From the IMG/VR virus record IMGVR_UViG_3300044716_000631: a stretch of 64,000 nucleotides of DNA. One strand, written 5' to 3'. Positions within the stretch are counted from its first letter, which is position 1; every line of letters begins with the position of its first letter. Made by a program: the position numbers and the translations under genes. Below are positions 1 to 64,000 of the stretch, piece by piece. The notes beneath the pieces are model-generated. The model was not told the DNA's origin. It made no database searches and worked only from the letters and a program-made list of their open reading frames with translations. Source of the stretch: a virus (taxonomy: Duplodnaviria > Heunggongvirae > Uroviricota > Caudoviricetes).

Positions 1-332
1 GCGTGCTTCCCGTACAACAAATCCCAGATCCTGGGTTGGATCGGCGTAACGCTGACTGTACTCTTGGAATCTGAAAGAACTATGCCGCAAAATCTGGCGG
101 GCAATATCTCTTGTTGTTCTGATTTCCATTGATACATGGACCATCTCCAAAGGTGACCAATGCTTGTTCTTAATCAGATACTGAACAAGCTTCGGTGCTG
201 TTGCTGTGTTATTCTGATTAGAGGGATTTGATACTCGTGCTGCCCATGCAACCAGTTCATTGGCAGTTGTACACCCGGTGTATGCACTCGGCTTAGTAAG
301 GCCGACCAAATTTACTTCACTCATTTTTTACC
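1..332 (-). CDS. thyX: flavin-dependent thymidylate synthase ThyX, N-terminal part (gene runs off window start)
   Basis: Reverse-strand translation from ATG at ~332: MSEVNLVGLTKPSAYTGCTTANELVAWAARVSNPSNQ...RHSSFRFQEYSQRY, close to the ThyX signature RHRxxxxxSxRY; no stop before window edge. Confidence 0.55.
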
Positions 333-450
333 CTTTATATGTGCTTCACAATATCTTTGACCATTCGTAGCTTTATCTCCAAGGAGAGTAACCTTCCACA
401 CTTCGCCACTTGCTGTCTTTATTTCATATTCATCTATCTTTGTAATCGGT

Positions 451-717
451 TCACTCAATTACAAATTCCTTCACCTTTTGGAAACGTGCAATGTTTACGT
501 ATCCATTGTCTTTTAGTTCTTTTACTCGTGCAAGAGCATCGTAGTACTCAACATACTGTCCATCATTGTACCACCAGAAGTAATCCCACGGTGCCCATAG
601 ACGAGGAGTACGCTGATACTCTACAAGCCATTGCTTGCCTACTCGGAAGATTCGAAGTTTCTTGATTACAATCTTTTCGTACTCGATTCCGAATTCATTG
701 ATTACTAAATCATCCAT
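451..717 (-). CDS. hypothetical protein (88 aa)
   Basis: ORF in minus-strand gene train, start overlaps upstream stop. Confidence 0.4.
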   Translation of the reverse strand: MDDLVINEFGIEYEKIVIKKLRIFRVGKQWLVEYQRTPRLWAPWDYFWWYNDGQYVEYYDALARVKELKDNGYVNIARFQKVKEFVIE

Positions 718-1000
718 ATCCGTTTCCTATGTGATTAAACAAGTTAGGGTCGAAATAAACAATGCCTACACCACACGATTCAATATCTTCTATATCACGA
801 GATGATACTCTGACATACTTTGAAAAGAATTCAATACCACGTAGATCAATAATCAACTTAGTTGCAGTTGGTACCATGTTGGCGTTGTAAACAACCCAAG
901 TCAGGTCTTTCTCTGGCAACGTCAGAATTCTATTAATGGTCACGACGCCATAAAGCGAAATGTAGTTTCGCAGTCGGTCCGGAGTAAGTGCATTCATCAA
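710..1000 (-). CDS. hypothetical protein (96 aa)
   Basis: ORF in minus-strand gene train. Confidence 0.4.
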   Translation of the reverse strand: MMNALTPDRLRNYISLYGVVTINRILTLPEKDLTWVVYNANMVPTATKLIIDLRGIEFFSKYVRVSSRDIEDIESCGVGIVYFDPNLFNHIGNGYG

Positions 1001-1952
1001 TAATTTCCTTCACTTGTTCTGGTGTGTATCCAGCCAAGACCATGTCATTGATGTCTTTGTGCTCGATACTTCTGGGCCAGATACAAACTCGATATCCAGC
1101 CTCAATTGTTTTTTCTACCTTCTTAACAATTTCTTTGTTACGAGGTTCATTATCGTATATTACAACCATACTATCTTTTGGTAAATCTGTCAACAACAAT
1201 TGTGAAATTAAATCACTACCAGCAGATGCAATTGCATTTGGAATAAATAATGAGTCAATTGGACCCTCAACTAAATATATATCTTTAGTTCGATCAACAG
1301 TATCCATCCCGAAAATTTTTGGTTTACTTTCATCTAACATGATGGTAATATAGCGTAGGCCATTCTTCTTGAACGATCTACCCTGGAAACCAAAGAGCTT
1401 TTTATTTTCATCGAGGAATGGAATGACGAGTCGAGGTTCGTTCTCTACTTCAGCTTTGAACTTATCAGGAATCATGGAGTTCACCCATGAGGCAAACTTC
1501 TTAGAATAAAAGAGCTTGTAATGAGAACTCGTTGGAATTAGTCGACCATCAACCCATTGCTTCACAGGATGATCTGGCTTTAACTTACTCACTTTAATGA
1601 GCTCAGCGAGTTGAGTCTCTTTAACAAAGACCGGCGGCTTCATCTTCTGAGCAAACTCGTGCGTCTCGTTAGTTTGATTATTCTCTTTAATTTTTTCCTT
1701 GACATATTCCAGATATAGTGTAGGATCTATAGACTTGATCAGATACTGGAATCGCATGGAGGCGCCACAGTTGTGACAGAAATAACGAAGCTTACCACCT
1801 CGCTGAAAGACGTAACCACGAGTCTTTCTTTTATCCTTCTCGGAATCACCGCAGATAGGACAACGGAATCGATAGGTCTCAGATCCGACTCGAGCGAATC
1901 TTTCTAACCTACCGGATAACAGATTAATGTATTTGTGATCTAACCAAATCAA
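933..1952 (-). CDS. 61: DNA primase (T4 gp61-like; zinc ribbon + TOPRIM)
   Basis: N-terminal CxxC...CxxC zinc ribbon (RFRCPICGDS...FCHNCGAS), TOPRIM-like acidic motifs (YLVEGPIDSLF, VIYDNEPRN). Confidence 0.7.
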   Translation of the reverse strand: MIWLDHKYINLLSGRLERFARVGSETYRFRCPICGDSEKDKRKTRGYVFQRGGKLRYFCHNCGASMRFQYLIKSIDPTLYLEYVKEKIKENNQTNETHEFAQKMKPPVFVKETQLAELIKVSKLKPDHPVKQWVDGRLIPTSSHYKLFYSKKFASWVNSMIPDKFKAEVENEPRLVIPFLDENKKLFGFQGRSFKKNGLRYITIMLDESKPKIFGMDTVDRTKDIYLVEGPIDSLFIPNAIASAGSDLISQLLLTDLPKDSMVVIYDNEPRNKEIVKKVEKTIEAGYRVCIWPRSIEHKDINDMVLAGYTPEQVKEIIDECTYSGPTAKLHFALWRRDH

Positions 1953-2022
1953 GGTATTACTCCAAAGCTGATAGTATCATTATACTCAGTTTGGAAAATA
2001 AGTACACAAAAAAGTGCTGTGA

Positions 2023-2496
2023 TTAGAAAAATTTATCCCACGGGATAAGAGTAATAAGTCCACCTACAATAGCGGATCCACCAATCACAGTCCACATCCA
2101 CTTTTCCATGGTTGTGATGCGATTGCTGAGTGTGTTATGCTGTACTGTAGATTCAGCACGCATCTCTTTGATTTCTTTCATCAAGTCGTCGTACTGATTG
2201 TCGATGCTCTCTTTCAGCTCGCGTTCACCTGAAGAAATACGTTCGTGCAGGATTTGAATCTTGTCGTCTGTTTCCACTCTACGTGCTTCCACTAAATCTG
2301 CTAGTTGTTTACTTATTATCTCTTGAGAAGTCAGTTTAGTTTCATGCACAGCTAATAGACTTGATACGCTGTTTGAAATGTCTGTAAGTTTATCAATAGT
2401 AGTATCCAAACGATCAACAAGCGCGCCAACAACTGCCATATCTTTACGTAGATACGACATGTCCTCAGCTAGCTTGTTGACGTTTGGAGCAGCCAT
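2023..2496 (-). CDS. hypothetical coiled-coil protein with C-terminal TM anchor
   Basis: ORF; heptad-like charged repeats, hydrophobic C-terminus. Confidence 0.4.
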   Translation of the reverse strand: MAAPNVNKLAEDMSYLRKDMAVVGALVDRLDTTIDKLTDISNSVSSLLAVHETKLTSQEIISKQLADLVEARRVETDDKIQILHERISSGERELKESIDNQYDDLMKEIKEMRAESTVQHNTLSNRITTMEKWMWTVIGGSAIVGGLITLIPWDKFF

Positions 2497-2765
2497 TATT
2501 CAGTTGGTTCCGTTCCAGCTTTCATAGCAAGAGCAGCGCCACCGGCAGCAAGTACTGCACCTAGACCAATACCCCATGTTGATGCATCAAATGCAGCACC
2601 ACGATAGATATCATAGATCGAGAGGCCAAAGAAGATGATTACTCCTTTGGCCCACAAGATTCTACCTAGGTCAAGCGTCTTGTTATCTTTTCCAGTGAAT
2701 GTCTGGAAAATCAGATTCTTTAACTTAGCAAACATTTTTGAGACTCCGTTTGAAAACGAAATCAT
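2496..2765 (-). CDS. small membrane protein
   Basis: ORF, two hydrophobic segments, ATGA overlap with neighbour. Confidence 0.4.
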   Translation of the reverse strand: MISFSNGVSKMFAKLKNLIFQTFTGKDNKTLDLGRILWAKGVIIFFGLSIYDIYRGAAFDASTWGIGLGAVLAAGGAALAMKAGTEPTE

Positions 2766-2768
2766 AAT

Positions 2769-3218
2769 TTAGAAAGGACCGTGGTCCTCGTCAGAGTCAC
2801 GATATTTGTCGATTGCAGCCATCATCTTGATTTCATTGTCAGTTTCAATTGACTCGGCTTGAGCATTGATAACATGAGCTTCTGCAAGTGCTTTATGATC
2901 TGTCTTACCAAGCTCTTGTGTCTTGATATTTGGATCGAATTCAGTTACCTTCATACCCATCATCGTAGCAAAGGCACCAACAAAAGCACCAACGATGGTC
3001 GAGAATGCAGGACCAATAATCTTAAAGATCTCGTTATTGTCAATCAGTTCATTTGGCATAAACATACCAACAAGGAAGATTGCAACAACAGCAAGCATGA
3101 TTGCGCCAAGAATAGTAGCAGCCATCTTCATGATGGTTAGCTGAATCTTGCCTTTTTCAAGTTCTAGTTGTTCGAACGATGTAATTGGCGGTGTTGAGAA
3201 AAACGACATTAGGCTCAT
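2769..3218 (-). CDS. membrane protein
   Basis: ORF with multiple hydrophobic helices. Confidence 0.4.
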   Translation of the reverse strand: MSLMSFFSTPPITSFEQLELEKGKIQLTIMKMAATILGAIMLAVVAIFLVGMFMPNELIDNNEIFKIIGPAFSTIVGAFVGAFATMMGMKVTEFDPNIKTQELGKTDHKALAEAHVINAQAESIETDNEIKMMAAIDKYRDSDEDHGPF

Positions 3219-3418
3219 TTCTTTTTTACACCCTTTACTACTTTCTTCACGGCAGCTGCAGCTTCAGCAACTTCGTTGATTGCTTCATTTGCAGCTTTTG
3301 CATTCTTATCAGCAAGTGCTTTTGCAACTTCAAGATCTTCTGCTGTTACTTTACCGTCTTTGTTTAGGTCAAGTAGACCAAACCACTTTTTAATTTTTTC
3401 CCACATGGTTATCTCCAT
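3215..3418 (-). CDS. small EF-hand calcium-binding motif protein
   Basis: Canonical EF-hand loop DLNKDGKVTAEDL (DxNxDGxIxxxE pattern). Confidence 0.5.
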   Translation of the reverse strand: MEITMWEKIKKWFGLLDLNKDGKVTAEDLEVAKALADKNAKAANEAINEVAEAAAAVKKVVKGVKKK

Positions 3419-3639
3419 TACTTTTTTATTGTTGTAGCAAGTTTACGAGCAACACTGAGTGGAAGACCATCTTTAGAAGTATTTAATAGTCCGAGTGCTG
3501 CAATCAAAGCGAGCATAGTCTTAGAATCATCTTTACCGCCTACGCGGTTAAGAGAGTTAGCAATGACGTTGACAAGGTTATCCTTTGAAGGAGTATCTTC
3601 TGTGTCTTCTGGCTTGTCAAAATCTTTAAACTTCTTCAT
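3418..3639 (-). CDS. hypothetical protein (73 aa)
   Basis: ORF, overlapping stop/start with neighbours. Confidence 0.4.
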   Translation of the reverse strand: MKKFKDFDKPEDTEDTPSKDNLVNVIANSLNRVGGKDDSKTMLALIAALGLLNTSKDGLPLSVARKLATTIKK

Positions 3640-4148
3640 TTCTTTTTCTCTTTGGCCATGGCATCAACCGCGTCTTTATTCTGAATTATCCATTGCTGGA
3701 GTTGTCTGAGTTGCTCGGCGTTGGATTGGCAGGTGGCGTAGTTTGAGATGATGGTGAGGAGGGCTGAATTGTCTTTAATTCCTGAGGGGCTCGCATCAGA
3801 AGCTCTGGTGGCGTCGGCATTACCGGATGTGGCACTAAGGTCGTGCGTGTACACCCAGCCGTTAGACAAATCGTACTGAGCAGGAACAGAGTCTTTAACG
3901 ATGTCGCGGTATACATATTCTTTCTCTCTAATTGTGTTAACTCTATCGACATATTCAGTGACTACCTGAGTAGAAATAGCAGAATTTTGCTTCTCCAATT
4001 CCGCAACTTGCGCACTCTTTTCGGCAGAAAATCTAGCCAACTCAGCTTCTGCATAAGCAGATCCCTTCATATATCCAAATACAAATACCCCTACAAGAGC
4101 ACCACCAATAGCAAGTAGCTTATATGGTAGAGGAATCATACCCAACAT
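3636..4148 (-). CDS. membrane-anchored hypothetical protein
   Basis: N-terminal TM helix, coiled-coil region. Confidence 0.4.
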   Translation of the reverse strand: MLGMIPLPYKLLAIGGALVGVFVFGYMKGSAYAEAELARFSAEKSAQVAELEKQNSAISTQVVTEYVDRVNTIREKEYVYRDIVKDSVPAQYDLSNGWVYTHDLSATSGNADATRASDASPSGIKDNSALLTIISNYATCQSNAEQLRQLQQWIIQNKDAVDAMAKEKKK

Positions 4149-4151
4149 AAT

Positions 4152-4862
4152 TTATTTCCTTGCAAATCTTTTGAAACTCGCGAGTACTACTTTCTTCTTT
4201 TTCTTCATGTGCACGCCCGGTTCACCTTGTGGACCTACACCAAGACCAGCAACATTACCAGCACCAGCAGCATTCACTGCAACTTCTTCGTGCACATCAT
4301 GCTCAGAATCAAGTTCTTTAAACTTTGATTGAACACCACGATGGAATGCTGCAGCGTGTGAGTGTGAAGCAAACTTGAATGCTGCGCCTTTATCAGATGC
4401 ATAATCCAATTTGCCACCGTGTGCTTCAATATGCTTTTTAAACTCCGGTGAGTTCATTTGCTTTTCACCCTGAGAGTCATATGTCTTAACATGTACAGAG
4501 TGAGCAACTTCTTCTTTAATACGACCTACTTTTTTATTCACAGCGGCCATAAGTTTCTTGCCATCCATACCAGCAATACGAGCCGCATTGACAACATGGC
4601 CTTTATTAAGATTTTGTTTGTTACGTCTTATTAATGCATCAGCGTAAGAGTCGACATCTTCATTCATCTCACCTTGCAGGTAATTTGATGCAGTGGTGAT
4701 GTAGTCTTCAGCAAGTGTAATCTTTGATTGAACCCATTCAGGAAGATTCGTATCGGCCTTTAGCATATCATGCATACGCTGAGCGTTGGCAATGATAGAC
4801 TTGAGTTGCGACATAGCCATATCGCCTTCATAGTCGTACTCTTGTTTTTCTTTATTAGCCAC
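4152..4862 (-). CDS. hypothetical protein (236 aa)
   Basis: Long ORF, His-rich C-terminal half. Confidence 0.45.
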   Translation of the reverse strand: MANKEKQEYDYEGDMAMSQLKSIIANAQRMHDMLKADTNLPEWVQSKITLAEDYITTASNYLQGEMNEDVDSYADALIRRNKQNLNKGHVVNAARIAGMDGKKLMAAVNKKVGRIKEEVAHSVHVKTYDSQGEKQMNSPEFKKHIEAHGGKLDYASDKGAAFKFASHSHAAAFHRGVQSKFKELDSEHDVHEEVAVNAAGAGNVAGLGVGPQGEPGVHMKKKKKVVLASFKRFARK

Positions 4863-5251
4863 TAGATCTTCCTTAGAATCTTGATTATATTCTCGTCCAT
4901 TGCAATGTCTGAACTAAATATGGTTTTGTTCTGGAACCCGATACCTTTGACTGTATCAGGCATATGTCCTAATAATACAATGAATGGTTTCAACATATGA
5001 TGATAACCATCTAACTTAAAGAAAAGCATTCGTGTAGCAGGTGGACCAAATACATTATAAAGAATAATCAAATGATTGATTACCAGTCTTTCTTTGAGTT
5101 CACCAGTTTCTTCATAACGATTAAACAATCTTTTGATATACTTGAATCGAGCTAGATCCTCATAAAATTCAAGTGTATCAAAACATTGTGGGTTATCATA
5201 ATGTTTAGCGGCGTATAACAAAAAGTTTGTTTCATCAAGTTTATCAATCAT
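4862..5251 (-). CDS. hypothetical protein (129 aa)
   Basis: ORF. Confidence 0.4.
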   Translation of the reverse strand: MIDKLDETNFLLYAAKHYDNPQCFDTLEFYEDLARFKYIKRLFNRYEETGELKERLVINHLIILYNVFGPPATRMLFFKLDGYHHMLKPFIVLLGHMPDTVKGIGFQNKTIFSSDIAMDENIIKILRKI

Positions 5252-5502
5252 TATGCAATTCTTACTTTGACAACCCCTGCAGCAGTATAGTATAGTTGTC
5301 CAAGTGCAACACCCGCGGTGTTGGCAGCTGTATCATCTGCATAAGGACCTTGTACGATAGCTTTACGTAGTGTGGATAATGTAGCAGACTTGGTCGTGTT
5401 AGCGGAGACATCCTCAACAATGAAGAGGTCCCCGCTAGCAATCGACGTGTTGGCCGTGCCAATCGAAGTGAATTCAGTTATTTTTTTGGCACGATCAGTC
5501 AT
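5251..5502 (-). CDS. hypothetical protein (83 aa)
   Basis: ORF. Confidence 0.35.
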   Translation of the reverse strand: MTDRAKKITEFTSIGTANTSIASGDLFIVEDVSANTTKSATLSTLRKAIVQGPYADDTAANTAGVALGQLYYTAAGVVKVRIA

Positions 5503-5511
5503 GAGTTATCC

Positions 5512-6357
5512 TTATGCGTCTGGTAGGATTGCGTCGTCAGATGCGTCATCCGAGAAGTTACCACCAAATGCAACTAGTGTTTCGTACTGTACACGACCTG
5601 CACGACCACCAGTACCAACTGTGCGCATTACCCAACCAGTGTGAGCTGCACCCTTGGTGTAACCGGTTTCAGTCAGTTCAGCAACTGCAGTAGCAGTTTC
5701 ACCTGTCAGAGAGTGACCGGTTTCTGTTACACCCTTTGTAAGGTCGATAGTGTCACCATTAGGAACAGTTGTGAGTGTAACAGCTGTTGAGTTCGATGTC
5801 TTGATGTAATATGCAGTGCCTGATGTCAGGTTTGTCAGAGCAGTATTACCAGCAGCAACTGTATAAGTTACCTTATCACCAGCAAGGAAGATGCTGTTTG
5901 CAGATGAGATTGTAATAGCGTCTGTTGCGTTTGTCACAGCCGAGTTAGCATTAAAGCTTTGTGCACCTGGTGCAGCAATTGTTACTGAAGGAGCAGATGT
6001 ATATCCACCAACAGTTACGTTAGCTGTGACTGCAGTAATGCGGCCACCTGTTGCAGCAGAATTAGCAAGCTGTGTATTTGCACCGCCTGTTGTATTTGCA
6101 ACTGTAACAGCAGCATTTGCAGCGTATCCAGAACCAGCGAATGTAATTACATATTGTTGTACAGCCGCGTTGCCAGAAACACGAATTTCTGTAGCATCTA
6201 GACCAAATTGGCCTACTGCTTCATTAGCAATAAATGCACCAACAGTTGTGTTACCAAACAGAGCTGATTGGTTTGTTGTGTTAGGTGTTTTGTTAACTAA
6301 CGCTGTAGCCCATAGGACCGAGTTTGCAGCGTCATCTGTATTGCCCCATTGAGCCAT
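5512..6357 (-). CDS. Ala/Thr/Gly-rich hypothetical protein, possibly virion-associated
   Basis: Low-complexity A/T/G/N-rich composition typical of fibre/decoration proteins; begins MAQW like ORF 10959-12302. Confidence 0.45.
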   Translation of the reverse strand: MAQWGNTDDAANSVLWATALVNKTPNTTNQSALFGNTTVGAFIANEAVGQFGLDATEIRVSGNAAVQQYVITFAGSGYAANAAVTVANTTGGANTQLANSAATGGRITAVTANVTVGGYTSAPSVTIAAPGAQSFNANSAVTNATDAITISSANSIFLAGDKVTYTVAAGNTALTNLTSGTAYYIKTSNSTAVTLTTVPNGDTIDLTKGVTETGHSLTGETATAVAELTETGYTKGAAHTGWVMRTVGTGGRAGRVQYETLVAFGGNFSDDASDDAILPDA

Positions 6358-6390
6358 TGTAGTTTCCTCCTAAGAACTTTCTTTTATTTA

Positions 6391-6585
6391 TTATTCTTCT
6401 GTAGTGAGCATGTCGATCATGTACTGAGACATTTTCTTATGAAATCTTTTTGGTCGACCATTGACCATCACGGTGTGTTCAGGCATAGGCTTCTCAGAAA
6501 GAATAATCTCCTTTGTAGCAGATTCTTCCTGTGCCTTTACGACATCTACACCATTAACTACTAAACCGCCTACGTTGATAGCCAT
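6391..6585 (-). CDS. hypothetical protein (64 aa)
   Basis: Short ORF. Confidence 0.3.
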   Translation of the reverse strand: MAINVGGLVVNGVDVVKAQEESATKEIILSEKPMPEHTVMVNGRPKRFHKKMSQYMIDMLTTEE

Positions 6586-6586
6586 A

Positions 6587-8035
6587 TTAGTGCCTATATC
6601 TTACGATCTCACCAGTGTCCTTCGAAGCCTTAGGAACTGGAGCAGATACAGCCTTGACAAATTCTGCGTGTGACTTATGAGCTTGCTTTTGGAAAGCAGC
6701 TTTTTCTTGAGTAGTTCTGCGAGCAGCCATGTGATCTTCAAAGCGATCTGCATGGTTAGCAGAAATTTCATGTTCCTTATTGTCCATGAAACGAACTTTT
6801 TTGTTCATTGACTTGGCTTTACGAAGTTGCATACCAAGAGCTACCATATCGTCGCTGGCTTGATTTTGCTTTGCATGCCAAGCAGCCGAACCTTCCTTTG
6901 GTGGACGGCCACGACCTTCTTCAAGTTCTACTTCTTCTTTAGCAAGATTTTGACGTAAGCTCTTATAATGGCGAACCGCAGCTTTACGCTCAGGCGATCC
7001 ACCTGGTGTCTTTAAAAGATCGGCATAAGCTTTTTTGATTTCTGGGCTGGTATTACCTTCATCAATTTCTACTTCTTCTGCCATGCTCTTATGAACTGAC
7101 CATTTGCCTTTTCGAGTATCGCTACCGTATTCAGCAAACTTCTTTGCACGATCTTCAGAATCAAAATGCTTTGATACACGCTTGCCATTTAGTTGAACAT
7201 GCCACATGTTTGCTTCTTCAAGTGTATCAACATTCAGCGAATCAATAAAGTCTTGCTCTTCCTTGGTCAGCTTGCTCACAGCAAGTTTAATACCCTTTTC
7301 GCGCTTGCCCATATCCTTGAAGTTCTTGCTTGACTTTTCGTCTGCAGCAATCTTCAGGCCAGCTGTAACACCTTGACTGCCCATTTTTGTGGCAGCCTTA
7401 TTGATGTAACGACCCATTGTTCCCTTTGATAGTTCGTCGATCTGCTCTGCATCTTCTTTTGTCAGTTTGCTTACAGCAGTCGAAATACCTTTATGACGCT
7501 TTGTCAGTTTCTTTTCAAGTGGTTTCGAAGAACTGCCGTGAGCTTCTTTGTGCCCTTGTCTATACGAAGCCATATCAATAGAATCTTTAGCTTTATTGAT
7601 ATAGCGGCCAAGTGTAGCTTTCGAAACTTCGTCAACCTGCTCAGCTTCTTCCTTGACTGGCTTCTTTTCTTTTGCCATCATATCACGAACCTTTTGAGCA
7701 GTCTTTTTATTTGCTTCAGTTGGTTCGTCAGCGGTTGGCATTACACCTTCACTTGCGGCTTTAAAGTCAGCATTTGTAGGAGCACCTTCAGATCCGGGCT
7801 TACGCATACGCTCACCAGATCCTGCTTTGATTCTCTTACGCTTGGCATGGATGTTATCCCATAGGCCACGCTTGCCTTCCTTCATTTCTTCCTTGTCATC
7901 TTCTTCTTCATCATCTTCTTTTTCACACTTTTCGCATTCACAATCTTTTGGGCATTTCTTGGCCTCGCCTAGAATACCTTTTACGGTATTTAGAAGGTCG
8001 GCAGAAAATTGATCTTCGAGTTTCTTTGTAAACAT
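6587..8035 (-). CDS. highly charged K/E-rich protein with internal repeats
   Basis: Repeated ~35-aa units (AVSKLTKE..IDxLxxGTxGRYINKA), Cys cluster at N-terminus (CPKDCECEKCEKEDDEEEDD). Confidence 0.5.
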   Translation of the reverse strand: MFTKKLEDQFSADLLNTVKGILGEAKKCPKDCECEKCEKEDDEEEDDKEEMKEGKRGLWDNIHAKRKRIKAGSGERMRKPGSEGAPTNADFKAASEGVMPTADEPTEANKKTAQKVRDMMAKEKKPVKEEAEQVDEVSKATLGRYINKAKDSIDMASYRQGHKEAHGSSSKPLEKKLTKRHKGISTAVSKLTKEDAEQIDELSKGTMGRYINKAATKMGSQGVTAGLKIAADEKSSKNFKDMGKREKGIKLAVSKLTKEEQDFIDSLNVDTLEEANMWHVQLNGKRVSKHFDSEDRAKKFAEYGSDTRKGKWSVHKSMAEEVEIDEGNTSPEIKKAYADLLKTPGGSPERKAAVRHYKSLRQNLAKEEVELEEGRGRPPKEGSAAWHAKQNQASDDMVALGMQLRKAKSMNKKVRFMDNKEHEISANHADRFEDHMAARRTTQEKAAFQKQAHKSHAEFVKAVSAPVPKASKDTGEIVRYRH

Positions 8036-8047
8036 TTAATTAGTCCT

Positions 8048-8662
8048 TTAGTCTGCATCTATAATTTTAATTTTGCGTTCTGCCGCACGAGACCTTTTAA
8101 TAAGGTATCTTTTTAGGTTATCTATATCTTTATCACCTTGAGGTCCTGCAATCGGATCAGGAGCATTTCCCTTTGGTGGGTTATAAAATCTTTTATCATC
8201 AGCCGGATGGTAATCAGCGTTTGGATCAATTTCATTATCATGTTCACCGGATTGAGTATGAAGTGAATCCATTGCAGCTTTTACAATAGCTTCATGTTCT
8301 TTTTCAAGCTTCATTCCAACGGCATGTCTCATTACAATATCACCATGCATCGTAGCACGAGCAATATGAGCTAAAGTAGCTTTACCAGTATGATGAACAT
8401 CCTTGACAATATCAAATAATTTATCTAAATTCTCAGCCGCTGTCTGAGCATCAGAAGCATTCGTATCTTTTGGAAGATCCGCATAAAGCTTCTGTGCTTC
8501 AGGTGAAACCTCAAACGCCTTGGTGGTATATGAACCAACTGAAATCTGATCGTTCTGATCAGACTCAACAGCTCCCAAAGCAATATGATTACCTTCGTAT
8601 ATATCTCGAATTTTAGATTCTAAAGATCTATAACTCATTTCGTTGAAGCCCTTAGCATCCAA
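8048..8662 (-). CDS. hypothetical protein (204 aa)
   Basis: ORF. Confidence 0.45.
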   Translation of the reverse strand: MDAKGFNEMSYRSLESKIRDIYEGNHIALGAVESDQNDQISVGSYTTKAFEVSPEAQKLYADLPKDTNASDAQTAAENLDKLFDIVKDVHHTGKATLAHIARATMHGDIVMRHAVGMKLEKEHEAIVKAAMDSLHTQSGEHDNEIDPNADYHPADDKRFYNPPKGNAPDPIAGPQGDKDIDNLKRYLIKRSRAAERKIKIIDAD

Positions 8663-9069
8663 GCATGTTTATTGTGTTGGTCAAGTCTTTCTTCAATGAA
8701 ATTTACCAAACCGTTCTGACCATACTTATCAGCTTCGTCTCTAGCACGTTGAAGAGAAGCAAGAACAATAGCATTATCTGCAAACAATGTTGCAACCATC
8801 ATCTCTGGCTTGATAATCAAAACTTCATCTCTGATGTTTGTCAGTTCACTGAATCTGCTAAATGCGCCTGGAGCATAAGCGTTCTGAGCACGAATTTCTT
8901 CGGCGAACTGATCAATAGCTCCACCTACCTCTTCGTAGATCTTACCAAAGAAGTCATGATACATTGCAAACATAGGACCTTCTACATTCCAGTGATAGTT
9001 TTGTGCCTTCACATAGAATGCGTAAGTATCTGCAAATGCGATCTTAAGAGGGTTAATCACTTCTTCCAT
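8635..9069 (-). CDS. Dps-like ferritin-superfamily protein
   Basis: Strong resemblance to Dps family core: AFADTYAFYVKAQNYHWNVEGPMFAMYHDFFGKIYEEVGGAIDQFAEEIRA. Confidence 0.6.
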   Translation of the reverse strand: MEEVINPLKIAFADTYAFYVKAQNYHWNVEGPMFAMYHDFFGKIYEEVGGAIDQFAEEIRAQNAYAPGAFSRFSELTNIRDEVLIIKPEMMVATLFADNAIVLASLQRARDEADKYGQNGLVNFIEERLDQHNKHAWMLRASTK

Positions 9070-9380
9070 TATGTTCTACATCTCCATCTACGAAGTGACA
9101 TCGCCTTACGTGTAGGACGCCCCTTCTCATCTTTCATTGGTCCTGGCATGCCACCCATACGAGCGCAGAAAGACTTACGTCTCTTAGCATCCTTCGATCC
9201 AGGCTTGACTTTACCAGTTACAGCTGTTTGAATCTTCGATCCAGGATTATCTCTGCGAACAGCTTCAATCCCTTTTTGAGTCATACCTGCGCCAGACTCT
9301 GTGGATCTATAGTGACCCTTAGAATCTTCGCCACGAGCTTCTGAAATGAAATTCTTAAACCGTATCATCTGGCTTCCCAT
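9069..9380 (-). CDS. small basic protein
   Basis: ORF, Arg/Lys rich. Confidence 0.35.
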   Translation of the reverse strand: MGSQMIRFKNFISEARGEDSKGHYRSTESGAGMTQKGIEAVRRDNPGSKIQTAVTGKVKPGSKDAKRRKSFCARMGGMPGPMKDEKGRPTRKAMSLRRWRCRT

Positions 9381-10878
9381 CTGTTAAGTTACCGGTTCCA
9401 ATAATCTTTCTATTTCTCTTTTGTTTACGTACAATTGTTTTACCATCGCTTGTTCTAACAACTACACCTTCAACATCAGCAGAACGAACTTCTTCCATTG
9501 CATCAACTACATCTGGATGAAGTTCAAATGCTGGCTTCATTTTAATGCCGCATTCTTCTGCAGAAAGAGTTACACCAATACCTGCAGTCCAAGCCATATT
9601 GAATGTTTCATTGAGGCTAGAATTATCTTGGCCTGGAGTATCTTTCTTGTACTTCTTTGTTAGAGAGTCTGTACCAATTTCTCTCTTGTCAGCTGTATCT
9701 TCTGAGATGCCAGCATGCTTATGTGCTGAAGCCTTAAAGTCCATGCCAAAGTACTTGACCTTGCCATGCTTGTTCGAAGCTTTCCAGCCACGCTGTGTTG
9801 TGCTTCCTTTTTCAACAAATGGCTTTACATAAGGTGTATTATTTGATTCGTCGATGATCTTCTTTTGAATCTCTTGCTGGCGTCTCTTTACCTTTTGACT
9901 TGGTGGTGGACGATCAACAACTTCTTGACCGCACATGCCATTCTTTTCTAGAAGTGATTTGAAAGCATTGTCAAGTTCTTCATTAACATTCTTTTCTTCA
10001 CGAAGGTCTGCATCAAGAGTCCAAGCTCTGCCTTTGGCAATATAGCTATTGACTCGATTGAATGCAACCTGATCTCTTGACTGGCGATCGTCTTCTTCAT
10101 ATAGCGAAGCACCGCGCTCGAATACTTCTTTCAAAGTCGAGAACGGGATGCCAGTCTTTTCAGCTTTTTTGATAAGTGTTTCTGTAATAGAATCTGTGCC
10201 GACTGTAGAGTTTAGCATTCTACGAAGAGTAATGCTAATTGGATTGCTTTCTCTTTCAAACTTAGCAATCGCATTCTCAATGATGTCAACCAGTTCAAGT
10301 GTTGACTTATCGTTCAGATCATTAAACAGACCAGAAAATTCTTCTGCTGCTACTACAGTATGGAGACTCTTCATTTGAGCTCCACTATGGAAAGACTTAA
10401 GTCTTTCAAATTCTGCTTTTCTTAGCTTCGGTAGAAGTCTAGATGCAAGTCTCTTAATGAGATTTGTTTTCTTAGCAACTGCAGTATCTACCTGAATCTT
10501 CTCAGCGGTTGTCAGCTCTGCGTAAGGAATATCCTTGCGAGCCGAGAATCTTTTCTTGAGTAGTGAACGTGCTTTGGCTTCTGCTCTTGCTTGCAGTTTC
10601 TTTGGACCGGCAAGTTTTGCTTGAGAGACTTCTTTTGCTCTCTTCAGCTTTGGTTCTATACGCTTGAGTTGGCGAGCTCTTTGTTGGCGTTGAACAATTG
10701 TAAGAGCTTTACGTTCCTGAAGGGACGCGGTTAGGACGGCAAAGTCCTCGTTTGTACGGCGCTTGTCATCTAGCTGAGGATTGATTTCAATGCCGTCTAG
10801 TGGTTTACCAGTTGCAGACTTGCCTGTAGGCTTCTTGATATTCTTTTCTGGTACCGGTTTATTCTTCTTATCTTCCAT
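9355..10878 (-). CDS. hypothetical protein (507 aa), basic N-terminus
   Basis: Long ORF preceded at ~10939-10946 by a T4 late-promoter-like TATAAATA on minus strand. Confidence 0.5.
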   Translation of the reverse strand: MEDKKNKPVPEKNIKKPTGKSATGKPLDGIEINPQLDDKRRTNEDFAVLTASLQERKALTIVQRQQRARQLKRIEPKLKRAKEVSQAKLAGPKKLQARAEAKARSLLKKRFSARKDIPYAELTTAEKIQVDTAVAKKTNLIKRLASRLLPKLRKAEFERLKSFHSGAQMKSLHTVVAAEEFSGLFNDLNDKSTLELVDIIENAIAKFERESNPISITLRRMLNSTVGTDSITETLIKKAEKTGIPFSTLKEVFERGASLYEEDDRQSRDQVAFNRVNSYIAKGRAWTLDADLREEKNVNEELDNAFKSLLEKNGMCGQEVVDRPPPSQKVKRRQQEIQKKIIDESNNTPYVKPFVEKGSTTQRGWKASNKHGKVKYFGMDFKASAHKHAGISEDTADKREIGTDSLTKKYKKDTPGQDNSSLNETFNMAWTAGIGVTLSAEECGIKMKPAFELHPDVVDAMEEVRSADVEGVVVRTSDGKTIVRKQKRNRKIIGTGNLTDGKPDDTV

Positions 10879-10938
10879 CAGAGTTTCCCTTGGGCTTATC
10901 TGTAAACAAACGGGATTGCCGTAGCCTAACCGCCATGT

Positions 10939-10946
10939 TATTTATA
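10939..10946 (-). promoter_or_regulatory. candidate T4-type late promoter (TATAAATA)
   Basis: Exact TATAAATA on minus strand ~60 nt upstream of ATG of ORF 9355-10878; gp55 late sigma factor encoded in window. Confidence 0.4.
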
Positions 10947-10958
10947 AGAAAGAAACTC

Positions 10959-12302
10959 TTATCGTGAAATTTCTTCCCAGTCTACTGATGCATATATGTC
11001 TGCACCACCGGAGTTTGATGCAGCCACTAGCGATAGTTCAAAAGGCGCTCCGGTTAAACCATTTCTTTCTAATTGAAACTTGAAGAGAGCTTCTTTTAGA
11101 ATATCAACAGATGTTGATCCCTGGTTAGAGCCCGATGTATATCCAGATGCTAAAATTCTACCGCCATCATAAGTGCCACCATCAATCTTGTATTCAACCG
11201 CACTGTTTGTGCCAGCATCAACCCATGTTCCACCATTTGATGTGCCACTTGCTCTTACTTGCCAGTTATAATGAGCATTGTTTGTAATACCAAGAACTGA
11301 AAGAGCCGTGAGAATTACAATAGCATCTAATCGATTCGGAGATGCTTTTAACCGAATCGAAAGAACAGTGTAATAGGTACCAGCTACTGGTAGATCTACA
11401 GGTGCAGTAATAGGAACAGACGCGGCCTGTTGTAATCCACGTAGTTCATATCCACCTTCTGAAACAACAGATGAACACACCTGGCCCATCGTTGATGAAC
11501 TAGCAGTAGTTCCTGTATTCTTCATTTCATAGCGAAGTGGCAATGATGCAGTTGTAATATATGTTGATGCAATTTTATTAGCATGGTGGAACGAATGGCA
11601 ATGAACTAACTTACCATCAATAACAAACCCGCAACGAACTGTACCAAGACCAAGCCATTCAATATCCATCCAGAAGATTTGTGCTTTCGTCAGATCAAGT
11701 TCGATATTTGATGGGCATGGACCAAGACCCTGTCCCGGTACGTTAACAGACGAACCTTGAAGTGTATCGTTATTCCAATTGGCCTGTTCGACACGAGTTT
11801 CTACTAATTCACCAGTAACATACGAACGCTCTACAAGATATGCTGTAGTACCGTCAATCTCGAAATATATTCCGTTCTCTGCACCGAAGTAACCTACACG
11901 TTGACGTAGATTTGCTTTTGGTGTAGCAGGAACAAATGTATTGAGAACAAACAGCGATTTACCGGGTTGATAAGAACATGTTTTAGTAGTTTCTCGAATA
12001 ATCTCTGCATTTGCAGTAGTAGGCAATGTAAGATTTATGAGACCTTGATTAGTACTATGAGCAACTGTCGTGCCCGCGGTGTTTGATGTAGACCAAAGTC
12101 CGTTATCTCGGTAACGATGAGAAGAATCAAAAAGAGTCAATGGTGTTGATGTACGCATACGACCAAACGCGTCAACTGCTACACCCGAAGGATTTGCTGG
12201 ACCTACCAGATTGCCATAAGGATCCGCTAACATAACAGCTTCAAAGAGAGTTACGTTATGTGGTTGTTTCCATTCGTGTGAGTCGATACGCCATTGAGCC
12301 AT
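10959..12302 (-). CDS. hypothetical protein (447 aa), possibly structural
   Basis: Long ORF, Gly/Thr/Ser-rich; no recognisable T4 capsid motif. Confidence 0.45.
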   Translation of the reverse strand: MAQWRIDSHEWKQPHNVTLFEAVMLADPYGNLVGPANPSGVAVDAFGRMRTSTPLTLFDSSHRYRDNGLWSTSNTAGTTVAHSTNQGLINLTLPTTANAEIIRETTKTCSYQPGKSLFVLNTFVPATPKANLRQRVGYFGAENGIYFEIDGTTAYLVERSYVTGELVETRVEQANWNNDTLQGSSVNVPGQGLGPCPSNIELDLTKAQIFWMDIEWLGLGTVRCGFVIDGKLVHCHSFHHANKIASTYITTASLPLRYEMKNTGTTASSSTMGQVCSSVVSEGGYELRGLQQAASVPITAPVDLPVAGTYYTVLSIRLKASPNRLDAIVILTALSVLGITNNAHYNWQVRASGTSNGGTWVDAGTNSAVEYKIDGGTYDGGRILASGYTSGSNQGSTSVDILKEALFKFQLERNGLTGAPFELSLVAASNSGGADIYASVDWEEISR

Positions 12303-12913
12303 TAATTAATCCAGTTCTTAAATCTTGCAATGAATGACTCGTGGATACCCATACCCTTACGAACATCATGATACAATTCATCTTTATGCGCTTTGCTCAT
12401 GCCAGATGGAGCCATCTTGTGGAATGATTCTTTATCACCAGCAGTGGCATGTTTACGCATTGCAGTACCAGAAGCAGATTCGATTCCACCGCCACCTTCT
12501 TTGCGTTCACCGCCTACAGACTTGACTTTAATGCTCTTGAAATTGTAGTGTCCATGTCTCCCTTCAGTTCCATTGTACTTGTGTAACAAGTTATGAAACT
12601 CGTGGACACGATCTGAGCCAACATGCATAGTTACGTGTGAGTAACCAGCTTTGTGTAGCTTAGACATCTGATGAAGAAGTGTAGGATGGTCCTTTGTCAT
12701 AGCCTCGACATGAGAACCTTTGACAGCACGAGAAAGATGCTTTACCTTTTGCTCAGGAGTCAGCGGATTCTTCTTGGCATCATGAGATCCCGTAGTTAGA
12801 ATCTTATGATCCGCACCTTCCTTTTGAGCAGCACCCATTACATGTCTAACGACCATCTCGTGGCCAGCATGCACTGGATTGAATCTTCCTTGAGTGATAT
12901 GAATCGACTTCAT
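12302..12913 (-). CDS. class I nucleotidyltransferase (HxGH; NMN adenylyltransferase-like)
   Basis: GRFNPVHAGH HIGH-type motif near N-terminus and SASGTAMRKH (ISSTxxR-like) motif. Confidence 0.5.
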   Translation of the reverse strand: MKSIHITQGRFNPVHAGHEMVVRHVMGAAQKEGADHKILTTGSHDAKKNPLTPEQKVKHLSRAVKGSHVEAMTKDHPTLLHQMSKLHKAGYSHVTMHVGSDRVHEFHNLLHKYNGTEGRHGHYNFKSIKVKSVGGERKEGGGGIESASGTAMRKHATAGDKESFHKMAPSGMSKAHKDELYHDVRKGMGIHESFIARFKNWIN

Positions 12914-14079
12914 AGTGCTTTGTCCCTATTAAAGTTAGCAGCCGAGAACTCAGCACGATCTACGATCTTAGTAGGACGATTATGTCTTACTACAACAAAT
13001 CCTTCAGGCTTAGATTTCTTACCATTAATACTATGGTCGAACTCAGCGTGGCTCGAGAGTGTGTTAGCCAATACATCCTTGGCTTTTTGCAAATGGCTAT
13101 GCATCTGAAGAACACGCTCAAAATGACCACGATTACGTTGAATGTGAGCTACATCACTTTCCATAGCAGCCGTTTTCATAGCTTTAGCTTTATCTGTCTT
13201 AACAGAATCAACTTTTTTCTGATGAGACTTAGCAAGGTGAGCCATAAACTCGTTTACGTTTGGCTTGGTACCAGTACGAACTGTATGGTTGATATACGTC
13301 TTCAAAGGAATACGGTGGCTCTCAATAGCAGCATGAGTTTCTGGACCAGTCTTAGCATGAAGCTTAGCAGCGGCTGCCATATGCTTTACAAACCTAGTTT
13401 GATGCTGAGGCTTGTAATCAATACCAGACATGTCATGCTCAGTTGAAATCAGGTGAACGTCTTTATGAAGACCAAACTCATCAAGATTCGGAGCATACTC
13501 AGCTTTCATATCCTCGAGGTTCTTACCATTGTACTTGGTATGAACAGCCACGCCAATTTTAGATCTCGAAGCAGCTTTGCCATGAGGTGAATTCTTGTCA
13601 GCAGAATATGTAATGGTATTCGGAGTAAAGTGAATCTTGTTGCCAGACTCGTGCACATCATTTGGTGTATGCATGATATCACCTTGGAACACACCCTTCT
13701 TTGGAGTTACCTTTGGCAGGTGATCGAGAGCTGCTTTGAGCTTTTCAACAAGACCAGGCGCGTGACCATGATTACGCTGAATATCTTCATGCGTATAGTT
13801 GATCTTTGGATTCTTATTGAATGCAGACTTGGAAGCCACAAAGAACTTACCAGTTTCTGGATGGCGACCAAACACAACAGAAGGTGAACCATCATACTTC
13901 ATGGTTACCTTAGTGGCATTATCTTTACCAGTTAGTCTGTCATGCACATCTTTGAGATTGTGATAGGCATGCGAGAAACCCTCGCCACCAGCATTAATCA
14001 CATGATCTTCTGCGTGTTCGAGGTGCTTCAGCTTTTCTTCGCTGGCTTCTTCTGTAAGGAAATTTTTAAATGCTGTCAT
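12910..14079 (-). CDS. putative ATP-dependent polynucleotide (RNA) ligase-like protein
   Basis: KYDGS matches covalent nucleotidyltransferase motif I (KxDG), resembling T4 Rnl1 KEDGS; rest not recognisable. Confidence 0.35.
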   Translation of the reverse strand: MTAFKNFLTEEASEEKLKHLEHAEDHVINAGGEGFSHAYHNLKDVHDRLTGKDNATKVTMKYDGSPSVVFGRHPETGKFFVASKSAFNKNPKINYTHEDIQRNHGHAPGLVEKLKAALDHLPKVTPKKGVFQGDIMHTPNDVHESGNKIHFTPNTITYSADKNSPHGKAASRSKIGVAVHTKYNGKNLEDMKAEYAPNLDEFGLHKDVHLISTEHDMSGIDYKPQHQTRFVKHMAAAAKLHAKTGPETHAAIESHRIPLKTYINHTVRTGTKPNVNEFMAHLAKSHQKKVDSVKTDKAKAMKTAAMESDVAHIQRNRGHFERVLQMHSHLQKAKDVLANTLSSHAEFDHSINGKKSKPEGFVVVRHNRPTKIVDRAEFSAANFNRDKAL

Positions 14080-14681
14080 TTGATTGTCTTTATCGATCCA
14101 TCTGGTTTCACGAAATAAGCTTCGAATTTAACATTAGGGTATTCCTTTTGGAGTTCCAGGAATGCCTTCAGGTTACTCATCGCATCGTCGTATAAACGAG
14201 TTTTAGTGTAGTTTTGAGTATTTAGGTATTTGCGAAACACAACTTTCTTTGCTTCAGCAGGTGAATCCATTCCTAGATTACCTGAACGCTCAACGTGCAT
14301 TGAGTCGATTGGAAGACCATGATCGCGGAAAGTCTGAAGGAACATTTCCTTATCGTCAAAGTCAGCTCGAGCCGTTACAATAATTGCTCGGCTATGAACG
14401 TTCTTTTTGGCTTTGACAATGGCCTTGGCCTTGTTAATCATCCGAACGATCGGTGTAGAGGTCTTACGAAACACCTCAGCAGATGCAAACTCTCTGAAGT
14501 CGTATTCTTCACCGGCCTTACGTTTGTAGGTATTGAATTCCTGGTTGTCCAACATCCGAACAACTTTGCCATCCTTTACTACAGCAACTTTGGCTTTGGT
14601 ATGAAAGAGCGTCTCATCGATATCAAAGATCGTGAGAGTTCCGGAACCAATGAAGTTTTTAAATCTGTTTATCTTTTTCAT
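14076..14681 (-). CDS. HAD-family phosphatase (polynucleotide 3'-phosphatase-like)
   Basis: DIDETLF matches HAD motif I (DxDxT) as in T4 Pnk phosphatase domain. Confidence 0.5.
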   Translation of the reverse strand: MKKINRFKNFIGSGTLTIFDIDETLFHTKAKVAVVKDGKVVRMLDNQEFNTYKRKAGEEYDFREFASAEVFRKTSTPIVRMINKAKAIVKAKKNVHSRAIIVTARADFDDKEMFLQTFRDHGLPIDSMHVERSGNLGMDSPAEAKKVVFRKYLNTQNYTKTRLYDDAMSNLKAFLELQKEYPNVKFEAYFVKPDGSIKTIK

Positions 14682-14691
14682 ATTATCTTTA

Positions 14692-14716
14692 TATCTTGTT
14701 TTGAAAAAAATGTCAA
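14692..14716 (-). promoter_or_regulatory. sigma70-type early promoter (TTGACA-N17-TATAAA)
   Basis: Minus strand TTGACA at 14711-14716, 17-nt spacer, TATAAA; upstream of ORF 14076-14681. Confidence 0.45.
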
Positions 14717-14722
14717 CTTATT

Positions 14723-15457
14723 TTAGCGTAAAAATGGATTTTTTTTCGCAGTTCCTGGCTTGACCGAATATTTGCTATCAGGCATTTTGGTGATCTTAAT
14801 CTCAGCCTGAACTTCATAAAATTGCGAGCGAGTCGATACACGAACTTTAAAGTCACCTTCTCCAGATAAAACTGGAATGGCGGTGTTAAGCCCAAGCGGA
14901 TTACCTTTACCAATCATGTAAAAGTCGTCTCCAGCTTGCATGTAGTATGCTGGTTCTCTTTTGCCTTCTAAATAGTGGCGAGTTACAAGTGCACCTAGAT
15001 TCATACCAGGTTCATTAGCAATATAACGATTAATGTTTGACTGAGAGAAATAAGATTTCATAACGTGTAATGGAACGGCACCAGGTTCATTTAACCCACC
15101 TTTGCTGGTAGGAATCTTAATCACTTTCTCAGGAATACCAGAGTATTTAGAAATGTCTTTAATGAACTGCTTTGCTTTAGCTGATGAGTTCAAAATCTTA
15201 ACTGCTTCGGCAGCAGCTGGAGTTTTATATGTTGTTTGCCACTTACCATCACTATAAAATACACGAGGATTAGATAGATTGTCGGTGTGCGACATCTTGA
15301 CTTCTACCCAAACTTTATCAATACGTCTATTATTATAGGAAGTGATTTTAACATCAGATAAGTCAGTAGCACCAGGAGGACGCGTAGCTGTAACACCAGG
15401 AATACTATTGATATTGTCGGCTACGTCTTTTTCGTACTTGTCAGATGCTGCACTCAT
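14723..15457 (-). CDS. hypothetical protein (244 aa)
   Basis: ORF. Confidence 0.45.
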   Translation of the reverse strand: MSAASDKYEKDVADNINSIPGVTATRPPGATDLSDVKITSYNNRRIDKVWVEVKMSHTDNLSNPRVFYSDGKWQTTYKTPAAAEAVKILNSSAKAKQFIKDISKYSGIPEKVIKIPTSKGGLNEPGAVPLHVMKSYFSQSNINRYIANEPGMNLGALVTRHYLEGKREPAYYMQAGDDFYMIGKGNPLGLNTAIPVLSGEGDFKVRVSTRSQFYEVQAEIKITKMPDSKYSVKPGTAKKNPFLR

Positions 15458-15482
15458 AAAAACTCCTCAGTCTATTTATCAT

Positions 15483-15527
15483 ATAAAAAAAGGCCAGCCC
15501 TTGTGCAACGCAACAGAGGGGCTGGCC
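15483..15527 (-). terminator. rho-independent terminator
   Basis: GGCCAGCCC...GGGCTGGCC hairpin followed by T-run on minus strand, downstream of ORF 15549-16103. Confidence 0.55.
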
Positions 15528-15548
15528 ATATTAATCTTATTTATACTA

Positions 15549-16103
15549 TTAAGCGGCAATAAACCATTCTGGAGTTGGCCGCTTGGTCCATGCCATCTTG
15601 AATCGATCCTGTTTGGTCTGATAGAACTTACGATAAGATCCTACGATGTCATTGTAGTTAATACACTCAGGATTAGCCTTCATGGCTAGTGGTTGAGGAG
15701 TCTTGTAACCAACAGGAATGTTACGAGGCAATTGCTTGAGTACCTCACGTAGCAACGTATCAGTGGCATGAACCTTACCATAACGATACGTGTACTCATC
15801 ACAGAGAGCTACAAAATGGACATAATGCCAGTTGTAGTTGTTATTGCTCTCGGCCGTCCAGATGGTACAAGGGTGATGCATATGAACTGCACGATAGAGA
15901 ACATCCTCACGACTGTCAGGAAGAGTCCATGCCTTTGACATAGTCTTGCCAGACTTTGATGGCACACGAGTCTGTACGCCGTCAAGCATACGATGAACTG
16001 TCGAAAGCATTTGAGCTGACTCGACAATCATCTTGACAACGTGCTTATCGCACTGCAATTGAGCGGCTACAACTGGATCACTATCAAGAACAAATAAATT
16101 CAT
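15549..16103 (-). CDS. hypothetical protein (184 aa)
   Basis: ORF. Confidence 0.45.
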   Translation of the reverse strand: MNLFVLDSDPVVAAQLQCDKHVVKMIVESAQMLSTVHRMLDGVQTRVPSKSGKTMSKAWTLPDSREDVLYRAVHMHHPCTIWTAESNNNYNWHYVHFVALCDEYTYRYGKVHATDTLLREVLKQLPRNIPVGYKTPQPLAMKANPECINYNDIVGSYRKFYQTKQDRFKMAWTKRPTPEWFIAA

Positions 16104-16146
16104 AATAATACCTTAATACATCAAACACGAAATATTGTACACCGTT

Positions 16147-16413
16147 TTATATCTGAATTCCTGTGGTCTGCTTAATATACTGATTTGCTACCATCTGGCC
16201 AGTTTTCACGGCACCAACAATAGTCGTATCAGAGATCAATACGTTACTATCAGGTGCAGACACCAACCATGGCATCATACCGAATCCACCATTACCAGTC
16301 ATGGCAATTGACCGTGGCTTAATAAGCTCAGTCACTCCACCTTCTTGCTTCACTCGTGCAATGATTTCCTCACCCGAGATAAGCTTAATCGTATAAACTT
16401 CATTCTGTTCCAT
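16147..16413 (-). CDS. hypothetical protein (88 aa)
   Basis: ORF. Confidence 0.4.
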   Translation of the reverse strand: MEQNEVYTIKLISGEEIIARVKQEGGVTELIKPRSIAMTGNGGFGMMPWLVSAPDSNVLISDTTIVGAVKTGQMVANQYIKQTTGIQI

Positions 16414-16672
16414 TATCTTCTACCTTATGCACGTATTTAAATTTCTGTTCTTCTGGCCAAGCTTTAAGATAGTCATTGTCCTCGTCAAACAAGCGAAGAT
16501 ACTCTGCATCATCGATAACACGAGTAGAAGTGATTGTCTCGTCAAGATGTAACTGACTAAACTCTTCAGCCTCTTTGAAAATCACAGTATCTTTGGCATC
16601 ATCTGCGCTTTCACATTCAATGACATATCGCATGCGAAACATGTCGATTGTCTCTACAAGATACTTAGGCAC
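16400..16672 (-). CDS. hypothetical acidic protein (90 aa)
   Basis: ORF. Confidence 0.4.
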   Translation of the reverse strand: MPKYLVETIDMFRMRYVIECESADDAKDTVIFKEAEEFSQLHLDETITSTRVIDDAEYLRLFDEDNDYLKAWPEEQKFKYVHKVEDNGTE

Positions 16673-16886
16673 CTTTTACCTCGCGAAAAGTTGTTTTACC
16701 ATATTGAGTTGCATAATACCATTGGCCACCACAGACAGTGCACCAAATATCACCAGTAGTAGTATTACCATCTGGGTTGGTATTATTGCCGTGCTTGTCA
16801 TAGACTGGCGGATAGTATGCACATGTAGTCATACCAGCGCCGACACGAAACCTGCATTCATCTGCACAATTAGGATTCGGATTCAA
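16665..16886 (-). CDS. small Cys-rich protein
   Basis: CADEC...CAYYP...CTVCGG cysteine pattern. Confidence 0.35.
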   Translation of the reverse strand: MNPNPNCADECRFRVGAGMTTCAYYPPVYDKHGNNTNPDGNTTTGDIWCTVCGGQWYYATQYGKTTFREVKGA

Positions 16887-16898
16887 GGTCTATTCCTT

Positions 16899-17138
16899 TT
16901 ACTTGTCTAACTCATCAAACTCAACGCTGCCAGGAACAGTGTACCAGCTGATAACACGCTCAAACGATTTAATCATCTTGCGAATCTGCTTGCGATCCTC
17001 TTTAGGATCTAGTGAAAACACCTTTGCATTACCGCGCTCATAGTCTTTCAACAAAGCTGAACGCGACTCAAAGAGTTGCTCAACAATAATGTTATCAATA
17101 GTTTCCCAATCAAGTTCTACAGTAATCTTACTCATCAA
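16899..17138 (-). CDS. hypothetical protein (79 aa)
   Basis: ORF. Confidence 0.35.
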   Translation of the reverse strand: MMSKITVELDWETIDNIIVEQLFESRSALLKDYERGNAKVFSLDPKEDRKQIRKMIKSFERVISWYTVPGSVEFDELDK

Positions 17139-17535
17139 TATTCACCTTTCTATAACGATTAACAGTTCCATCAGCTTCTTCAACCATGATCTCATCAAGG
17201 TTCTTGTTCTCAGCAAAGATACGTGGTTCGTGATCAGCAACAACACGGTGTGCTTCACGTAGTTTACGCATTACAGCGTTAGCAATACCAAACTTATTAC
17301 GATTGGTATTCATTGCTTCCTCAACTGCTTCGGCACAAGCTCTATACAGTTCGTCAGGAAGTTCCCATGAGTGATCTACATACGAACCTGGAGTCAAGCC
17401 ACCAACACGGCGAAGATACTCTTGCCCACCATCAACAGAGATGGCACCACATGTACAAGTCACAAAATCATGACGATGTTTAGAGACAATGAAGTCTCCG
17501 CATCCATTACAACTTGCTGCGTTTTGAATAATCAT
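17128..17535 (-). CDS. zinc-finger-like Cys-rich protein
   Basis: CNGCGDF...HRHDFVTCTCG. Confidence 0.4.
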   Translation of the reverse strand: MIIQNAASCNGCGDFIVSKHRHDFVTCTCGAISVDGGQEYLRRVGGLTPGSYVDHSWELPDELYRACAEAVEEAMNTNRNKFGIANAVMRKLREAHRVVADHEPRIFAENKNLDEIMVEEADGTVNRYRKVNIDE

Positions 17536-17768
17536 GCTACTAACCTTTCGTGCACCTGGCGAATGTGCTTACACTTGCCATGGAAATTAAAACCCGTGCA
17601 ATTGCAAACCCAGCCACGCTCTGTCATTGTAGTATGGTAGGTCTTACCTTGCGAATTAGTGTATGGCCAAGAGAACCCAACAAGATGATGGTCATCAAAA
17701 TTGATGCCGGTCATTTTCAATGGTACCTTGAACGGGCTTACGCCATAAAGATTTAATGTTTCAATCAT
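17532..17768 (-). CDS. SWIM zinc-finger protein
   Basis: CNCTGFNFHGKCKH matches CxCxnCxH SWIM signature. Confidence 0.45.
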   Translation of the reverse strand: MIETLNLYGVSPFKVPLKMTGINFDDHHLVGFSWPYTNSQGKTYHTTMTERGWVCNCTGFNFHGKCKHIRQVHERLVA

Positions 17769-17769
17769 A

Positions 17770-17802
17770 ATTTAGTCTACCACCATTTGATAAAAATGTC
17801 AA
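17770..17802 (-). promoter_or_regulatory. sigma70-type early promoter (TTGACA-N17-TAGACT)
   Basis: aaaaatgtcaac motif; reverse complement gives TTGACA, 17 nt, TAGACT. Confidence 0.45.
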
Positions 17803-17944
17803 CTGAAAAATAGAGAAATTAAACAAAAAAATATGAATCCATATAAAACAAAGCTAAAAGCAACCTTGGCGACCTTGAGCCCTACCCAAAAGAAGAGACC
17901 CAAGATCGCCAAGAACGGCAACAGCAAGAACAGGAGTATGAAAC

Positions 17945-18397
17945 TCAACTGCGCCTCTTACCTGTTGCCGGGTCGGCCGCGTCAGACTTGGAAAGGACAA
18001 CAAGTCCGCCTTTGTTATAGGCTTGGCCGACGATAAACTTACTACTTACCTCGAGCTTTTCACGCTCGAAAGCTGAGTTCTTTCCGTAGTGTACACCAAT
18101 CTCGTTTTGAGAAGGATACTTTTTGCGGTGATCTGATACGTTGTAATCAGGCATCGGAGTACCGCGAAGTTTAGGCTTGTAGTTGCCTGCACGGTACTGT
18201 TTGTATTCTTCGAACGTTTTTGGCTTGACGCCGATACGCTTACAAAACTTACAGTCTTCGAGCCAAGCCAAACCAATCTTGGTATGCTTGGACGCAGACA
18301 TTTTAGACTTACGCTTACCAGTATGAGTGGTAGTGTAAGCAGGACCTAGAAGATGCATTGTCATAAGTAACCTCCAGATTTTGTTATACACTACCAC
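17945..18397 (-). CDS. hypothetical basic protein (150 aa)
   Basis: ORF with GGAGG RBS and upstream early promoter. Confidence 0.45.
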   Translation of the reverse strand: MVVYNKIWRLLMTMHLLGPAYTTTHTGKRKSKMSASKHTKIGLAWLEDCKFCKRIGVKPKTFEEYKQYRAGNYKPKLRGTPMPDYNVSDHRKKYPSQNEIGVHYGKNSAFEREKLEVSSKFIVGQAYNKGGLVVLSKSDAADPATGKRRS

Positions 18398-18411
18398 TCA
18401 ATTAATGTCAA
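18383..18411 (-). promoter_or_regulatory. sigma70-type early promoter (TTGACA-N17-TATAAC)
   Basis: TTGTTGACAT extended -35, 17-nt spacer, TATAAC, then GGAGG and ATG of ORF 17945-18397. Confidence 0.5.
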
Positions 18412-18414
18412 CAA

Positions 18415-19221
18415 TTATCTTACGTTGACAATACCCTTGAAGTCATAAGGTACCACAACCGTATTCACCTTGCCGTTTTTCACGCCTTCAGCGATGTCTT
18501 GTAGAGCCATAGCAGCCATGTACTCGGTAGCACCCTTGTTGGCGTTCAGAGCGGCAATACGCTCAGCTTCCAACTTAGCAGTACGAACCTCTACCAGCTT
18601 TTGCTTCTCAGCGTTCTGTGCCTGAACCAGTTGGTTAGCCGATGCTACGATGTTGGCAGCAGGCTTGATCTGACGTACAAGAACCTGCGAGACTACAATC
18701 GAACCGTCGAGCTTCTCTGAAGCAAGTTGCGCAACGATCTCTTGACGAACAAGCTGCTCGATCTCTGCACGGTTATCAGCCATCTTCAAGGACTCATACT
18801 TACGAGCAACCTTGTAGGCAGCATTACGACCGAGCTGACGAATGTAATTGTACATCAGCAGCGTGTCACCTTCTTCGGTCTCAGCATGGAAGCCACGGTT
18901 CTTCTCAATGTAAAGTTCTGCAACAGAACCAGGATTAATCGAGTAGATCACAGCCATATCAAAGTCTGCGACTGTTGAGTTATCCGAAGCCAACGGAGTC
19001 AGATCAACGACATCAACAGAGACGTCCTTGGTAGGAAACGTCATAACATCGCCAAACAGTGTCTGATTTACAGAACCGGGCATTAGCTCAGTGGTTTCAA
19101 TAGTCTTGTCGATTGCACGACGAACACCAACTTCACCAGTTTCGATTCGAGTACATGCAGCAGTCGTAGCCATCAGACCAGCGAGCACAGCAACCTTAGC
19201 ATAACGATTCATAATATTCAT
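18415..19221 (-). CDS. SPFH/band-7 (stomatin/HflK-like) lipoprotein
   Basis: Lipoprotein signal (LAGLMATTAAC), SPFH-like core, long Ala/Glu-rich coiled coil. Confidence 0.45.
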   Translation of the reverse strand: MNIMNRYAKVAVLAGLMATTAACTRIETGEVGVRRAIDKTIETTELMPGSVNQTLFGDVMTFPTKDVSVDVVDLTPLASDNSTVADFDMAVIYSINPGSVAELYIEKNRGFHAETEEGDTLLMYNYIRQLGRNAAYKVARKYESLKMADNRAEIEQLVRQEIVAQLASEKLDGSIVVSQVLVRQIKPAANIVASANQLVQAQNAEKQKLVEVRTAKLEAERIAALNANKGATEYMAAMALQDIAEGVKNGKVNTVVVPYDFKGIVNVR

Positions 19222-19230
19222 TCCTTTTAA

Positions 19231-19407
19231 TTAAAACAAAAATACGATAGACATAGCAACAGCAGTAGTGGCTGTTGCAATTGCCAACGAGTAACCAGCT
19301 AACGCAACAAATTGCATTCGTTCTTTTCCGGTTAGCCGGCGGAAAATATCGATGCCTGTATATAAAATTACAAACAACGCAATAAAAGCAACAATCATTT
19401 TACTCAT
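19231..19407 (-). CDS. small membrane protein (58 aa; not in ORF track)
   Basis: ATG at 19407 behind AAGGAG RBS; MSKMIVAFIALFVILYTG... two TM helices; adjacent to SPFH protein. Confidence 0.35.
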   Translation of the reverse strand: MSKMIVAFIALFVILYTGIDIFRRLTGKERMQFVALAGYSLAIATATTAVAMSIVFLF

Positions 19408-19416
19408 AACAACTCC

Positions 19417-20052
19417 TTAACCTGGACCACTTCCATTACCCCATGCTTTTGCGGGACCTTCATATTCCGCATCCTTCCAACGCTGTTGGATTCTTTGTTC
19501 AACCTCGTCAAAGTGAAGAGGAGTGAAATCGGTCTGTTCAACACAGACACAAAGATAGCGAGGATCTGGCTTATAGACAATATCCTCATCAATGACTTGC
19601 CAACTCATAACCTGATTTGCATGAAGGTGTCCGTGTACGTTGACACGGAACCGTTCTGTCACGCAATCAGGATGCAAAGGGATATGGCTCAGGATGAACT
19701 TATCCACGAACACACGAACACCATGAATCTGCTGGAAACCAACCTCACGATACTCATCGTCCTTGAAGATATCATGGTTGCCACGAATAAGGATCTTACG
19801 ACCGTTCATCCGCTTTACCAGCTCGAGATACTTCTTGTTGATGACAACATCGCCGAGGAAGTAGACAGTGTCCTGCTCCTTGACCTTCGCGTTGTGGCGC
19901 TCGATCATAGTCTCGTTCATTTCCTCGTTAGAGGAGAACGGACGGAGAGGACTGCCATCCTCTAACTTGAACTTTTCCCACGAGTTCGTATGACCAAGGT
20001 GATGGTCAGAGATCACGAACCTGTTTACAAACCTAGTCATTACTTTTAACAA
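19417..20052 (-). CDS. calcineurin-like metallophosphoesterase
   Basis: DHHLGH, GDVV, GNHD, GHLH metal-binding motifs. Confidence 0.65.
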   Translation of the reverse strand: MLKVMTRFVNRFVISDHHLGHTNSWEKFKLEDGSPLRPFSSNEEMNETMIERHNAKVKEQDTVYFLGDVVINKKYLELVKRMNGRKILIRGNHDIFKDDEYREVGFQQIHGVRVFVDKFILSHIPLHPDCVTERFRVNVHGHLHANQVMSWQVIDEDIVYKPDPRYLCVCVEQTDFTPLHFDEVEQRIQQRWKDAEYEGPAKAWGNGSGPG

Positions 20053-20227
20053 CCTTTACTTTATTCCTAAGGACAATAATACTGCGCGCATTACAACCAT
20101 TGTTACGGATAATTGCTTCAGCCTCTTCACGAGTTGGTGCATCTACAAGGACGGTGTCCCTATCCGTTTGACTGTACTCAATATGAACAATCCAATATGT
20201 CTTTGCGTCAGTCATAACAATCTCCAT
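20033..20227 (-). CDS. hypothetical protein (64 aa)
   Basis: Short ORF between phosphoesterase and kinase. Confidence 0.3.
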   Translation of the reverse strand: MEIVMTDAKTYWIVHIEYSQTDRDTVLVDAPTREEAEAIIRNNGCNARSIIVLRNKVKVVKSND

Positions 20228-20278
20228 TCGGTATATTTTTAGTATATACCAAATATCATATTATGTACACAGTTATTT

Positions 20279-20761
20279 TCACACAAATGTGATTTTATCG
20301 AAACCTTCTGACATGAGAGGAATCTCATAACTATCGATCATCCTATCAAGAGCTTCCTGAGGAATAGTCTTACCTCGACGCGAGTTCAGGCGGCGCTTCC
20401 ACTCTTCCTTAGAAAGAGCTTCCGACCCAACCTCAGGAAACACTACGCACTCAATCTCATACTTGTGCAGTTTCAGTTTCTGAATGAACTTAGCACGAGA
20501 CTTTGCAGTCAGGTTAGTGCGGTCGATAATAAAATCGGCCCCACGCATCAGACATGTAGTAATTTGCCTCCACATTATCTGTTCGGCAAACTGAATCAGT
20601 CCCTTGAATCCTTCATCATATGTCATACCGTAACTGCTAGCTATTTCTTGGATTATGTTATCGGTTGACGCCACAGCCGGCGGGTATTCTCCGTACTTTT
20701 TGTACTGCCAAGTAGACTTACCAGATGCAGGAACACCAACTAACATTATACACTTAGGCAT
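20279..20761 (-). CDS. P-loop kinase (polynucleotide 5'-kinase-like)
   Basis: Walker A GVPASGKST at N-terminus as in T4 Pnk kinase domain; ~160 aa. Confidence 0.5.
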   Translation of the reverse strand: MPKCIMLVGVPASGKSTWQYKKYGEYPPAVASTDNIIQEIASSYGMTYDEGFKGLIQFAEQIMWRQITTCLMRGADFIIDRTNLTAKSRAKFIQKLKLHKYEIECVVFPEVGSEALSKEEWKRRLNSRRGKTIPQEALDRMIDSYEIPLMSEGFDKITFV

Positions 20762-21965
20762 TGTAAGTCACTCCTTTAAACCAAGCATCACGAATTGCTT
20801 CGTACTTCACCGTCTTGGTCAGGTTTTTACGAATCGTATCACGAACATCAGTCCAATACTTTTCGACGCTACGTTCTTCAAAGTTCTTGAAGATCAATGT
20901 AGGTATATACGGGTCACGATATGTTTTAGCGTGTTCAAGAGCAAATGTCTTACGATCAATGTTTTCTTCACGTATCCAATCAAGATCATTAGCCAGCATA
21001 TAGACTACATCAGTAACCGCAAGATTGAAGTAAGCTTCAAACCGAGTTAGACGATCACGATCTTCCTGAGGCAAGTGAGCCTTCACGTCATCGAGGTTAT
21101 TGTCAAGAATCAACTCAACAATGTTACGATCTTGAAGGATCTTTTCCTTTGCCTTGTGGATCTGAACATACCAATCGCACTTCAGCTTCAGCATATGCCC
21201 ATCATCGAAACAAACAACAAAGCCTTCGAGATCTTCTAGAAGACGAACGTATTCAATGAAAGACTTCATATCGGACTGAGGTTCAAATGCACGAACCGTT
21301 GGAATGAAATACAGATCGGCTGTGTTGGTTACAAGGTCCAAAGACATATAACGACCGGTAGTCAGATCACGTATAGCAGTCAGGATTAACTGATCTTCCT
21401 TGTAGTCAAGGACTATACGCTGCTTACGCGAGCACCACTCGAAGATAGGAGTATACCCACGTCTGATTATGAAACGTGCAAACTGACTATAATTTTCGTT
21501 AAGCAGGACGAAGTCCTCGACAGGCTCTGCCACCTCAGTAGCACCCATCTTCGTACCCCAGATTAGTTGATCGTCCACAACAAATGGAGCGATCATTGAA
21601 CCATCAAGTTTCTCAAGGATAGCATGAGACTGCGACAGATCGACTACATGGTCCTGAGTCTCTTCACGCTCGTTGACGTTGAAGAACTTGTGGAACGGAC
21701 GACGAATGATCTCGCCAGTCGCAGTATCAAAGATGATACCACGGCACTCACGGCGAAGTCGAGCGTGAAGGTTTTCGATCTCATAATGATCGTGGTTTGC
21801 ACGAAGATCAGAAGAATCTAGAACATCAGGAAACGTATCAGCCATCATCACATTGTAGTTGATGACAGTGTAACCTTCCTTGACAGCCACAACGAATTCG
21901 TCGCGACCTTCGATTGCAGGCAGCACATCAGAGATGTTTCGGATAGTAGGAAATTCGTAGTTCAT
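20754..21965 (-). CDS. rnlA: RNA ligase 1 (T4 RnlA-like)
   Basis: Motif I LEKLDGS (T4 KEDGS); ECRGIIFD...RRPFHKFFNVNE matches T4 ECRGIMFE...SRPMEKFFNLNE; KLKCDWYVQIH matches T4 KIKSDWYVSLH. Confidence 0.8.
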   Translation of the reverse strand: MNYEFPTIRNISDVLPAIEGRDEFVVAVKEGYTVINYNVMMADTFPDVLDSSDLRANHDHYEIENLHARLRRECRGIIFDTATGEIIRRPFHKFFNVNEREETQDHVVDLSQSHAILEKLDGSMIAPFVVDDQLIWGTKMGATEVAEPVEDFVLLNENYSQFARFIIRRGYTPIFEWCSRKQRIVLDYKEDQLILTAIRDLTTGRYMSLDLVTNTADLYFIPTVRAFEPQSDMKSFIEYVRLLEDLEGFVVCFDDGHMLKLKCDWYVQIHKAKEKILQDRNIVELILDNNLDDVKAHLPQEDRDRLTRFEAYFNLAVTDVVYMLANDLDWIREENIDRKTFALEHAKTYRDPYIPTLIFKNFEERSVEKYWTDVRDTIRKNLTKTVKYEAIRDAWFKGVTYNA

Positions 21966-22068
21966 GATAACCTCAAAAAGATCAGACGGCGACGGACCAG
22001 GACACCTAGCAATTCAGCAATATACGAAATCCCACTCGGGATCCATCGCCATCTGATAGTTTAGTCTA

Positions 22069-22097
22069 TACTATATTTGGAAAAATGTCAACAATTA
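22069..22097 (-). promoter_or_regulatory. sigma70-type early promoter (TTGACA-N17-TAGACT) upstream of rnlA
   Basis: Minus strand TTGTTGACAT, 17-nt spacer, TAGACT. Confidence 0.45.
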
Positions 22098-22394
22098 AAT
22101 TTGTTTTCCATCAAGGATGAAGTAACCACGACCAAGTTCATCACGATCGAAAACCAGGATCTCATCGTTCATGAGAATCTGCAGAGGAGCTTCACCCTGA
22201 GCGTTGTAAGCACCACCGAGGCGAGCGAAATATTCTTCGACGGTGTAGTGCTTGATCAGAGTCTTGATGAACTTAGCTTTGGTAACTGGACCACGATGCT
22301 TGAACCGAGCAACGAACTTACGTTCCGTACCAGTGTTATAGTGGATATATCCACCGTTGCCAGATTCGAAGTTGGTTTTAGCAAATGCAGTCAT
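22095..22394 (-). CDS. hypothetical protein (99 aa)
   Basis: ORF downstream of conserved promoter cassette. Confidence 0.4.
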   Translation of the reverse strand: MTAFAKTNFESGNGGYIHYNTGTERKFVARFKHRGPVTKAKFIKTLIKHYTVEEYFARLGGAYNAQGEAPLQILMNDEILVFDRDELGRGYFILDGKQI

Positions 22395-22426
22395 AATCAG
22401 TTCCTTTGTTCATTCCTTATATTATT

Positions 22427-22455
22427 AGTATAGTATATTTTCAAAATAATGTCAA
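22427..22455 (-). promoter_or_regulatory. sigma70-type early promoter within repeated promoter cassette (TTGACA-N17-TATACT)
   Basis: Cassette gttcattccttatattattagtata...aataatgtcaac repeated nearly identically at ~39.5 kb and ~47.9 kb. Confidence 0.5.
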
Positions 22456-22464
22456 CAAAAAAAA

Positions 22465-22731
22465 TCACATTTGATAAATTTCTTTTCGCCACATGTCGGC
22501 TTCGGCTTGATTGAAGCGAGATTGACGTTCCCAGAATTTCATCTTACGTTCAGCAATTTCCAGTTCCTTACCGGCCTGAATCTTTTCGCGAGTATCCGGC
22601 GAATTTCGGTAAATGTGCATCAGGACGAAGTGATTGTAGGAATGATTAGCCCATTGAGAATTAGGATTGAGTCGACTAATGTTGATGGCGAATCCGCCAC
22701 GAGCGTTACCATCATCGTAAAAAATAGCCAT
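22465..22731 (-). CDS. hypothetical protein (88 aa)
   Basis: ORF. Confidence 0.4.
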   Translation of the reverse strand: MAIFYDDGNARGGFAINISRLNPNSQWANHSYNHFVLMHIYRNSPDTREKIQAGKELEIAERKMKFWERQSRFNQAEADMWRKEIYQM

Positions 22732-22784
22732 GATATTTCTCCTTGTTAGAGAACCCTTATATCATGTTTTGAATATATTGTAAA

Positions 22785-22816
22785 CAAAAAAAGAGGGGAG
22801 CCTCTCGACTCCCCTC
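22785..22816 (-). terminator. rho-independent terminator
   Basis: GAGGGGAG...CTCCCCTC hairpin followed by T7 run on minus strand. Confidence 0.55.
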
Positions 22817-22910
22817 CAAATGCGTGTAGCAGGAGGAACCCCACCTGTAATCCTGCCTATTCCAGTCGTCAATTAAGACACTTGCCTCTTTTACGGATGA
22901 AACCGCAAAT
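22817..22910 (-). ncRNA. candidate small RNA between late-promoter motif and terminator
   Basis: TATAAATA on minus strand at 22914-22921, no ORF over 13 codons before terminator at 22785-22816. Confidence 0.25.
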
Positions 22911-22936
22911 CCACGCACCACATAGTGTACATATAT

Positions 22937-23178
22937 TTATACGAGAAAAGTTGATTCGTTAAAAGAAAATTTAGTTTTAGCTAAAAAAAATGATGGTGTG
23001 AATCCATCAAATCCACCACCAAAATTGAGGTGACGAACCATCTCCTTAGCCTTACGCATTCCTAGTCCCGAGAGTACAATCTGATCGGTTTTGGTTTCAA
23101 GGATATCACCACCTTGTTCAACATAGCCACCACCAATATCAATCAGCTGCTTGTCATTTACAATCTTATAGTTAACCA
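22937..23178 (-). CDS. hypothetical protein (~80 aa, start at internal Met of listed ORF)
   Basis: ATG at 23176-23178 overlaps stop of upstream ORF (AATGGTTAA). Confidence 0.35.
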
Positions 23179-23399
23179 TTAGTCTTCCTCCATTGAAATC
23201 CAAAACAAAGTTCTTGCATTTTACGATGAAACCAGTTAGGCACCTGTCCTTTGTTGGGGTTATAAACGATAGCACCAGGCTGGCCACTGCCATAATCCCC
23301 CATCAACCATACTGCCCATTCAGACTTTTCTGGCAGTTTGATAACCAGGTTGTCGGGCATTTCCATTGCATACCAGCTGCCATCATCTTCGGCCACCAT
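23172..23399 (-). CDS. hypothetical protein (75 aa)
   Basis: ORF directly after helicase gene. Confidence 0.35.
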   Translation of the reverse strand: MVAEDDGSWYAMEMPDNLVIKLPEKSEWAVWLMGDYGSGQPGAIVYNPNKGQVPNWFHRKMQELCFGFQWRKTNG

Positions 23400-24814
23400 T
23401 ACTTAAATCCTTGAAATTTGTTTTTGTTGAACTTATTAACTGGCTTTGATTCTTCATTGAGTCTACTACCAGAACTCGACTTATCAAATACAGGAACATC
23501 GTCGTCCTGCATGAGATCTTCTTGAGCAGAGGCTTCTACATTATAGAGTCTCATCTTTGAATAGTCAACACCAATCACGAATCGTTTATGAACAGCAGGA
23601 TCGCCATAACGATTCTTGAGCTGCTTGACCATGATTTGATCGAGTTGACGAAGTTCTTCACTGGTCACAAGAGCAAACATAAAGTCAGCCGTTGCTGGTA
23701 GACCAAACGATTCAGAAGTATCTTCCAATCCAACATCAGAGTTACTATAGCCAGAACGAGTTGTCTGAGTAGCCGAGACAATTGGAACATTGAACTCAAC
23801 AGCCAGACCACGAAGCTCTTCAGCAATTGCTTTGATGTAGGTGTAGGAGTTTACATTCGATCCTGCCTTGATACGAGAAGAAGCACAGATGTTCAGATAA
23901 TCGATATAGATAATATCTGGAACAAAGTCTTTCTTCAAGTTCAGTTCATTCAATAGATGCCTGAAGTTAGCCGAACCAGCAGTTGCAGTTGGATACTCCT
24001 TCACAATCAACTTGCCCTTGGCACGATCACGAACACGACCAATCAACTTATAGTAGATTGCTTGTGGAAGCTCCTTCAATTCGTCGAGCGTTACACCGAG
24101 TAGATTTGCATCCACGCGTTCAGCAATTCTTTCTTCAGCCATTTCCATGGTGATATAAAGAACGTTCTGACCAGACAAAAGATTTTGAGCTGCGCCGTGA
24201 CACATGAATAGAGACTTACCAACGCCAGTACCAGCAAGAGCAATATTCAGAGTCTTACGCGGTAGGCCACCCTGAGTAATCTTGTTAAAGAAGTCAAGAT
24301 CAAAAGGAATACGAACTTCCTTGCGATGATAGAACTCATAACGAGCATCAGCATCATCAAGGAAGTCGTGGCCAATCGAGTTGTCGAATGAAACACCGAG
24401 AGCGTCCTGCAAGATCTTAGGGATAGCACCAACACTGATGCTATCCTTCTTATTATCATCTACAATCTGAATCGATTGCATCAGAGCATTATATAGAGCT
24501 TTGTCTTTACAGAACTTCTCGGTGGAGTCAACAAGCCAATTCATATCCTTCTCTTCAGACTTGTCAAGAGTTGACACGAGATCTTTGGCTCGCTTGAACT
24601 GTTCTTCAGTCAAGCCAGTTTTCTCGTTCAAATCAATGTCAAGCGCAGTCTTAGTCGGAAACGAGTTGTACTTGTTCACATAGTCAGTGATTAGGTCGAA
24701 CACTGTACGATCAACCTGGTCACTGAAATAGTCTGACTGTAAGAATGGAATTACCTTGCGTGCATACTCCTCATTGTTAATCAAATTGCCGAAGATAACA
24801 TTCTCAATTTTCAT
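23399..24814 (-). CDS. 41: replicative DNA helicase (T4 gp41, DnaB-like)
   Basis: Walker A LAGTGVGKSLF, DnaB-like C-terminal RecA fold, 471 aa, adjacent to uvsX. Confidence 0.85.
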   Translation of the reverse strand: MKIENVIFGNLINNEEYARKVIPFLQSDYFSDQVDRTVFDLITDYVNKYNSFPTKTALDIDLNEKTGLTEEQFKRAKDLVSTLDKSEEKDMNWLVDSTEKFCKDKALYNALMQSIQIVDDNKKDSISVGAIPKILQDALGVSFDNSIGHDFLDDADARYEFYHRKEVRIPFDLDFFNKITQGGLPRKTLNIALAGTGVGKSLFMCHGAAQNLLSGQNVLYITMEMAEERIAERVDANLLGVTLDELKELPQAIYYKLIGRVRDRAKGKLIVKEYPTATAGSANFRHLLNELNLKKDFVPDIIYIDYLNICASSRIKAGSNVNSYTYIKAIAEELRGLAVEFNVPIVSATQTTRSGYSNSDVGLEDTSESFGLPATADFMFALVTSEELRQLDQIMVKQLKNRYGDPAVHKRFVIGVDYSKMRLYNVEASAQEDLMQDDDVPVFDKSSSGSRLNEESKPVNKFNKNKFQGFK

Positions 24815-25881
24815 TCGCCTTCCAGCTCCTCATAAACGGATTCAACTTCATCTTCCTGCATGATACTACCGGAAGCTACACGATACCTATTCTCAATGAA
24901 TTCATTGAACTTCGGGCATTGTAGAATTGGATGCCAGAAGCTAAAGCTATAAGTATCATTCATACGATAAGACTTATCAAGGATCTCACCGGTTTCCATG
25001 TCAACACGCTGGAACCAACCAACCTTTGGCTTGATTACGTGGCCAGACTCGAGAGCCATGTCCATCAAACCAGACCACTTGGAAATACCTTCATCCCAAG
25101 AAACTTCGATTGGAATCTTGCTCTTTTCTTTGACAAAGCGAGACTTCTCGACGTTGATGATGAAGTTATAACCTACAACATCCTTGCCTTCCTTCTCTTG
25201 CTGACGACCAAGAATGAAGATGTTATCGGCCGAGTAATAGATACCAGTACCACCAGATACAACTGGCTTCGAGAACATTTCCTGAGTCATGTAAGTATGG
25301 TTTACCACAACCATCGGAATATCCTTGATGGTCAAGTGAGGAGTTACCATACGGAACAGAGACTTGAGCTGCTTTGCACGAGTCATGTCAGCTGCTGAGT
25401 TTTGCTTCAGAGCATCATCAACTTCTTTCTTTGAAGCCAAGTTACCAACCGAGTCGATGATAATCATAACATGTTCACCACGGCCAATCTGTTCAAGTTG
25501 GCTCATGATGTCGAACTTCAATTGCTCGATATCAGTGATGGGAGTATGAAGCACTCGGCTTGTGTCAATCTTGAACGAATCAAAGTAGGACTGAGGAGTA
25601 CCAAACTCGGAGTCATAAAACATTAGCACGGCGTCAGAATACTTATCCATGTAAGCCTTGGCCATCAACAGACTGAAAGAAGTCTTAAAGTGCTTTGATG
25701 GGCCAGCCCAAATGGTAAGACCTGGAGCAAATCCACCATTGATCTTGCCGGACAACGCGATGTTGATTGCAGGAACCGTGGTGGAGATTGTGTCCTTCTC
25801 ATTGAAGAACTTTGAGTCTGCAAGAATATCAGTATCTTTGATTGTAGAATTCTTACGCAGTTTATTAAGTAAATCAGACAT
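24811..25881 (-). CDS. uvsX: recombinase UvsX (RecA-like)
   Basis: RecA-fold Walker A GPSKHFKTSFSLLM, 356 aa, T4 UvsX-like. Confidence 0.85.
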   Translation of the reverse strand: MSDLLNKLRKNSTIKDTDILADSKFFNEKDTISTTVPAINIALSGKINGGFAPGLTIWAGPSKHFKTSFSLLMAKAYMDKYSDAVLMFYDSEFGTPQSYFDSFKIDTSRVLHTPITDIEQLKFDIMSQLEQIGRGEHVMIIIDSVGNLASKKEVDDALKQNSAADMTRAKQLKSLFRMVTPHLTIKDIPMVVVNHTYMTQEMFSKPVVSGGTGIYYSADNIFILGRQQEKEGKDVVGYNFIINVEKSRFVKEKSKIPIEVSWDEGISKWSGLMDMALESGHVIKPKVGWFQRVDMETGEILDKSYRMNDTYSFSFWHPILQCPKFNEFIENRYRVASGSIMQEDEVESVYEELEGE

Positions 25882-25906
25882 ATTATCTCCTTGTTCGTAG
25901 TATTAC

Positions 25907-25935
25907 AGTATATTCGGTATATGAAATAATGTCAA
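25907..25935 (-). promoter_or_regulatory. sigma70-type early promoter upstream of uvsX (TTGACA-N17-TATACT)
   Basis: Minus strand TTGACA, 17-nt spacer, TATACT, then AAGGAG RBS. Confidence 0.5.
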
Positions 25936-26177
25936 CCAATAAGAGACTGAAGTTTCTTTTTAAATGCTTCAATCTTTTCTTTACGGTTGGGCCAATGGAT
26001 ATAAGCATTCTTTTCTGCATCCTTGGCAAGGTTGTTTAATAGAGGAAGAACAAGTTTGTACATGGCTTCTGCCTTGGCTTGACTTTCTTCTACGGTGAGT
26101 TGAGCTTGTGTGAAGATATCCTCGCTTACGGATGTGAACCCGAAATCGAAATCTTCGTCTAAATCTATATTAGCCAT
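25932..26177 (-). CDS. hypothetical acidic protein (81 aa)
   Basis: ORF. Confidence 0.35.
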   Translation of the reverse strand: MANIDLDEDFDFGFTSVSEDIFTQAQLTVEESQAKAEAMYKLVLPLLNNLAKDAEKNAYIHWPNRKEKIEAFKKKLQSLIG

Positions 26178-26379
26178 TGATAACTCCTATTGTCCAGTTT
26201 TCAGCGCAATCTTCAGCGTATCGTAATGTTTTGTCTTTCAAAACTCTTGTCTCAGTGTGCTGATCATTTTCAAAAAACTTGACATAAAAATAATCATCAT
26301 AGATTTGCTTATGCACCTCGGCTCTGCGATTTGCATATTGTCCATTACCATTGTATTCTGTTACCATCATGAGAACCAA
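26170..26379 (-). CDS. hypothetical protein (69 aa)
   Basis: ORF. Confidence 0.35.
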   Translation of the reverse strand: MVLMMVTEYNGNGQYANRRAEVHKQIYDDYFYVKFFENDQHTETRVLKDKTLRYAEDCAENWTIGVING

Positions 26380-28865
26380 TCCTCTAGAGTTGCGCGTTTT
26401 TCCGTTTGCCAGCCAATTGTCTTGATGATTGATTCGATTGGACTGAGATAGCCTTTCTCGAACTGGACATCGTAGTCAACATACTGATGCATATTAAATT
26501 CTTGTGGAAGACCATTCGAGCAAGAGATCACGTGTTCTCTTGTCGGATTCGGATTTTTGAGATACACGAACTTGATCTTCTCGCCGCTGGCAATCGTTTG
26601 ATATTTATTTTGAAGCTTTAGCTTCTCGATCATCTGATTGAAAACAACAGAGCCACGAACGTGAATAGGAGTACCAGACTCGAAGCGACCAAAGCGATAC
26701 CACTTTTCAATGTCCTTCACTCCACGAGTGAATGCCACATCCTCAAAGCTTAGCGTACGGAACTTTGTACGGAAGTCTGAGATATACTTTTGAAGATCTT
26801 CTTCAGATCCGTTCATGATAATCTCGAGCGACTTCTTAATGCTATCACGACAAGCAGTTGGAGTGGAAGAACGAACTGCTTCAATGCCCATCATCTTGAG
26901 CTTTGGCTTATCGTACTGAACACCTTCGGAGTTCCAGACATTGAGGATGTACATCTTCTTGGCTTTCCAGATGCCTTTGTTTGCGATGTTTTCTCGCTTC
27001 ATCTGCATCTTTTGAGCATAAGCATTCATACTGTCAGCCAGTTCCTGATACGACTTATCAATGAAAGGCTCAATGCGCTTCTTGCAAGCCGTGTCAAGGA
27101 ATTCCACAATCTTCATATCATCAGCACCATCTGGGAAGACGTGCTTTACAAGACCATCAAGTGTAATGTAGATTGAGTCAGTGTCAGATGCAATCACGTA
27201 GTCTTTGTTCTTGGTATCAAGCAGATCATTCAGATAGAGATTGATCTTCTTCTCAATCCAGCGAATGCTGAGCTGACCAGACATGGTAATGGCTTCGGCG
27301 TTATTCACATCAAACCAACGGAACCACTTGTTACCAAGAGCACCATAAGCTGAGTTCAACTGAATCTTCTTAGCCATCTGCATATTATCAAGTCGAGCAA
27401 TCTCTTTGATAAGTTTTGCGTCTTTGGTCTTTTCGTATTCCTTCTTGACCTCGATCATTTCCTTCTTGTACTTGGTACGATCGTTATACATACGATCCAT
27501 AAGGCTTGGAAGGAAGCCACGCTTTTCTTTGGTATAGACACAAAGGTTGGCGGCAATAGTGCAGTTCGAGTTTTTCATATCATTTTCGTACTTACTAATG
27601 CCGCCAACAAGTAGGTCGTCGATTGTCATCTTATCGCCCAGACGAGTTACAAGCGTCTCCGGAGAGATGTTGTATTGCATAATAAGATGAGGGTAAAGGG
27701 AGTTCAAATCGAACGACACAACCCATTTACTCATACCAAGCTTTGGATCTTTGACATAGCCACCAACGAATGGTCTATCATTCTTGTTCTTATTGTTTTG
27801 ATAAACAACAGTCTTACGATCCAAGAGATAGTTGTGAGTAATAATATCCCACTGCTTCACCGAAGCCAAGCAGTCTTCATAGTTTACCTTGGCATCATAA
27901 GCCATGGCATAGACAAGCTCGATAAGTTTCAGTTTGTCTTCGAGCTTTTCGACGAGTTCAACGTCGTGGATGTTGTACTCAATATACTTTTGAAAATTCT
28001 TGAAACGAAGATCATCAAGATTATCGTATTCAGAATAGTCGAGCTTCTGTTCGCCAAGTTCTACCTGAGCAATATAGTCGAGTCGATAAGACTCTTGCTC
28101 AGTGTAGGTGAACTTCTTGTACAGATGTATGTAGTCCAGTACGGCAATGCCTACTGGTGTATAGGCCACATTGGTTCGGCCTCTAATTTCGACTTTGTAT
28201 TCACGTAGGATTTCCCAAGGGGAAAGACGACGAGCCTGATCTTCTCCGAGAAGCTTTCGAATCCGGTTGACAAGGTACGGGATGTCGAAGAACTCGATGT
28301 TCCAGCCCGTGACAACGTCAGGCGAGTAGAGAGATCCGTTCCAGACTTCAAGGAAGGCGAGAAGGAGAGCAGATTCGTCTGCGCATTTGTAGTATTGAAC
28401 ATTAGGTAGGTGCTCCTTATAATCACCGCAGCCAAACACTGTCTTTTTACCATTGCGGCCTATGGTAATAGCTGTAATTTCATTTTCTGCAAGTTCAATA
28501 TCAGGGAAACCGTTTTCAATGCTGGTCTCGATATCGATCGAACACACGGAAACGAGACTCGGATCGTACCGAATCTCGCCAGGATAGTTATCATAAATAT
28601 ACATGTAAGGCCAGTCGGTGAGACCAAAGATCTCCATTCCACTGACATCTTCATACGTTTGTAGGAATTCACGCGCATCTCGCATGGAATCGAAGTCCAT
28701 ACGACCGACGTACTCATCACGCAGATTACGATATTCGGTCTGAGTTTGAGATGGGATAAATAGGTACGGCTTATACTTTGTGGCGAACTTTACGGGTTTA
28801 CCGTTGTTAAGTCCACGAACAAGGATCTGATTACCGTGTCTGGTGATGTTTGTATAAAATTTCAT
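26367..28865 (-). CDS. 43: DNA polymerase, family B (T4 gp43-like)
   Basis: Exo I motif SIDIETS, polymerase motif C IASDTDSIYI; 832 aa. Confidence 0.9.
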   Translation of the reverse strand: MKFYTNITRHGNQILVRGLNNGKPVKFATKYKPYLFIPSQTQTEYRNLRDEYVGRMDFDSMRDAREFLQTYEDVSGMEIFGLTDWPYMYIYDNYPGEIRYDPSLVSVCSIDIETSIENGFPDIELAENEITAITIGRNGKKTVFGCGDYKEHLPNVQYYKCADESALLLAFLEVWNGSLYSPDVVTGWNIEFFDIPYLVNRIRKLLGEDQARRLSPWEILREYKVEIRGRTNVAYTPVGIAVLDYIHLYKKFTYTEQESYRLDYIAQVELGEQKLDYSEYDNLDDLRFKNFQKYIEYNIHDVELVEKLEDKLKLIELVYAMAYDAKVNYEDCLASVKQWDIITHNYLLDRKTVVYQNNKNKNDRPFVGGYVKDPKLGMSKWVVSFDLNSLYPHLIMQYNISPETLVTRLGDKMTIDDLLVGGISKYENDMKNSNCTIAANLCVYTKEKRGFLPSLMDRMYNDRTKYKKEMIEVKKEYEKTKDAKLIKEIARLDNMQMAKKIQLNSAYGALGNKWFRWFDVNNAEAITMSGQLSIRWIEKKINLYLNDLLDTKNKDYVIASDTDSIYITLDGLVKHVFPDGADDMKIVEFLDTACKKRIEPFIDKSYQELADSMNAYAQKMQMKRENIANKGIWKAKKMYILNVWNSEGVQYDKPKLKMMGIEAVRSSTPTACRDSIKKSLEIIMNGSEEDLQKYISDFRTKFRTLSFEDVAFTRGVKDIEKWYRFGRFESGTPIHVRGSVVFNQMIEKLKLQNKYQTIASGEKIKFVYLKNPNPTREHVISCSNGLPQEFNMHQYVDYDVQFEKGYLSPIESIIKTIGWQTEKRATLEDWFS

Positions 28866-28938
28866 GTTACCTCGCCACTACACATATTTTAGTTATATCA
28901 CCATTTGCAAATAATGTACACACGTAAAAGGAAAAAAA

Positions 28939-30132
28939 ATGAAGTTAACTGAACATTTTTCTTTGGCAGAAATGATTGTTTCTCCTACAGCTAAAAGACT
29001 TGGCCTAAGCAACACACCAACACCTGAACACATTGAGAACATGCGTTACTGCTGCGAGAAGATTCTCGAACCAGTGCGTGCTCACTTTGGTAAACCAGTT
29101 CAGATCAACTCGTCATACCGCGCACCATTGGTGAACAAAGCGGTTGGCGGATCTAAAACATCTCAGCACGTTAACGGACAAGCGATTGACTTCGAAGTTC
29201 CTGGTGTTGATAATAAGAAGGTTGCTGACTGGGTTGCTGATAACCTTGAGTTCGACCAAGTCATTCTAGAATTCTATACTGCCGGTGACAAGAACTCTGG
29301 TTGGGTTCACGCTTCTATTAAGAAGGAAGGCGGCAACCGCAAACTACGTATGATCGCTTCAAAGTCAAAAGCCGGTGGTACAGTATATACTACTGTGAAG
29401 GATTTTGATCCTTCAACTCTTCCTGGTCAATATCGCGCAGCAGCTCAACAAGTGTCGAGTCAAGCAGCTGCTCCAGCTCAAGCTGCTCCGAAGGCGACAG
29501 CGGGTGCAGTTGCGGGTCTAGGTGCATTAGCGGCTCTCCAATCTAAGTGCGGCATTACTGCCGATGGTAAGTGGGGTCCTGGTACTTATAAGGCTGCAAG
29601 AGACTTCTTCAAGCTATCGAACAACCAAGCTGCTCACTTCTTCGGTCAGTGCGCTCACGAGTCGGGTGGCTTCAAGGTATTCCAAGAGAACCTGAACTAT
29701 TCGGACAAGGGTCTAAACGGAATCTTCAAGAAGTACTTCCCAACAATCGCATCAACTGCTGGTTACGCTCGTAAGCCAGAAAAGATTGCCAATAAGGTCT
29801 ATTCAAACCGTATGGGCAATGGACCAGAATCGTCAGGTGATGGTTGGAAGTTCCGTGGTCGTGGTCCTATCCAGTTAACTGGTAAGAGCAACTACACACA
29901 GTTCTCACAAGACATTGGTCGTCCAGATGTTCTAACTAACCCAGACATCGTTGCTACTGAACTTGCATTTGAATCAGCACTTTGGTTCTTCCGCAAGAAC
30001 AACCTGTTTGCAATCGCAGACAAGGGTGTAAGCGACGCTGTGATTACACAAATCACAAAGCGAGTGAATGGTGGAACACACGGTCTTGATGATCGTCTAA
30101 AGAAAACCAAGCAATACGCTGGTTGGGCATAA
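28939..30132 (+). CDS. multi-domain endolysin: M15-family peptidase + peptidoglycan-binding + GH19 chitinase-like glycosidase
   Basis: N-terminus SSYRAP...SQHxxGxAIDF (peptidase M15/VanY-like zinc site); middle CGITADGKWGPGTYKA (PG_binding_1-like); C-terminus AHESGGF...FRGRGPIQLTGKSNY (GH19 catalytic signature). Only clear plus-strand gene. Confidence 0.7.
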   Translation: MKLTEHFSLAEMIVSPTAKRLGLSNTPTPEHIENMRYCCEKILEPVRAHFGKPVQINSSYRAPLVNKAVGGSKTSQHVNGQAIDFEVPGVDNKKVADWVADNLEFDQVILEFYTAGDKNSGWVHASIKKEGGNRKLRMIASKSKAGGTVYTTVKDFDPSTLPGQYRAAAQQVSSQAAAPAQAAPKATAGAVAGLGALAALQSKCGITADGKWGPGTYKAARDFFKLSNNQAAHFFGQCAHESGGFKVFQENLNYSDKGLNGIFKKYFPTIASTAGYARKPEKIANKVYSNRMGNGPESSGDGWKFRGRGPIQLTGKSNYTQFSQDIGRPDVLTNPDIVATELAFESALWFFRKNNLFAIADKGVSDAVITQITKRVNGGTHGLDDRLKKTKQYAGWA

Positions 30133-30138
30133 GATAAA

Positions 30139-30170
30139 AAAGGGGAGGCCAAAAACCTCCCCTTTCTTTT
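30139..30170. terminator. bidirectional rho-independent terminator
   Basis: GGGGAGG-ccaaaaa-CCTCCCC hairpin flanked by A-run upstream and T-run downstream, between convergent genes. Confidence 0.65.
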
Positions 30171-30734
30171 TTACTTAGTTTTACCTTCTGCCAAGAATTC
30201 GGCAGCTTGCGACGGATATTCTTCGTCGTTATTAATCTCTACCTTCTTCGGCTTCTTGTGCTCTGGAATAATAGCTTCCAAAGCAATCTTCAAAATACCA
30301 TTCAGAAGAGATGCACCACGAATCTCTACGTTATCCGAAAGAGTGAAGGTGCGTGTAAATGGGCGCATTGCAAGCCCGTTATGAAGCATCTGAGGCCATC
30401 CCCACACTTCGTTAGAACCTTGTTCTGCAGGGTCTTGAGATGTGGTATTGCCCTTAATGATTAACTTGTCTTCCACGATCTCGATCTCAAGATCTTGCTT
30501 GGCAAAGCCAGCAACAGCGAGTTCGATCGTGTATTTGTTTTCGTCAATCTTCTTCAGATTGTATGGGGGATATTTTGTAGTAAAAGCAGCAGCCTGCTCT
30601 TGGGCAGCGGTTAGCTTTTTAGCAATGTCGTCAAAGCCGACAAACCAGCTGTCGAAATCTTTGAAGGCACGTGTATCGTAAAAGTTCTTCATAATTTTGC
30701 TCCTATATAAGCGAGTTTGAGTTGTGTCACCCAT
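30171..30734 (-). CDS. small heat-shock protein Hsp20/alpha-crystallin family
   Basis: Alpha-crystallin domain pattern YNLKKIDENKYTIELAVAGFAKQDLEIEIVEDKLIIKG...LLNGILKIAL. Confidence 0.7.
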   Translation of the reverse strand: MGDTTQTRLYRSKIMKNFYDTRAFKDFDSWFVGFDDIAKKLTAAQEQAAAFTTKYPPYNLKKIDENKYTIELAVAGFAKQDLEIEIVEDKLIIKGNTTSQDPAEQGSNEVWGWPQMLHNGLAMRPFTRTFTLSDNVEIRGASLLNGILKIALEAIIPEHKKPKKVEINNDEEYPSQAAEFLAEGKTK

Positions 30735-31170
30735 TAGGCGTGACAGGTTTATTTATCAGATATAACTGAACTTCAGCTTCAAGAAACATCTGTTTTGTAA
30801 TTTCCCAATTTAGATTCGGACGATCTTCAATTGGGTAATAAGAAATTACTTTCTTAATTCCTTTTTGAATAATGGACTTTGCACATTCATTGCAAGGAAG
30901 CAAAGGACTATAGAGCGTGCAGCCTTCTACAGAGAGTGGCGCATTATCAAGAGCATTGCGCTCAGCATGAGCCACAAAAAGATACTTGGTTTCTTTGTCC
31001 ATGTATCTCAAAGTGCTGTCTTTGATTCCACGAGGAAATCCATTAAAGCCAAGAGATACTACACGATTTTGCTTATCAACAATTACACAACCGACTTTTG
31101 TTGATGGATCTTTTGACCATTGAGCTACATGCTCAGCCAGTTCCATGAATCGGTCAGACCATTTACTCAT
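30727..31170 (-). CDS. cd: dCMP deaminase
   Basis: Zinc-binding HAERNAL and PCNECA motifs. Confidence 0.75.
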   Translation of the reverse strand: MSKWSDRFMELAEHVAQWSKDPSTKVGCVIVDKQNRVVSLGFNGFPRGIKDSTLRYMDKETKYLFVAHAERNALDNAPLSVEGCTLYSPLLPCNECAKSIIQKGIKKVISYYPIEDRPNLNWEITKQMFLEAEVQLYLINKPVTPNG

Positions 31171-31586
31171 TTGCTTTTTCCTGCTTTTACAATACGCTCA
31201 CGCAAACCTGATGAGCTGTAGTTGTGCTTACGACTGCAGTAGTGGATGGGAATGTCGAGATCCGATCCAGTGAAGTCTGTTCGATTAATGTAATCCATAC
31301 CAAGGAACCGAACGTCCCAATCGAAGCCGGCAAGTAAGTTGTAAAGATCTGCCTCAGTGTCGTATGGAACGATCTGGTCAACAAACTTACATGCCTCCAA
31401 CTGAATATAACGCTCGGATAGAGCTTGAACAGGCTTGTTCTTCTCAGGACGATCAATCGTAGGATCTGACTGGAGAGCCACAACCAAACGATCGCATTCA
31501 TCCTTTGCTTCCATCAGCATAAGGACATGACCTGCATGAAACAGATCAAAACAACTGGCTACAATGCCTACACGTTCCTCTCTCAT
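31167..31586 (-). CDS. nucleotidyltransferase (cytidylyltransferase / RfaE domain II-like)
   Basis: ASCFDLFHAGHVLML...LVVALQSD closely resembles GCFDILHAGH...LIVAVNSD. Confidence 0.55.
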   Translation of the reverse strand: MREERVGIVASCFDLFHAGHVLMLMEAKDECDRLVVALQSDPTIDRPEKNKPVQALSERYIQLEACKFVDQIVPYDTEADLYNLLAGFDWDVRFLGMDYINRTDFTGSDLDIPIHYCSRKHNYSSSGLRERIVKAGKSK

Positions 31587-31897
31587 TTAATCACCGCCAG
31601 GTTTTCAGGAGCAACACAGTGACGACCAGCATCGCTAGTAACCAGAACCTGTCCAAGGCTATAGCAATAAGCAGTCTGCTTAGTACGAAGTTCCTTCTCT
31701 GCATTTTCTGATTTTGCAACGGCCATAATTAATAACCCGAATCCGACAATCAATCCAATAAGGAATGTCGGCAAACTAAACACTACGTCAAAAACACCTT
31801 CAAGAAAACTTTTCATGATACAAAGACTCCAATTAAAGTTACAATTATAATTAAAAGAATAAAGCCCAAACAACCTCTGCCATCCAGACCATCCCAC
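31583..31897 (-). CDS. small membrane protein
   Basis: ORF with two TM helices. Confidence 0.35.
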   Translation of the reverse strand: MGWSGWQRLFGLYSFNYNCNFNWSLCIMKSFLEGVFDVVFSLPTFLIGLIVGFGLLIMAVAKSENAEKELRTKQTAYCYSLGQVLVTSDAGRHCVAPENLAVIK

Positions 31898-31918
31898 ATA
31901 GCCCGCTGACGAGGATGA

Positions 31919-32131
31919 TTAGTCATACTCGATACCTTCGTCTTGCTTGCGACCCATGTAGTGATCATCACTTACGCAATGAAACTGTGCCTGCAGACTG
32001 GTGTTGACGATAGTCTTTGTCACTTGTCCAGCAAACTCTACACATTGCTCCGCACTGCCAGTCTCATAGACATCTTTTGCAAAGTATTCACCATCAGCGG
32101 TGAACAGATATACGATTAACCAAAAACTCAT
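31919..32131 (-). CDS. hypothetical protein (70 aa)
   Basis: ORF. Confidence 0.3.
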   Translation of the reverse strand: MSFWLIVYLFTADGEYFAKDVYETGSAEQCVEFAGQVTKTIVNTSLQAQFHCVSDDHYMGRKQDEGIEYD

Positions 32132-32334
32132 GTTACTTCACCTTTACTCACTTTACGCTGATTGATAATTGATAAAAGCATTGCGTAACTGGCAATCATA
32201 GTAGCCAACGCTGTCTTATCACCATCGTATGCAAGATTACTAATGATGCTAAACATCGCGATGTAGAACAACCACTCAAGTAAACTCTTGAAATGTCGAT
32301 TAATCTCATTCACCAAACTATCCCAAAACCTCAT
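32128..32334 (-). CDS. small membrane protein (C-terminal non-overlapping part of listed ORF 32128-32559)
   Basis: Internal Met MRFWDSL...; 5' part of listed ORF overlaps HExxH gene in another frame. Confidence 0.3.
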   Translation of the reverse strand: MRFWDSLVNEINRHFKSLLEWLFYIAMFSIISNLAYDGDKTALATMIASYAMLLSIINQRKVSKGEVT

Positions 32335-32335
32335 A

Positions 32336-32827
32336 TTAGTTTCCTTTATATTGAACCCACTTTGCAAACAGACCGACTTCGCGGCCGTATGCTTCGATCT
32401 CCCATGGAGCATCGAAGTAGTGATCTTCTTTGCCCTTTGGCTTCCAGATTTCGCCCATCCACTTGCTGTAGATTTTAAGGCCGCCACGAGCAGCAACCAC
32501 ATGGCCAGTACGAAGTTCGTTTTTGGCATGTTGCTTGACATGCACCATTTCATGGCCAAGAGTCTTAATCATGTCTTTGATGTTTTGGCTCTTAAGGCCA
32601 ATGGTGAACCACCGAGGATTACGAAAACCGTCTTCGTCAACGCATTCACCTTCAACCTCGAGGTTATTGTAAACTTCGATATCGAGAGTAAGGTTGCGGA
32701 TCATGCGAGGATCCATTAACTGAATGGCAAAAAACTCTGCAGCTTCCTTGAGAAGCGCCTTCTCTTTGCGCTTACCAATCATACCTGTGATCGTGATGTT
32801 CATAACGTTCCTTTCCATTATGTACAC
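32336..32827 (-). CDS. putative zinc metallopeptidase (HExxH)
   Basis: LGHEMVHVKQH HExxH motif; upstream TGTACA-N17-TAGAGT promoter. Confidence 0.45.
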   Translation of the reverse strand: MYIMERNVMNITITGMIGKRKEKALLKEAAEFFAIQLMDPRMIRNLTLDIEVYNNLEVEGECVDEDGFRNPRWFTIGLKSQNIKDMIKTLGHEMVHVKQHAKNELRTGHVVAARGGLKIYSKWMGEIWKPKGKEDHYFDAPWEIEAYGREVGLFAKWVQYKGN

Positions 32828-32868
32828 TCTATCATATAATCGATATAATGTACATAGGAAAGTGCAAA

Positions 32869-34929
32869 TTATTTTGTCGTTGCGCGATAAATTCCATCAA
32901 AGTTTTGAACATTCGCTTCAAGCATGTCGGTGCAGCGCTCAATCATCATATCATAGTAGGCAACCAATTCACCATTCCATGCTTCTGTCTTACGTTGTTG
33001 AGCCTGATTCATGGCTTTAATCCAGTCACCTTTGCGATATAGCTCAAGGAACGTATCATGCATGATTTGAGAATACGTATCAAAGTGTTCTACGATCGTA
33101 TAGATTTTAACTGGCTCGGTCTTGCCCTTTACCGCAAGCAGATCAAGTTCTACTACTTGGTATACATCCCGAACCATGTCCGCGGTTTGAGGCCCGATGA
33201 CGAGTTTAACTGCATAAGGCTTGGACTGACCTTCGAGACGAGCAGCCAGATTAACCCCATCACCCAAGCAAGTATAATCAAAACGCTGGTCAGAGCCCAT
33301 ATTGCCAACAACCACAGTGGCAGTGTTAATACCAAGACCCATACCGAAAGCTGGGATTCCTTCTTTTTCAACTTCTGCATTAAACGTCTCCAGATCTTTT
33401 AACATGTCGAGTGCTGTACGCACAGCATTCTTGGCGTGGTCTGCATCGTCAAGAGGTGCGTTCCAGAATGCCATCTGAGCATCGCCAATATACTTATCAA
33501 GTGTACCATTATTATCAATGATACGCTTTGTCATAGCCGTCATGTAGCGGTTCATAATCTTTGTCAGACCCTGAACGTCTTCACCATAGTGCTCAGAGAT
33601 CGTAGTGAAGCCACGTACATCAGTGAACATGATTGACAACTCTCTTGACTCGCCACCGAGTGCCAGAAGCTCAGGATTCTTTTGTAGCTTCTCAACCATA
33701 GCAGGTGATAGGTAAGTACCAAACTGCTTCTTAATTTGTTGCTTCTGTAGGAACTCTGAGATGAACTTGACTGTATAGACATGCATATAGATAATGGCAA
33801 TGGCTAAGATGTTAAACGTAACATCAAGAAGAATGCCTTTACTTGCAAACAAGTACACAGGAAGATATGCATAGGCACCAAGTAGAACTGCGATATATAT
33901 TAATGAGAAACGCAGACGTGATACTACAATGAGTGCAATTGCTAGGAATATGAATGATGCAAGATCAACAAGCCCGGTCCAGTTCGGAATCGAAACTGAA
34001 TCTCCATTTAGAAGAGTTTCAAGAACACTTGCTTGCATCTCATGAGGAAACACTCCACCAGCCGGAGTGGCTACAGGATTACTTAATCCAGCTGCAGACG
34101 CTCCAACAATCACGATTTTACCTGTTAGATCAGGAACGTTCTTGTCACCAATTTCGAATGACTGAAATTTGTAGTTCGGATTTACAAAAACACGACCATA
34201 CTCGTCGGTCTTAATAGTATCAAACTGAGGAACACGTAATGCTTCAACACCCGTCTGATTTATCTTCGCTTGATACGAAGGATCTCCTGCGGCAACACGC
34301 AGCATCTCTAGAGCAAATGCGGGGTAGTATTCGCCAGATGATTGAGCTAGAAGAGGAACTCTACGTACGACCCCATCATTCTCAGGAAGCGTTGACGATA
34401 CGCCAACACCAGCGGCGGCTTCTTGCAGAGCTGGAATATTACTTAGAACGCATGGGTATTGAGGAAGAAATTCGGTTGGTTGTCCATCACCAACGACGGC
34501 AACACCTGTCCGACGAACATCGCGATTGGATGGTCGACCGCAATCCGCCGATACAGTCTGACTAAGAACAACTGGATATTGCTTTAACGCATCGACAAGA
34601 GCTCTATCAGTACCCAACCGATCAGGCTCAGGCATAAGTATAGTGCTGCCAACAATGCCAGCCCCTCCGCCGTAAATGTCACTAATGATTTTAGCATGGA
34701 CTTCCCTCGGGAAAGGCCACTGTCCGTATTTTTCAATTGCTTTCTCCCCAATATTGGCCACCACAATCTGTTCTGACTGAACAGTTTTATCCATCATTAG
34801 ATAATCGTAAAACTTTAGACGTGTTGATTCAATCAAGAATGGATCAGCAAACTTAACCGATAATAGAACAGCAAATGTCAGCAAAGCTAACCACGGTGAA
34901 ATAAGAAATTTAATCGCCTTGTTTGACAT
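32869..34929 (-). CDS. CHASE2-sensor class III adenylate/guanylate cyclase (membrane)
   Basis: N-terminal TM, ~300-aa periplasmic region, 3 TM helices, C-terminal cyclase domain (FTDVRGFTTISE...KYIGDAQMAFWNAP...GLGINTATVVVGNMGS). Confidence 0.7.
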   Translation of the reverse strand: MSNKAIKFLISPWLALLTFAVLLSVKFADPFLIESTRLKFYDYLMMDKTVQSEQIVVANIGEKAIEKYGQWPFPREVHAKIISDIYGGGAGIVGSTILMPEPDRLGTDRALVDALKQYPVVLSQTVSADCGRPSNRDVRRTGVAVVGDGQPTEFLPQYPCVLSNIPALQEAAAGVGVSSTLPENDGVVRRVPLLAQSSGEYYPAFALEMLRVAAGDPSYQAKINQTGVEALRVPQFDTIKTDEYGRVFVNPNYKFQSFEIGDKNVPDLTGKIVIVGASAAGLSNPVATPAGGVFPHEMQASVLETLLNGDSVSIPNWTGLVDLASFIFLAIALIVVSRLRFSLIYIAVLLGAYAYLPVYLFASKGILLDVTFNILAIAIIYMHVYTVKFISEFLQKQQIKKQFGTYLSPAMVEKLQKNPELLALGGESRELSIMFTDVRGFTTISEHYGEDVQGLTKIMNRYMTAMTKRIIDNNGTLDKYIGDAQMAFWNAPLDDADHAKNAVRTALDMLKDLETFNAEVEKEGIPAFGMGLGINTATVVVGNMGSDQRFDYTCLGDGVNLAARLEGQSKPYAVKLVIGPQTADMVRDVYQVVELDLLAVKGKTEPVKIYTIVEHFDTYSQIMHDTFLELYRKGDWIKAMNQAQQRKTEAWNGELVAYYDMMIERCTDMLEANVQNFDGIYRATTK

Positions 34930-36001
34930 TGATTATAGTTCCTCCGGCAGGGTCGTTGATTTCCACTAGGAATGATTTTCCATTACTATCTATATATAGA
35001 GTTTTGTTCTCATCCTTTTTAAAACGAACATCAACTGTTGTGCTAAGTGTTCGAACAAGGCGAATGCTATCACCTGAAAGAATGGTTGTAATTTGAGTTG
35101 TATTATCAAGACCAAATATGGTACCGCATAACTTCGTACCTTCTCTGGTTACACAATCACCTCCTGCAAGACTATCATCAAGAAAGTCTTCTCCAAGGAA
35201 GTTAGCATCAATTGCATTAATGTCTAGATCTGAACTGGCAAGCTGGTCTTCTTTAAGATCGTCTTTTGCTAAGAAATCTATATCTAGTTCAGATAGATCG
35301 AGAATGTTTGATCTGGTTTCTCCGGTTTCCTCACCTGTATCAACCGCTTCTGCTGGTGATACAATTAGCATATTGTCAATCTGATCAAGAGATAGATTCA
35401 GAATTACAGGTCGAGTTGGTCTACTATCAGCAGTGGATACAACTGTTGCTTGAAAAGCTTTTGTAAGAATTACAAACCCTGCACCATTTGATACTGTAAT
35501 CTCTCCGACGGATCCATCTGGTTCTGGAAGTAAGATAACAAGGCTCTTGCCAAAATCATCTACAGTTGCAGCAAAATCTGTACCGCGAACAGCGATTGTA
35601 GCAGTTGGTGTACGAAGGTTGATATTACCTTTATTCATTTTGCCAGATTGTCCTGTAGCAAAACGAGCAGTTCCTGAAGCGAACTTGAGAGCCATTCTTG
35701 AAGTGGATGGCTTACCACTATAGACAAAGTCGTCAATCACCAGTTTCGAGTGTTCAGTAACCTTCACGGTAGAGTCGTCCACAAAAGTGATTTCGACTCT
35801 ACCGTTTCCAGTCTGTACTCTATCTAATTTGGCAATAGGTAACTGAGGTTTTGTAGGAAGACGTTGAGCCTTTTTTACAACCTCACTCGTTCCACGAGCT
35901 TGAGTTACTTTACCAATATTAGCAAGGGCCGCCGGCGTTGCACTGATTGATAACAAGAGTGCTGCCAGTGCTTGTGCTATTAACCTTGACCGTGTCAACA
36001 T
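34910..36001 (-). CDS. secreted FecR-domain protein
   Basis: Signal peptide; FecR-like core (VEITFVDDSTVKV...ALKFASGTARF...TPTATIAVRGTDF); 83-nt overlap with upstream ORF. Confidence 0.55.
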   Translation of the reverse strand: MLTRSRLIAQALAALLLSISATPAALANIGKVTQARGTSEVVKKAQRLPTKPQLPIAKLDRVQTGNGRVEITFVDDSTVKVTEHSKLVIDDFVYSGKPSTSRMALKFASGTARFATGQSGKMNKGNINLRTPTATIAVRGTDFAATVDDFGKSLVILLPEPDGSVGEITVSNGAGFVILTKAFQATVVSTADSRPTRPVILNLSLDQIDNMLIVSPAEAVDTGEETGETRSNILDLSELDIDFLAKDDLKEDQLASSDLDINAIDANFLGEDFLDDSLAGGDCVTREGTKLCGTIFGLDNTTQITTILSGDSIRLVRTLSTTVDVRFKKDENKTLYIDSNGKSFLVEINDPAGGTIINVKQGD

Positions 36002-36614
36002 TTGTTGTGCTCTTTTGGTTTACAGTCACGTTGTTTGTGCTACCAGTGAGAACCATTTCAACATTCTTACCGGCTGTTCCATTTTGTGTCATTGTAATGG
36101 TATTACCATCACCTGCAACAGTCATATCATTTACAACGTCATCAGCATTAATAGTTGATGTGTATGTATTGGTATCACCTGTGAATGTGATGTTCTGTGT
36201 TGCACCTGTAGCTGAAGCCGCTGTGCCTTGGTTGAACGTCAGGTTGTTTGAATCACCTGTGACTGCTAGAGTCTTAGTTGAACCAGAAACGCTTGCTCCA
36301 TCGCCCATATCGTATGTTACAGTGTTATTGTCACCAGTCACAGTTGAATCTATATCGATGTTATCGGCTTGTGTAATAGAACCTTGGATAAGGTTACCAT
36401 TACCTTCTTGTGTTGATGTGATTGTCTGGTTGTTACCTTCAATCACAACACGGTTTTGCTCAGAACCGATACGGTTATTTTGACCTTTTTGAGTAATCGT
36501 AATTGTGCTACCATTACCAACTTGGTCGATAAAAATCGAGTTAGTCGTCGACTGAGCATAAGCTAACGAACTCGTCATCAGAGACATAATGAAAAGTGCT
36601 AGTGCCTTTTTCAT
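35919..36614 (-). CDS. secreted curlin-repeat-like beta-solenoid protein (candidate CsgA/B-like substrate)
   Basis: Signal peptide MKKALALFIMSLMTSSLAYA; ~8 imperfect ~22-aa repeats with Q/N/G/T spacing (ITQKGQNNRIGSEQN, TSTQEGNGNLIQGS, LTFNQGTAASATGATQN, ITMTQNGTAGKN, VTVNQKSTTN); immediately downstream of csgG. Confidence 0.4.
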   Translation of the reverse strand: MKKALALFIMSLMTSSLAYAQSTTNSIFIDQVGNGSTITITQKGQNNRIGSEQNRVVIEGNNQTITSTQEGNGNLIQGSITQADNIDIDSTVTGDNNTVTYDMGDGASVSGSTKTLAVTGDSNNLTFNQGTAASATGATQNITFTGDTNTYTSTINADDVVNDMTVAGDGNTITMTQNGTAGKNVEMVLTGSTNNVTVNQKSTTNVDTVKVNSTSTGSTLVINQCNAGGPC

Positions 36615-37402
36615 TGTCCTTCTTCCTTGTAGTGAAAGTATCCTTTCGAAATACCTTGTTTAATTAGTTGTAATACCGCTTCTTCGATGGCCATTTTGAC
36701 CGCCATTGTGTTAGCTTCATTCTCTGTCATTCCGGCTTCGGCTTCAACAAGCTTAGTGCCGACATCTACAAACTTAAAAACTGAAAGATCTCTGCCAACT
36801 GAGAGAACTGTTTTTGAAACCTGTACGTTGAGAATTACTTCTCCAGTATTTGTATTCACACCACGCAACGAAACAACCACCTGATCTTTACGGTACATAG
36901 TAGTACCGCCAATGCCAAGATATCTTGCTCCTGCACCACCAGATTCCAAATTCGAATCGTAACCAATAATACCACCTTGAATAATTAAACCAGCAAAGAG
37001 CATTGGCTCGAGTTTGTTGGCACCTTCTCCAAGATATTCTTCTCGTGTTTGTCGAACAATCTGACGTTCCTTTGCAAGATCGTCAACACGATTACGTTCA
37101 ACAACTCTAAACCATGCTCCACCACCAGCTTCTGTCAGTGCAGAGATCAGAAGCGCTGTACCACCTTGAGTCACCGCAGTCGAGATACTGGCAATGCCAT
37201 CCTTATCTCTTCTTTGACCAGTCAGATCTGGAAAGTCATAGACAGCCACAACTGCTTGTCTTTCTGGTGGTGAAAGGCTCTGCAGTTCTTTTACTTGTAG
37301 TTGTACAAGCTTTGGTTTATCCTGAAGCTGAAGAGCTCCGGAACCCATAGACATACACCCACTCAGAAAAAATGGTAATAAAAAGACTTTCCACTTTACC
37401 AT
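36611..37402 (-). CDS. csgG: curli production assembly/transport lipoprotein CsgG
   Basis: Lipobox LSGC; IIGYDSNLESGGAGARYLGIGGTTMYRKDQVVVSLRGVNTNTGEVILNVQVSKTVLS aligns with E. coli CsgG IIGYESNVKSGGVGARYFGIGADTQYQLDQIAVNLRVVNVSTGEILSSVNTSKTILS. Confidence 0.8.
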   Translation of the reverse strand: MVKWKVFLLPFFLSGCMSMGSGALQLQDKPKLVQLQVKELQSLSPPERQAVVAVYDFPDLTGQRRDKDGIASISTAVTQGGTALLISALTEAGGGAWFRVVERNRVDDLAKERQIVRQTREEYLGEGANKLEPMLFAGLIIQGGIIGYDSNLESGGAGARYLGIGGTTMYRKDQVVVSLRGVNTNTGEVILNVQVSKTVLSVGRDLSVFKFVDVGTKLVEAEAGMTENEANTMAVKMAIEEAVLQLIKQGISKGYFHYKEEGQ

Positions 37403-37836
37403 TTGAATCCACTCGTTGGAATGATAATTTCAGTGGTGTTACCAGCATCGTCAGTGATAACTAGCTTAATCTCAGTGTCAGTCTTCTCATACTTAATGGT
37501 ATTACCTTCAAGGCTAAACTCACCAGACTGGCCACCCATTTCACCGAATAGGTTATTAGTCAGCTGTTGAGCAAGCTGAGAATAGATACGTGACTGCAGG
37601 TTATTCATGAATCGATTCAGAATCGAATTCTTTTCCTCGAGTGCAGCAGCTTTTAGATCAGCTTCAATTTTATCTTGAATCGCTTTCTTACGGCTGAACT
37701 CTTGGTTTTCAATTGTTAACCATTGTGCTCCAGCGTTCTGTCCGCTGAATGAAGGATTCTTAAATTGGAATACTAACTCACTTGCTAGGGCTGGCTGGCT
37801 TACCAGAAGCAGGCTGAGTATCAACAGCTTTTTCAT
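37396..37836 (-). CDS. csgF: curli assembly protein CsgF
   Basis: Signal peptide then ELVFQFKNPSFSGQNAG matching E. coli CsgF TMTFQFRNPNFGGNPNNG; similar length; directly upstream of csgG as in csgEFG. Confidence 0.65.
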   Translation of the reverse strand: MKKLLILSLLLVSQPALASELVFQFKNPSFSGQNAGAQWLTIENQEFSRKKAIQDKIEADLKAAALEEKNSILNRFMNNLQSRIYSQLAQQLTNNLFGEMGGQSGEFSLEGNTIKYEKTDTEIKLVITDDAGNTTEIIIPTSGFKW

Positions 37837-37910
37837 CGAGCTTATCCTTCTTCAATTTTAGTTCCTTATCAGAAGAAAGATTAAACTCAAGTGAGAAGAT
37901 CTTAATGATT

Positions 37911-38174
37911 TCAATTTTCAGGTTTATGGTCACTATGATCTTCCTTTATCTGCAATACAACACTCACCTTCTGTTGAAGTCTAATTAAATCGTTATCCAG
38001 CATACGAATACGATCAATTAGAGCAATCAAAATTACATTAGTTTCTGAAATTAATGGCATTAATCTATCAGTAACAAACTTATAGATGAAGAATACAAAG
38101 TACCCCATCCCTACAGACGCTACAATAGGAAAGCCATATTGTTTTATAAGTTCAGCAATCGTGTTGAGATCCAT
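37911..38174 (-). CDS. small TM protein, paralog B
   Basis: N-terminus MDLNTIAELIKQYGFPIVAS parallels MNYDAIFKLIADVGFPIAAA of ORF 38329-38616. Confidence 0.4.
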   Translation of the reverse strand: MDLNTIAELIKQYGFPIVASVGMGYFVFFIYKFVTDRLMPLISETNVILIALIDRIRMLDNDLIRLQQKVSVVLQIKEDHSDHKPEN

Positions 38175-38329
38175 TACTTACCTTTCTTAACGAAGGTAAT
38201 TCTCTCATTCACAATTGCAATTACAAATTCATCGCCGTCTTTTACGCCAATTAATTCAGGTTTTAGATCAGGTTCAAAACGAATTGAACCGTCTGATGTT
38301 AAATCGAACACATAGTCCACAAATAGCAT
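38174..38329 (-). CDS. small ORF (51 aa; not in ORF track)
   Basis: MLFVDYVFDLTSDGSIRFEPDLKPELIGVKDGDEFVIAIVNERITFVKKGK; TAATG overlaps with both neighbours. Confidence 0.3.
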   Translation of the reverse strand: MLFVDYVFDLTSDGSIRFEPDLKPELIGVKDGDEFVIAIVNERITFVKKGK

Positions 38330-38616
38330 TAGTCTCTCCGAGCATCATTCTTTCCATCAGCTCGAGCGATACGATCGAGATCCGGTTTTAGTCCAAGTGC
38401 CGAACTTACAACCGCATCCACGCGAATGATATCATGGTTCATAGTCTTGACGCGATTGTCAAGTCCCATGATGATACCTTGCATTCCTTTAATAGCCTTC
38501 ACAACACTTTCTAAAATATAATTAATGACGAAATACACGAAAACCCCACCGAGCAATGCAGCCGCGATGGGGAACCCGACATCAGCAATTAGTTTAAAAA
38601 TAGCGTCGTAGTTCAT
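38329..38616 (-). CDS. small TM protein, paralog A
   Basis: Paralog of 37911-38174; TATAAATA (minus) at 38624-38631 just upstream of ATG. Confidence 0.4.
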   Translation of the reverse strand: MNYDAIFKLIADVGFPIAAALLGGVFVYFVINYILESVVKAIKGMQGIIMGLDNRVKTMNHDIIRVDAVVSSALGLKPDLDRIARADGKNDARRD

Positions 38617-38638
38617 ACGATTCTATTTATAAGTTAGG

Positions 38639-38800
38639 TTACATCCATTCTAACTCATCAACGGTTCTGGCGTGACCTTTTTCAACTTCTCTGCGACGAG
38701 AAGATTGTTCTTTGACAACCGTTTTGTCGTTTTTACCAAGGCCACGAGCCCACTCGTACTTATTGAGCAGAAGGCCTTTATAACTCCAATACTCTTGCAT
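38639..38800 (-). CDS. small ORF (53 aa; not in ORF track)
   Basis: MQEYWSYKGLLLNKYEWARGLGKNDKTVVKEQSSRRREVEKGHARTVDELEWM. Confidence 0.25.
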   Translation of the reverse strand: MQEYWSYKGLLLNKYEWARGLGKNDKTVVKEQSSRRREVEKGHARTVDELEWM

Positions 38801-38933
38801 AAGATCTCCTAGATTGCTTTCATAAGTAGCTGATCAAACACTCGGTTCCAATAAGCCTTAAAGGCTGGATTTTGAGCTCGATCACGAGCTTCAAGAACAC
38901 TTTTCATACGACGATAAGCAACGGGATCAAATA

Positions 38934-39224
38934 TCATATAATAACTCCTACAATCAAAATACTAACAACAAACAAGTTAACGACAAACAATGGTTTGTCC
39001 TTCATGGCGATGGCAGCCCATCCCCAAAGACCAGCACCTGCAATAGAGATCAAAAGATCTGCAGTATGGAATTCGAAGGCTCTGCATGATGCGGCAATGA
39101 TAACACATGCCGTACCGAGCCATTTAATAGTTTCAAGGAAATTAGTCACGTTGATAATTCTCCAACAGAGTGAAGCCACATGAAGCGCAGCGATAAAGTT
39201 GACCGTTATATTCAAGAATGTCAC
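38934..39224 (-). CDS. hydrophobic membrane protein (96 aa)
   Basis: ORF with 3 TM segments; 5' end overlaps ORF 39142-39495, start uncertain. Confidence 0.3.
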   Translation of the reverse strand: MTFLNITVNFIAALHVASLCWRIINVTNFLETIKWLGTACVIIAASCRAFEFHTADLLISIAGAGLWGWAAIAMKDKPLFVVNLFVVSILIVGVII

Positions 39225-39495
39225 CGACTGACATTGAAGAAACGAGGCGAGTAACTTTTTGAACCTTATCGCTATTCCAAAGATTCATGTACTCAAAAGC
39301 TTTTTCCATATCATTGGTATCAACAGTAGCAACGTGAGTGTAGTGCTGGAAAAACTCGGCTTTAAAGCGCGAATCGAGCGAACGATCAAAGTATGCCTTA
39401 ATGCGAGGAGTGTAATAACCACCAGCATTGATGGTATCAATTTCTGCATCGGTAAGTGAGATTTGATAAACTTTAATCATAATTTTTTCCTTCAT
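39142..39495 (-). CDS. hypothetical protein (117 aa)
   Basis: ORF starting at ATG inside conserved promoter/RBS cassette (AAGGAATGAAGG). Confidence 0.45.
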   Translation of the reverse strand: MKEKIMIKVYQISLTDAEIDTINAGGYYTPRIKAYFDRSLDSRFKAEFFQHYTHVATVDTNDMEKAFEYMNLWNSDKVQKVTRLVSSMSVGDILEYNGQLYRCASCGFTLLENYQRD

Positions 39496-39508
39496 TCCTT
39501 ATATTATT

Positions 39509-39537
39509 AGTATAGTATATTTTCATAATAATGTACA
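39509..39537 (-). promoter_or_regulatory. early promoter in repeated cassette (TGTACA-N17-TATACT), PeSL-like
   Basis: Near-identical to cassettes at 22427-22455 and 47902-47930; adjacent stem-loop at 39545-39580. Confidence 0.45.
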
Positions 39538-39544
39538 TAAAAAA

Positions 39545-39580
39545 ATGCACCCAGAACGTGTCCGAGTGCATTTTTATTTT
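39545..39580. terminator. stem-loop with flanking A/T runs (weak bidirectional terminator / PeSL stem-loop)
   Basis: ATGCAC-15nt-GTGCAT followed by TTTTTATTTT; same stem at 47951-47976. Confidence 0.4.
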
Positions 39581-39596
39581 CAATAAAATGAAGGGC

Positions 39597-39767
39597 TTAG
39601 TCTTTTAGATTCTTTGCAGGCCGATAATGATAGTCATCGTGGATGTTTTCTCCCATGAAATTGACATCCATTTCGTTAATTTCCTTGAGAACGCGGTATC
39701 CAAGGTAGGAAAGGATTCCTACAACAGCTACGCTAGCAACTCCTGCAACTACAGTTTTCTTATCCAT
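39597..39767 (-). CDS. small TM protein (56 aa; not in ORF track)
   Basis: MDKKTVVAGVASVAVVGILSYLGYRVLKEINE...; ATG overlaps peroxiredoxin stop (AATGGATAA). Confidence 0.3.
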   Translation of the reverse strand: MDKKTVVAGVASVAVVGILSYLGYRVLKEINEMDVNFMGENIHDDYHYRPAKNLKD

Positions 39768-40365
39768 TTTCTTTTAGCCAGTTCAGAATGTTTTCTGGAG
39801 ATGTTTCACCATAAGGATCTGACTCACAGTTATCTTCGATGCCAGGTTCGATGAACCACTTTTCAATCTTACCATTGTTGACAACACACGCATAACGCCA
39901 AGAACGCTCGCCGAATCCAAGATTGTCCTTGTCGACACTCATTTTCATCTTGTGAGTAAACTTGGCAGATCCATCAGGAATCATTTTCACCTTCTTGATC
40001 TTTTGCTGCTTGGCCCAGCAGTTCATTACGAATGCATCGTTAACCGATACACAAAGGATGTCATCAATACCCAGTTCCTTGAAAGCCTTGAAGTTTTCTT
40101 CAAAGCCAGGAAGCTGATATGTCGAGCATGTAGGAGTGAATGCACCAGGAAGTGAGAAGAGAACTACACGCTTCTTAGCAAAGTAGTCAAACGTGGTCTT
40201 GTCTTCCCAGCGATACGGATTGTCTCCGCCAATTGACTCATCACGAACACGAGTCTTAAAAACTACGCTAGGAACAACAACAGGGAGTTCCTGTGTATTG
40301 TCATCATACTTGTTCCATGAGCGCTTAACAGCAATTGTTTCTACCATACTATATTTCCTTACCAA
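39760..40365 (-). CDS. peroxiredoxin (Prx5-like thiol peroxidase)
   Basis: Peroxidatic Cys motif FSLPGAFTPTCS. Confidence 0.7.
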   Translation of the reverse strand: MVRKYSMVETIAVKRSWNKYDDNTQELPVVVPSVVFKTRVRDESIGGDNPYRWEDKTTFDYFAKKRVVLFSLPGAFTPTCSTYQLPGFEENFKAFKELGIDDILCVSVNDAFVMNCWAKQQKIKKVKMIPDGSAKFTHKMKMSVDKDNLGFGERSWRYACVVNNGKIEKWFIEPGIEDNCESDPYGETSPENILNWLKENG

Positions 40366-40520
40366 TGATGGATTGCGTTTGCAATCAAAAAAATGTTTGC
40401 TATAACAGATTGAACAATAAGCAACGTCCGGATCAAAGCGACTCTATCAGACTCTCGATCACAAGGACTTGCTTTCTCACCTAAGGCTTTTGCCCAAATA
40501 CGCCACATAACTAACTCCAT
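40359..40520 (-). CDS. small hydrophobic protein (~53 aa)
   Basis: MELVMWRIWAKALG... internal start of listed ORF 40359-40556. Confidence 0.25.
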   Translation of the reverse strand: MELVMWRIWAKALGEKASPCDRESDRVALIRTLLIVQSVIANIFLIANAIHHW

Positions 40521-40804
40521 GAATAAAGGCGAAGTGGGTGGATTCGGATATACCACCAGTGCCCAGTCAATTTCCTATGAAATCTCAGCACACGACCCGT
40601 TTGCCGGTTGAGCGGGAGACCAATCCCCGAGTCTACTTTATCTCCACTGACAAGGAGATTATTCAGTCACACTTCTTACAGAGTCCGTCGACCCTGATAT
40701 CTATTTGCTCTGTGGGATCCACCCCCACGTACCAGCCCTCAATGGCCGGATCTTAGTTTAATTGCACGGACTACCGTGTCCCAGATCAAGAGCAAAACTT
40801 AAAT

Positions 40805-40911
40805 GAATGTAATGGCTACTGAGGTGTCGACTCGCTAGGTCGGTAATTTCGCTCTTTACGTTCCTATCTTCCCCCAAAAGCTTGGTCGCCACAGGAACTT
40901 CCATCACATTC
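40805..40911 (-). ncRNA. structured RNA element, copy 1 (unknown family), immediately 3' of tRNA-Asn
   Basis: ~105-nt element duplicated at 44490-44594; conserved core flanked by closing helix and internal hairpin that differ in sequence but keep pairing (GAATGTGATGG/CCATTACATTC vs ACACACTGG/CCAGTGTGT; CGAC/GTCG vs TGCC/GGCA); G-U pairs valid only on minus strand. Confidence 0.5.
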
Positions 40912-40915
40912 AAAC

Positions 40916-40990
40916 TGGCTCCTCAAGATGGATTCGAACCACCGACCAGGCGATTAACAGTCGCCGGCTCTACCGCTGAGCTATTGAGGA
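40916..40990 (-). tRNA. tRNA-Asn (GUU)
   Basis: Cloverleaf by eye; anticodon loop CUGUUAA; GGTTCGAATCC T-loop; encoded CCA. Confidence 0.8.
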
Positions 40991-41033
40991 ATAAACTCTT
41001 ATTTTCTTAGTCTACACTATATATTAATTAATG

Positions 41034-41228
41034 TCAACCAATATTTTTTAGTTCACTAAGAATTTCTTTATAATGACGAGCAAGAATTTCGCGAATATCT
41101 TGCTTCTGCTTTGGTGTTACGAATTGAAAATCAAAATATAGATTGCCATTCATCGAAGATTCGCCAGCTGCATTGCTAGCATCTTCTAGAAAATCGCTCG
41201 TGTGCATTTGTGATTTAGTAGTAATCAT
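41034..41228 (-). CDS. hypothetical protein (64 aa)
   Basis: ORF between tRNA genes. Confidence 0.3.
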   Translation of the reverse strand: MITTKSQMHTSDFLEDASNAAGESSMNGNLYFDFQFVTPKQKQDIREILARHYKEILSELKNIG

Positions 41229-41247
41229 AACAAACTCCTAAGAAAAA

Positions 41248-41324
41248 TGGAGCCCCCGACAGGATTCGAGCCTGTAACCTTTCGCTTCGTAGGCGAGTGC
41301 TCTATCCAGTTGAGCTACGGAGGC
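41248..41324 (-). tRNA. tRNA-Arg (ACG)
   Basis: Anticodon loop CUACGAA; good acceptor/T-arm; CCA encoded. Confidence 0.75.
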
Positions 41325-41329
41325 ATAAA

Positions 41330-41404
41330 TGGTACCGGATGACGGGATTGAACCGCCGACCCTCTCGGTGTAAACGAGACGCTCTACCGCTGAGCTAATC
41401 CGGC
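41330..41404 (-). tRNA. tRNA-Val (UAC)
   Basis: Anticodon loop UUUACAC; canonical arms. Confidence 0.75.
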
Positions 41405-41412
41405 ATTAAACT

Positions 41413-41495
41413 TGGTACGCCTAGAGGGACTCGAACCCCCACGCTTTCGCACTGGTACCTAAAACCAGCGTGTCTACCAATTCCACCATAGGCGC
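41413..41495 (-). tRNA. tRNA-Leu (UAG), type II
   Basis: 83 nt, long variable arm; anticodon loop UUUAGGU. Confidence 0.65.
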
Positions 41496-41496
41496 A

Positions 41497-41572
41497 TGGT
41501 GCCTTCGGACGGATTCGAACCGCCGACACCTGGTACTTCAGACCAGTGCTCTACCAACTGAGCTACAAAGGC
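41497..41572 (-). tRNA. tRNA-Phe (GAA)
   Basis: Anticodon loop CUGAAGU. Confidence 0.8.
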
Positions 41573-41795
41573 AAATAAAAACTCCTCAACAAATGCGTTT
41601 CCTAGGACACATAAGTTGCCGCCTGTCGTTTCAGGTCAGGACTTAAACCAGAGGTCGGAGTCAATGTAAGTGACCACCTGCAGTGTGCCTTGATTGCTTA
41701 CTTCCGGACGTTGCAATCTTCCCAGATAAAAACAATGTTGCAACAATGTTTTTATCACTTCACGGGTTCAGCCGAGGTGGTCTAGTGGCCTATAT

Positions 41796-41870
41796 TGGTG
41801 GAGGATAACGGGATCGAACCGTTGACCTTCTGCGTGCAAGGCAGACGCTCTCCCAGCTGAGCTAATCCCC
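41796..41870 (-). tRNA. tRNA-Ala (UGC)
   Basis: Anticodon loop CUUGCAC; acceptor GGGGATT. Confidence 0.8.
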
Positions 41871-42021
41871 CCAATATCTTTAAACACAATTTTAATATTC
41901 GAAACTTTATATATCTCTGCTAAAACGGTTTCATCTGTAAACGCCGCACGATTCAAAAGTGTATCGGACATAAACATTACACATTCTGCAGATTCGCTTC
42001 TCATATTCACATTTCTATCTT

Positions 42022-42096
42022 GGTGACACAGGATGGATTCGAACCATCGACTGATGGCGTATGAGACCATTGCTCTACCACTGAGCTACTGTGCCG
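42022..42096 (-). tRNA. tRNA-Met (CAU), elongator-type
   Basis: Anticodon loop CUCAUAC; G1-C72. Confidence 0.7.
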
Positions 42097-42103
42097 TTAT
42101 TCT

Positions 42104-42179
<76 letters not shown>

Positions 42180-42184
42180 TTAAA

Positions 42185-42262
42185 TGGTCGGGAATGTAGG
42201 ATTCGAACCTACGACCTCCTGCTCCCAAAGCAGGCGCGCTGACCAGACTGTGCTAATCCCCG
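42185..42262 (-). tRNA. tRNA-Pro (UGG)
   Basis: Anticodon loop UUUGGGA. Confidence 0.7.
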
Positions 42263-42311
42263 TTATATGCTATCTATATATACATTCTAAATTAAAGTAC
42301 ACAAAAAAATT

Positions 42312-42387
42312 TGGATGCCCCTCCAGGGCTCGAACCTGGACTTTTCGGAATCAAAATCCGACGTGTTGCCTATTACACCAAGGGGCA
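42312..42387 (-). tRNA. tRNA-Gln (UUG)
   Basis: Anticodon loop UUUUGAU; U1-A72 as in bacterial tRNA-Gln. Confidence 0.7.
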
Positions 42388-42394
42388 ATAAAAA

Positions 42395-42479
42395 TGGTGG
42401 GCCGGTGAGGTATCGATCCTCCCCCGCGAACGGATCAGATTTACAGTCTGACTGCCAGAGCCACTGGCTTTACCGACCC
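42395..42479 (-). tRNA. tRNA-Tyr (GUA), type II
   Basis: 85 nt with long variable arm; anticodon loop CUGUAAA. Confidence 0.65.
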
Positions 42480-42484
42480 AAAAA

Positions 42485-42560
<76 letters not shown>

Positions 42561-42570
42561 ATAAAATTAG

Positions 42571-42686
42571 ATTCTAGGCGATTGATAAGTGCACCTCTGG
42601 CTCGCCGAGGATCGAACTCGGTTATCAACTCTTAGCCTGTCGTGTACTTTGACAGGACTTCTTATCCACCGGTTCAGACCTAGAAT
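42571..42686 (-). ncRNA. unclassified structured element / degenerate tRNA-like sequence
   Basis: 8-bp closing helix ATTCTAGG/CCTAGAAT, perfect T-arm-like hairpin CCGAGTTCGATCCTCGG, 6-bp hairpin CCTGTC-9nt-GACAGG; no canonical cloverleaf found. Confidence 0.3.
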
Positions 42687-42839
42687 ATTCAAAACTGATA
42701 AACTACTGAAAAGTAGGCCTTTACACCATTAGACCAAGTCACTTTACTGCCTCTGTACTTTTTGTTCGGTACGAGAGGGGACTTTGGTAATGGAAGTAAA
42801 ATCCAATCTTCGTATTTCATAATATACTCTTTCAAAAAC

Positions 42840-42915
42840 TGGTGAACGATCTGGGGCTCGAACCCAGGACACACAGGTTAAAAGCCCGTTGCTCTACCTA
42901 CTGAGCTAATCGTCC
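42840..42915 (-). tRNA. tRNA-Lys (UUU)
   Basis: Anticodon loop CUUUUAA; acceptor GGACGAT identical to tRNA-Lys(CUU). Confidence 0.75.
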
Positions 42916-42923
42916 ATTAAACT

Positions 42924-43124
42924 TTAACCGATGTAGATCCGATACTCATCGGAATCTACTGGCGCACCTATAGTACGACGTTCGACATAGTAGCGCTGGA
43001 TGAACCGATCGCCATCACGAGTATACACACCGTGAGCAGTCCGTGCTTCATCTTCCGACGCATACACGCCAAGGAGCACCGAACCTTCGTAATCCCATTC
43101 ACCTAATAATGCAAAAACTTCCAT
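42924..43124 (-). CDS. small hypothetical protein (66 aa; internal start of listed ORF)
   Basis: MEVFALLGEWDYEG...; ATG overlaps upstream stop (TGATATGG). Confidence 0.35.
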   Translation of the reverse strand: MEVFALLGEWDYEGSVLLGVYASEDEARTAHGVYTRDGDRFIQRYYVERRTIGAPVDSDEYRIYIG

Positions 43125-43125
43125 A

Positions 43126-43269
43126 TCACATCTCCATAATTTCAAATCGAGCATCAAATGCATTATCCAATACTGCCACAAATTCATCATAATCAGCACC
43201 TGCTTCTTCGCAGGCTTTACGCATCAACCGAACCATGTCGGCAATCATTTCTTCGCGGCTGAGAATCAT
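43126..43269 (-). CDS. small hypothetical protein (47 aa; not in ORF track)
   Basis: MILSREEMIADMVRLMRKACEEAGADYDEFVAVLDNAFDARFEIMEM; upstream TGTACA-N17-TAGTAT promoter. Confidence 0.35.
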   Translation of the reverse strand: MILSREEMIADMVRLMRKACEEAGADYDEFVAVLDNAFDARFEIMEM

Positions 43270-43352
43270 AACCATTTCCTTTAGCTTATTATTCATACTA
43301 CCAAAGATTTGATAAAATGTACACTAAAAAATGCACGGTATGAAAAATAATT

Positions 43353-43430
43353 TGGTAGGGGTAGTGGGACTCGAACCCACACTGTGCGAATTTTAAGTCC
43401 GCTGACTCTAACCAATTGGCCTATACCCCC
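43353..43430 (-). tRNA. tRNA with anticodon UAA (Leu-decoding) but type I (short variable arm)
   Basis: Anticodon loop CUUAAAA; good acceptor and T-arm; only 5-nt variable region and 3-bp D-stem. Confidence 0.5.
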
Positions 43431-43431
43431 A

Positions 43432-43506
43432 TGGGGTGATCGACGGGTATCGAGCCCGCAACTCCGGATTCACAATCCAGCATGTATCCATTAACACCTC
43501 GACCAC
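43432..43506 (-). tRNA. tRNA-His (GUG) with encoded G-1
   Basis: Anticodon loop UUGUGAA; extra 5' G pairing with discriminator C. Confidence 0.7.
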
Positions 43507-43510
43507 CATA

Positions 43511-43596
43511 TGGCGGAACGTCAGGGAGTCGAACCCTGTCTACCCTAAGGTAGTACACCTTAGCAGGGTGCTGCATTACCGTCCTGCCCACGTTCC
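43511..43596 (-). tRNA. tRNA-Ser (GCU), type II
   Basis: 86 nt; anticodon loop CUGCUAA; long variable arm. Confidence 0.7.
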
Positions 43597-43602
43597 TAAA
43601 CT

Positions 43603-43677
43603 TGGTAGCCCGAAAGGGTTTCGATCCCTCTTCTCCGCTGTGAAAGAGCGGTGTCCTAGCCATTAGACGACCGGGCC
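43603..43677 (-). tRNA. tRNA-Glu (UUC)
   Basis: Anticodon loop CUUUCAC. Confidence 0.7.
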
Positions 43678-43678
43678 A

Positions 43679-43753
43679 TGGAGCGGGTGAGCGGATTCGA
43701 ACCGCCGACCACTTCGTTGGCAACGAAGAGCTCTACCACTGAGCTACACCCGC
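43679..43753 (-). tRNA. tRNA-Gly (GCC)
   Basis: Anticodon loop UUGCCAA. Confidence 0.8.
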
Positions 43754-43762
43754 ATTAAAATT

Positions 43763-43834
43763 TGGTTGCGGGAGGGCGAATCGAACGCCACCGAAAGGTT
43801 ATGAGCCTAACATGCTACCGTTACAATATCCCGC
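43763..43834 (-). tRNA. divergent tRNA-like gene with CAU anticodon (Met/Ile2/initiator candidate)
   Basis: Anticodon loop CUCAUAA; weak anticodon stem; possible C1-A72 mismatch; 72 nt. Confidence 0.35.
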
Positions 43835-43841
43835 GTTAAAC

Positions 43842-43915
43842 TGGTGCGGACATCGAGAATCGAACTCGAGACCTCTGGGTGGAAGCCAGATACGTTACCT
43901 CTACGCCATGCCCGC
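43842..43915 (-). tRNA. tRNA-Gly (UCC)
   Basis: Anticodon loop CUUCCAC. Confidence 0.75.
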
Positions 43916-43917
43916 AA

Positions 43918-44009
43918 TGGAGGAAGCGGTGGGATTCGAACCCACGGTACCCGCAAAGGTACGTCTGATTTCAAGTCAGGTGCTTTAAACCGCGCTCAGC
44001 CACGCTTCC
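43918..44009 (-). tRNA. tRNA-Ser (UGA), type II
   Basis: 92 nt; anticodon loop CUUGAAA; long variable arm. Confidence 0.7.
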
Positions 44010-44340
44010 CTATATTTCTAGATTTGTAGGTATCTAATTGAGAATCGCAGTTACTACAAACAAATCTAAGATTTTCTAATCGATTGTCATTATTGATTCC
44101 ATTTATATGATCAAGAATTAATGGCATTGGTTTACCATTCCATTCTGGACCTATACCACAACACCCGCAGTTATATTCAATTTTTTGATCTTGAATAATG
44201 CGTTTTTTGATATGGTGTCTGGCATATGTAGAATTTTCTACAAATACTTCATCATCAGGACGTCTAATAGAAGCATGATATTCTGTAAGAATACCTTTTT
44301 TACCTCTATTCCAGGGTGTAGAACCTTTTAATGCTGGCAT
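43996..44340 (-). mobile_element. HNH homing endonuclease gene inserted in tRNA array (~114 aa)
   Basis: Start at internal Met MPALKG of listed ORF; HNH core EWNGKPMPLILDHINGINNDNRLENLRFVCSNCDSQL; stop lies 14 nt inside 5' end of tRNA-Ser(UGA). Confidence 0.6.
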
Positions 44341-44405
44341 ATATTTTCTCCTCTGCTTATTTATAAGCATTGGTATTTCTAACATATGCAATCGATAAAA
44401 AAAAA

Positions 44406-44481
44406 TGGTGCGTCTAGTAGGCTCCGACCCTACGACCTCACCCTTATCAGGGGTGTGCTCTACCAACTGAGCTATAGACGC
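44406..44481 (-). tRNA. tRNA-Ile (GAU)
   Basis: Anticodon loop CUGAUAA; perfect 7-bp acceptor; unusual T-loop GUCGGAG. Confidence 0.65.
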
Positions 44482-44489
44482 AATATTAA

Positions 44490-44594
44490 ACACACTGGCT
44501 ACTGAGGTGTTGCCACGCTACCGGCAGTAATTTCGCTCTTTACGTTCCCATCTTCCCCCAAAACGCTTGGTCGCCACGGGAACTTCCAGTGTGT
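44490..44594 (-). ncRNA. structured RNA element, copy 2, between tRNA-Trp and tRNA-Ile
   Basis: See copy 1 (40805-40911); flanked on both sides by tRNA genes, so RNase P/Z processing would release it. Confidence 0.5.
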
Positions 44595-44627
44595 ATCTTA
44601 AAACTCTAACAATTTCAAAGAGCATTC

Positions 44628-44702
44628 TGGCGAGGGTGCCAGGATTCGAACCCGGATCGCAAGGTTTTGGAGACCTGCATGTTACCGTTACAACACACCG
44701 AC
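44628..44702 (-). tRNA. tRNA-Trp (CCA) candidate with acceptor-stem mismatches
   Basis: Anticodon arm CAGGU-CUCCAAA-ACCUU resembles E. coli tRNA-Trp; 5 of 7 acceptor pairs. Confidence 0.5.
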
Positions 44703-44708
44703 ATAACT

Positions 44709-44785
44709 TGGCGATCTAGAAGGGACTTGAACCCTCGACCTCTCGCGTGACAGGCGAGTGCTCTAACCAACTGAGCTACTAGACC
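44709..44785 (-). tRNA. tRNA-Asp (GUC)
   Basis: Anticodon loop CUGUCAC; preceded by TTGACA and TATAAATA motifs. Confidence 0.75.
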
Positions 44786-44795
44786 AATGAACTTG

Positions 44796-44836
44796 TATTT
44801 ATACCGTTCTACTACATTTTCGCAAATATGTCAACA
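44796..44836 (-). promoter_or_regulatory. overlapping early (TTGACA-N17-TAGAAC) and late (TATAAATA) promoter motifs upstream of tRNA-Asp
   Basis: Minus TATAAATA at 44796-44803, 12 nt before tRNA 5' end; TTGACA at ~44831-44836. Confidence 0.4.
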
Positions 44837-44843
44837 ATTATTT

Positions 44844-45296
44844 TTAGTTTAAATGTCGAACTGCGTGATCTGCGGCATGAGTAGCGGCGAATGCAGAAGG
44901 CTTAATCTTTGCATCCATACCAAGTGAACCTCTTACCCAACCAAGCGCTTCCTTTACAGCAACGTTTGACTTATGATTTGGATTTGGATTGATGTCCAAA
45001 TGGATTTCGAAGTGACGATCGCCGATTACATCAATAATCTCTGTAGCGGTTGATACGGCAAGCTGCACTTCCATTAGTAGACGCTGCTTCAAGTTACCAT
45101 AGTCAGGCATGTCGACAGAGGTGTGAAACAGTTGTCCACCCTTCTTCGAATCCATGTGGATAATTACCACAGTAGAATACTTAGCATACCACATCTTGTT
45201 CTTTCTGAAACGAATCGAGTCACAGCCAATGTAGACTGATGAATTTGGACTTGAATCTAGAATCGCCTGCTTTGCTTTTTCAATCATTGTACTCAC
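44844..45296 (-). CDS. hypothetical protein (150 aa)
   Basis: ORF between tRNA sub-clusters. Confidence 0.45.
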   Translation of the reverse strand: MSTMIEKAKQAILDSSPNSSVYIGCDSIRFRKNKMWYAKYSTVVIIHMDSKKGGQLFHTSVDMPDYGNLKQRLLMEVQLAVSTATEIIDVIGDRHFEIHLDINPNPNHKSNVAVKEALGWVRGSLGMDAKIKPSAFAATHAADHAVRHLN

Positions 45297-45302
45297 TCAT
45301 TA

Positions 45303-45380
45303 TGGAGTCACGAGCGGGATTCGAACCCGCGGCTTTCAGGTTTTGCAGACCTGTGCATTGGACCACTCTGCCACCGTGAC
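45303..45380 (-). tRNA. tRNA-Cys (GCA)
   Basis: Anticodon loop CUGCAAA. Confidence 0.7.
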
Positions 45381-45385
45381 ATTAA

Positions 45386-45685
45386 TTATGGATGCTTCCA
45401 AACAACTTTGCGTTGTGATTTGGCAATCCGTTTTGTTTCTTTCGCGCGATCATAGAAGTCAATCCAGCTATCATACTGTTTCATCGCAGCTTCTTTAGCA
45501 AATTCCAAAGTTGGAAACGTATTTGAAGGATACGCACGATTTGCAGATGGATAGTTCTTTATAAGCGACCAATTATCCAGGAACGGTAAGAAACGATAGG
45601 TGCAGATCGCATACTCTGCAATAAACCCATCCTTCTCATTACCACGAACACGTACTTTTACACCGTAAGGAACTTTCTCAAACAT
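45386..45685 (-). CDS. hypothetical protein (99 aa; internal start MFEKVPYG of listed ORF)
   Basis: GGAG RBS 8 nt upstream of ATG at 45685; N-terminal extension of listed ORF not preceded by RBS. Confidence 0.4.
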   Translation of the reverse strand: MFEKVPYGVKVRVRGNEKDGFIAEYAICTYRFLPFLDNWSLIKNYPSANRAYPSNTFPTLEFAKEAAMKQYDSWIDFYDRAKETKRIAKSQRKVVWKHP

Positions 45686-45799
45686 AATATATTCTCCAAA
45701 ACAAAAATAATACCATTTTTTGAGCTCACTACCGTCTACCATCATGGTCGGGGTGGTTACCTGACACCGTCGTGGTGCTGGCGTAGTGAACTCAAAAAA

Positions 45800-45875
45800 T
45801 GGTACTCCCGGAGGGACTCGAACCCCCAACCTAGCCCTTATGAGGGGCCAGCTCTAACCATTGAGCTACAGGAGT
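45800..45875 (-). tRNA. tRNA with CAU anticodon (Ile2/initiator/Met candidate), A1-U72
   Basis: Anticodon loop CUCAUAA with three C-G pairs in stem; T-loop UUCGAGU. Confidence 0.6.
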
Positions 45876-45877
45876 AA

Positions 45878-45954
45878 TGGTGATCCCGGTAGGACTTGAA
45901 CCTACGACCCCAAGCTTAGAAGGCTCGTGCTCTATCCAGCTGAGCTACGGGACC
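45878..45954 (-). tRNA. tRNA-Arg (UCU)
   Basis: Anticodon loop CUUCUAA. Confidence 0.75.
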
Positions 45955-45961
45955 ATAACTA

Positions 45962-46135
45962 CTAGGCAATCCGGCCTATTCGATGAAGGAGACTGGCAAC
46001 CTTGGTTAACTCATCAGACGTATTACGTTCAGACTCTTCGGACTTGACAAGCATGTCCTTGTAGTAGAACAAAGCGTTCTTGATAAGTGGCATATCTGCA
46101 GGTGCAAATGTACCGCCTTTTGCTTCCTTAATCAT
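45962..46135 (-). CDS. small hypothetical protein (57 aa; internal start MIKEAKGG)
   Basis: TAATG overlap with upstream small ORF. Confidence 0.3.
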   Translation of the reverse strand: MIKEAKGGTFAPADMPLIKNALFYYKDMLVKSEESERNTSDELTKVASLLHRIGRIA

Positions 46136-46295
46136 TACTTCGACTCCAATAACCAAGTGTTAGCTGTGTCCATCCAGTCAAGAGCTTCAACTGGCAAAGA
46201 TTCACCACGACGCTTAGCGTTCAACAATTCGCAGAAAGTAACTTCTACTGCTTTCGGATTTTCCATAGTTGGAAATGCAAACAATTCGACTTCCA
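46135..46295 (-). CDS. small hypothetical protein (53 aa; not in ORF track)
   Basis: MEVELFAFPTMENPKAVEVTFCELLNAKRRGESLPVEALDWMDTANTWLLESK; GGAGG RBS. Confidence 0.3.
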
Positions 46296-46321
46296 TATTC
46301 ACCTCCGTGGTATACTATATA

Positions 46322-46522
46322 TCACTTCTTTGCAAAAATTGCAAAAAGAAATATGAATAAAATTGCAATCACAGCAATGGCAAATGAAATCCAGAAAGGA
46401 GCCAGTACCCATAGCCATGACCATGTAATATGTCCAGTAAGCTTAAGCGTGATGAAGATCAAACCAAGAATACCGAAAAATGGAAAATTAACAGAAACAT
46501 TAGAAACGTTTTTATTCGACAT
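46322..46522 (-). CDS. small membrane protein (66 aa)
   Basis: Two long hydrophobic helices. Confidence 0.4.
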   Translation of the reverse strand: MSNKNVSNVSVNFPFFGILGLIFITLKLTGHITWSWLWVLAPFWISFAIAVIAILFIFLFAIFAKK

Positions 46523-46524
46523 GA

Positions 46525-46827
46525 TTAAACTCCGTAATTATAGACGGTGAAGTGAGTGGCGTCAGACTTAAGACAATCTTGCATCGCACGATGATACGAG
46601 CGAGTATAAGTAGTCTTATCTGGGCGAGACATTTCGCGACCGACCGAAACGGCGCGAGGCCCACGATAGCGAACACGAATAGTAGTGCCGGCGGCACGAT
46701 AGGCGTTGCGAACTTCTTCCAGTTTTTCGATAGGAATCCAATAAGCCAAAACGGGATAATAGCTGTCGGCAAGGCCTTCGGCCGGAACAGTGTATGTGTT
46801 TTGAATTTGTTCAACGGTAAGAGACAT
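46525..46827 (-). CDS. hypothetical protein (100 aa)
   Basis: ORF preferred over overlapping frame 46512-46856; TTGACA-N16-TATAAT promoter at 46855-46882. Confidence 0.4.
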   Translation of the reverse strand: MSLTVEQIQNTYTVPAEGLADSYYPVLAYWIPIEKLEEVRNAYRAAGTTIRVRYRGPRAVSVGREMSRPDKTTYTRSYHRAMQDCLKSDATHFTVYNYGV

Positions 46828-46854
46828 AATATATTCCTTTCAACTGATATTATC

Positions 46855-46882
46855 ATTATATACTAAATCAAAATAATGTCAA
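46855..46882 (-). promoter_or_regulatory. sigma70-type early promoter (TTGACA-N16-TATAAT)
   Basis: Perfect -35 and -10 hexamers on minus strand. Confidence 0.5.
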
Positions 46883-46899
46883 CAATTATTTTGCACCTA

Positions 46900-47160
46900 T
46901 TAAATAAAAATATTTTCATAAACATGCCAAACAAAATCGCCTACCAACACCGTTGCGAGGTGATGCTCATTGTTGTTATAGATCGTGTAACCAGTGCCGT
47001 AGACGTTAAACTGACGTTGAGTCATTGGTCGAGTAGGATCTTGTTCGACCCACATTTGAAGCTGACCATACTGCATGCCGATGTGAAGAATTTCTGCTTC
47101 CAAAGGAAGAGAGATGCCGTTAAAACCAATAATTAGCGGATACTTATAGATAGTTCTCAT
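46900..47160 (-). CDS. hypothetical protein (86 aa)
   Basis: ORF. Confidence 0.4.
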   Translation of the reverse strand: MRTIYKYPLIIGFNGISLPLEAEILHIGMQYGQLQMWVEQDPTRPMTQRQFNVYGTGYTIYNNNEHHLATVLVGDFVWHVYENIFI

Positions 47161-47492
47161 TTTATTTCCTTATAATGTAAGAGCCATTTGGCCCGATCAA
47201 CAACCCACTTATCAAACGGTAAATGTGTACCGGTTGCACCAGACCAGTCAGCAAAGGCTTCGTCGTAGAAGCCGATATCTTTCCTCTGCTTCTGCAGCTC
47301 GACTAACTCGTCAGCCCATTGTTGCCACTTTCCATCGTCAACTACATTCTCGTCAAGAACATAGTAAAGATAAGAGTGAACCAACATCTGTGTCCTACGT
47401 TGGCGAATCTTTTCAGACAAAGTCTGGATTTCATTCACCATAGGATCGTCATTGAGCCACGCAGAAAGATCGGTCATTATTCCGACAACCAC
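47157..47492 (-). CDS. hypothetical protein (111 aa)
   Basis: ORF. Confidence 0.4.
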   Translation of the reverse strand: MVVGIMTDLSAWLNDDPMVNEIQTLSEKIRQRRTQMLVHSYLYYVLDENVVDDGKWQQWADELVELQKQRKDIGFYDEAFADWSGATGTHLPFDKWVVDRAKWLLHYKEIK

Positions 47493-47869
47493 TTGGCAAT
47501 TGAACCGAACTTAAGACCAAACTTGTACTCGAGAATCTCGAGACCGTAGAATTCAAACTCACCATCGGAAACACCTTCGGCTTCTGCGATGATCTCGATT
47601 GCACGTTCACGAGTGGAGCTTTGAACGAGGCGCATCGTTTCTTCAACGCGAGCAACAAACTCGACAAAGTTGCGTTCGTTCCAAGCTTGCTCAAGCTCGT
47701 TCTGCTCGTTGAGCATCTCAACAAGACGCTCAAAGTCAGCATCAAAAGCTTCGGTAGAAGCGAACGTTACACCACGAGGACGAAAGCCATACACATCCTT
47801 GTGCAGGTCCGAATAGATGTCACCATCACGGCTATTGGTTGCAGCATTGATATCAGAAAGCGTAAGCAT
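47477..47869 (-). CDS. hypothetical acidic protein (130 aa)
   Basis: ORF downstream of conserved promoter cassette. Confidence 0.4.
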   Translation of the reverse strand: MLTLSDINAATNSRDGDIYSDLHKDVYGFRPRGVTFASTEAFDADFERLVEMLNEQNELEQAWNERNFVEFVARVEETMRLVQSSTRERAIEIIAEAEGVSDGEFEFYGLEILEYKFGLKFGSIAKWLSE

Positions 47870-47901
47870 TTTGAATTCCTTCGTTCATTCCTTATATTAT
47901 T

Positions 47902-47930
47902 AGTATATCAAAACTTTCAAATAATGTACA
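47902..47930 (-). promoter_or_regulatory. early promoter in repeated cassette (PeSL-like, copy 3)
   Basis: Near-identical to 22.4 kb and 39.5 kb cassettes; stem-loop ATGCAC...GTGCAT at 47951-47976 then T-run. Confidence 0.45.
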
Positions 47931-47988
47931 TAAAAAAATGCACTCGGAATCAACCAAGTGCATTTTTATTTTTCATGCAATGAATGAC

Positions 47989-48384
47989 TTATTTTTTTCG
48001 ACCAATATTGTATTTGGTAACCAGAGTCCATTGATCTTTTTCCTTGAACGGAAGAATCTTAATCTGACTCAGCGGAGTCACAGGAGCTTTGATATTTTCT
48101 GGCTCTACAACCGCAATCAATCCCCAGTCTGAAAGCAACTGGACAATTGTATTTCTGCGACCCTTGTCTTCATCTGAAAAGTTTGAAGGTTTGCCATCTA
48201 AAGCAAACAATTCCTTGAAGTGTACAATGTAGTACTTGCCCTGCTTATGCAGAATGTGGCATGACTGATAGAGTGTGCTATCTTTGCGCGATGCAACTCC
48301 AATGCGAGTCAGTGTCTCACGTACTTTTAGGAAATCGTCTTCTTCTCCAAGTCTCACCTCAATTAAACTATCGATTAAACTCAT
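47989..48384 (-). CDS. regA: translational repressor RegA
   Basis: FLKVRETLTRIGVASRKDSTLYQSCHILHKQGKYYIVHFKE matches T4 RegA FLKVKETLTRMGIANNKDKVLYQSCHILQKKGLYYIVHFKE. Confidence 0.85.
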   Translation of the reverse strand: MSLIDSLIEVRLGEEDDFLKVRETLTRIGVASRKDSTLYQSCHILHKQGKYYIVHFKELFALDGKPSNFSDEDKGRRNTIVQLLSDWGLIAVVEPENIKAPVTPLSQIKILPFKEKDQWTLVTKYNIGRKK

Positions 48385-48785
48385 CTTTTTATCCCACCCT
48401 TATCAAGCTTTTTCTTTATTGTTTTTATCTGATCAGGTGTGAGGAGCTCGAGAGCGGTCTTGGCTTTTTGACGGTTGTATCCGAAATGTTCCATGATAGC
48501 TTCAAGATCTTCATCCTTTTCTTTTTTCACCCACTTGGAAAACCGTTTACTGGGTCGTATAATATTTATCAAGAAAGAATATTGAAGCTTATGGTCGGCG
48601 TGGTGGTTACAATTCATCATGTTTGCAGCATGAATAGTATCTGCAAAGTATGAAAGAGCTTTATTAGTAAGCCATGGGCTATAAGTCTTTTCGGCTAATT
48701 CGTCGTTTTCAGTTCCCTTCATCAGGTTTTTTTTCGACGTATTAATCGATGTTACAAAATCAAATGGGTTCATCCTGTTGTCCAC
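48381..48785 (-). CDS. 62: clamp-loader small subunit gp62
   Basis: Position between regA and gp44 as in T4; weak motif similarity (RPSKRFSKWVKKE vs T4 PRGKRYGKWAKLVE). Confidence 0.55.
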   Translation of the reverse strand: MDNRMNPFDFVTSINTSKKNLMKGTENDELAEKTYSPWLTNKALSYFADTIHAANMMNCNHHADHKLQYSFLINIIRPSKRFSKWVKKEKDEDLEAIMEHFGYNRQKAKTALELLTPDQIKTIKKKLDKGGIKR

Positions 48786-48954
48786 CCTTCATAATCACAT
48801 CAGCAGACTTATCAAAGAAGTCTGCACATTTCTCACAAATCTCAAGAGAAACCACGCCATCATCGGTATTCAATCGCATTTCATGGAACGGTACACTCTT
48901 GAGATACTTCTCTTCACACACGGCACATGTTTTGTTCCGAGCAAACCAGGTCAT
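48760..48954 (-). CDS. small zinc-ribbon protein (64 aa)
   Basis: CAVCEEK...CEKC four-Cys pattern; fills gp44-gp62 gap, overlapping both ends. Confidence 0.3.
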   Translation of the reverse strand: MTWFARNKTCAVCEEKYLKSVPFHEMRLNTDDGVVSLEICEKCADFFDKSADVIMKGGQQDEPI

Positions 48955-49886
48955 GCAAACGTACAGTCAGCCATGATCTCGGTTAGACAAGCAACGAGAT
49001 TGATTTCAGGATCAGCAGCGAATGAATTCTGATACTGGTACTTAGAGAGATGAAGTACCATCATTGGAATGCTACCAGCAACTAGATAAGTTTCAGCCTT
49101 ATCATAGAAGGCACGGAAGAATTCATTGGTATCCATGTCAGACTCAGCAACCCACTTACGAACAGCAGTGAAGTTCTTGTCCTTCATGTAACCAATCAGT
49201 TTGCCGAGAGAATCATCGCTAAAGTTACGAAGGATACCGGTATCAATACTTCCAGTAGCGCTGTAACGTTGGAGTTCGTTGATAACACGACGCCAATCTG
49301 GGAAATGCTTTTTGATAACTTCGACGACAGTTGATTTATCATAGGTTACACTTTCATTATCTAGAATACCACAAACACGACGAAGGAACTGCTTGGCTAG
49401 TTCCGGAAGTTCAGACTTGCGAATCTTAAACTTGACAACCGAACAACGAGAGTGGAGAGGCTCGATGATACGATCAACAAAGTTACAAGTTAGAATGAAA
49501 CCACAATTGGCACTGAACTCTTCCATAAAGTTACGAAGAGCTGGCTGAGTAGACTGAGCGTTCAAATAGTCAGCCTCATCAAGGATAACCATCTTACGGC
49601 CACCGGACAAAGAGACCGAGCTTGCAAAACGTGAGATGTCGTTACGCAGAGTATCGATGTTACCATTCATCGAGCCGTTGATTACGATATAGTCGCAACC
49701 AAGTTCTTCACACATGGCTTTGGCGACAGTTGTCTTACCAACACCTGCAGTACCAGAGAGAATGAGATTAGGAATGTTTTTCTGATCGACGAACTGTTGG
49801 AATACCTTCTTCAAATCTTCAGGAAGGATAGTGTCAGCAACAGTCTTGGGACGATACTTCTCGACCCAGAGGAATTCTTCAAGCAT
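48951..49886 (-). CDS. 44: clamp loader ATPase gp44 (RFC-like AAA+)
   Basis: EKYRPKTVADTILPED, Walker A GTAGVGKTT, DEAD-like ILDEAD, SRC motif LHSRCS. Confidence 0.85.
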   Translation of the reverse strand: MLEEFLWVEKYRPKTVADTILPEDLKKVFQQFVDQKNIPNLILSGTAGVGKTTVAKAMCEELGCDYIVINGSMNGNIDTLRNDISRFASSVSLSGGRKMVILDEADYLNAQSTQPALRNFMEEFSANCGFILTCNFVDRIIEPLHSRCSVVKFKIRKSELPELAKQFLRRVCGILDNESVTYDKSTVVEVIKKHFPDWRRVINELQRYSATGSIDTGILRNFSDDSLGKLIGYMKDKNFTAVRKWVAESDMDTNEFFRAFYDKAETYLVAGSIPMMVLHLSKYQYQNSFAADPEINLVACLTEIMADCTFA

Positions 49887-50007
49887 AATATCTCCATAAT
49901 AAAATAAGGTGCCGGTTACGAGTTCCGGCGTCGCCTTTTCGTATCGACCGCTTCACCCGAAGGTGCACTGTATACGCTGGCATCTTATGGTGGCCAGTCA
50001 CCAACTG

Positions 50008-50679
50008 TTAGCCCTGATAAGTAGAGCTAGACTCAACTGCAATCCAGTATTCAACATTCACGCCCTTGAAGTGGCTAAGTCCCTTTGCAGAGATCTGAAC
50101 GTTGTAGTTACCTGGAATTAGCTTGATATTGTCTGCACGGAAGACCATGCGGAAGTTGGCTGATGTAGTACCAACCTCAACACTATAAGCATCATGAGTC
50201 TTGCCTTCAGCATCAATTGCTTGAAGATGAATGGTATTACCATCACCAGTTACCGCGATATGAGGAAGCTGAGAAACGCTCAGTGCCTTCATCACCTGGT
50301 TCAGTGCTTCCTGAGTCAGAGTAAATTCAATCTCAGGATCTGGAAGAACGATATCTTTGTCAGGTGCAACCATAATCAAAGATGCATCAGACAGAGCGTA
50401 CTTGAACTTGTTCTTACCTTCACGCAGTTCTACCACCGAATCCTGAATATCCAGTTCTGCATCATTGAACAGAGACAGAGTACCAAGGAATCGTGACAGA
50501 TCATAGATGCCAAAGCCCTTAGGAATTTCTTGACCAATGGTGGACTTGGCCATTACCGACTTGGTATCCGAAATAGTGCGGATAACATTACCGGGCTTGA
50601 ACATAATGTTCTTGTTGATGGCCGAGAAATTCTTAAGTACTTGTAGTGTATTCGAATCAAACTTCATAATAATCTCCAT
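50008..50679 (-). CDS. 45: sliding clamp gp45
   Basis: LKNFSAINKNIMFKPG vs T4 LKNFATINSGIMLKSG; RFLGTLSLFND vs GFLGILSLVND; KLIPGNYNV vs KMQPGNYKL. Confidence 0.85.
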   Translation of the reverse strand: MEIIMKFDSNTLQVLKNFSAINKNIMFKPGNVIRTISDTKSVMAKSTIGQEIPKGFGIYDLSRFLGTLSLFNDAELDIQDSVVELREGKNKFKYALSDASLIMVAPDKDIVLPDPEIEFTLTQEALNQVMKALSVSQLPHIAVTGDGNTIHLQAIDAEGKTHDAYSVEVGTTSANFRMVFRADNIKLIPGNYNVQISAKGLSHFKGVNVEYWIAVESSSTYQG

Positions 50680-50697
50680 AATGTTTTACTATAAGCC

Positions 50698-50726
50698 AGT
50701 ATAAACTAGTTGCTTATAAATGTCAA
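50698..50726 (-). promoter_or_regulatory. sigma70-type early promoter upstream of gene 45 (TTGACA-N17-TATACT)
   Basis: Minus TTGACA 50721-50726, spacer 17, TATACT. Confidence 0.5.
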
Positions 50727-50730
50727 TCAC

Positions 50731-51588
50731 TTATTTTTTCTTAAGTTGGCCAACATCGGCCGTTGCTGCAGCTCCGATTTGAGCTAAGTCAACAAGACTA
50801 CCGCCGAATACATACATGCCGACGTGTTGTAGTTGCATCCATGGGCAGAACCATACCTTCATGCCAGCCTTACGTGTCCACTGGCAGAACATATAGTCTT
50901 CTGACAGATAGCGCTTTGAGTCTGGGCAGATAGGAGTATCGAAGAACGCCATGATCTCACGTGAACCATCGAAGTGTTCAGTGCGAACGTGGTCAGGCTT
51001 GTACATCTGCTGAGGATAAGCTTCCTGGAACTTGTCAAAGGTGTTACGGCGAATCATCATGAATCCGGTACCAGCTTCAAGAACTTCAACTGGTTCGCCA
51101 AGAGGAATTTCACCCTTGTCACCAGCAGGATTGAAGACGTAGTCACCTACATACTTTTCAAGCGTATTAGGATCTTCATCAGCAAAGCCCTTATCAACGG
51201 CAAGCTTAATCTTTTCCCAGCTGATGCACTTCTTCGGATAAGGACCTGCAATGATATCATAATCATCATCTTCTGGATTCTGCGACTGTAAAGCAAGCAG
51301 AGCAATCACGTCGTTGGCATTGAATCCGATGTCAGAGTCAATGAACATCAGGTGAGTATCACCCGAGCGCATGAATTCATCAGCACAGTAGTTACGTGCA
51401 CGAGTAATCAGTGATTCGTTGAAGAGGAAGTAGAATCGAACCTGAATACCATAATGAGTACAAAGAGCCGAGAGGTCAGCAATCGACCGAGTGAACATGC
51501 CGGCACATTGACCGCCATACATCGGAGCTGCTACAAAGAGCTTGCGCTCGCGAAGTTTTTCAATTGGAACATTGATTTCAATACCCAT
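50731..51588 (-). CDS. putative glycosyltransferase (GT-A-like, DxD)
   Basis: HLMFIDSDIGF acidic motif; 285 aa; family assignment tentative. Confidence 0.35.
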   Translation of the reverse strand: MGIEINVPIEKLRERKLFVAAPMYGGQCAGMFTRSIADLSALCTHYGIQVRFYFLFNESLITRARNYCADEFMRSGDTHLMFIDSDIGFNANDVIALLALQSQNPEDDDYDIIAGPYPKKCISWEKIKLAVDKGFADEDPNTLEKYVGDYVFNPAGDKGEIPLGEPVEVLEAGTGFMMIRRNTFDKFQEAYPQQMYKPDHVRTEHFDGSREIMAFFDTPICPDSKRYLSEDYMFCQWTRKAGMKVWFCPWMQLQHVGMYVFGGSLVDLAQIGAAATADVGQLKKK

Positions 51589-51590
51589 AA

Positions 51591-52019
51591 TTAATCCTTA
51601 TTTTCAGTGTCGTGTACGTGGAGTTGCATAATTGCATAGTGGATAACCTTGAGAAGGTCTTTGCGCCATTCGGCTGGATCGCCCTTGCGACCGTAACGTT
51701 GCGTGTACTTCATCATATTCCCAATATTGAAACCAGTCCCATGACCAGCGTCAATAATGAATTCTGTTGCTTGGAATTTATTTCGGGAATAATGCTGATT
51801 GTAAGTAGCATCGATGTAAGACTGAATCTCTTTCACGAGATTGCCTTCGTTATATTTATAATCGATTAAATGCTTTGCTTGAATTCCTGGAATAAAAGTT
51901 GCAATAGTTCCTTGAACCCCTTCGACACCAGTTATGCCTGTTGCATTCAAAGTAGATCCGTGTCCTATTGTAAGTTTTCCTGCATCACTCATTTCTTCTT
52001 CAATCCTTCTTGCACTCAT
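51591..52019 (-). CDS. hypothetical protein, DUF3310-like
   Basis: C-terminal FNIGNMMKYTQRYGRKGD resembles phage DUF3310 GNAxKYxxRxxxKG. Confidence 0.35.
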   Translation of the reverse strand: MSARRIEEEMSDAGKLTIGHGSTLNATGITGVEGVQGTIATFIPGIQAKHLIDYKYNEGNLVKEIQSYIDATYNQHYSRNKFQATEFIIDAGHGTGFNIGNMMKYTQRYGRKGDPAEWRKDLLKVIHYAIMQLHVHDTENKD

Positions 52020-53230
52020 TATAAAAACGCCTCCAATGATGCTTTCTCTTCATATGTGCTGGTTTGTGAATGATTATATTGAACGATATAATCTGTGTTT
52101 AGCATCTTCCTTTCACCCTTCAGGTATGCTACAACTTCGGTTGCCATATCAGTTGCAGTCTGAACTGGAACATTCTGGCAAATCATATTGGCGTTGCGTG
52201 GGCTTGCGTCGACCAGTTCAAAGTCTTGTGGCAGACCCATGATTGTCATTGCTTCGCGATAATTGATATAGCGATCCTGTGTAGGGTGAGCAAGCATAAC
52301 GGGATAATGACCGACAAAGGCACCGATATAGTCACGTGGGACAATTGTGTTACGTCGCATAATAGAGCCACCAGCAGCAAGCTTATTGTGACGATACTTA
52401 CACTTTTCAACTTCTCTTTCGTAACCATTGGCTTCCATCCACTTTGCTACCTCGAGGTAGTTAGTCTTGGTTTCAATATAAGCTAGAACGTCAGCATTAC
52501 GAGCAGACTCGGCTGGAATTTGCTGAGCAAACTGAGCATGAGTGATTCCACCTTCCAACTCTTCTAGAATGTAGCGATAGTACGGATCATCAATTGACGG
52601 AGTCTTTTTGTTAATCGGATCAGTCTGGAAGTTCGAGTTGATGTTGGTCAGCAACTGCTCAATAGGAGTATACGGACGATTGTAGAAGTTCAACATTGGA
52701 ACCTTATCGTCTCTCCAGAAGAAATAGAACGAACGCTCACGAACCTGAGGAATGCCATGCAACAAAGAACGAGTACGATACACAGTCATGGTGTATCCAT
52801 TCTCTTGGCCAATACGTTTTAGATTATTGCGAACTGTATCACCAACTTTACCAGCAAACCCTGGAGCATTTTCACCCCAGAGTACTCGTGGCTTCATGTT
52901 TGTAAGAACATATTCAGTACTTTCAGCCATCCAACGATTATTGGGGTTGTGATCGCCGTAGCCATGACTAAGCATAGAGAGACCAGCACAAGGACACACA
53001 CTGTGTACAACATCGACAGGATGCGGGTGAACACCACCTTGGTCAAGGAGGATATATGGAATGTCTGATTCATATTTGTTCTTATAGTAGTTTAAGATGT
53101 GCTTGTCATTTGCTTCAAACGGAGAGTAAGACAGAAAATAATCTGGCGCTCTACCATGAGCAGCATGAGCACCCAGAGTCTCACCACCAATGAGTGGTAC
53201 GATACTCGCATGAGTAAATTCACTTTGCAT
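52019..53230 (-). CDS. DNA (cytosine-5)-methyltransferase-fold enzyme
   Basis: C5-MTase motifs: PC motif VCPCAGLS (IV), GENAPGF (VI ENV-like), QVRERSFYFF (VIII QxRxR); N-terminal AdoMet motif atypical (PLIGGETLG). Confidence 0.6.
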   Translation of the reverse strand: MQSEFTHASIVPLIGGETLGAHAAHGRAPDYFLSYSPFEANDKHILNYYKNKYESDIPYILLDQGGVHPHPVDVVHSVCPCAGLSMLSHGYGDHNPNNRWMAESTEYVLTNMKPRVLWGENAPGFAGKVGDTVRNNLKRIGQENGYTMTVYRTRSLLHGIPQVRERSFYFFWRDDKVPMLNFYNRPYTPIEQLLTNINSNFQTDPINKKTPSIDDPYYRYILEELEGGITHAQFAQQIPAESARNADVLAYIETKTNYLEVAKWMEANGYEREVEKCKYRHNKLAAGGSIMRRNTIVPRDYIGAFVGHYPVMLAHPTQDRYINYREAMTIMGLPQDFELVDASPRNANMICQNVPVQTATDMATEVVAYLKGERKMLNTDYIVQYNHSQTSTYEEKASLEAFL

Positions 53231-54317
53231 CTAGAATCCTTTGCAATTCATACTGTTGAGTATTTTTATTCAGCGGATGAGTATCATACAAACATTCGTA
53301 CATACGATTACCAAGCTGAGCAAGTTCTTCAACACTCATATTTTCAATCGATTGAATAGAATTTCCTACGAAGGCATCGCCGTAGATAGCTCCTTCTTTA
53401 TCGGAGCAGAGCAGGATGGATTTACAATCAACAACCTGTTGAACTCGAGATCTCCACCAGCCAGAACCGGCATGGTAGTATTCTGGCATTAAGCATCCCC
53501 AGTTCCTATTATATATACGACACATTTCTGGTTCGATTACTCGTTCGCCCTTGAACTCACCACGCTTAGCACCAAAGCTCAGGATTGGCCAGCTAGGAGC
53601 CTGAAGCTTCAACCACTTCTGAGTTTTAGTTTGAATGAGAGATGAGAACACCCACTGCTTTTGCTTATCGTTCGGATCTACGATATCATCATCAAGAAAC
53701 GCAGCAAGACCCGAAACCTCTTCACCATAGTTATTGAATGGCGAGCGATTCAGGTTGTAGGGATTCGGGTTGTAAGTAAAGACTGGACCCTGCCAGTTCA
53801 AACCAAAGAGTGTAGGATCACCACCAGCAAAAGAACAAATCAGAAGACGATTCTTTTTGGCGTTGATAATCTTACAGGATTCGATGTAGTGGTTACGATT
53901 ATTCTTCAGAACTTCTACTGGTTCGTTACCAGCATACAGATCAAGAAGGTACGGACGAAACGCAGCTTCACCTTCGCCTTCTTCAAGATTTTTTTGATAA
54001 CCAGTAAAGCTGGTAAAGACCTGATCTACCTGCCAATCATCAAAAGCCAGAATACAATCTGGTCGAGCTGCTACAGCCCAGAGACCAGAATAAAGACGCT
54101 GGCAAAAAGACTGAACCGAGTGAAGATAGACAATCACTTCATCGTAGCTCGAAAGATCTTCGCCCTGTTCTACAGGACGCTGCTCAACTTGCCAACCCAT
54201 ATCTTCGAGACAACGAATCAATGAGAAGTGAGAGTTTAGAATTTTCAGTTGCTTACGCTGAAAGTAGTCTCGTTCATTTTGTTCAGCGTTAAAGCCGGTA
54301 ATCAAAATCTTTTTCAT
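53220..54317 (-). CDS. putative DNA glycosyltransferase (hmC glucosyltransferase candidate)
   Basis: 365 aa, N-terminus MKKILITGFN reminiscent of T4 beta-GT MKIAIINMGN; adjacent to dCMP hydroxymethylase; assignment by context. Confidence 0.3.
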   Translation of the reverse strand: MKKILITGFNAEQNERDYFQRKQLKILNSHFSLIRCLEDMGWQVEQRPVEQGEDLSSYDEVIVYLHSVQSFCQRLYSGLWAVAARPDCILAFDDWQVDQVFTSFTGYQKNLEEGEGEAAFRPYLLDLYAGNEPVEVLKNNRNHYIESCKIINAKKNRLLICSFAGGDPTLFGLNWQGPVFTYNPNPYNLNRSPFNNYGEEVSGLAAFLDDDIVDPNDKQKQWVFSSLIQTKTQKWLKLQAPSWPILSFGAKRGEFKGERVIEPEMCRIYNRNWGCLMPEYYHAGSGWWRSRVQQVVDCKSILLCSDKEGAIYGDAFVGNSIQSIENMSVEELAQLGNRMYECLYDTHPLNKNTQQYELQRILDAK

Positions 54318-54982
54318 TATTTCACCAAGTTAAAATGACGTTCATAAACGTGGAGTGAACCAACATGCCAGACGATCTTTGGTTCTTTTGTCAGCCTCAA
54401 GTCTTCAGTCAGACAATCAGCAACATACTTCTGCCATGCATAGTCATTACGATAGCCAAAGACAACATCATTGGAACGCATCTGAACTACTGCTACCAAC
54501 TGATCGTCGCGAATCATGTACTGCACTGCGTTTGTGCACATGAAATCAGACATACCATCACGATTATAATCCTGCCACATGGTAGGACGAGTGTAGATCA
54601 TGACAGCACGACGACTGTTTGGAGATTCCAGTAACTCACCTAGAACATTAACATATTGTAGATAGTTATCTTTGTGCCAGATAGCCCAGCCATAGTTGGA
54701 ATTAATCTTGCCGGAACTATCAGCAACAGAAGTCCAGATCTCTGGCGGATTTGCTTCTTGCTTACCACCAGGAATATCTTTCACATAGAGAGACATTGAC
54801 TTGTACCAGTCAAGTTCACGTTGGATGTAGTCTTCATTCGGCTTACCGAAGATGGCTGGTTCGTTTGCTTCGAACGTAGCACCAATCATTTCGATAGTCT
54901 TGACACCAGTTTTGTCAGTGACAAACCGTTCAGACTTCAGTTCCTGGATGAAGTAATCTCGAATGTGTTCAACCTTCAGCAT
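54317..54982 (-). CDS. 42: dCMP hydroxymethylase (T4 gp42)
   Basis: FVTDKTGVKTIEMIGATFEANEPAIFG...RAVMIYTRPTMWQDYNRDGMSDFMCTNAVQYMIRDDQLVAVVQMRSNDVVFGYRNDYAWQKYV closely matches T4 gp42. Confidence 0.85.
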   Translation of the reverse strand: MLKVEHIRDYFIQELKSERFVTDKTGVKTIEMIGATFEANEPAIFGKPNEDYIQRELDWYKSMSLYVKDIPGGKQEANPPEIWTSVADSSGKINSNYGWAIWHKDNYLQYVNVLGELLESPNSRRAVMIYTRPTMWQDYNRDGMSDFMCTNAVQYMIRDDQLVAVVQMRSNDVVFGYRNDYAWQKYVADCLTEDLRLTKEPKIVWHVGSLHVYERHFNLVK

Positions 54983-55337
54983 TCAGTGTGCCTCCAATTT
55001 TGCTGCCATCGATCTTGATAGGACGATTTACAAGATCTCGTTTTGTATCTTGGCCTTCCATCTTTCCACGGCTGTAGGAGACAAAGAAGGATAGGTAGTT
55101 GATGGCATCTTTGGCCGAGTCTTCGAGCGATTCAAAGTTGGCTGTCTCGCCTTGTTCCATCGCTTCCATAACAGAATAAATTCGAGTAATTTTCTGATGG
55201 ACCATATCAAGAATCGTAGCACAACCACGCGGATAATGATCAGCCTGACGAATACGCGACTTTTCATTTTGATAATCTTTCGACTTTCGTTGTTGAAGTT
55301 CAGCACATTCTTGTAGGACTTTAAGAGATTCACGCAT
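54969..55337 (-). CDS. MazG/HisE-like NTP pyrophosphatase (candidate dCTPase, gp56 analogue)
   Basis: All-alpha NTP-PPase-like pattern; position next to gene 42. Confidence 0.35.
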   Translation of the reverse strand: MRESLKVLQECAELQQRKSKDYQNEKSRIRQADHYPRGCATILDMVHQKITRIYSVMEAMEQGETANFESLEDSAKDAINYLSFFVSYSRGKMEGQDTKRDLVNRPIKIDGSKIGGTLNAEG

Positions 55338-55797
55338 AAGCTTTTTCCTTTATACTTCGTCTAAATGGAGATAGTGAGTCGGACATTTCTACCAATTGAT
55401 CTACTCTATCATCGTTTTTAATTGTTGTCAACAGATAAAGCTTTTCTTCTGGAATAATAACCATTTTGCAAACGTTGCCATTCTTTACTCTGTTTTCAAT
55501 TTGCAAATTCTTGTTATTAGGACACAGATAAATCTTAGATCCTTCATTAGCGTAAATGGGAATATCAACAATGAAAAAAAGATCTACAGATGAAACTTTA
55601 TCGTACTGATTAAGTTCCAACCAGTATTCAGGCTTATTGCGCATTCTTGTCAGAGTCTTAATTTCAGCAGTCATAGAGCCAAGAACACCATCCTTGACTC
55701 TATCAAATTTATCTTCACTTAAAATAAAATTTGGACCGTGAAACTCTTGTACAAAACATTCACCAATATCACCTATTGCATTTTTAGTAGTTGTCAT
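55330..55797 (-). CDS. hypothetical protein, possible PD-(D/E)xK nuclease fold
   Basis: D...EIK arrangement (SEDKFDRVKDG...TAEIKT); weak. Confidence 0.3.
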   Translation of the reverse strand: MTTTKNAIGDIGECFVQEFHGPNFILSEDKFDRVKDGVLGSMTAEIKTLTRMRNKPEYWLELNQYDKVSSVDLFFIVDIPIYANEGSKIYLCPNNKNLQIENRVKNGNVCKMVIIPEEKLYLLTTIKNDDRVDQLVEMSDSLSPFRRSIKEKAYA

Positions 55798-56357
55798 TAT
55801 ATTACACTTTTCAATTTGTTTTGAAATTCAACCGCATTCTTGCTCACTGCTAATTCACGAGCAAATGAGATTATATCAAGTAATTCAATTGATGTCAACT
55901 CTTCAAGTGCGTCTTGGGCACGAGAATATTTGCCATCATTTCCTTCTGAAGCTTCTCTCCACTTGAAAGTGTAACCATATGCTTTGGTGGTGTTGTTATG
56001 AATCCAATCTTCAAGCTTTTTAATATCACTTACATCGCAAAAAATGTAGCGAACAAAGATTTCAGATTCTTTACATAGGTTGTTTTGTTTAATATAACGA
56101 TTTACACCGTGGCTACCTTTTGGCTGCCGCACAGTATAAGTTCTATCATAAACATTTTTTCCTTTGCCTGTGTAACCAATATTTTGGTGCACAAGGGTGT
56201 CACCAATTTCTTTGATATCAGATACATGAGCAATTTGATAGACACCAGAACTGTTATCGTTATCACGTTCTGTGCTACCGTTTGATGGGATTTGAGACAC
56301 AGGCCTCCAGTCGGAGATATCTGCGATTTTTACTGGACAATCTTCACTTGTAAACAT
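55797..56357 (-). CDS. hypothetical protein, possible GIY-YIG-like endonuclease
   Basis: SGVYQI ... NIGYTGKG resembles GIY...YIG with atypical spacing. Confidence 0.25.
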   Translation of the reverse strand: MFTSEDCPVKIADISDWRPVSQIPSNGSTERDNDNSSGVYQIAHVSDIKEIGDTLVHQNIGYTGKGKNVYDRTYTVRQPKGSHGVNRYIKQNNLCKESEIFVRYIFCDVSDIKKLEDWIHNNTTKAYGYTFKWREASEGNDGKYSRAQDALEELTSIELLDIISFARELAVSKNAVEFQNKLKSVI

Positions 56358-56971
56358 TATAAAATTTCCTTACGAATCCAACCTACATATTTTTTTGATT
56401 GGCTTTTGCAACGGTTATACACATCTTGTATTTTACAGGAATTTGCATCAGCAGCTTCCTTAGAACTCTTATACTCTATATCATTAATAATGTAAACATG
56501 TTTTTGTTTACGTATGGGTTTTTTTCTAACGTATGGAACTAACTTAATGCCTACTGCCTCATATTGTTTTTCCCATGTATCATAACCTGAACCAAGTTTT
56601 TGATAAGGCTTTAACGCAATGTTTTCCTCGTTAGTTACGTAGTTAACTTGGCATACCTTTTTAATAAAGGCAACCAAGTCATCAAAAGTAGCGCCGGCAT
56701 CTAGCATTTCAAACATTTTGAATGCACTTGCCTGCCGAGGATGAAAATGTTCTTTAGTCAACTCTGATTTTTTAAGATGTTGGCCTTTTTCTGAAACAAG
56801 TCCACTGTCTATAGCTGGACAATCAAAAATGCCATTGCGAATAAGCCCAATAGCCATATGCCGCTCATCCGGATCGTGTCCGTGAGCGGCATGGTTTGAA
56901 ATAACAATTCGTGCTAACGTTTCATATTTTTTAGACATAATAAGTTCCCTTGTTACTATTACAGTATACAA
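56357..56971 (-). CDS. hypothetical protein (204 aa), possible homing-endonuclease-like DNA-binding tail
   Basis: His-rich N-terminus, basic C-terminus; preceded by strong early promoter. Confidence 0.3.
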   Translation of the reverse strand: MYTVIVTRELIMSKKYETLARIVISNHAAHGHDPDERHMAIGLIRNGIFDCPAIDSGLVSEKGQHLKKSELTKEHFHPRQASAFKMFEMLDAGATFDDLVAFIKKVCQVNYVTNEENIALKPYQKLGSGYDTWEKQYEAVGIKLVPYVRKKPIRKQKHVYIINDIEYKSSKEAADANSCKIQDVYNRCKSQSKKYVGWIRKEIL

Positions 56972-56991
56972 AGTTTTTCAAAAAATGTCAA
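56963..56991 (-). promoter_or_regulatory. sigma70-type early promoter (TTGACA-N17-TATACT)
   Basis: Minus TTGACA 56986-56991, spacer 17, TATACT 56963-56968. Confidence 0.5.
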
Positions 56992-56998
56992 CAGTTTT

Positions 56999-57751
56999 TT
57001 ATCGCCACTCATTTCCGTAGCGTGAATCGTACTTTTTATCAGGGCTATACATGCTGAATTTTTCCCAGCCAGGATCGCCTACCTCTAAACGTTTACCTAT
57101 ACTGTATTGACCAATATGCGTAACAAGGTTTTGGCCTTCGCTATTTTTCAACTTGCAAGTTTTCAAGTCAAGATTCTTAAGGCATTCGGCAACTACAAAT
57201 TCACTGAGATTATGTTGTGTATAATCTGAGTATGGAACATTTGTAATCGACCTAGCGTAGAAACTAGCAAGACTCCAGAAGAATTCCTGATTTATTTCAC
57301 CGCGATATTGTTCACTCAGAATTTCATCTGTTTCTAAAGCCTGAGTTTCTGGTTCATGGTCATACCACTTTTGGCGTGATAAACAAATCTGCGAATAGTC
57401 ATCGTGGCTCTTCAGAATTTCAATCAAATCTGTAATCTTAATTGGCTGATTAATTAAGACATCATCTTCTGAATGATACACATAATCATAATCTCGTTCG
57501 GACAAAAGCTTAAATGTATCATTCCAGTTACGAGCAATTCCATGATTTTCCTGGTGTAGAATTACTTCATCATAGCCAAACATCTTGGCCAATTCATACA
57601 CCGTTCCGTCATGTCTTTTCTTTGGCATGTCGTCAATGAAAACACCATGCACTTCACAACCAGAAAAATCCAGCATGTCACGTTGAGATTTTAGAGTTGG
57701 AATTAGATATTCTAATCTATTCGTCGACCAAATAACTTTACAAATTTTCAT
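56999..57751 (-). CDS. putative glycosyltransferase (GT-A-like)
   Basis: HSEDDVLI acidic motif; tentative. Confidence 0.3.
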   Translation of the reverse strand: MKICKVIWSTNRLEYLIPTLKSQRDMLDFSGCEVHGVFIDDMPKKRHDGTVYELAKMFGYDEVILHQENHGIARNWNDTFKLLSERDYDYVYHSEDDVLINQPIKITDLIEILKSHDDYSQICLSRQKWYDHEPETQALETDEILSEQYRGEINQEFFWSLASFYARSITNVPYSDYTQHNLSEFVVAECLKNLDLKTCKLKNSEGQNLVTHIGQYSIGKRLEVGDPGWEKFSMYSPDKKYDSRYGNEWR

Positions 57752-58299
57752 GAATATTTCTCAGTATCAAAGAAAAATGTTTGAAACAAACGACCATCAT
57801 ATAGATCTTTACCAAAGTAGTCTAGGCTAGCATGAAACAAGTCGCCCTTGTAAATAACAAGTCTATTATACTTATTGCCTACGGTATCAATCTTATCCCA
57901 TTTGGTATAGTCATATGCTTCATGCAAATTTTCTTTTGCACGATATTCGCCAGTTTCTTTGTGTCTATAAATCGCAGTGCCACCAGAAACTGGTGCTTCA
58001 GGATTCAAATAACAAACGCCAGCCCACATGCTAGTATGATCGCAATGAATCCATGTTCTATCACGTGCAGTAGTATATTGGAAGCTTCCAGTGTAACCAT
58101 CTTCTTCAAACCAGTTGGTAATGTTACCAGCAAAATTCATGAAATGCTGAATGCATGCCTTTATTTCTGGTGTAAGAAAAGATCTGGTTCTAGCTCCAGG
58201 AAAGTTTCCAGTCACAGTATAGTCCTGTGCTAGAGCAAATGCCCGAGTGGCATCTGGATTTTGATAAAAATTATCAATGACCATTAAATCTAAATGCAT
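57748..58299 (-). CDS. putative 2OG-Fe(II) oxygenase superfamily protein
   Basis: HCD...H arrangement (IHCDHTS ... LFHAS) and C-terminal Arg; tentative. Confidence 0.35.
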   Translation of the reverse strand: MHLDLMVIDNFYQNPDATRAFALAQDYTVTGNFPGARTRSFLTPEIKACIQHFMNFAGNITNWFEEDGYTGSFQYTTARDRTWIHCDHTSMWAGVCYLNPEAPVSGGTAIYRHKETGEYRAKENLHEAYDYTKWDKIDTVGNKYNRLVIYKGDLFHASLDYFGKDLYDGRLFQTFFFDTEKYS

Positions 58300-58710
58300 T
58301 TACTTTTCCAGCTTTGTTAGTAGACCATGATTATTAGCATGACTTGGTGCTTTCCATCCAGCAGGTTTAATCAGATCTGGTAGACCAAGTGGATTCGGCC
58401 GTTCTGGTTTTACGCCAACTTCCTTAGCAAGGTTAGCACGTAAGACTTTATTCCATGCTTCATATGAGTCAATACCCATCGAATCCAGTGTACCAATGGC
58501 AACAACACAAAGATCGATTAAGCCATCTACAATCTCTTCGGCATTCTTTTCACGCACTGCCTTCTTAGTCTCATTGAGTTCCTCATCAAGGAACGCCATA
58601 CGAAAGTTCAGAAACTGCTTGAGTTTCTCGGCATCAAACTCTTGGACTTTCTCATTGACACCGTAATACCGATGCATGCCATTAATATCTCTTACCCAAT
58701 CTTCACTCAT
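58300..58710 (-). CDS. mazG: MazG-like nucleotide pyrophosphohydrolase
   Basis: EExxE-type acidic helices (FLDEELNETKKAVRE ... IVDGLIDLCVVAIG). Confidence 0.55.
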   Translation of the reverse strand: MSEDWVRDINGMHRYYGVNEKVQEFDAEKLKQFLNFRMAFLDEELNETKKAVREKNAEEIVDGLIDLCVVAIGTLDSMGIDSYEAWNKVLRANLAKEVGVKPERPNPLGLPDLIKPAGWKAPSHANNHGLLTKLEK

Positions 58711-59276
58711 GATTTTAGTGCCTCCAATACTTGTGTTGCTTCCGGTGTAAGACTCTTAATTCGTAGTCCTCCTGCGGTAACCGGTGTACCTTTATTTAGC
58801 TTTGCTTGAAGCTTCTTTGCTTGCTCAAGATGATAACGATTTGCTCGCTTGGTATGAACAATACCTTCAAGGTGATCGAATTCATGTTGAAAAACTCGAG
58901 CAGACATACCATCAAAGACTCGAGTTTCTGTCTGACCATCTGGATTCGTATAACGAACCTTGACCTTCTTTGGACGCTTGACCTTCACCCAGAGGTTAGG
59001 ATAACTTAAGCATCCTTCTTCAAGATACACCATTTCGCTAGAAATGTCAACAATTTTTGGATTGAATATCCCAATAATATTCTCAGCTCTCATCACGAAG
59101 ACACGATAGGGAAGACCTACCTGTGGAGCAGCTAGACCAAGACCATCATTCTCTCTCATGGTCTCGGCAAGATCGTTGTAGAGTTCTACTGGATTGATTG
59201 GTGGATTTGTAAAGTCAAAGTTCTCAGTCTTCTGCTTGAGAATCGGATCATTACAATCAACAAGTTCACGAATCAT
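58707..59276 (-). CDS. def: peptide deformylase
   Basis: All three PDF motifs: GLGLAAPQVG, EGCLSYP, QHEFDHLEG. Confidence 0.85.
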   Translation of the reverse strand: MIRELVDCNDPILKQKTENFDFTNPPINPVELYNDLAETMRENDGLGLAAPQVGLPYRVFVMRAENIIGIFNPKIVDISSEMVYLEEGCLSYPNLWVKVKRPKKVKVRYTNPDGQTETRVFDGMSARVFQHEFDHLEGIVHTKRANRYHLEQAKKLQAKLNKGTPVTAGGLRIKSLTPEATQVLEALKS

Positions 59277-59409
59277 TTTATAATCCTATCAAAGTTTAGT
59301 TTTGTCATTCTACTCATGGCTACATGATACTTTCGAAGGAGTGCCATTTCATCTTTCGAGTACTGCTGGAACCAGTACCACTTGTCATCTTTTTTCTGAA
59401 CCCATTGGT

Positions 59410-61125
59410 TCATGCTGCGATCCGACTAAAGTTCTTATGCTTCTCGAACTTAACTACAGAATGGAACTTATCATAGAGCTGATCACCCTTGTGGCTAATC
59501 ACAAAGGTGTTAGTATCCTGGGTCAGACCTTCGAGAATCTTCATGAATTCTTCCGTACCGCCGACGTCAAGCGACGAGTCGAAGACTTCATCCATGATGA
59601 GAAGGTTGGTCGAAGCAGAATTGCGGAGCTTAGCAATAGCCCTCCAGGTAAACATAAGGCTAAGATCAATGCGCATTTTTTCTCCCTCGGAGAAAGAGGC
59701 ATAGCTGAAATCGTCTCTGTAACGCGATTTAATAGTTTCATTAAAGTTTTCGTCCAATTCGAACTGGACAAAGAAGTCCATAGCGGCAAGGTATTTATTG
59801 ATTAGCTTATTCATCACAGGAACATACTGCTTGATGATCTTTGTCTTAATACCTGTGTCCTTCAATAGAACACCGGCTACTTCTAAAACTTGACGATGGT
59901 GAGTCAGTTCTTCTTTGCGAGTCTTTGTCTTATTCAGATCTTTCTTGAAAGTATCAATATCATCGTTGCCACTGTCAATGGCTCGTGTATTGTTACGAAT
60001 CGATTCAATCTCAGCAGTCAAAGTCTTAATCGAGTTTTGCCATGAACGAATGTCTGCATTGTGTCCAGTGATCTGGTTATTATGAGACGTGATTTGAGTA
60101 TTGATCTCAGCAATCTCTTGAATTCGAGCATCAAGACTTGCCAATTGATTTGCCAGTTGAACCATAGCATCTTCAACTTCAGAAGTCTTAGACGTACGAT
60201 TGTGAATCCATTCTTCCTTGAAGCCGTGGTCGATGCCTTGGCGACATGTCGGGCAGTTATCATGATCGTGGAAGAATGAAATTTCTTTCTTGAACTTCTT
60301 GATCTTGTTTTCAAACTCACTTTCCATATGAATGAGTTTTGACCGACGACGCATTACACTATCACTATCTTCAATGAGTGCGCTCAATGTAGTTATACTC
60401 AGGCTTACAGTCTCAATAGCTGCTTCTGTTTCAGCAATACGATCTTCAAGTTCACCTAGCATTTCTTGCTTGGCTTTAATCAGATCATCGTTGTTGGTAC
60501 GAAGAGAGACAATATGCTTCTCAGCCAGTTCAATCTTGTTCTCAATCAGAGTAATCTTATGATCTGCTTCATTGATATCATTACGATTCTCAATAATCTT
60601 TTCTTTGAGCAACGTGTTCATTGTGCTGAAGATTTGAATATCTAATAGGTCTTCAATCACTTCTCTACGTGCGTGTGCAGGAAGCTGCATAAAGGGCAGA
60701 TAGTTTGCAGAACCTAGGACTACAATCTGGCCGAAAGATTTGAAACTTAATTTCAAGATCTGCTTCTCAAATAGATCTTGATAATCTTTTACAGACGAGT
60801 TTTGGTTAATAAGTACATTATTTTGGTAAATCTCGAAGAGATGTGGTTTCATGCCTCTTTTTACAAGAAAATCATTTTTACCTACAGAGAACTCACATTC
60901 TACGAGAAGTCCCTTATTTGTAATAGAGTTCATCAACTGCGGTTTGTTGATGTTACGGAATGGCTTACCATACAAAGCAAATACCAGCGCATCCAGTATC
61001 GTGGACTTGCCGGCTCCATTCTCACCAACGATTAAAGTTGATTTACTACGATCCAACTGGATCTCAGTCATTTGATTCCCTGTTGACAGGAGGTTCTGCC
61101 AACGAAGCTTTTTAAAATAAATCAT
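59410..61125 (-). CDS. 46: recombination endonuclease subunit gp46 (SbcC/Rad50-like ATPase)
   Basis: Walker A GENGAGKSTILDAL, long coiled coil, C-terminal signature/Walker B LIMDEVFDSSLD; similar to T4 gp46. Confidence 0.85.
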   Translation of the reverse strand: MIYFKKLRWQNLLSTGNQMTEIQLDRSKSTLIVGENGAGKSTILDALVFALYGKPFRNINKPQLMNSITNKGLLVECEFSVGKNDFLVKRGMKPHLFEIYQNNVLINQNSSVKDYQDLFEKQILKLSFKSFGQIVVLGSANYLPFMQLPAHARREVIEDLLDIQIFSTMNTLLKEKIIENRNDINEADHKITLIENKIELAEKHIVSLRTNNDDLIKAKQEMLGELEDRIAETEAAIETVSLSITTLSALIEDSDSVMRRRSKLIHMESEFENKIKKFKKEISFFHDHDNCPTCRQGIDHGFKEEWIHNRTSKTSEVEDAMVQLANQLASLDARIQEIAEINTQITSHNNQITGHNADIRSWQNSIKTLTAEIESIRNNTRAIDSGNDDIDTFKKDLNKTKTRKEELTHHRQVLEVAGVLLKDTGIKTKIIKQYVPVMNKLINKYLAAMDFFVQFELDENFNETIKSRYRDDFSYASFSEGEKMRIDLSLMFTWRAIAKLRNSASTNLLIMDEVFDSSLDVGGTEEFMKILEGLTQDTNTFVISHKGDQLYDKFHSVVKFEKHKNFSRIAA

Positions 61126-61129
61126 GTAA

Positions 61130-62194
61130 TTACTCTACCTGTAAAGCTTCACTATACAACGTTCTGAGAAAATTGTCAAGGCGTTTTTTATCTACTGGAG
61201 TTTCCCACTGGTCGACTACCTTAGTCAAGATTGTGAGCGTGTCTTCCGCTTCATTAACAATGTCACTGTCATCTTCCAATTGAAGATTGAGATTGTCTTC
61301 GACCACTTGGATATCAAGAGCACCTGCCTTTTCAAGTCTATCAATATATGTATCAAACCAGAAAGGATTGTTCTTGTTCTTCACAATTACTTTTACGTAA
61401 GATCCTTGAGTCGCTTCAAAATCGAATCCATTGATGGTATCGAATCCATTCCACTTGGCATCGTCATAGAACCACTTTTGAAACATTGTGTAGGGATTTT
61501 GGATGAACTGCAATTCTCGAGTTTCTGTGTCGAATATATGAAAGCCCCGTGGATCATCAAAATCAGACCAAGACATTTCATACGGTGCGCCAAGATAATT
61601 GATATTGCCTCGTGTGGATTTATGATGGAAATGACCAGAACAAACGAGATCAAACTTATTAAAAACGCTAGTAGATAGACCATGATCGTTTACGGCTCCT
61701 CGATACATTTCGAACCCTGCAATTTCGAGATGCCCAAAAAGGATCTGCGCGTGAGTTTCTTCGACGAAGCGCATTGACTCGTCGTAGTTACCTGAGCAGA
61801 CCCACGGCAAGACAGCAATATCAGTGCCATCAACATTAACAACAGTAGGTTCGTCATAATAGTTTATCTCATACTTTGAGTGATCGTACAGTTCGCGCAT
61901 AGCATTAACTTCGTTTGTGTTCTTGAACGAAGTATCATGGTTACCAATAATCACATCTAGTTTAATGTTTGAGGTGTGGCATTTATCGATGAATGATCTA
62001 AGATGTCTTGCTGTGACAAAGTTGATATACTTACGTCGATCAACAATATCACCAAGATGGAAAATCCGAGTAATACCATTGTCAGCAAGAGTCGGAAAAA
62101 AGAATTCATAATAAAACCTGTTAAAGTACTCGGCAAACGCAACAGAATCTCCACGTGCGCCAAAGTGTGTATCAGTAATCAAAGCAATTTTCAT
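61130..62194 (-). CDS. 47: recombination endonuclease subunit gp47 (SbcD/Mre11-like)
   Basis: Metallophosphoesterase motifs MKIALITDTHFG, GDIVDR, GNHD, GHFH. Confidence 0.85.
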   Translation of the reverse strand: MKIALITDTHFGARGDSVAFAEYFNRFYYEFFFPTLADNGITRIFHLGDIVDRRKYINFVTARHLRSFIDKCHTSNIKLDVIIGNHDTSFKNTNEVNAMRELYDHSKYEINYYDEPTVVNVDGTDIAVLPWVCSGNYDESMRFVEETHAQILFGHLEIAGFEMYRGAVNDHGLSTSVFNKFDLVCSGHFHHKSTRGNINYLGAPYEMSWSDFDDPRGFHIFDTETRELQFIQNPYTMFQKWFYDDAKWNGFDTINGFDFEATQGSYVKVIVKNKNNPFWFDTYIDRLEKAGALDIQVVEDNLNLQLEDDSDIVNEAEDTLTILTKVVDQWETPVDKKRLDNFLRTLYSEALQVE

Positions 62195-62196
62195 TT

Positions 62197-62361
62197 AGAT
62201 TTTCCGAACTTTCTTATCATATTCACGAATGCACTTATCACAAAAGTCACGAATGTTTTGTAAATTCATCATATAGTTATGTCGAACTGTTATTGAATTG
62301 CTAGGATTTAGCATGTTCTCTCTGTACTGCTCAAGCAGTGGTGGAATATTTAGATTACTCA
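62197..62361 (-). CDS. small Cys-containing protein (55 aa; not in ORF track)
   Basis: MSNLNIPPLLEQYRENMLNP...CDKCIREYDKKVRKI; ATG embedded in last codons of gene 55 (ATGAGTAA). Confidence 0.3.
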
Positions 62362-62918
62362 TCTCCATCCTCTATAAATTTTTCTACGCCCTTCTTAGGC
62401 TTTGGTGCAACTGGGTTCTTTGCTTCAAACTTTTCAACAAGCTCACCCAGCTTTTCATTCACATTAATATATACGGCAGCAAACTGAGATCGATCTTCTG
62501 GCGCCATATCAACAAGAGTATTCATGACAATAGAGTTTTCGAAGCTCTTGTGCTTGATATAAAGTTGTTTCTTTTCTTTCTCGATTCTACGTAGGAATGC
62601 GTTGTATACGATTTGTGTAAAGTATGCAAATGGATTGTTTGTCTTTTCAGGATTAAAGTTGTGGAGATACCTTAGACAGTTTTCAATAGCATCGCCAATC
62701 ATCTCATCTTTATAAGAGTATCCAACAAAGTTTGGTCGAGTTGCCAGTCGTTGAGCGATCAGCATAATACACTTGCCAACATAGTTCGGAACTGGTGGAC
62801 GATCTTCACCTAGCCGTTTAGTCTCTTGGAATGCAGTATGATATTTCACCATCTCTGTATAGAAGAGCTTGTTGTCGATGTAGTGGTTCGACTTCTTTTT
62901 CTTTGGGATCTTTTCCAT
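62355..62918 (-). CDS. 55: late-transcription sigma factor gp55
   Basis: LHNFNPEKTNNPFAYFTQIVYNAFLRRIEKEKK matches T4 gp55 [33 protein letters not shown]. Confidence 0.85.
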   Translation of the reverse strand: MEKIPKKKKSNHYIDNKLFYTEMVKYHTAFQETKRLGEDRPPVPNYVGKCIMLIAQRLATRPNFVGYSYKDEMIGDAIENCLRYLHNFNPEKTNNPFAYFTQIVYNAFLRRIEKEKKQLYIKHKSFENSIVMNTLVDMAPEDRSQFAAVYINVNEKLGELVEKFEAKNPVAPKPKKGVEKFIEDGDE

Positions 62919-62925
62919 TATAACC

Positions 62926-63300
62926 TCAATTCAATTTTGATTTATCTGGCCGAATCATATTCATGAGCTTTTGATATCTTTCTTCAGCGTGATTCATTTC
63001 GTTTATAGCTTCATTTACAACTTCCTCTGCCATTTTCTTATCGTGCAGAGAAACCAGTCTTTCGTAGTACATACACATATGTTTTGAAACTGGAAAATCA
63101 AATACTATCTTATTCTTATTAATCACTATATACTCAGTTGAAGAAAATGTCAACACGTTTGTGAGCTTAGAGCCAATAGATCCTTCATTATTAATAGCAT
63201 CAACAATATAGAAAGGATCTACAATCTTATAAGAATCTGTAGACTCTTCGACATGTCCAATAATTTGTTCGCCGTTTATCAGATTTACTATTCGAATCAT
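62926..63300 (-). CDS. hypothetical protein (124 aa)
   Basis: ORF. Confidence 0.4.
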   Translation of the reverse strand: MIRIVNLINGEQIIGHVEESTDSYKIVDPFYIVDAINNEGSIGSKLTNVLTFSSTEYIVINKNKIVFDFPVSKHMCMYYERLVSLHDKKMAEEVVNEAINEMNHAEERYQKLMNMIRPDKSKLN

Positions 63301-64000
63301 TATAACCTCACGTTGTAAATTTCATAATCAAATTGTTCAGCGTCGTAAATTTTAGTTCGTTCTAAGAAGTGTTTCAGTGTAAAGTTTTGGTGTGCTTTAT
63401 AAGACAGATCATCTACAATATCATACAAGACAGCACCGTGTTCTTGTTTCTCTTCGTGTAATCGAAGCATACGACCAATGGATTGCAGCACTTTAATCTT
63501 AGACTTAGAAGGAGAAGCAGCAATCATATGGTGGAGTCTATTGATACTTACACCAGTGGATGTAGTACCTAATGATGCCAGTAGAATTGCGTTCTCTTCT
63601 TCCTCTATCGCTTTTCGTATCGATTCCCGATTATCACCGCTAACAGAGCCATCAATGTAAAACACATTATGATTTGTACTTCTTGTGATGAGATCATGGA
63701 GTGTTTTGCCATGATCCACAATTCGAAAGAAAACAAGTTTGTTACCTTTTAACGAGAGTCCGAGATTGCGGATGAACTTATTCCGTGCTTCGCAATTGAT
63801 GAGGAAATCGATTTCTTCTTGATATGTTTTTCCCTTGACATGTTTGCTTGTAGGTTCATCATACTTAAGGACGATGCACTTGATTTTGAGTTTGGCAACG
63901 TATCCTTGGTCCATAAGCTCTTTTGTGCTAACGGCTTTGTACTTTGGACCGAAGAGACCTTCGATTGTTGCTTCGTTAAGGGGTGAGCCGTCAAGCGTGC
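63300..64000 (-). CDS. SF2 helicase C-terminal region (UvsW-like candidate), 5' end beyond window
   Basis: Helicase motifs V/VI (LLASLGTTSTGVSINRL, QSIGRMLR); reading frame stays open upstream of listed Met to window end. Confidence 0.5.
   Translation of the reverse strand, partial: TLDGSPLNEATIEGLFGPKYKAVSTKELMDQGYVAKLKIKCIVLKYDEPTSKHVKGKTYQEEIDFLINCEARNKFIRNLGLSLKGNKLVFFRIVDHGKTLHDLITRSTNHNVFYIDGSVSGDNRESIRKAIEEEENAILLASLGTTSTGVSINRLHHMIAASPSKSKIKVLQSIGRMLRLHEEKQEHGAVLYDIVDDLSYKAHQNFTLKHFLERTKIYDAEQFDYEIYNVRL

Follow-up and report, generated by a model that had tools for sequence, protein, structure and literature searches.

The window, the whole 64,000-nt stretch of DNA analysed here (IMG/VR record IMGVR_UViG_3300044716_000631), carries a seven-gene cassette that we are inclined, on balance, to interpret as a viral type VIII secretion (T8SS, curli) cassette like that of SAR11 and OM43 phages, located in a different T4-like lineage and working as proposed below. 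Descriptions of the same cassette, from marine phages of SAR11 and OM43, date from 2013 to 2022. Its CsgGF part was discussed by Zaragoza-Solas 2020 (PMC7029224) and Buchholz 2022 (PMC9004378), and the entire cassette, including the FecR, adenylate cyclase and curlin genes and the upstream small genes, was reported together with its ocean-wide distribution and metatranscriptome expression by Wittmers 2022 (PMC9599517). In Pelagibacter phage HTVC008M (KC465899) and Methylophilales phage Melnitz the genes stand in the same order and are already annotated. These phages and papers contradict the statement of the preliminary description, which was made from the sequence alone, that no equivalent had been described in T4-like phages.

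Organization and co-inheritance of the cassette

All seven genes lie on the minus strand, in the order sTM2, sTM1, CsgF, CsgG, curlin-like, FecR and cyclase (Table 1). The five core genes are packed tightly (32869-37836), with the two small single-TM genes upstream; csgF and csgG overlap by 7 nt, and the first 83 nt of fecR lie within the 3' end of the curlin-like gene. The long start of the FecR ORF is supported because the HTVC008M and Melnitz homologues are ~365 aa in length. The preliminary description had read five consecutive minus-strand genes from 37836 down to 32869, and ORFs were found at exactly these positions; in the Pfam HMM searches, all five of its domain calls passed the thresholds. 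The profile searches also agree with its claim that no CsgE is visible, as no CsgE-like gene was detected in the cassette. Likewise, neither CsgC nor CsgD was found there, and no cAMP effector is encoded in it.

Table 1. Features of the cassette and its upstream region.
Feature	Position	Strand	Evidence
Late-promoter-like motif TATAAATA	38624..38631	-	Consensus match
sTM2, small single-TM protein, 95 aa	38329..38616	-	Paralogy with sTM1, phrog_18771
51-aa ORF between the sTM genes	38174..38329	-	No family match
sTM1, small single-TM protein, 87 aa	37911..38174	-	Paralogue of sTM2
CsgF homologue, 146 aa	37396..37836	-	PF10614 7.9e-24
CsgG homologue, predicted outer-membrane lipoprotein channel subunit, 263 aa	36611..37402	-	PF03783 4.5e-48
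Curlin-like repeat protein, secreted, predicted beta-solenoid and candidate T8SS substrate, 231 aa	35919..36614	-	
Secreted FecR-domain protein, 363 aa	34910..36001	-	PF04773 2.7e-11
Membrane receptor, putative adenylate cyclase, 686 aa	32869..34929	-	CHASE2 5.6e-40, Guanylate_cyc 2.2e-18

The cassette is a strict, co-inherited unit: among viral loci found with the cyclase as seed, all 53 that extend 4.5 kb or more upstream have the four other core genes as well (CsgF, CsgG, curlin-like, FecR), and gene order is maintained among loci over 25-97% identity. Where a locus extends 6 kb or more upstream, the small TM protein sTM2 accompanies the cassette in 47 of 49 cases; among isolate phages it was found only in HTVC008M and Melnitz, and it is a phage-specific part of the cassette. 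By comparison, the 51-aa ORF between the sTM genes, with homologues in just 2 of 73 loci (L025 and L039), probably lies outside the cassette. As had been proposed from the sequence, sTM1 and sTM2 are paralogues (32% identity, E 3e-15), and sTM2 matches phrog_18771, a family of unknown function. No Pfam or NCBIfam domain was detected in sTM2, and no domain support was found here for the published label "histidine kinase" of the small TM proteins. The N-terminus of sTM1 matches a holin PHROG over 22 residues with a non-significant E-value of 0.0015.

Seven nucleotides upstream of the cassette's first ATG lies a motif resembling T4-type late promoters. In the window it is matched seven times, always on the coding strand, against 2.7 expected over both strands. 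Within the window's clade the sequence ATAAATA is conserved at position -12 or -14 relative to the ATG although the flanks diverge, and it often follows a GC hairpin and a T-run, read as an upstream terminator. Of 39 distinct upstream regions, 20 contain it. Judged by its consensus match, the motif upstream of the cassette is late-promoter-like, with an unusually short spacing to the ATG.

Phage origin and lineage of the window

The window is T4-like phage DNA. It encodes a gp43-like polymerase whose closest relatives are those of cyanomyophages (~51% identity), together with gp41, UvsX, gp46/47, RnlA, a virion structural protein and 25 tRNAs (40916-45954). The preliminary description had itself noted that a bacterial contig would remove the novelty, and a bacterial contig or chimeric assembly with ordinary bacterial curli genes might be suspected, given that CsgG-family genes are mostly bacterial and that some cassette-bearing contigs are filed under bacterial MAGs. 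However, T4-like core genes flank the cassette on both sides, GC is uniform across the window (~0.40-0.45), and the same context is repeated on a near-identical 60.9-kb contig and on contigs of 337-361 kb; for two of the MAG contigs, phage identity is plain. The core genes and the repeated context refute this reading, to which we assign next to no probability. The window represents an abundant T4-like lineage of its own, in which the contigs of relatives reach 361 kb.

The five-gene core was also found in two bacterial chromosomes as low-GC islands, and these cores nest inside the phage clade. One island adjoins a tRNA gene and a Pycsar-like cyclase/PycTM pair. PADLOC matches to PycC come from the fold that cyclases share, the window's cyclase scoring equally; neither CsgG nor the repeat protein nor the sTM proteins had a PADLOC match.

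Predicted channel, cap and substrate

The CsgG homologue matches E. coli CsgG structures over residues 10-258 (5e-45), and its lipobox LSGC can be read directly from the sequence. The preliminary description had seen an alignment with E. coli CsgG that was almost "residue-for-residue"; the similarity is strong across the C-terminal two-thirds, but this wording was overstated. At the positions that we take to be Y51, N55 and F56 of E. coli CsgG, the aligned residues are K, S and I, so that the E. coli constriction residues appear unconserved. The CsgF homologue has a Sec-type signal peptide ending in PALA, with SE following, and its mature N-terminus aligns with that of E. coli CsgF (6l7a), SELVFQFKNPSFSGQ-NAG against GTMTFQFRNPNFGGNPNNG. 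As judged by this alignment, CsgF retains the conserved N-terminal CsgG-binding peptide, whose aligned Asn is presumably the constriction residue N17. The lipobox, the full-length CsgG alignment and the CsgF plug peptide are compatible with a working channel and cap. In NCBIfam, the window proteins stay below the equivalog cut-offs of CsgG, CsgF and CsgA, and the NCBIfam HfaB model matches the window's CsgG weakly (1.8e-8; 33.9 bits versus 166.6 bits for CsgG).

The curlin assignment of the repeat protein is marginal by sequence: Curlin_rpt was detected at 2.6e-4 with 21.3 bits, barely over the gathering score of 20.7, and the NCBIfam CsgA model gave 17.5 bits against a cut-off of 160. The protein has a Sec-type signal peptide (ending in LAYA, with QS following). 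Its curlin-like identity is further supported by a profile comparison, in which the alignment is confident only for residues 26-76, and by the predicted fold, which matches the CsgA fibril subunit; a Foldseek search of the model against the PDB returned nothing significant. These results agree with its earlier designation as a secreted, curlin-like candidate substrate. A beta-solenoid had also been suggested, and the predicted model has 17 strands in ~8 strand-turn-strand rungs. The proposed ~8 repeats of ~22 aa were a slight overstatement and hold only approximately: self-similarity is weak and peaks at offsets 11, 24 and 26.

FecR-domain protein and CHASE2 cyclase

The last two genes had been read as a secreted FecR-domain protein and a membrane CHASE2 cyclase, and both readings stand. 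The FecR domain spans residues 60-154 behind a Sec-type signal peptide (ending in AALA, with NI following), and no anti-sigma N-terminal domain was detected in the Pfam search. The cyclase consists of a TM segment, a periplasmic CHASE2 domain, ~3 TM segments and a class III cyclase domain. Its motifs FTDVRGFT, DKYIGD and DYTCLGDGVNLAARLE line up with conserved motifs of CyaB, and we take them to hold the two metal-binding Asp residues, the Lys/Thr substrate pair and the Asn/Arg of class III enzymes. These residues are consistent with activity and with ATP as the substrate. As to its class, left open between adenylate and guanylate cyclase, the best relatives of known structure are, without exception, adenylate cyclases (CyaB 3r5g, 4e-31), and the membrane sensor probably makes cAMP.

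Comparison with known systems

The pelagiphage cassette (HTVC008M, Melnitz, uncultured pelagimyophages and HTVC023P-type podophages; PMC7029224, PMC9004378, PMC9599517) has the same seven genes in the same order, lacks CsgE, CsgC and CsgD as the window does, and is flanked by the replication and other modules of a T4-like genome. All seven window proteins are homologous to its proteins, but at only 29-50% identity to those of HTVC008M and Melnitz (CsgG 43-46%), and the window has one curlin gene whereas many pelagimyophages have two. The cyanomyophage-like polymerase, the tRNA array and a GC content of ~42% also distinguish the window from pelagiphages.

Bacterial curli loci of Alphaproteobacteria and Bacteroidota (Sphingomonadales, Erythrobacter, Flavobacteriaceae) resemble the window in having adjacent CsgF and CsgG genes with curlin-repeat genes beside them, in a CsgG 41-50% identical to that of the window, and in lacking CsgD and CsgE. 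Unlike the window, ~75 such loci have no FecR, CHASE2 cyclase or sTM pair within 10 kb, and their curlins are far longer, with Curlin_rpt E-values of 1e-20 to 1e-88. The E. coli/Salmonella csgBAC-csgDEFG system (6l7a, 4uv3, 8enq) shares the full-length CsgG alignment, the CsgF plug peptide and a CsgA subunit that the repeat-protein model resembles, but it possesses CsgE, CsgC and CsgD and differs in the constriction residues. In the Caulobacter holdfast anchor HfaA/HfaB/HfaD, a CsgG-family lipoprotein, HfaB, exports a curlin-like anchor protein; the window has no HfaD-like gene. To our knowledge, the Hfa system is without CsgF, whereas the window's cassette has it.

The pairing of a secreted FecR-domain protein with a membrane sensor that has a CHASE2 domain recurs in bacteria. 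In S. meliloti, likewise alphaproteobacterial, SMc02177 (FecR-domain) and CyaD1 (SMc02176) have consecutive locus tags, and the sensor has a periplasmic CHASE2 domain and a class III adenylate cyclase output, as in the window. A CyaD1 construct without CHASE2 synthesizes cAMP constitutively, and SMc02177 is dispensable for plant-signal perception. The BiofilmReg operon of Burkholderia and P. aeruginosa combines a LysM-FecR protein with a CHASE2 histidine kinase, the Burkholderia output being a kinase, unlike that of the window. Neither pair is linked to a T8SS.

Alternative explanations and proposed function

It has been suggested that CsgG, with or without CsgF, has been co-opted as a channel of the pinholin or secretin kind, which times lysis by depolarising or permeabilising the envelope, the curlin-like gene being irrelevant (Buchholz 2022, PMC9004378). 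Melnitz-infected cells showed no clumping in cytograms or TEM, and the C-terminal part of CsgF is divergent (PMC9004378); the late-promoter-like signal, the altered CsgG constriction residues and the weak, non-significant holin match of sTM1 also speak for a timer. A simple pore, however, fails to explain why substrate, FecR and cyclase accompany it in all 53 loci. By established lipoprotein sorting, CsgG, which keeps its lipobox, should reach the outer membrane, where proton motive force is absent. Moreover, the CsgG-binding peptide apparently retained by CsgF counts against the idea that the two proteins no longer interact (PMC9004378), and we regard a pore-only timer as rather improbable. 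We find it quite unlikely, too, that a CsgE-less CsgG-CsgF pore stays open and passes cofactors, siderophores or solutes in or out of the periplasm for phage replication, with FecR and the cyclase reporting the flux (PMC7029224, PMC9599517). The absence of CsgE and the streamlined, oligotrophic hosts of the described phages would fit such a channel. The FecR-domain family is also tied to TonB-dependent signalling, but the anti-sigma and TM regions that characterise true FecR are missing from the window's protein, and among the annotated neighbours of the cassette neither a FecA-like nor a FecI-like gene was seen. An open outer-membrane pore would be a liability to the cell, and the universally kept curlin-like protein and the CsgF cap would go unexplained.

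The nesting of the bacterial islands within the phage clade, and the defence-like neighbourhood of one of them, suggest instead a mobile envelope-sensing and secretion core used in phage-phage or phage-host competition, for example in superinfection exclusion through CHASE2, FecR and cAMP and not in aggregation or biofilm formation; superinfection defence was also raised by Wittmers 2022 (PMC9599517). That neighbourhood was nevertheless seen in a single island, the PycC matches are accounted for by the cyclase fold, PADLOC was blank for CsgG, the curlin-like protein and the sTM proteins, and the cassette has no cNMP-binding effector. We consider a conflict module unlikely.

We favour a curli-type secretion cassette. 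The strict co-inheritance, the compatible channel and cap, the cyclase residues, the bacterial FecR/CHASE2 pairs, the promoter-like motif and the metatranscriptome expression of Wittmers 2022 (PMC9599517) speak for it; the missing clumping of Melnitz-infected cells (PMC9004378), the marginal curlin match, the changed constriction residues, the lack of CsgE and of a cAMP effector, and a promoter motif that is a consensus match at short spacing speak against it. The cassette would form a transcription unit of its own, probably expressed late in infection. CsgG would be exported, lipidated and assembled as an outer-membrane channel, into which CsgF would plug through its N-terminal peptide; the Sec-exported curlin-like protein would cross this channel and polymerise on the surface of the infected cell, as a curli-like fibre or coat with a beta-solenoid structure. 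The FecR-domain protein may pair in the periplasm with the CHASE2 domain of the cyclase, an inner-membrane enzyme that would make cAMP on an envelope or periplasmic cue, and the two small TM proteins may be phage-specific accessories. The pay-off to the phage would be host aggregation or "sibling capture", or masking of the cell surface against superinfection.

Phage context of the cassette

The window represents a T4-like myovirus. Its B-family polymerase is ~51% identical to cyanomyophage polymerases, PHROG matches include the gp41 helicase, UvsX, gp46/47, RnlA and a virion structural protein, and 25 tRNA genes are present. GC content is even across the cassette. In two further metagenomic contigs, the near-identical L073 (60.9 kb) and L072 (337.8 kb), the cassette again lies next to this polymerase. 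The preliminary description had noted that a bacterial origin of the window would remove its novelty; this explanation was rejected on the basis of the cyanomyophage-like polymerase and the T4-like PHROG matches, and the context in L072 and L073 likewise argues for a phage. The coordinates of the cassette, of its neighbouring genes and of the bacterial islands treated below are collected in the table.

Positions of the features discussed in the window and in two bacterial contigs
Feature	Sequence	Position	Strand	Remarks
Endolysin-like gene	window	28939-30132	+	Peptidase_M15 and GH19 (Pfam, read from L073); plus-strand gene among minus-strand genes
HSP20, dCMP deaminase, cytidylyltransferase-like and AhpC/TSA peroxiredoxin genes	window	30171-31586; 39760-40365	-	Near the endolysin-like gene (Pfam, via L073)
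163-aa ORF	window	32336-32827		Just downstream of the cyclase gene
Overlap of the curlin-like and FecR genes	window	35919-36001	-	83 nt, out of frame; 3' end of the former with 5' end (signal-peptide region) of the latter
Late-promoter-like motif TATAAATA	window	38617-38631 region		Consensus match, 7 nt ahead of the first cassette ATG
tRNA cluster	window	40916-45954	-	25 genes, just upstream of the cassette region
Two further TATAAATA motifs	window	44358; 44796		Within the tRNA cluster
Island in a Caulobacteraceae MAG	L074	9400-15600		CsgF, CsgG, two curlin-like genes, FecR, CHASE2 cyclase
Island in a Sphingorhabdus MAG	L154	CAUPRN010000008.1:8389-20690		Five-gene core without the sTM pair

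Gene identities and packing

All seven ORFs were found at the positions initially assigned to them, all on the minus strand, and profile searches against Pfam supported the five gene identities that had been proposed. CsgG matched PF03783 (4.5e-48, 163.8 bits against a gathering score of 20.8) and CsgF matched PF10614 (7.9e-24, 84.7 against 25.8 bits). The secreted FecR-domain protein matched FecR (2.7e-11), and the 686-aa cyclase matched CHASE2 (5.6e-40) and Guanylate_cyc (2.2e-18). The match of the repeat protein to Curlin_rpt (PF07012, 2.6e-4) was marginal, consisting of a single repeat at 21.3 bits against a gathering score of 20.7. By sequence, CsgG bears an LSGC lipobox, and a Sec-type signal peptide can be read in each of CsgF, the repeat protein and the FecR protein. 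The two small upstream proteins, sTM1 and sTM2, are paralogous as suggested (32% identity, E 3e-15).

Neighbouring genes share 7 nt (CsgF/CsgG), 4 nt (CsgG/repeat gene), 83 nt (repeat gene/FecR) and 20 nt (FecR/cyclase gene); this packing of overlapping or abutting genes indicates an operon. The 83-nt overlap is conserved in the window's clade, whereas the corresponding value is 0-23 nt in the Pelagibacter phage HTVC008M and the Methylophilales phage Melnitz. For the 163-aa ORF that follows the cyclase gene, the matches are phrog_10499 and, with a weak score, a metalloprotease PHROG; since only the closest relatives retain this ORF, it probably lies outside the cassette.

Putative late promoter

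The ATAAATA core of TATAAATA is conserved in position within the window's clade, often behind a hairpin and a T-run, which suggests a separate late transcription unit. The motif ahead of the cassette is likely a late promoter, and with the clade-conserved gap of 7 nt between TATAAATA and the ATG, a late mRNA starting there would have almost no leader. A scan for sigma-70 promoters and terminators performed no better than on shuffled sequence.

The predicted export proteins and their putative substrate

Over residues 10-258, the CsgG of the window aligns with the solved E. coli protein (E 5e-45). At the positions that we take to be the constriction residues of the E. coli protein (Y51, N55 and F56), it reads K, S and I. 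In the alignment with E. coli CsgF, the N-terminal peptide is kept (FQFKNPSFSGQ-N versus FQFRNPNFGGNPN). In the known curli system this peptide inserts in the CsgG barrel, and its retention in the window's CsgF argues against the suggestion that phage CsgG and CsgF have stopped interacting.

The repeat protein is enriched in T, N, G and Q and weakly periodic. Its family profile matched that of a bacterial curlin over residues 26-76 (hhalign probability 85.7%, E 5.5e-6), and an HMM built from the phage repeat family matched bacterial CsgG-adjacent proteins that are themselves strong Curlin_rpt proteins. Structure prediction, which had been proposed as a check of this protein, yielded a CsgA-like beta-solenoid fold.

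The FecR protein, the cyclase and the small TM proteins

All of the closest solved relatives of the cyclase are adenylate cyclases (CyaB 3r5g, 4e-31), with whose conserved catalytic motifs its own motifs align. By what is generally known of class III cyclases, we take these motifs to be both metal Asp residues, the Lys/Thr substrate pair and Asn/Arg. By this reading the catalytic residues look intact, and both domains and residues are those of a class III adenylate cyclase with a CHASE2 sensor.

The FecR protein consists of a periplasmic FecR domain alone (residues 60-154) behind a cleavable signal peptide. Its AF2 model was poor (pLDDT 32.6) because the available homologues are all at least 77% identical. 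As in the cassette, a secreted FecR-domain protein is paired with a CHASE2 sensor in Burkholderia and P. aeruginosa. The receptor cyclase CyaD1 of S. meliloti (SMc02176) is numbered consecutively with SMc02177, and a construct of CyaD1 without CHASE2 is constitutively active.

The small TM proteins (87 and 95 aa) each have one TM segment followed by a helical tail and belong to PHROG 18771, of unknown function. They gave no match of any kind in Pfam or NCBIfam at E values up to 0.1, the kinase domains HisKA and HATPase_c included, so that the published "HK" label is unsupported here.

Relation to the published viral T8SS

The preliminary description knew of no described equivalent in T4-like phages. 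This novelty claim fails, since the cassette is annotated in isolate phages and has been published. Searches of CsgG with tblastn detected HTVC008M (46%) and four Melnitz phages (43%), whose GenBank gene order is two small hypotheticals, CsgF, CsgG, a curlin-associated protein, FecR or a hypothetical, in some cases a second curlin, and an adenylate/guanylate cyclase. A phage T8SS was reported by Zaragoza-Solas 2020 (PMC7029224), who proposed "sibling capture" or an uptake pore, and Buchholz 2022 (PMC9004378) proposed a pinholin- or secretin-like lysis timer. The full cassette, with curlin genes, FecR, adenylate cyclase and upstream "HK" genes, was described in pelagiphage myoviruses and podoviruses by Wittmers 2022 (PMC9599517); CsgE was absent, and the cassette occurred at all 65 GOV2 stations and was expressed in metatranscriptomes. 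No additional publication describing the complete cassette came up in a further search of the literature.

As defined by Wittmers 2022, the viral T8SS cassette comprises, in co-linear order, small upstream gene(s), CsgF, CsgG, a curlin-repeat protein, FecR, an optional second curlin and adenylate cyclase. The window agrees in gene order, in residing in a phage genome, in a CsgG that groups with viral and not with ordinary bacterial CsgGs and in the absence of CsgE, CsgC and CsgD, and differs from the two-curlin form in having a single curlin gene. Its cassette is almost certainly the published one, and the finding in itself is a rediscovery.

Lineage and linkage of the cassette genes

The cassette of the window belongs to a distinct, abundant lineage. 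CsgG at 41-97% identity was found in 69 IMG/VR loci, and more than 7000 database homologues exist. Megablast of the cassette, and of its 12-kb flank, against isolate phages returned nothing useful, and hence a protein-level search was required; among isolate phages, the sTM pair was found in HTVC008M and Melnitz only.

Across 73 loci, the order sTM2, sTM1, CsgF, CsgG, repeat protein, FecR, cyclase was kept wherever the contig was long enough, except that a few lineages have the sTM pair downstream and on the opposite strand. In one sub-lineage (L033, L035, L036, L038, L040 and L041) the pair follows the cyclase in this inverted orientation instead of preceding CsgF; it stays linked to the cassette, though the two are not co-transcribed in every case. 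Pelagimyophage-like loci have an additional gene ahead of the cyclase. In a search seeded with the cyclase, all 53 viral loci whose upstream sequence spanned at least 4.5 kb also encoded CsgF, CsgG, the repeat protein and FecR; where it spanned at least 6 kb, 47 of 49 had the sTM pair.

Cassette-bearing viral contigs reach 258-361 kb, and some members of the T4-like lineage may therefore be jumbo phages. Such contigs (L072, L156, L205, L221 and L232) carry T4-like polymerase neighbours. Ferritin and ART-PolyVal genes were observed near the cassette in L072 and L156, and an amidoligase gene in L072 only.

Bacterial relatives and islands

Among the 80 nearest CsgG loci from bacterial assemblies, about 75 (Sphingomonadales, Erythrobacter, Flavobacteriaceae and others; 41-50% identity) contain CsgF, CsgG and curlins, without FecR, CHASE2 cyclase or the sTM pair within 10 kb. 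Three bacterial contigs, L074 and L075 (both Caulobacteraceae MAGs) and L154, have the five-gene core and lack the sTM pair; L075 has the same six genes as L074 in the same order. The L074 island (46-52% GC, flanks 55-59%) is flanked by cytochrome c, amidohydrolase, acyl-CoA dehydrogenase and TetR genes, and a Metallophos gene lies directly upstream of it. The L154 island (41-48% GC, flanks 55-57%) begins right after tRNA-Thr(tgt), with MiaB, PhoH, YbeY, CorC and RarA upstream. We rejected the explanation that these three are mis-binned phage contigs, given the housekeeping genes on both sides (flanks read in L074 and L154). L076 (labelled Rhodobacterales) and L078 (Sphingobacteriales) have the polymerase and several other phage genes in common with the window, which identifies them as phage contigs mis-binned into MAGs.

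The L154 island and the window are 69% identical in DNA over a stretch of 4.7 kb, and the CsgG of the island is 83-85% identical; this likeness may hint at the host or at a recent transfer. In neighbour-joining (NJ) trees the cassette-linked CsgGs were monophyletic in 92 of 100 bootstraps, and a group of both islands with the window's lineage, to the exclusion of pelagiphages and ordinary bacteria, was recovered in all 100. This nesting points to phage-to-bacterium transfer, and the islands qualify the published statement that FecR and cyclase do not occur within bacterial T8SS operons. In a single observation, the core in L154 is followed within the island by a Metallophos gene, a GAF-GAF class III cyclase and a PycTM-like 2TM effector, and the latter two may constitute a Pycsar-like system.

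Discussion

Several other identities were considered for the cassette and its proteins. One was an E. coli-type curli system (csgDEFG/csgBAC). The NCBIfam matches agree in direction with those in Pfam, but the E. coli-centred equivalog cut-offs were missed, with 166.6 against 505 bits for CsgG, 29.5 against 171 for CsgF and 17.5 against 160 for CsgA. No Pfam match to CsgE, CsgC or CsgD was obtained in any cassette ORF or in three small upstream ORFs, in line with the initial remark that CsgE is missing, and on both grounds this identity was rejected. The FecR domain could recall the FecIRA iron-citrate regulator; this reading is unsupported, as the protein has no anti-sigma N-domain and TM part, and neither FecI nor FecA is found among the annotated cassette neighbours. 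Being a periplasmic domain behind a signal peptide only, it is not a FecR-type anti-sigma factor. The cyclase matched PycC in PADLOC (5.7e-25), which we attribute to the common cyclase fold; a Pycsar identity was rejected because the cassette is without a PycTM or PycTIR effector. The AbiEi match of the FecR protein (3.4e-4) and the holin-PHROG match of sTM1 (1.5e-3) were both dismissed as weak and partial.

The mechanism that we consider likeliest, with slightly more confidence than doubt, is that the cassette would encode a minimal T8SS, probably expressed late, which would export the phage-encoded curlin-like fibre subunit and would be coupled to a receptor adenylate cyclase made of the FecR-domain protein and the CHASE2 cyclase. 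A broader reading, which we regard as improbable when taken as a whole, is that the five-gene core is a mobile unit between T4-like phages and alphaproteobacterial chromosomes, where it forms low-GC islands, one of them by a tRNA gene and a Pycsar-like system. Its role would then be envelope sensing and surface remodelling in phage-phage or phage-host conflict, e.g. superinfection exclusion, and not biofilm formation or aggregation, with the phage-only sTM pair fitting the unit to the infection cycle.

Two published annotations should be amended, namely the "histidine kinase" label of the small genes and the absence of FecR and cyclase from bacterial T8SS operons. The intact CsgF plug peptide, the substrate with a predicted CsgA-like fold, the intact-looking cyclase residues, the likely late promoter and the bacterial islands derived from the phage clade offer targets for experiments. 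The cassette is abundant in aquatic viromes, as indicated by its presence at all 65 GOV2 stations (Wittmers 2022, PMC9599517) and, here, by hundreds of metagenomic proteins and contigs of up to 361 kb, and the window shows that it reaches beyond the phages of SAR11 and OM43. It equips infected cells with a predicted secretion system that is missing from the known hosts.

Follow-up and report, generated by a model that had tools for sequence, protein, structure and literature searches.

Viral curli modules that include FecR and cyclase genes, with expression in metatranscriptomes, have been described (Wittmers et al. 2022; PMC9599517). The carriers of this type VIII secretion module among pelagiphages are HTVC008M, Melnitz, pelagimyophage MAGs and HTVC023P-type podophages (PMC7029224, PMC9004378, PMC9599517).

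A comparable pairing of FecR with a CHASE2 sensor is known from bacteria. In Sinorhizobium meliloti, the outer-membrane protein NsrA (barrel at aa 600-1200) and the cyclase CyaK respond to free ribosomal protein uL2, and both are required to perceive it (PMC7529298). uL2 is present in any cell extract. Removal of the CHASE2 domain makes another CHASE2 cyclase, CyaD1, constitutively active (PMC5498481). Further literature instances are a LysM/FecR and CHASE2 kinase operon in Burkholderia (PMC5192318), clusters of CHASE2 cyclase, FecR, TPR and phosphodiesterase genes in Campylobacterota (PMC9239204), and S. meliloti smc02177 (PMC5498481). The recurrence of FecR-CHASE2 adjacency in other phyla is in line with the relay proposed below.

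Here we analysed a 64,000-nt stretch of the IMG/VR virus record IMGVR_UViG_3300044716_000631 (the window). Its module is not new, and the window is a further example of a known ocean-phage module. What is added here is the homology to CyaK, the FecR domain of NsrA, the neighbourhoods of bacterial cyclases, and the co-variation of FecR with CsgF and CsgG.

FecR and cyclase genes close a curli-like cluster at its 3' end

The window is part of a T4-like marine myophage genome. Its family B DNA polymerase is of T4 type and shares 51% identity with those of cyanomyophages. RegA, UvsX, gp44/45 and gp41-like families and 25-26 tRNA genes are encoded as well, at a GC content of ~42%; no nucleotide match was found among 50,697 phage records. 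The cluster runs co-directionally in the order CsgF-CsgG-curlin-FecR-cyclase (Table 1). The same order occurs in HTVC008M and Melnitz and is kept in every IMG/VR locus with long enough flanks (80 loci fetched), and the cyclase is encoded on at least 588 IMG/VR contigs.

Table 1 Features of the module and its surroundings in the window
Feature	Position	Strand	Basis
Candidate late promoter	38624..38631	-	TATAAATA, T4-type late-promoter consensus, 7 nt before ATG
95-aa small membrane protein	38329..38616	-	phrog_18771, 6e-30; one N-terminal TM helix, helical tail
87-aa single-pass membrane protein	37911..38174	-	phrog_18771, 1.4e-30
CsgF-like protein	37396..37836	-	Pfam CsgF 7.9e-24; signal peptide, N-terminus MKKLLILSLLLVSQPALA
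CsgG-like outer-membrane lipoprotein (type VIII secretion pore)	36611..37402	-	Pfam CsgG 4.5e-48
Curlin-repeat protein, candidate fibre subunit	35919..36614	-	Pfam Curlin_rpt 2.6e-4; signal peptide
Exported FecR-domain protein (predicted)	34910..36001	-	363 aa; Pfam FecR 2.7e-11
Sec signal peptide of FecR protein, aa 1-27	35921-36001	-	
FecR domain, aa 60-154	35540-35824	-	PF04773
CHASE2 receptor adenylyl cyclase (predicted)	32869..34929	-	686 aa; Pfam, hydropathy, PDB matches
CHASE2 domain of cyclase, aa 21-332	33934-34869	-	Pfam CHASE2 5.6e-40
Guanylate_cyc domain of cyclase, aa 429-612	33094-33645	-	PF00211, 2.2e-18
163-aa HExxH protein directly downstream	32336..32827	-	motif HEMVH; phrog_10499 4.7e-26

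A first-pass annotation had reported a FecR and CHASE2 cyclase pair in a phage, co-directional with and overlapping curli-like genes. Both points are borne out by the ORFs, their Pfam domains, the T4-like backbone and the shared minus strand. The start of the cyclase gene and the end of the FecR gene share 20 nt, and in close relatives, too, the two genes overlap by at least 20 nt. At its own start the FecR gene has 83 nt in common with the end of the curlin-repeat ORF, a segment that encodes the FecR signal peptide; this second overlap spans 32-125 nt in nearly all related loci examined and is zero in four distant loci. Both ORFs are intact, with no sign of decay in length, catalytic residues or dN/dS. 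The cyclase length falls within the range of its homologues (677-696 aa), and all five module genes are under purifying selection (dN/dS 0.05-0.13; cyclase ~0.13, FecR 0.07, curlin-repeat gene 0.08).

Pfam and hydropathy give the cyclase the layout of a CHASE2 receptor, with an N-terminal TM helix (~aa 8-30, peak aa 4-33), a periplasmic CHASE2 domain, a block of three TM helices (~aa 316-390) and a cytoplasmic output domain, followed by a helical C-terminal extension (aa 613-686). The FecR protein, a member of phrog_37870 by its match (1.3e-67), continues after the FecR domain with an acidic Asp/Leu-rich linker (~aa 215-280) and a strand-rich C-terminal part. Its AlphaFold model has a pLDDT of 34, and its signal peptide is kept in every homologue examined. 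The CsgG-like protein has a lipobox, LSGC, at Cys16 and matches NCBIfam CsgG at 7.9e-49, under the equivalog cut-off. The curlin-repeat match (21.3 bits) is barely over the Pfam cut-off of 20.7, and that to the CsgA equivalog (0.003) is far under its cut-off. No Pfam match to CsgE, CsgC/CsgH or CsgD was found in the cluster or adjacent ORFs, which agrees with PMC9599517.

The two small membrane proteins are paralogues, ~30% identical. The 95-aa protein, to which no Pfam family matched, is encoded beside the module in almost all of the related loci. The 87-aa gene probably belongs to the 'short, diverged' genes labelled histidine kinase in PMC9599517; Pfam found no kinase domain in its product. 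The 163-aa HExxH protein has a weak metallo-protease PHROG match (6e-5) and follows the cyclase in some related loci only, and its membership of the module is uncertain.

The octamer TATAAATA occurs seven times in the window, each time on the minus strand, compared with 2.7 expected. Of the viral loci with small genes before csgF, about half have it 12-16 nt upstream of the first of these TM genes; in four loci with small genes elsewhere it precedes csgF by 57-74 nt. The site in the window is thus a candidate promoter for the whole co-directional cluster. Its short distance to the ATG is odd.

Catalytic residues of the cyclase point to ATP as substrate

Cyclase domain searches against PDB matched CyaB (3R5G, 4.3e-31, 111 bits) and CyaC (1WC1, 3.4e-27). 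The translation contains the motifs quoted in the first-pass annotation, FTDVRGFT (aa 434-441), KYIGDAQMAFWNAP (479-492) and GLGINTATVVVGNMGS (531-546). In CyaC the catalytic residues lie in the conserved motifs DIxGFT, GDA and NxAAR, with which D437, D483, N560 and R564 of the phage enzyme align. When aligned to these two enzymes, all six catalytic residues are there in the phage cyclase, comprising the metal-binding Asp residues D437 and D483, K479 and T553, and the transition-state residues N560 and R564. The claim of probable activity thus held up: no catalytic Asp, Asn or Arg is lost, and the cyclase looks catalytically competent. The K479/T553 pair predicts a class IIIb adenylyl cyclase rather than the Glu/Cys guanylyl type, and such a Lys/Thr purine pair would make ATP the substrate.

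The catalytic residues are conserved in 69-72 of 72 viral homologues, and the cyclase domain has a mean identity of 81% to the window copy among relatives. Position 553 is Asp in Melnitz and Ser in HTVC008M. The Melnitz cyclase also has Ser where the catalytic Asn is expected, so cyclase activity may not be universal.

This conservation of an intact catalytic site would suit a stand-alone cyclase that raises cAMP, whatever the CHASE2 ligand, and so switches host CRP-type regulons to phage production, the main idea of the first-pass annotation. A CRP-like gene was found neither in the window, itself a part of the genome, nor in the cultured relatives HTVC008M and Melnitz; with no phage cAMP receptor found there, a host target is needed, and host CRP may be manipulated. 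Such stand-alone reprogramming is, however, unlikely. The large CHASE2 sensor is kept under purifying selection, although a phage needing only cAMP could drop it, as the constitutive activity of CyaD1 without CHASE2 indicates. In all viral loci with sufficient flanks the cyclase comes last in the envelope module, and the possible late promoter fits an early takeover poorly.

The first-pass annotation had also raised interference with cyclic-nucleotide antiphage signalling, in which the product would jam or decoy host immunity of the Pycsar or CBASS type. PADLOC PycC models do match the cyclase domain (best 5.7e-25). But the match reflects the shared class III fold, to which true adenylyl cyclases score better (CyaB, 111 bits), the K/T pair indicates ATP, and a membrane receptor with a periplasmic sensor and a fixed place in an envelope module is unsuited to a cytoplasmic decoy. 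Pfam and PADLOC found no effector or sponge gene adjacent to the cyclase. This part of the annotation found no support, and we regard an anti-defence role as highly improbable. Membership of a Pycsar system was likewise rejected, as PycC models match only the shared cyclase domain and no cNMP-activated effector is adjacent.

FecR co-varies with the CsgF/CsgG cassette

We found that the phage FecR protein co-varies with CsgF and CsgG (r 0.94-0.98), while its identity correlates only weakly with that of the cyclase or its CHASE2 domain (r ~0.4). Near-identical cyclases are paired with FecR proteins only ~43% identical to each other. The weak correlation and the mixed pairings mean that a specific co-evolving interface between FecR and CHASE2 is not evident. 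The cassette and the cyclase recombine independently, with an extra gene between them in many loci. In evolutionary terms phage FecR behaves as a member of the CsgF/CsgG cassette and not as the cyclase's fixed partner. Nearly all viral curli modules have FecR, the cyclase is only frequent in them, and many podophage modules carry FecR without a cyclase (PMC9599517), so FecR must have a cyclase-independent role.

These patterns favour a FecR protein that is purely a type VIII component, perhaps a periplasmic gate or adaptor replacing CsgE or a secreted fibre accessory, next to a cyclase that would be an accessory acquired separately to sense something unrelated. The missing CsgE gene in the cluster and adjacent ORFs, and the FecR domain within secreted adhesin-like proteins of the nearest bacteria, argue in the same direction. 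Against it, FecR-domain genes adjoin CHASE2 sensors of different outputs in several phyla, the FecR and cyclase genes overlap in the window and close relatives, and the FecR-bearing NsrA is genetically required for CyaK signalling. We consider a purely secretory role unlikely.

PMC9599517 offered a reading of the FecR protein, in keeping with its name, as a regulator of iron-citrate uptake, for which the Pfam FecR domain and iron limitation's importance in the surface ocean speak. The phage protein, however, has only the generic periplasmic FecR domain; a cleavable signal peptide replaces the sigma-binding domain and the anchor, and FecR_C is missing. No FecI or FecA was found among the best 25 of 46 Pfam families in a scan of 66 window proteins, and FecR-domain relatives sit in adhesin-like proteins and NsrA. 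Iron sensing is accordingly the least probable of the explanations considered. Membership of a FecIRA system was rejected on the finding of PF04773 alone, without anti-sigma N-domain, anchor or FecR_C. Among the neighbour ORFs (CsgF, CsgG, curlin, cyclase) there is no ECF sigma factor or TonB-dependent transducer.

Bacterial relatives of the cyclase often lie beside FecR-domain or type I secretion genes

The phage cyclase is a full-length homologue of CyaK (32% over 658 aa, 2e-80). The nsrA gene lies 5' of cyaK and abuts it, the end of nsrA being the start of cyaK, and NsrA combines a FecR domain (2.3e-15) with TPR repeats. The phage FecR protein has local similarity to that domain (34% over 90 aa, 8e-6).

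The nearest bacterial cyclases are alphaproteobacterial; their identity of 34-38% spans the whole protein, C-terminal extension included. In 48 well-flanked alphaproteobacterial loci, a FecR-domain ORF was found in 25, type I secretion genes (ABC and HlyD) in 22, and either in 37; none had CsgG or CsgF within 9 kb. The FecR proteins at these loci are giants of 1300-2400 aa that lack a Sec signal and contain RTX, cadherin or Ig repeats. The view of FecR plus CHASE2 as a recurrent bacterial unit, put forward in the first-pass annotation, is thus supported by nsrA-cyaK, by these 25 loci and by the published cases (PMC5192318, PMC9239204, PMC5498481). The history of the phage pair is likely to be that a FecR/CHASE2-cyclase unit, found alongside secreted giant adhesins in Alphaproteobacteria, was joined in a phage to a CsgGF cassette of alphaproteobacterial type.

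A possible relay from the outer membrane to cAMP

The reading that we tentatively prefer, at not quite an even chance, is that FecR and the cyclase form the sensory end of the viral curli module, an outer-to-inner-membrane relay producing cAMP. Sec or lipoprotein signals are predicted on CsgF, CsgG, the curlin-repeat protein and FecR. The FecR-domain protein would be located in the periplasm, docked to the CsgG/CsgF apparatus of the outer membrane; co-variation of FecR with CsgF and CsgG is expected if it docks there. It would report to CHASE2 either the state of the apparatus or a signal that reaches or passes through it, and CHASE2 would then switch cAMP synthesis in the infected cell. Such a relay would mirror NsrA-CyaK, in which an outer-membrane protein bearing FecR at its N-terminus is needed for the response of a homologous CHASE2 cyclase to an extracellular protein. 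With no CRP-like gene found in the phage, the target of cAMP is presumed to be a cNMP-binding regulator of the host.

Buchholz et al. 2022 proposed CsgGF as a gated channel (PMC9004378). With such a pore, the module including the cyclase would time lysis or sense infection density, with cAMP as the readout of cues from the periplasm or outside. The possible T4-type late promoter before the cluster and the response of NsrA/CyaK to a ribosomal protein released from broken cells are in keeping with it. On the other hand, no link to a holin, antiholin or spanin has been shown, CsgG is in the outer membrane while holins act at the inner membrane, and the literature argues for it from synteny alone; we hold this version to be very unlikely. 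A more specific form of the relay, in which CsgG/CsgF, FecR and the CHASE2 cyclase make up a split analogue of NsrA/CyaK that senses external or periplasmic proteins and acts through cAMP on lysis timing or cell-surface behaviour, is speculative and improbable. Its cues might be debris of lysed neighbours or superinfecting phage. If true, this signalling would resemble T4 lysis inhibition or arbitrium in its logic while being built from a secretion pore and a second messenger. In a variant of this speculative form, the acidic linker of FecR would thread the CsgG channel, leaving the FecR domain periplasmic and the C-terminal domain exposed, much as in the giant type I secretion adhesins that bear the same FecR domain and are retained at the N-terminus.

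Comparison with known systems

The pelagiphage module shares with the window its order of two small membrane proteins, CsgF, CsgG, curlin-repeat, FecR and cyclase, its T4-like marine myophage backbone and its lack of CsgE, CsgC and CsgD. Compared with cultured pelagiphages, the window cyclase is only ~40% identical, the module is compact in that no second curlin-repeat gene separates FecR from the cyclase, and the host of the phage need not be SAR11. The GC content of ~42% and the 25-26 tRNA genes are further differences.

The cyclase domains of class IIIb CyaB (P. aeruginosa, 3R5G) and CyaC (Spirulina, 1WC1) align end to end with the phage enzyme and share all catalytic residues, including the Thr replacing the class IIIa Asp. 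The sensor domains differ, the phage enzyme having CHASE2 and a helical C-terminal extension. The periplasmic domain of E. coli FecR contacts an outer-membrane barrel protein and signals to the inner membrane. The phage protein has this periplasmic FecR domain in common with E. coli FecR of the FecA-FecR-FecI system, but lacks its anti-sigma domain, anchor, FecR_C and FecI/FecA partners (among the best 25 of 46 families).

In the loci of Bradyrhizobium, Afipia, Roseovarius and others found here, FecR is likewise beside a CHASE2 cyclase and tied to surface-protein secretion. Secretion there is of type I (ABC and HlyD) instead of type VIII, and the FecR domain forms the N-terminus of an adhesin-like protein of 1300-2400 aa or more, in contrast to the 363 aa of the phage protein.

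S. meliloti NsrA-CyaK and CyaD1/CyaD2 act through cAMP on Clr, of which the phage window encodes no counterpart. NsrA is a single protein of 1200 aa with FecR, TPR and barrel, whereas the phage has a 363-aa FecR protein without TPR and barrel and a separate CsgG barrel, so that the barrel would have to come from CsgG. CyaK has Ser at the site of phage Thr553. The two systems are alike in that a FecR-domain gene lies directly 5' of, and abuts, a homologous CHASE2 cyclase gene, and in that an outer-membrane barrel takes part.

Organization of the module

The FecR and cyclase genes belong to a curli (T8SS) cluster of seven ORFs that are all co-directional on the minus strand (Table). The first-pass annotation had described these two genes as a FecR-domain protein paired with a CHASE2 class III cyclase; the ORF call and Pfam searches returned the same coordinates, domains and motifs, and its structural interpretation was right on domain calls and alignments. 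The FecR stop and the cyclase start overlap by 20 nt, and the curlin-repeat gene overlaps the FecR start by 83 nt, a stretch that encodes the FecR signal peptide. An overlap of 32-125 nt at the curlin/FecR junction, together with the FecR signal peptide, was present in nearly all homologous loci. Localizations were read from sequence features rather than from a dedicated predictor: Sec-type signal peptides are predicted on CsgF, the curlin-repeat protein and FecR, and a lipoprotein signal on CsgG. The cyclase is likewise predicted to have one N-terminal transmembrane helix, a periplasmic CHASE2 domain, three more transmembrane helices and a cytoplasmic catalytic domain. The FecR protein had no match among PDB sequences at E up to 1, and its AlphaFold2 model was unusable (mean pLDDT 34; 30 close homologues, too shallow an alignment). 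The number of existing FecR relatives is 12,218.

Table. Coordinates of the module genes and of other features in the window
Feature	Position	Strand	Support or remark
95-aa single-pass membrane protein	38329-38616	-	phrog_18771
87-aa paralogue of the 95-aa membrane protein	37911-38174	-	phrog_18771
CsgF	37396-37836	-	Pfam 7.9e-24
CsgG	36611-37402	-	Pfam 4.5e-48; lipobox LSGC
Curlin-repeat protein	35919-36614	-	Pfam 2.6e-4, barely over cut-off
FecR-domain protein, 363 aa	34910-36001	-	Pfam 2.7e-11
CHASE2 + class III cyclase, 686 aa	32869-34929	-	Pfam 5.6e-40 and 2.2e-18
163-aa protein	32336-32827	-	HEMVH zinc-protease motif
TATAAATA, T4-type late-promoter octamer	38624-38631	-	just upstream of module
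397-aa ORF	28939-30132	+	likely endolysin
Peroxiredoxin-like gene	39760-40365		
manA RNA motif	40527-40695	-	Rfam RF01745, 58.8 bits (gathering score 55.2)
tRNA block	40916-45954	-	25 genes by ARAGORN
26th tRNA candidate	43766-43835		Rfam 35.3 bits

We tentatively favor a relay model, ranked first among the readings considered here and still short of probable. The FecR protein would bridge the outer-membrane CsgG/CsgF apparatus and the CHASE2 domain, in analogy with FecA-FecR and, genetically, with NsrA-CyaK of S. meliloti, and the cyclase would turn the input relayed by FecR into cAMP.

The two phrog_18771 paralogues occur with the curli module in nearly every related locus, including those in which they lie on its opposite side and on the opposite strand. 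They probably correspond to the "short, diverged" genes named histidine kinases in a previous study (PMC9599517); no kinase domain was found in either protein. In the window, the two genes are separated by a stretch of about 155 nt that carries a 51-aa ORF and is missing from the otherwise near-identical contig L003. The HEMVH protein, directly downstream of the cyclase, is kept there in part of the relatives at 50-100% identity.

The cyclase retains an adenylyl cyclase active site

The best PDB matches of the cyclase (phmmer) were true adenylyl cyclases, namely P. aeruginosa CyaB (3R5G, 4.3e-31) and Spirulina CyaC (1WC1, 3.4e-27). Alignment to these two enzymes, a check of substrate-specifying residues of the kind that the first-pass annotation had proposed, identified D437 and D483 as metal ligands, K479 and T553 as the purine-specifying pair, and N560 and R564 as transition-state residues. 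In class III cyclases, Thr at the second substrate position marks subclass IIIb, and Lys with Thr specifies ATP. The K479/T553 pair is thus of the ATP type and indicates that the phage cyclase belongs to subclass IIIb with ATP as substrate. The six positions were kept in 69-72 of the 72 viral homologues, the exceptions being Asp553 and Ser560 in Methylophilales phage Melnitz and Ser553 in Pelagibacter phage HTVC008M. Catalytic residues are therefore retained in an undisrupted ORF, as expected if the cyclase is active in the way first suggested. Across ten close relatives, the dN/dS of the cyclase was approximately 0.13 and that of the other four genes 0.05-0.08; with dS near saturation, these values are approximate. 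These analyses show a module under purifying selection that combines a predicted exported FecR protein, an outer-membrane CsgG/CsgF pair, a putative fiber subunit and an inner-membrane CHASE2 cyclase whose active site is intact.

Such a cyclase could also be a stand-alone enzyme that reprograms the host, a reading that we consider unlikely. A phmmer search of all six window frames with E. coli CRP found no CRP-like protein, and tblastn against 50,697 phage records found no CRP-like gene in HTVC008M or Melnitz; remote cNMP-binding domains could escape both searches. The cNMP_binding family was also absent among the 25 of 46 Pfam families listed for 66 window proteins. Interference with cyclic-nucleotide antiphage signaling, which had been raised at first, found no support, because the match to PycC reflects a shared fold only; we dropped this Pycsar-type reading, and anti-defense ranks below the relay model and its two main rivals.

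Phage setting and candidate promoters

A T4-type family B DNA polymerase with 51% identity to its cyanomyophage counterparts is encoded in the window, and Pfam adds RegA, UvsX, clamp and clamp-loader proteins, an RNA ligase and a DnaB-like helicase. The GC content of the module (0.43) is in line with that of the rest of the window, which argues against a recent insertion of foreign DNA. Seven TATAAATA octamers were found, all on the coding minus strand, when 2.7 were expected on both strands together, which is consistent with T4-type late promoters. The copy preceding the module is kept in position in about half of the relatives in which the small membrane-protein genes precede csgF, and it hints at late expression of the module. 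It lies 7 nt from the ATG, which would imply a nearly leaderless transcript or another role. A sigma-70 promoter scan was uninformative (22 sites, 20.3 expected), and the terminator-like sites that were found lay away from gene ends.

Elsewhere in the window, the 25-26 tRNA genes are a number that we take to be unusually high compared with the cultured relatives HTVC008M and Melnitz. The manA motif lies just downstream of the tRNA block and upstream of a 65-aa ORF and the peroxiredoxin-like gene. The 397-aa ORF, one of the few on the plus strand, is about 2.7 kb from the module; its N-terminal half probably accounts for the Peptidase_M15_3 match among the window proteins and its C-terminal half looks lysozyme-like; it is likely an endolysin.

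The module is known and widespread in marine phages

The window pair belongs to a kind of system that is already in the literature. Cyclases approximately 40% identical to it are encoded by HTVC008M and four Melnitz genomes (tblastn), where the annotated order is CsgF, CsgG, curlin-associated, FecR or hypothetical, curlin-repeat or hypothetical, and cyclase. Their curli genes were treated by Zaragoza-Solas et al. (2020; PMC7029224) and Buchholz et al. (2022; PMC9004378), neither of which mentions the cyclase, FecR or CHASE2. Wittmers et al. (2022; PMC9599517) reported FecR and adenylate cyclase in the viral T8SS region of podo- and myo-pelagiphages, found both expressed in metatranscriptomes, inferred an alphaproteobacterial origin, noted that FecR, cyclase and "histidine kinase" stand outside bacterial curli operons, and detected viral curli genes at 65 of 65 GOV2.0 stations. 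That study takes FecR as an iron regulator and leaves the CHASE2 domain unmentioned. We dropped the iron reading because the architecture of the FecR protein lacks every feature of FecIRA regulators except the generic FecR domain. Published ideas on the role of viral curli modules are aggregation ("sibling capture"), molecule import and lysis timing; iron sensing and lysis timing both rank lower than the relay model and its two main rivals.

This cyclase is encoded on at least 588 IMG/VR contigs, and the protein collection contained more than 120 cyclase clusters of at least 74% identity. Gene order was identical in every fetched viral locus with long enough flanks. In the compact form, seen in the window, FecR overlaps the cyclase; in the long form, 1-1.9 kb of extra coding sequence lies between them, which in Melnitz is a second curlin-repeat gene. 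Megablast of window positions 32000-38000 against 50,697 phage records returned zero matches, relatives being detected at the protein level only, so the lineage is not a known genome in that set. A 46.6-kb contig from a MAG labelled Bacteroidetes (L087, RGCF01000015.1) carries a complete phage module with a 76% identical cyclase and is most likely a mis-binned phage.

FecR co-varies with the secretion proteins

For 36 non-redundant viral loci, we correlated the matrices of pairwise identity, a comparison that physical linkage confounds. FecR correlated with CsgF or CsgG at r 0.94-0.98, with the CHASE2 domain at 0.39-0.41 and with the cyclase domain at 0.32-0.35, and the two cyclase-gene domains correlated with each other at 0.66. 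Cyclases whose CHASE2 domains are 76-78% identical carry CsgF-CsgG-curlin-FecR cassettes of just 41-45% identity, and the reverse pairing was also seen, so cassette and cyclase have recombined independently. By these measures FecR is evolutionarily part of the secretion cassette, and its co-variation with CsgF/CsgG fits docking to the CsgG/CsgF apparatus. The weak correlation of FecR with CHASE2 argues against a tightly co-evolving interface between them. A purely secretory FecR beside an independent cyclase is nevertheless unlikely in our estimate, and is ranked ahead of the stand-alone enzyme; the bacterial FecR/CHASE2 pairs described below are on the side of the relay model. In four related loci (L074, L076, L077 and L080), the CHASE2 part is approximately 45% identical to that of the window and the catalytic part 84-87%, which indicates sensor-domain swapping between phage lineages.

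Bacterial relatives often adjoin giant adhesin-like proteins

Searching 185,579 species genomes with the cyclase alignment, we found the nearest bacterial cyclases in Alphaproteobacteria, including Bradyrhizobium, Afipia, Pseudolabrys, Methylobacterium, Roseovarius and Terasakiella (34-38% identity over the full length). Profiles of the viral proteins detected neither CsgG nor CsgF nor curlin within 9 kb of the cyclase at the 79 loci of these sampled bacteria. Among the 48 loci flanked by 7 kb or more on each side, a FecR-domain ORF was near the cyclase in 25, an ABC exporter with an HlyD-type protein in 22, and one or the other in 37. The bacterial FecR ORFs are 1300-2400 aa long, with the FecR domain close to the N-terminus, then RTX, cadherin-like, Ig-like or laminin-G repeats, and at the C-terminal end a region of serralysin type. 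Their start resembles a BapA prefix and a Sec signal is missing; this start, the repeats and the missing Sec signal mark them as type I secretion substrates of the giant-adhesin kind. Proteins of this BapA-prefix/FecR/RTX build were observed at L090, L100 (3416-8827), L108, L137, L164 and other bacterial loci, adjacent to type I secretion genes and a CHASE2 adenylyl cyclase. In a cluster on an Ensifer plasmid, genes for a TPR protein, a FecR protein of 220 aa, an NHLP-type exporter and a cNMP-binding protein diverge from those for a CHASE2 cyclase and a hydrolase with a metallo-beta-lactamase fold.

FecR also adjoins CHASE2 in a biofilm operon of Burkholderia that has a histidine kinase as its output (PMC5192318) and in Campylobacterota cyclase clusters (PMC9239204). 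Together with nsrA-cyaK, the Ensifer cluster and the 25 of 48 loci, these cases bear out the initial proposal that FecR plus CHASE2 is a recurrent sensing unit. In our literature search, no paper linked the FecR domain to RTX or type I secretion, and none linked CHASE2 to phage cyclases. As far as this search shows, four points are new: the phage sensor is a CHASE2 protein, the phage pair shares homology and synteny with NsrA-CyaK, the nearest bacterial pairs are linked to adhesin-like proteins of the type I secretion route, and FecR co-varies with CsgF/CsgG. Viral curli modules are very common in ocean viromes, and these points together make their regulatory half directly testable.

Comparison with NsrA-CyaK

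A CyaK-homologous CHASE2 receptor, an NsrA-like FecR neighbor and adhesin-linked bacterial pairs give the regulatory half of the module its first hypothesis with an experimental anchor, namely a relay from the outer membrane to cAMP that is tied to a surface fiber and that simple heterologous assays can test. If it is true, infected cells of very abundant marine bacteria acquire a new second-messenger input. Deletion of CHASE2 from another CHASE2 cyclase, CyaD1, leads to constitutive cAMP production (PMC5498481). In S. meliloti, the cAMP response to the protein signal uL2 needs both NsrA and CyaK (PMC7529298; PMC13001267), and the barrel of NsrA spans aa 600-1200 (PMC7529298). We found a FecR domain at aa 66-160 of NsrA (pSymB, L167:5279-8881; Pfam 2.3e-15), and TPR repeats after it (aa 378-587); the FecR domain is mentioned in neither paper. 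The requirement for both proteins thus provides genetic evidence for a FecR-domain protein acting upstream of a homologous cyclase. CyaK and the phage cyclase are 32% identical over 658 aa (E 2e-80), and the end of nsrA coincides exactly with the start of cyaK on pSymB, much as the phage FecR and cyclase genes adjoin.
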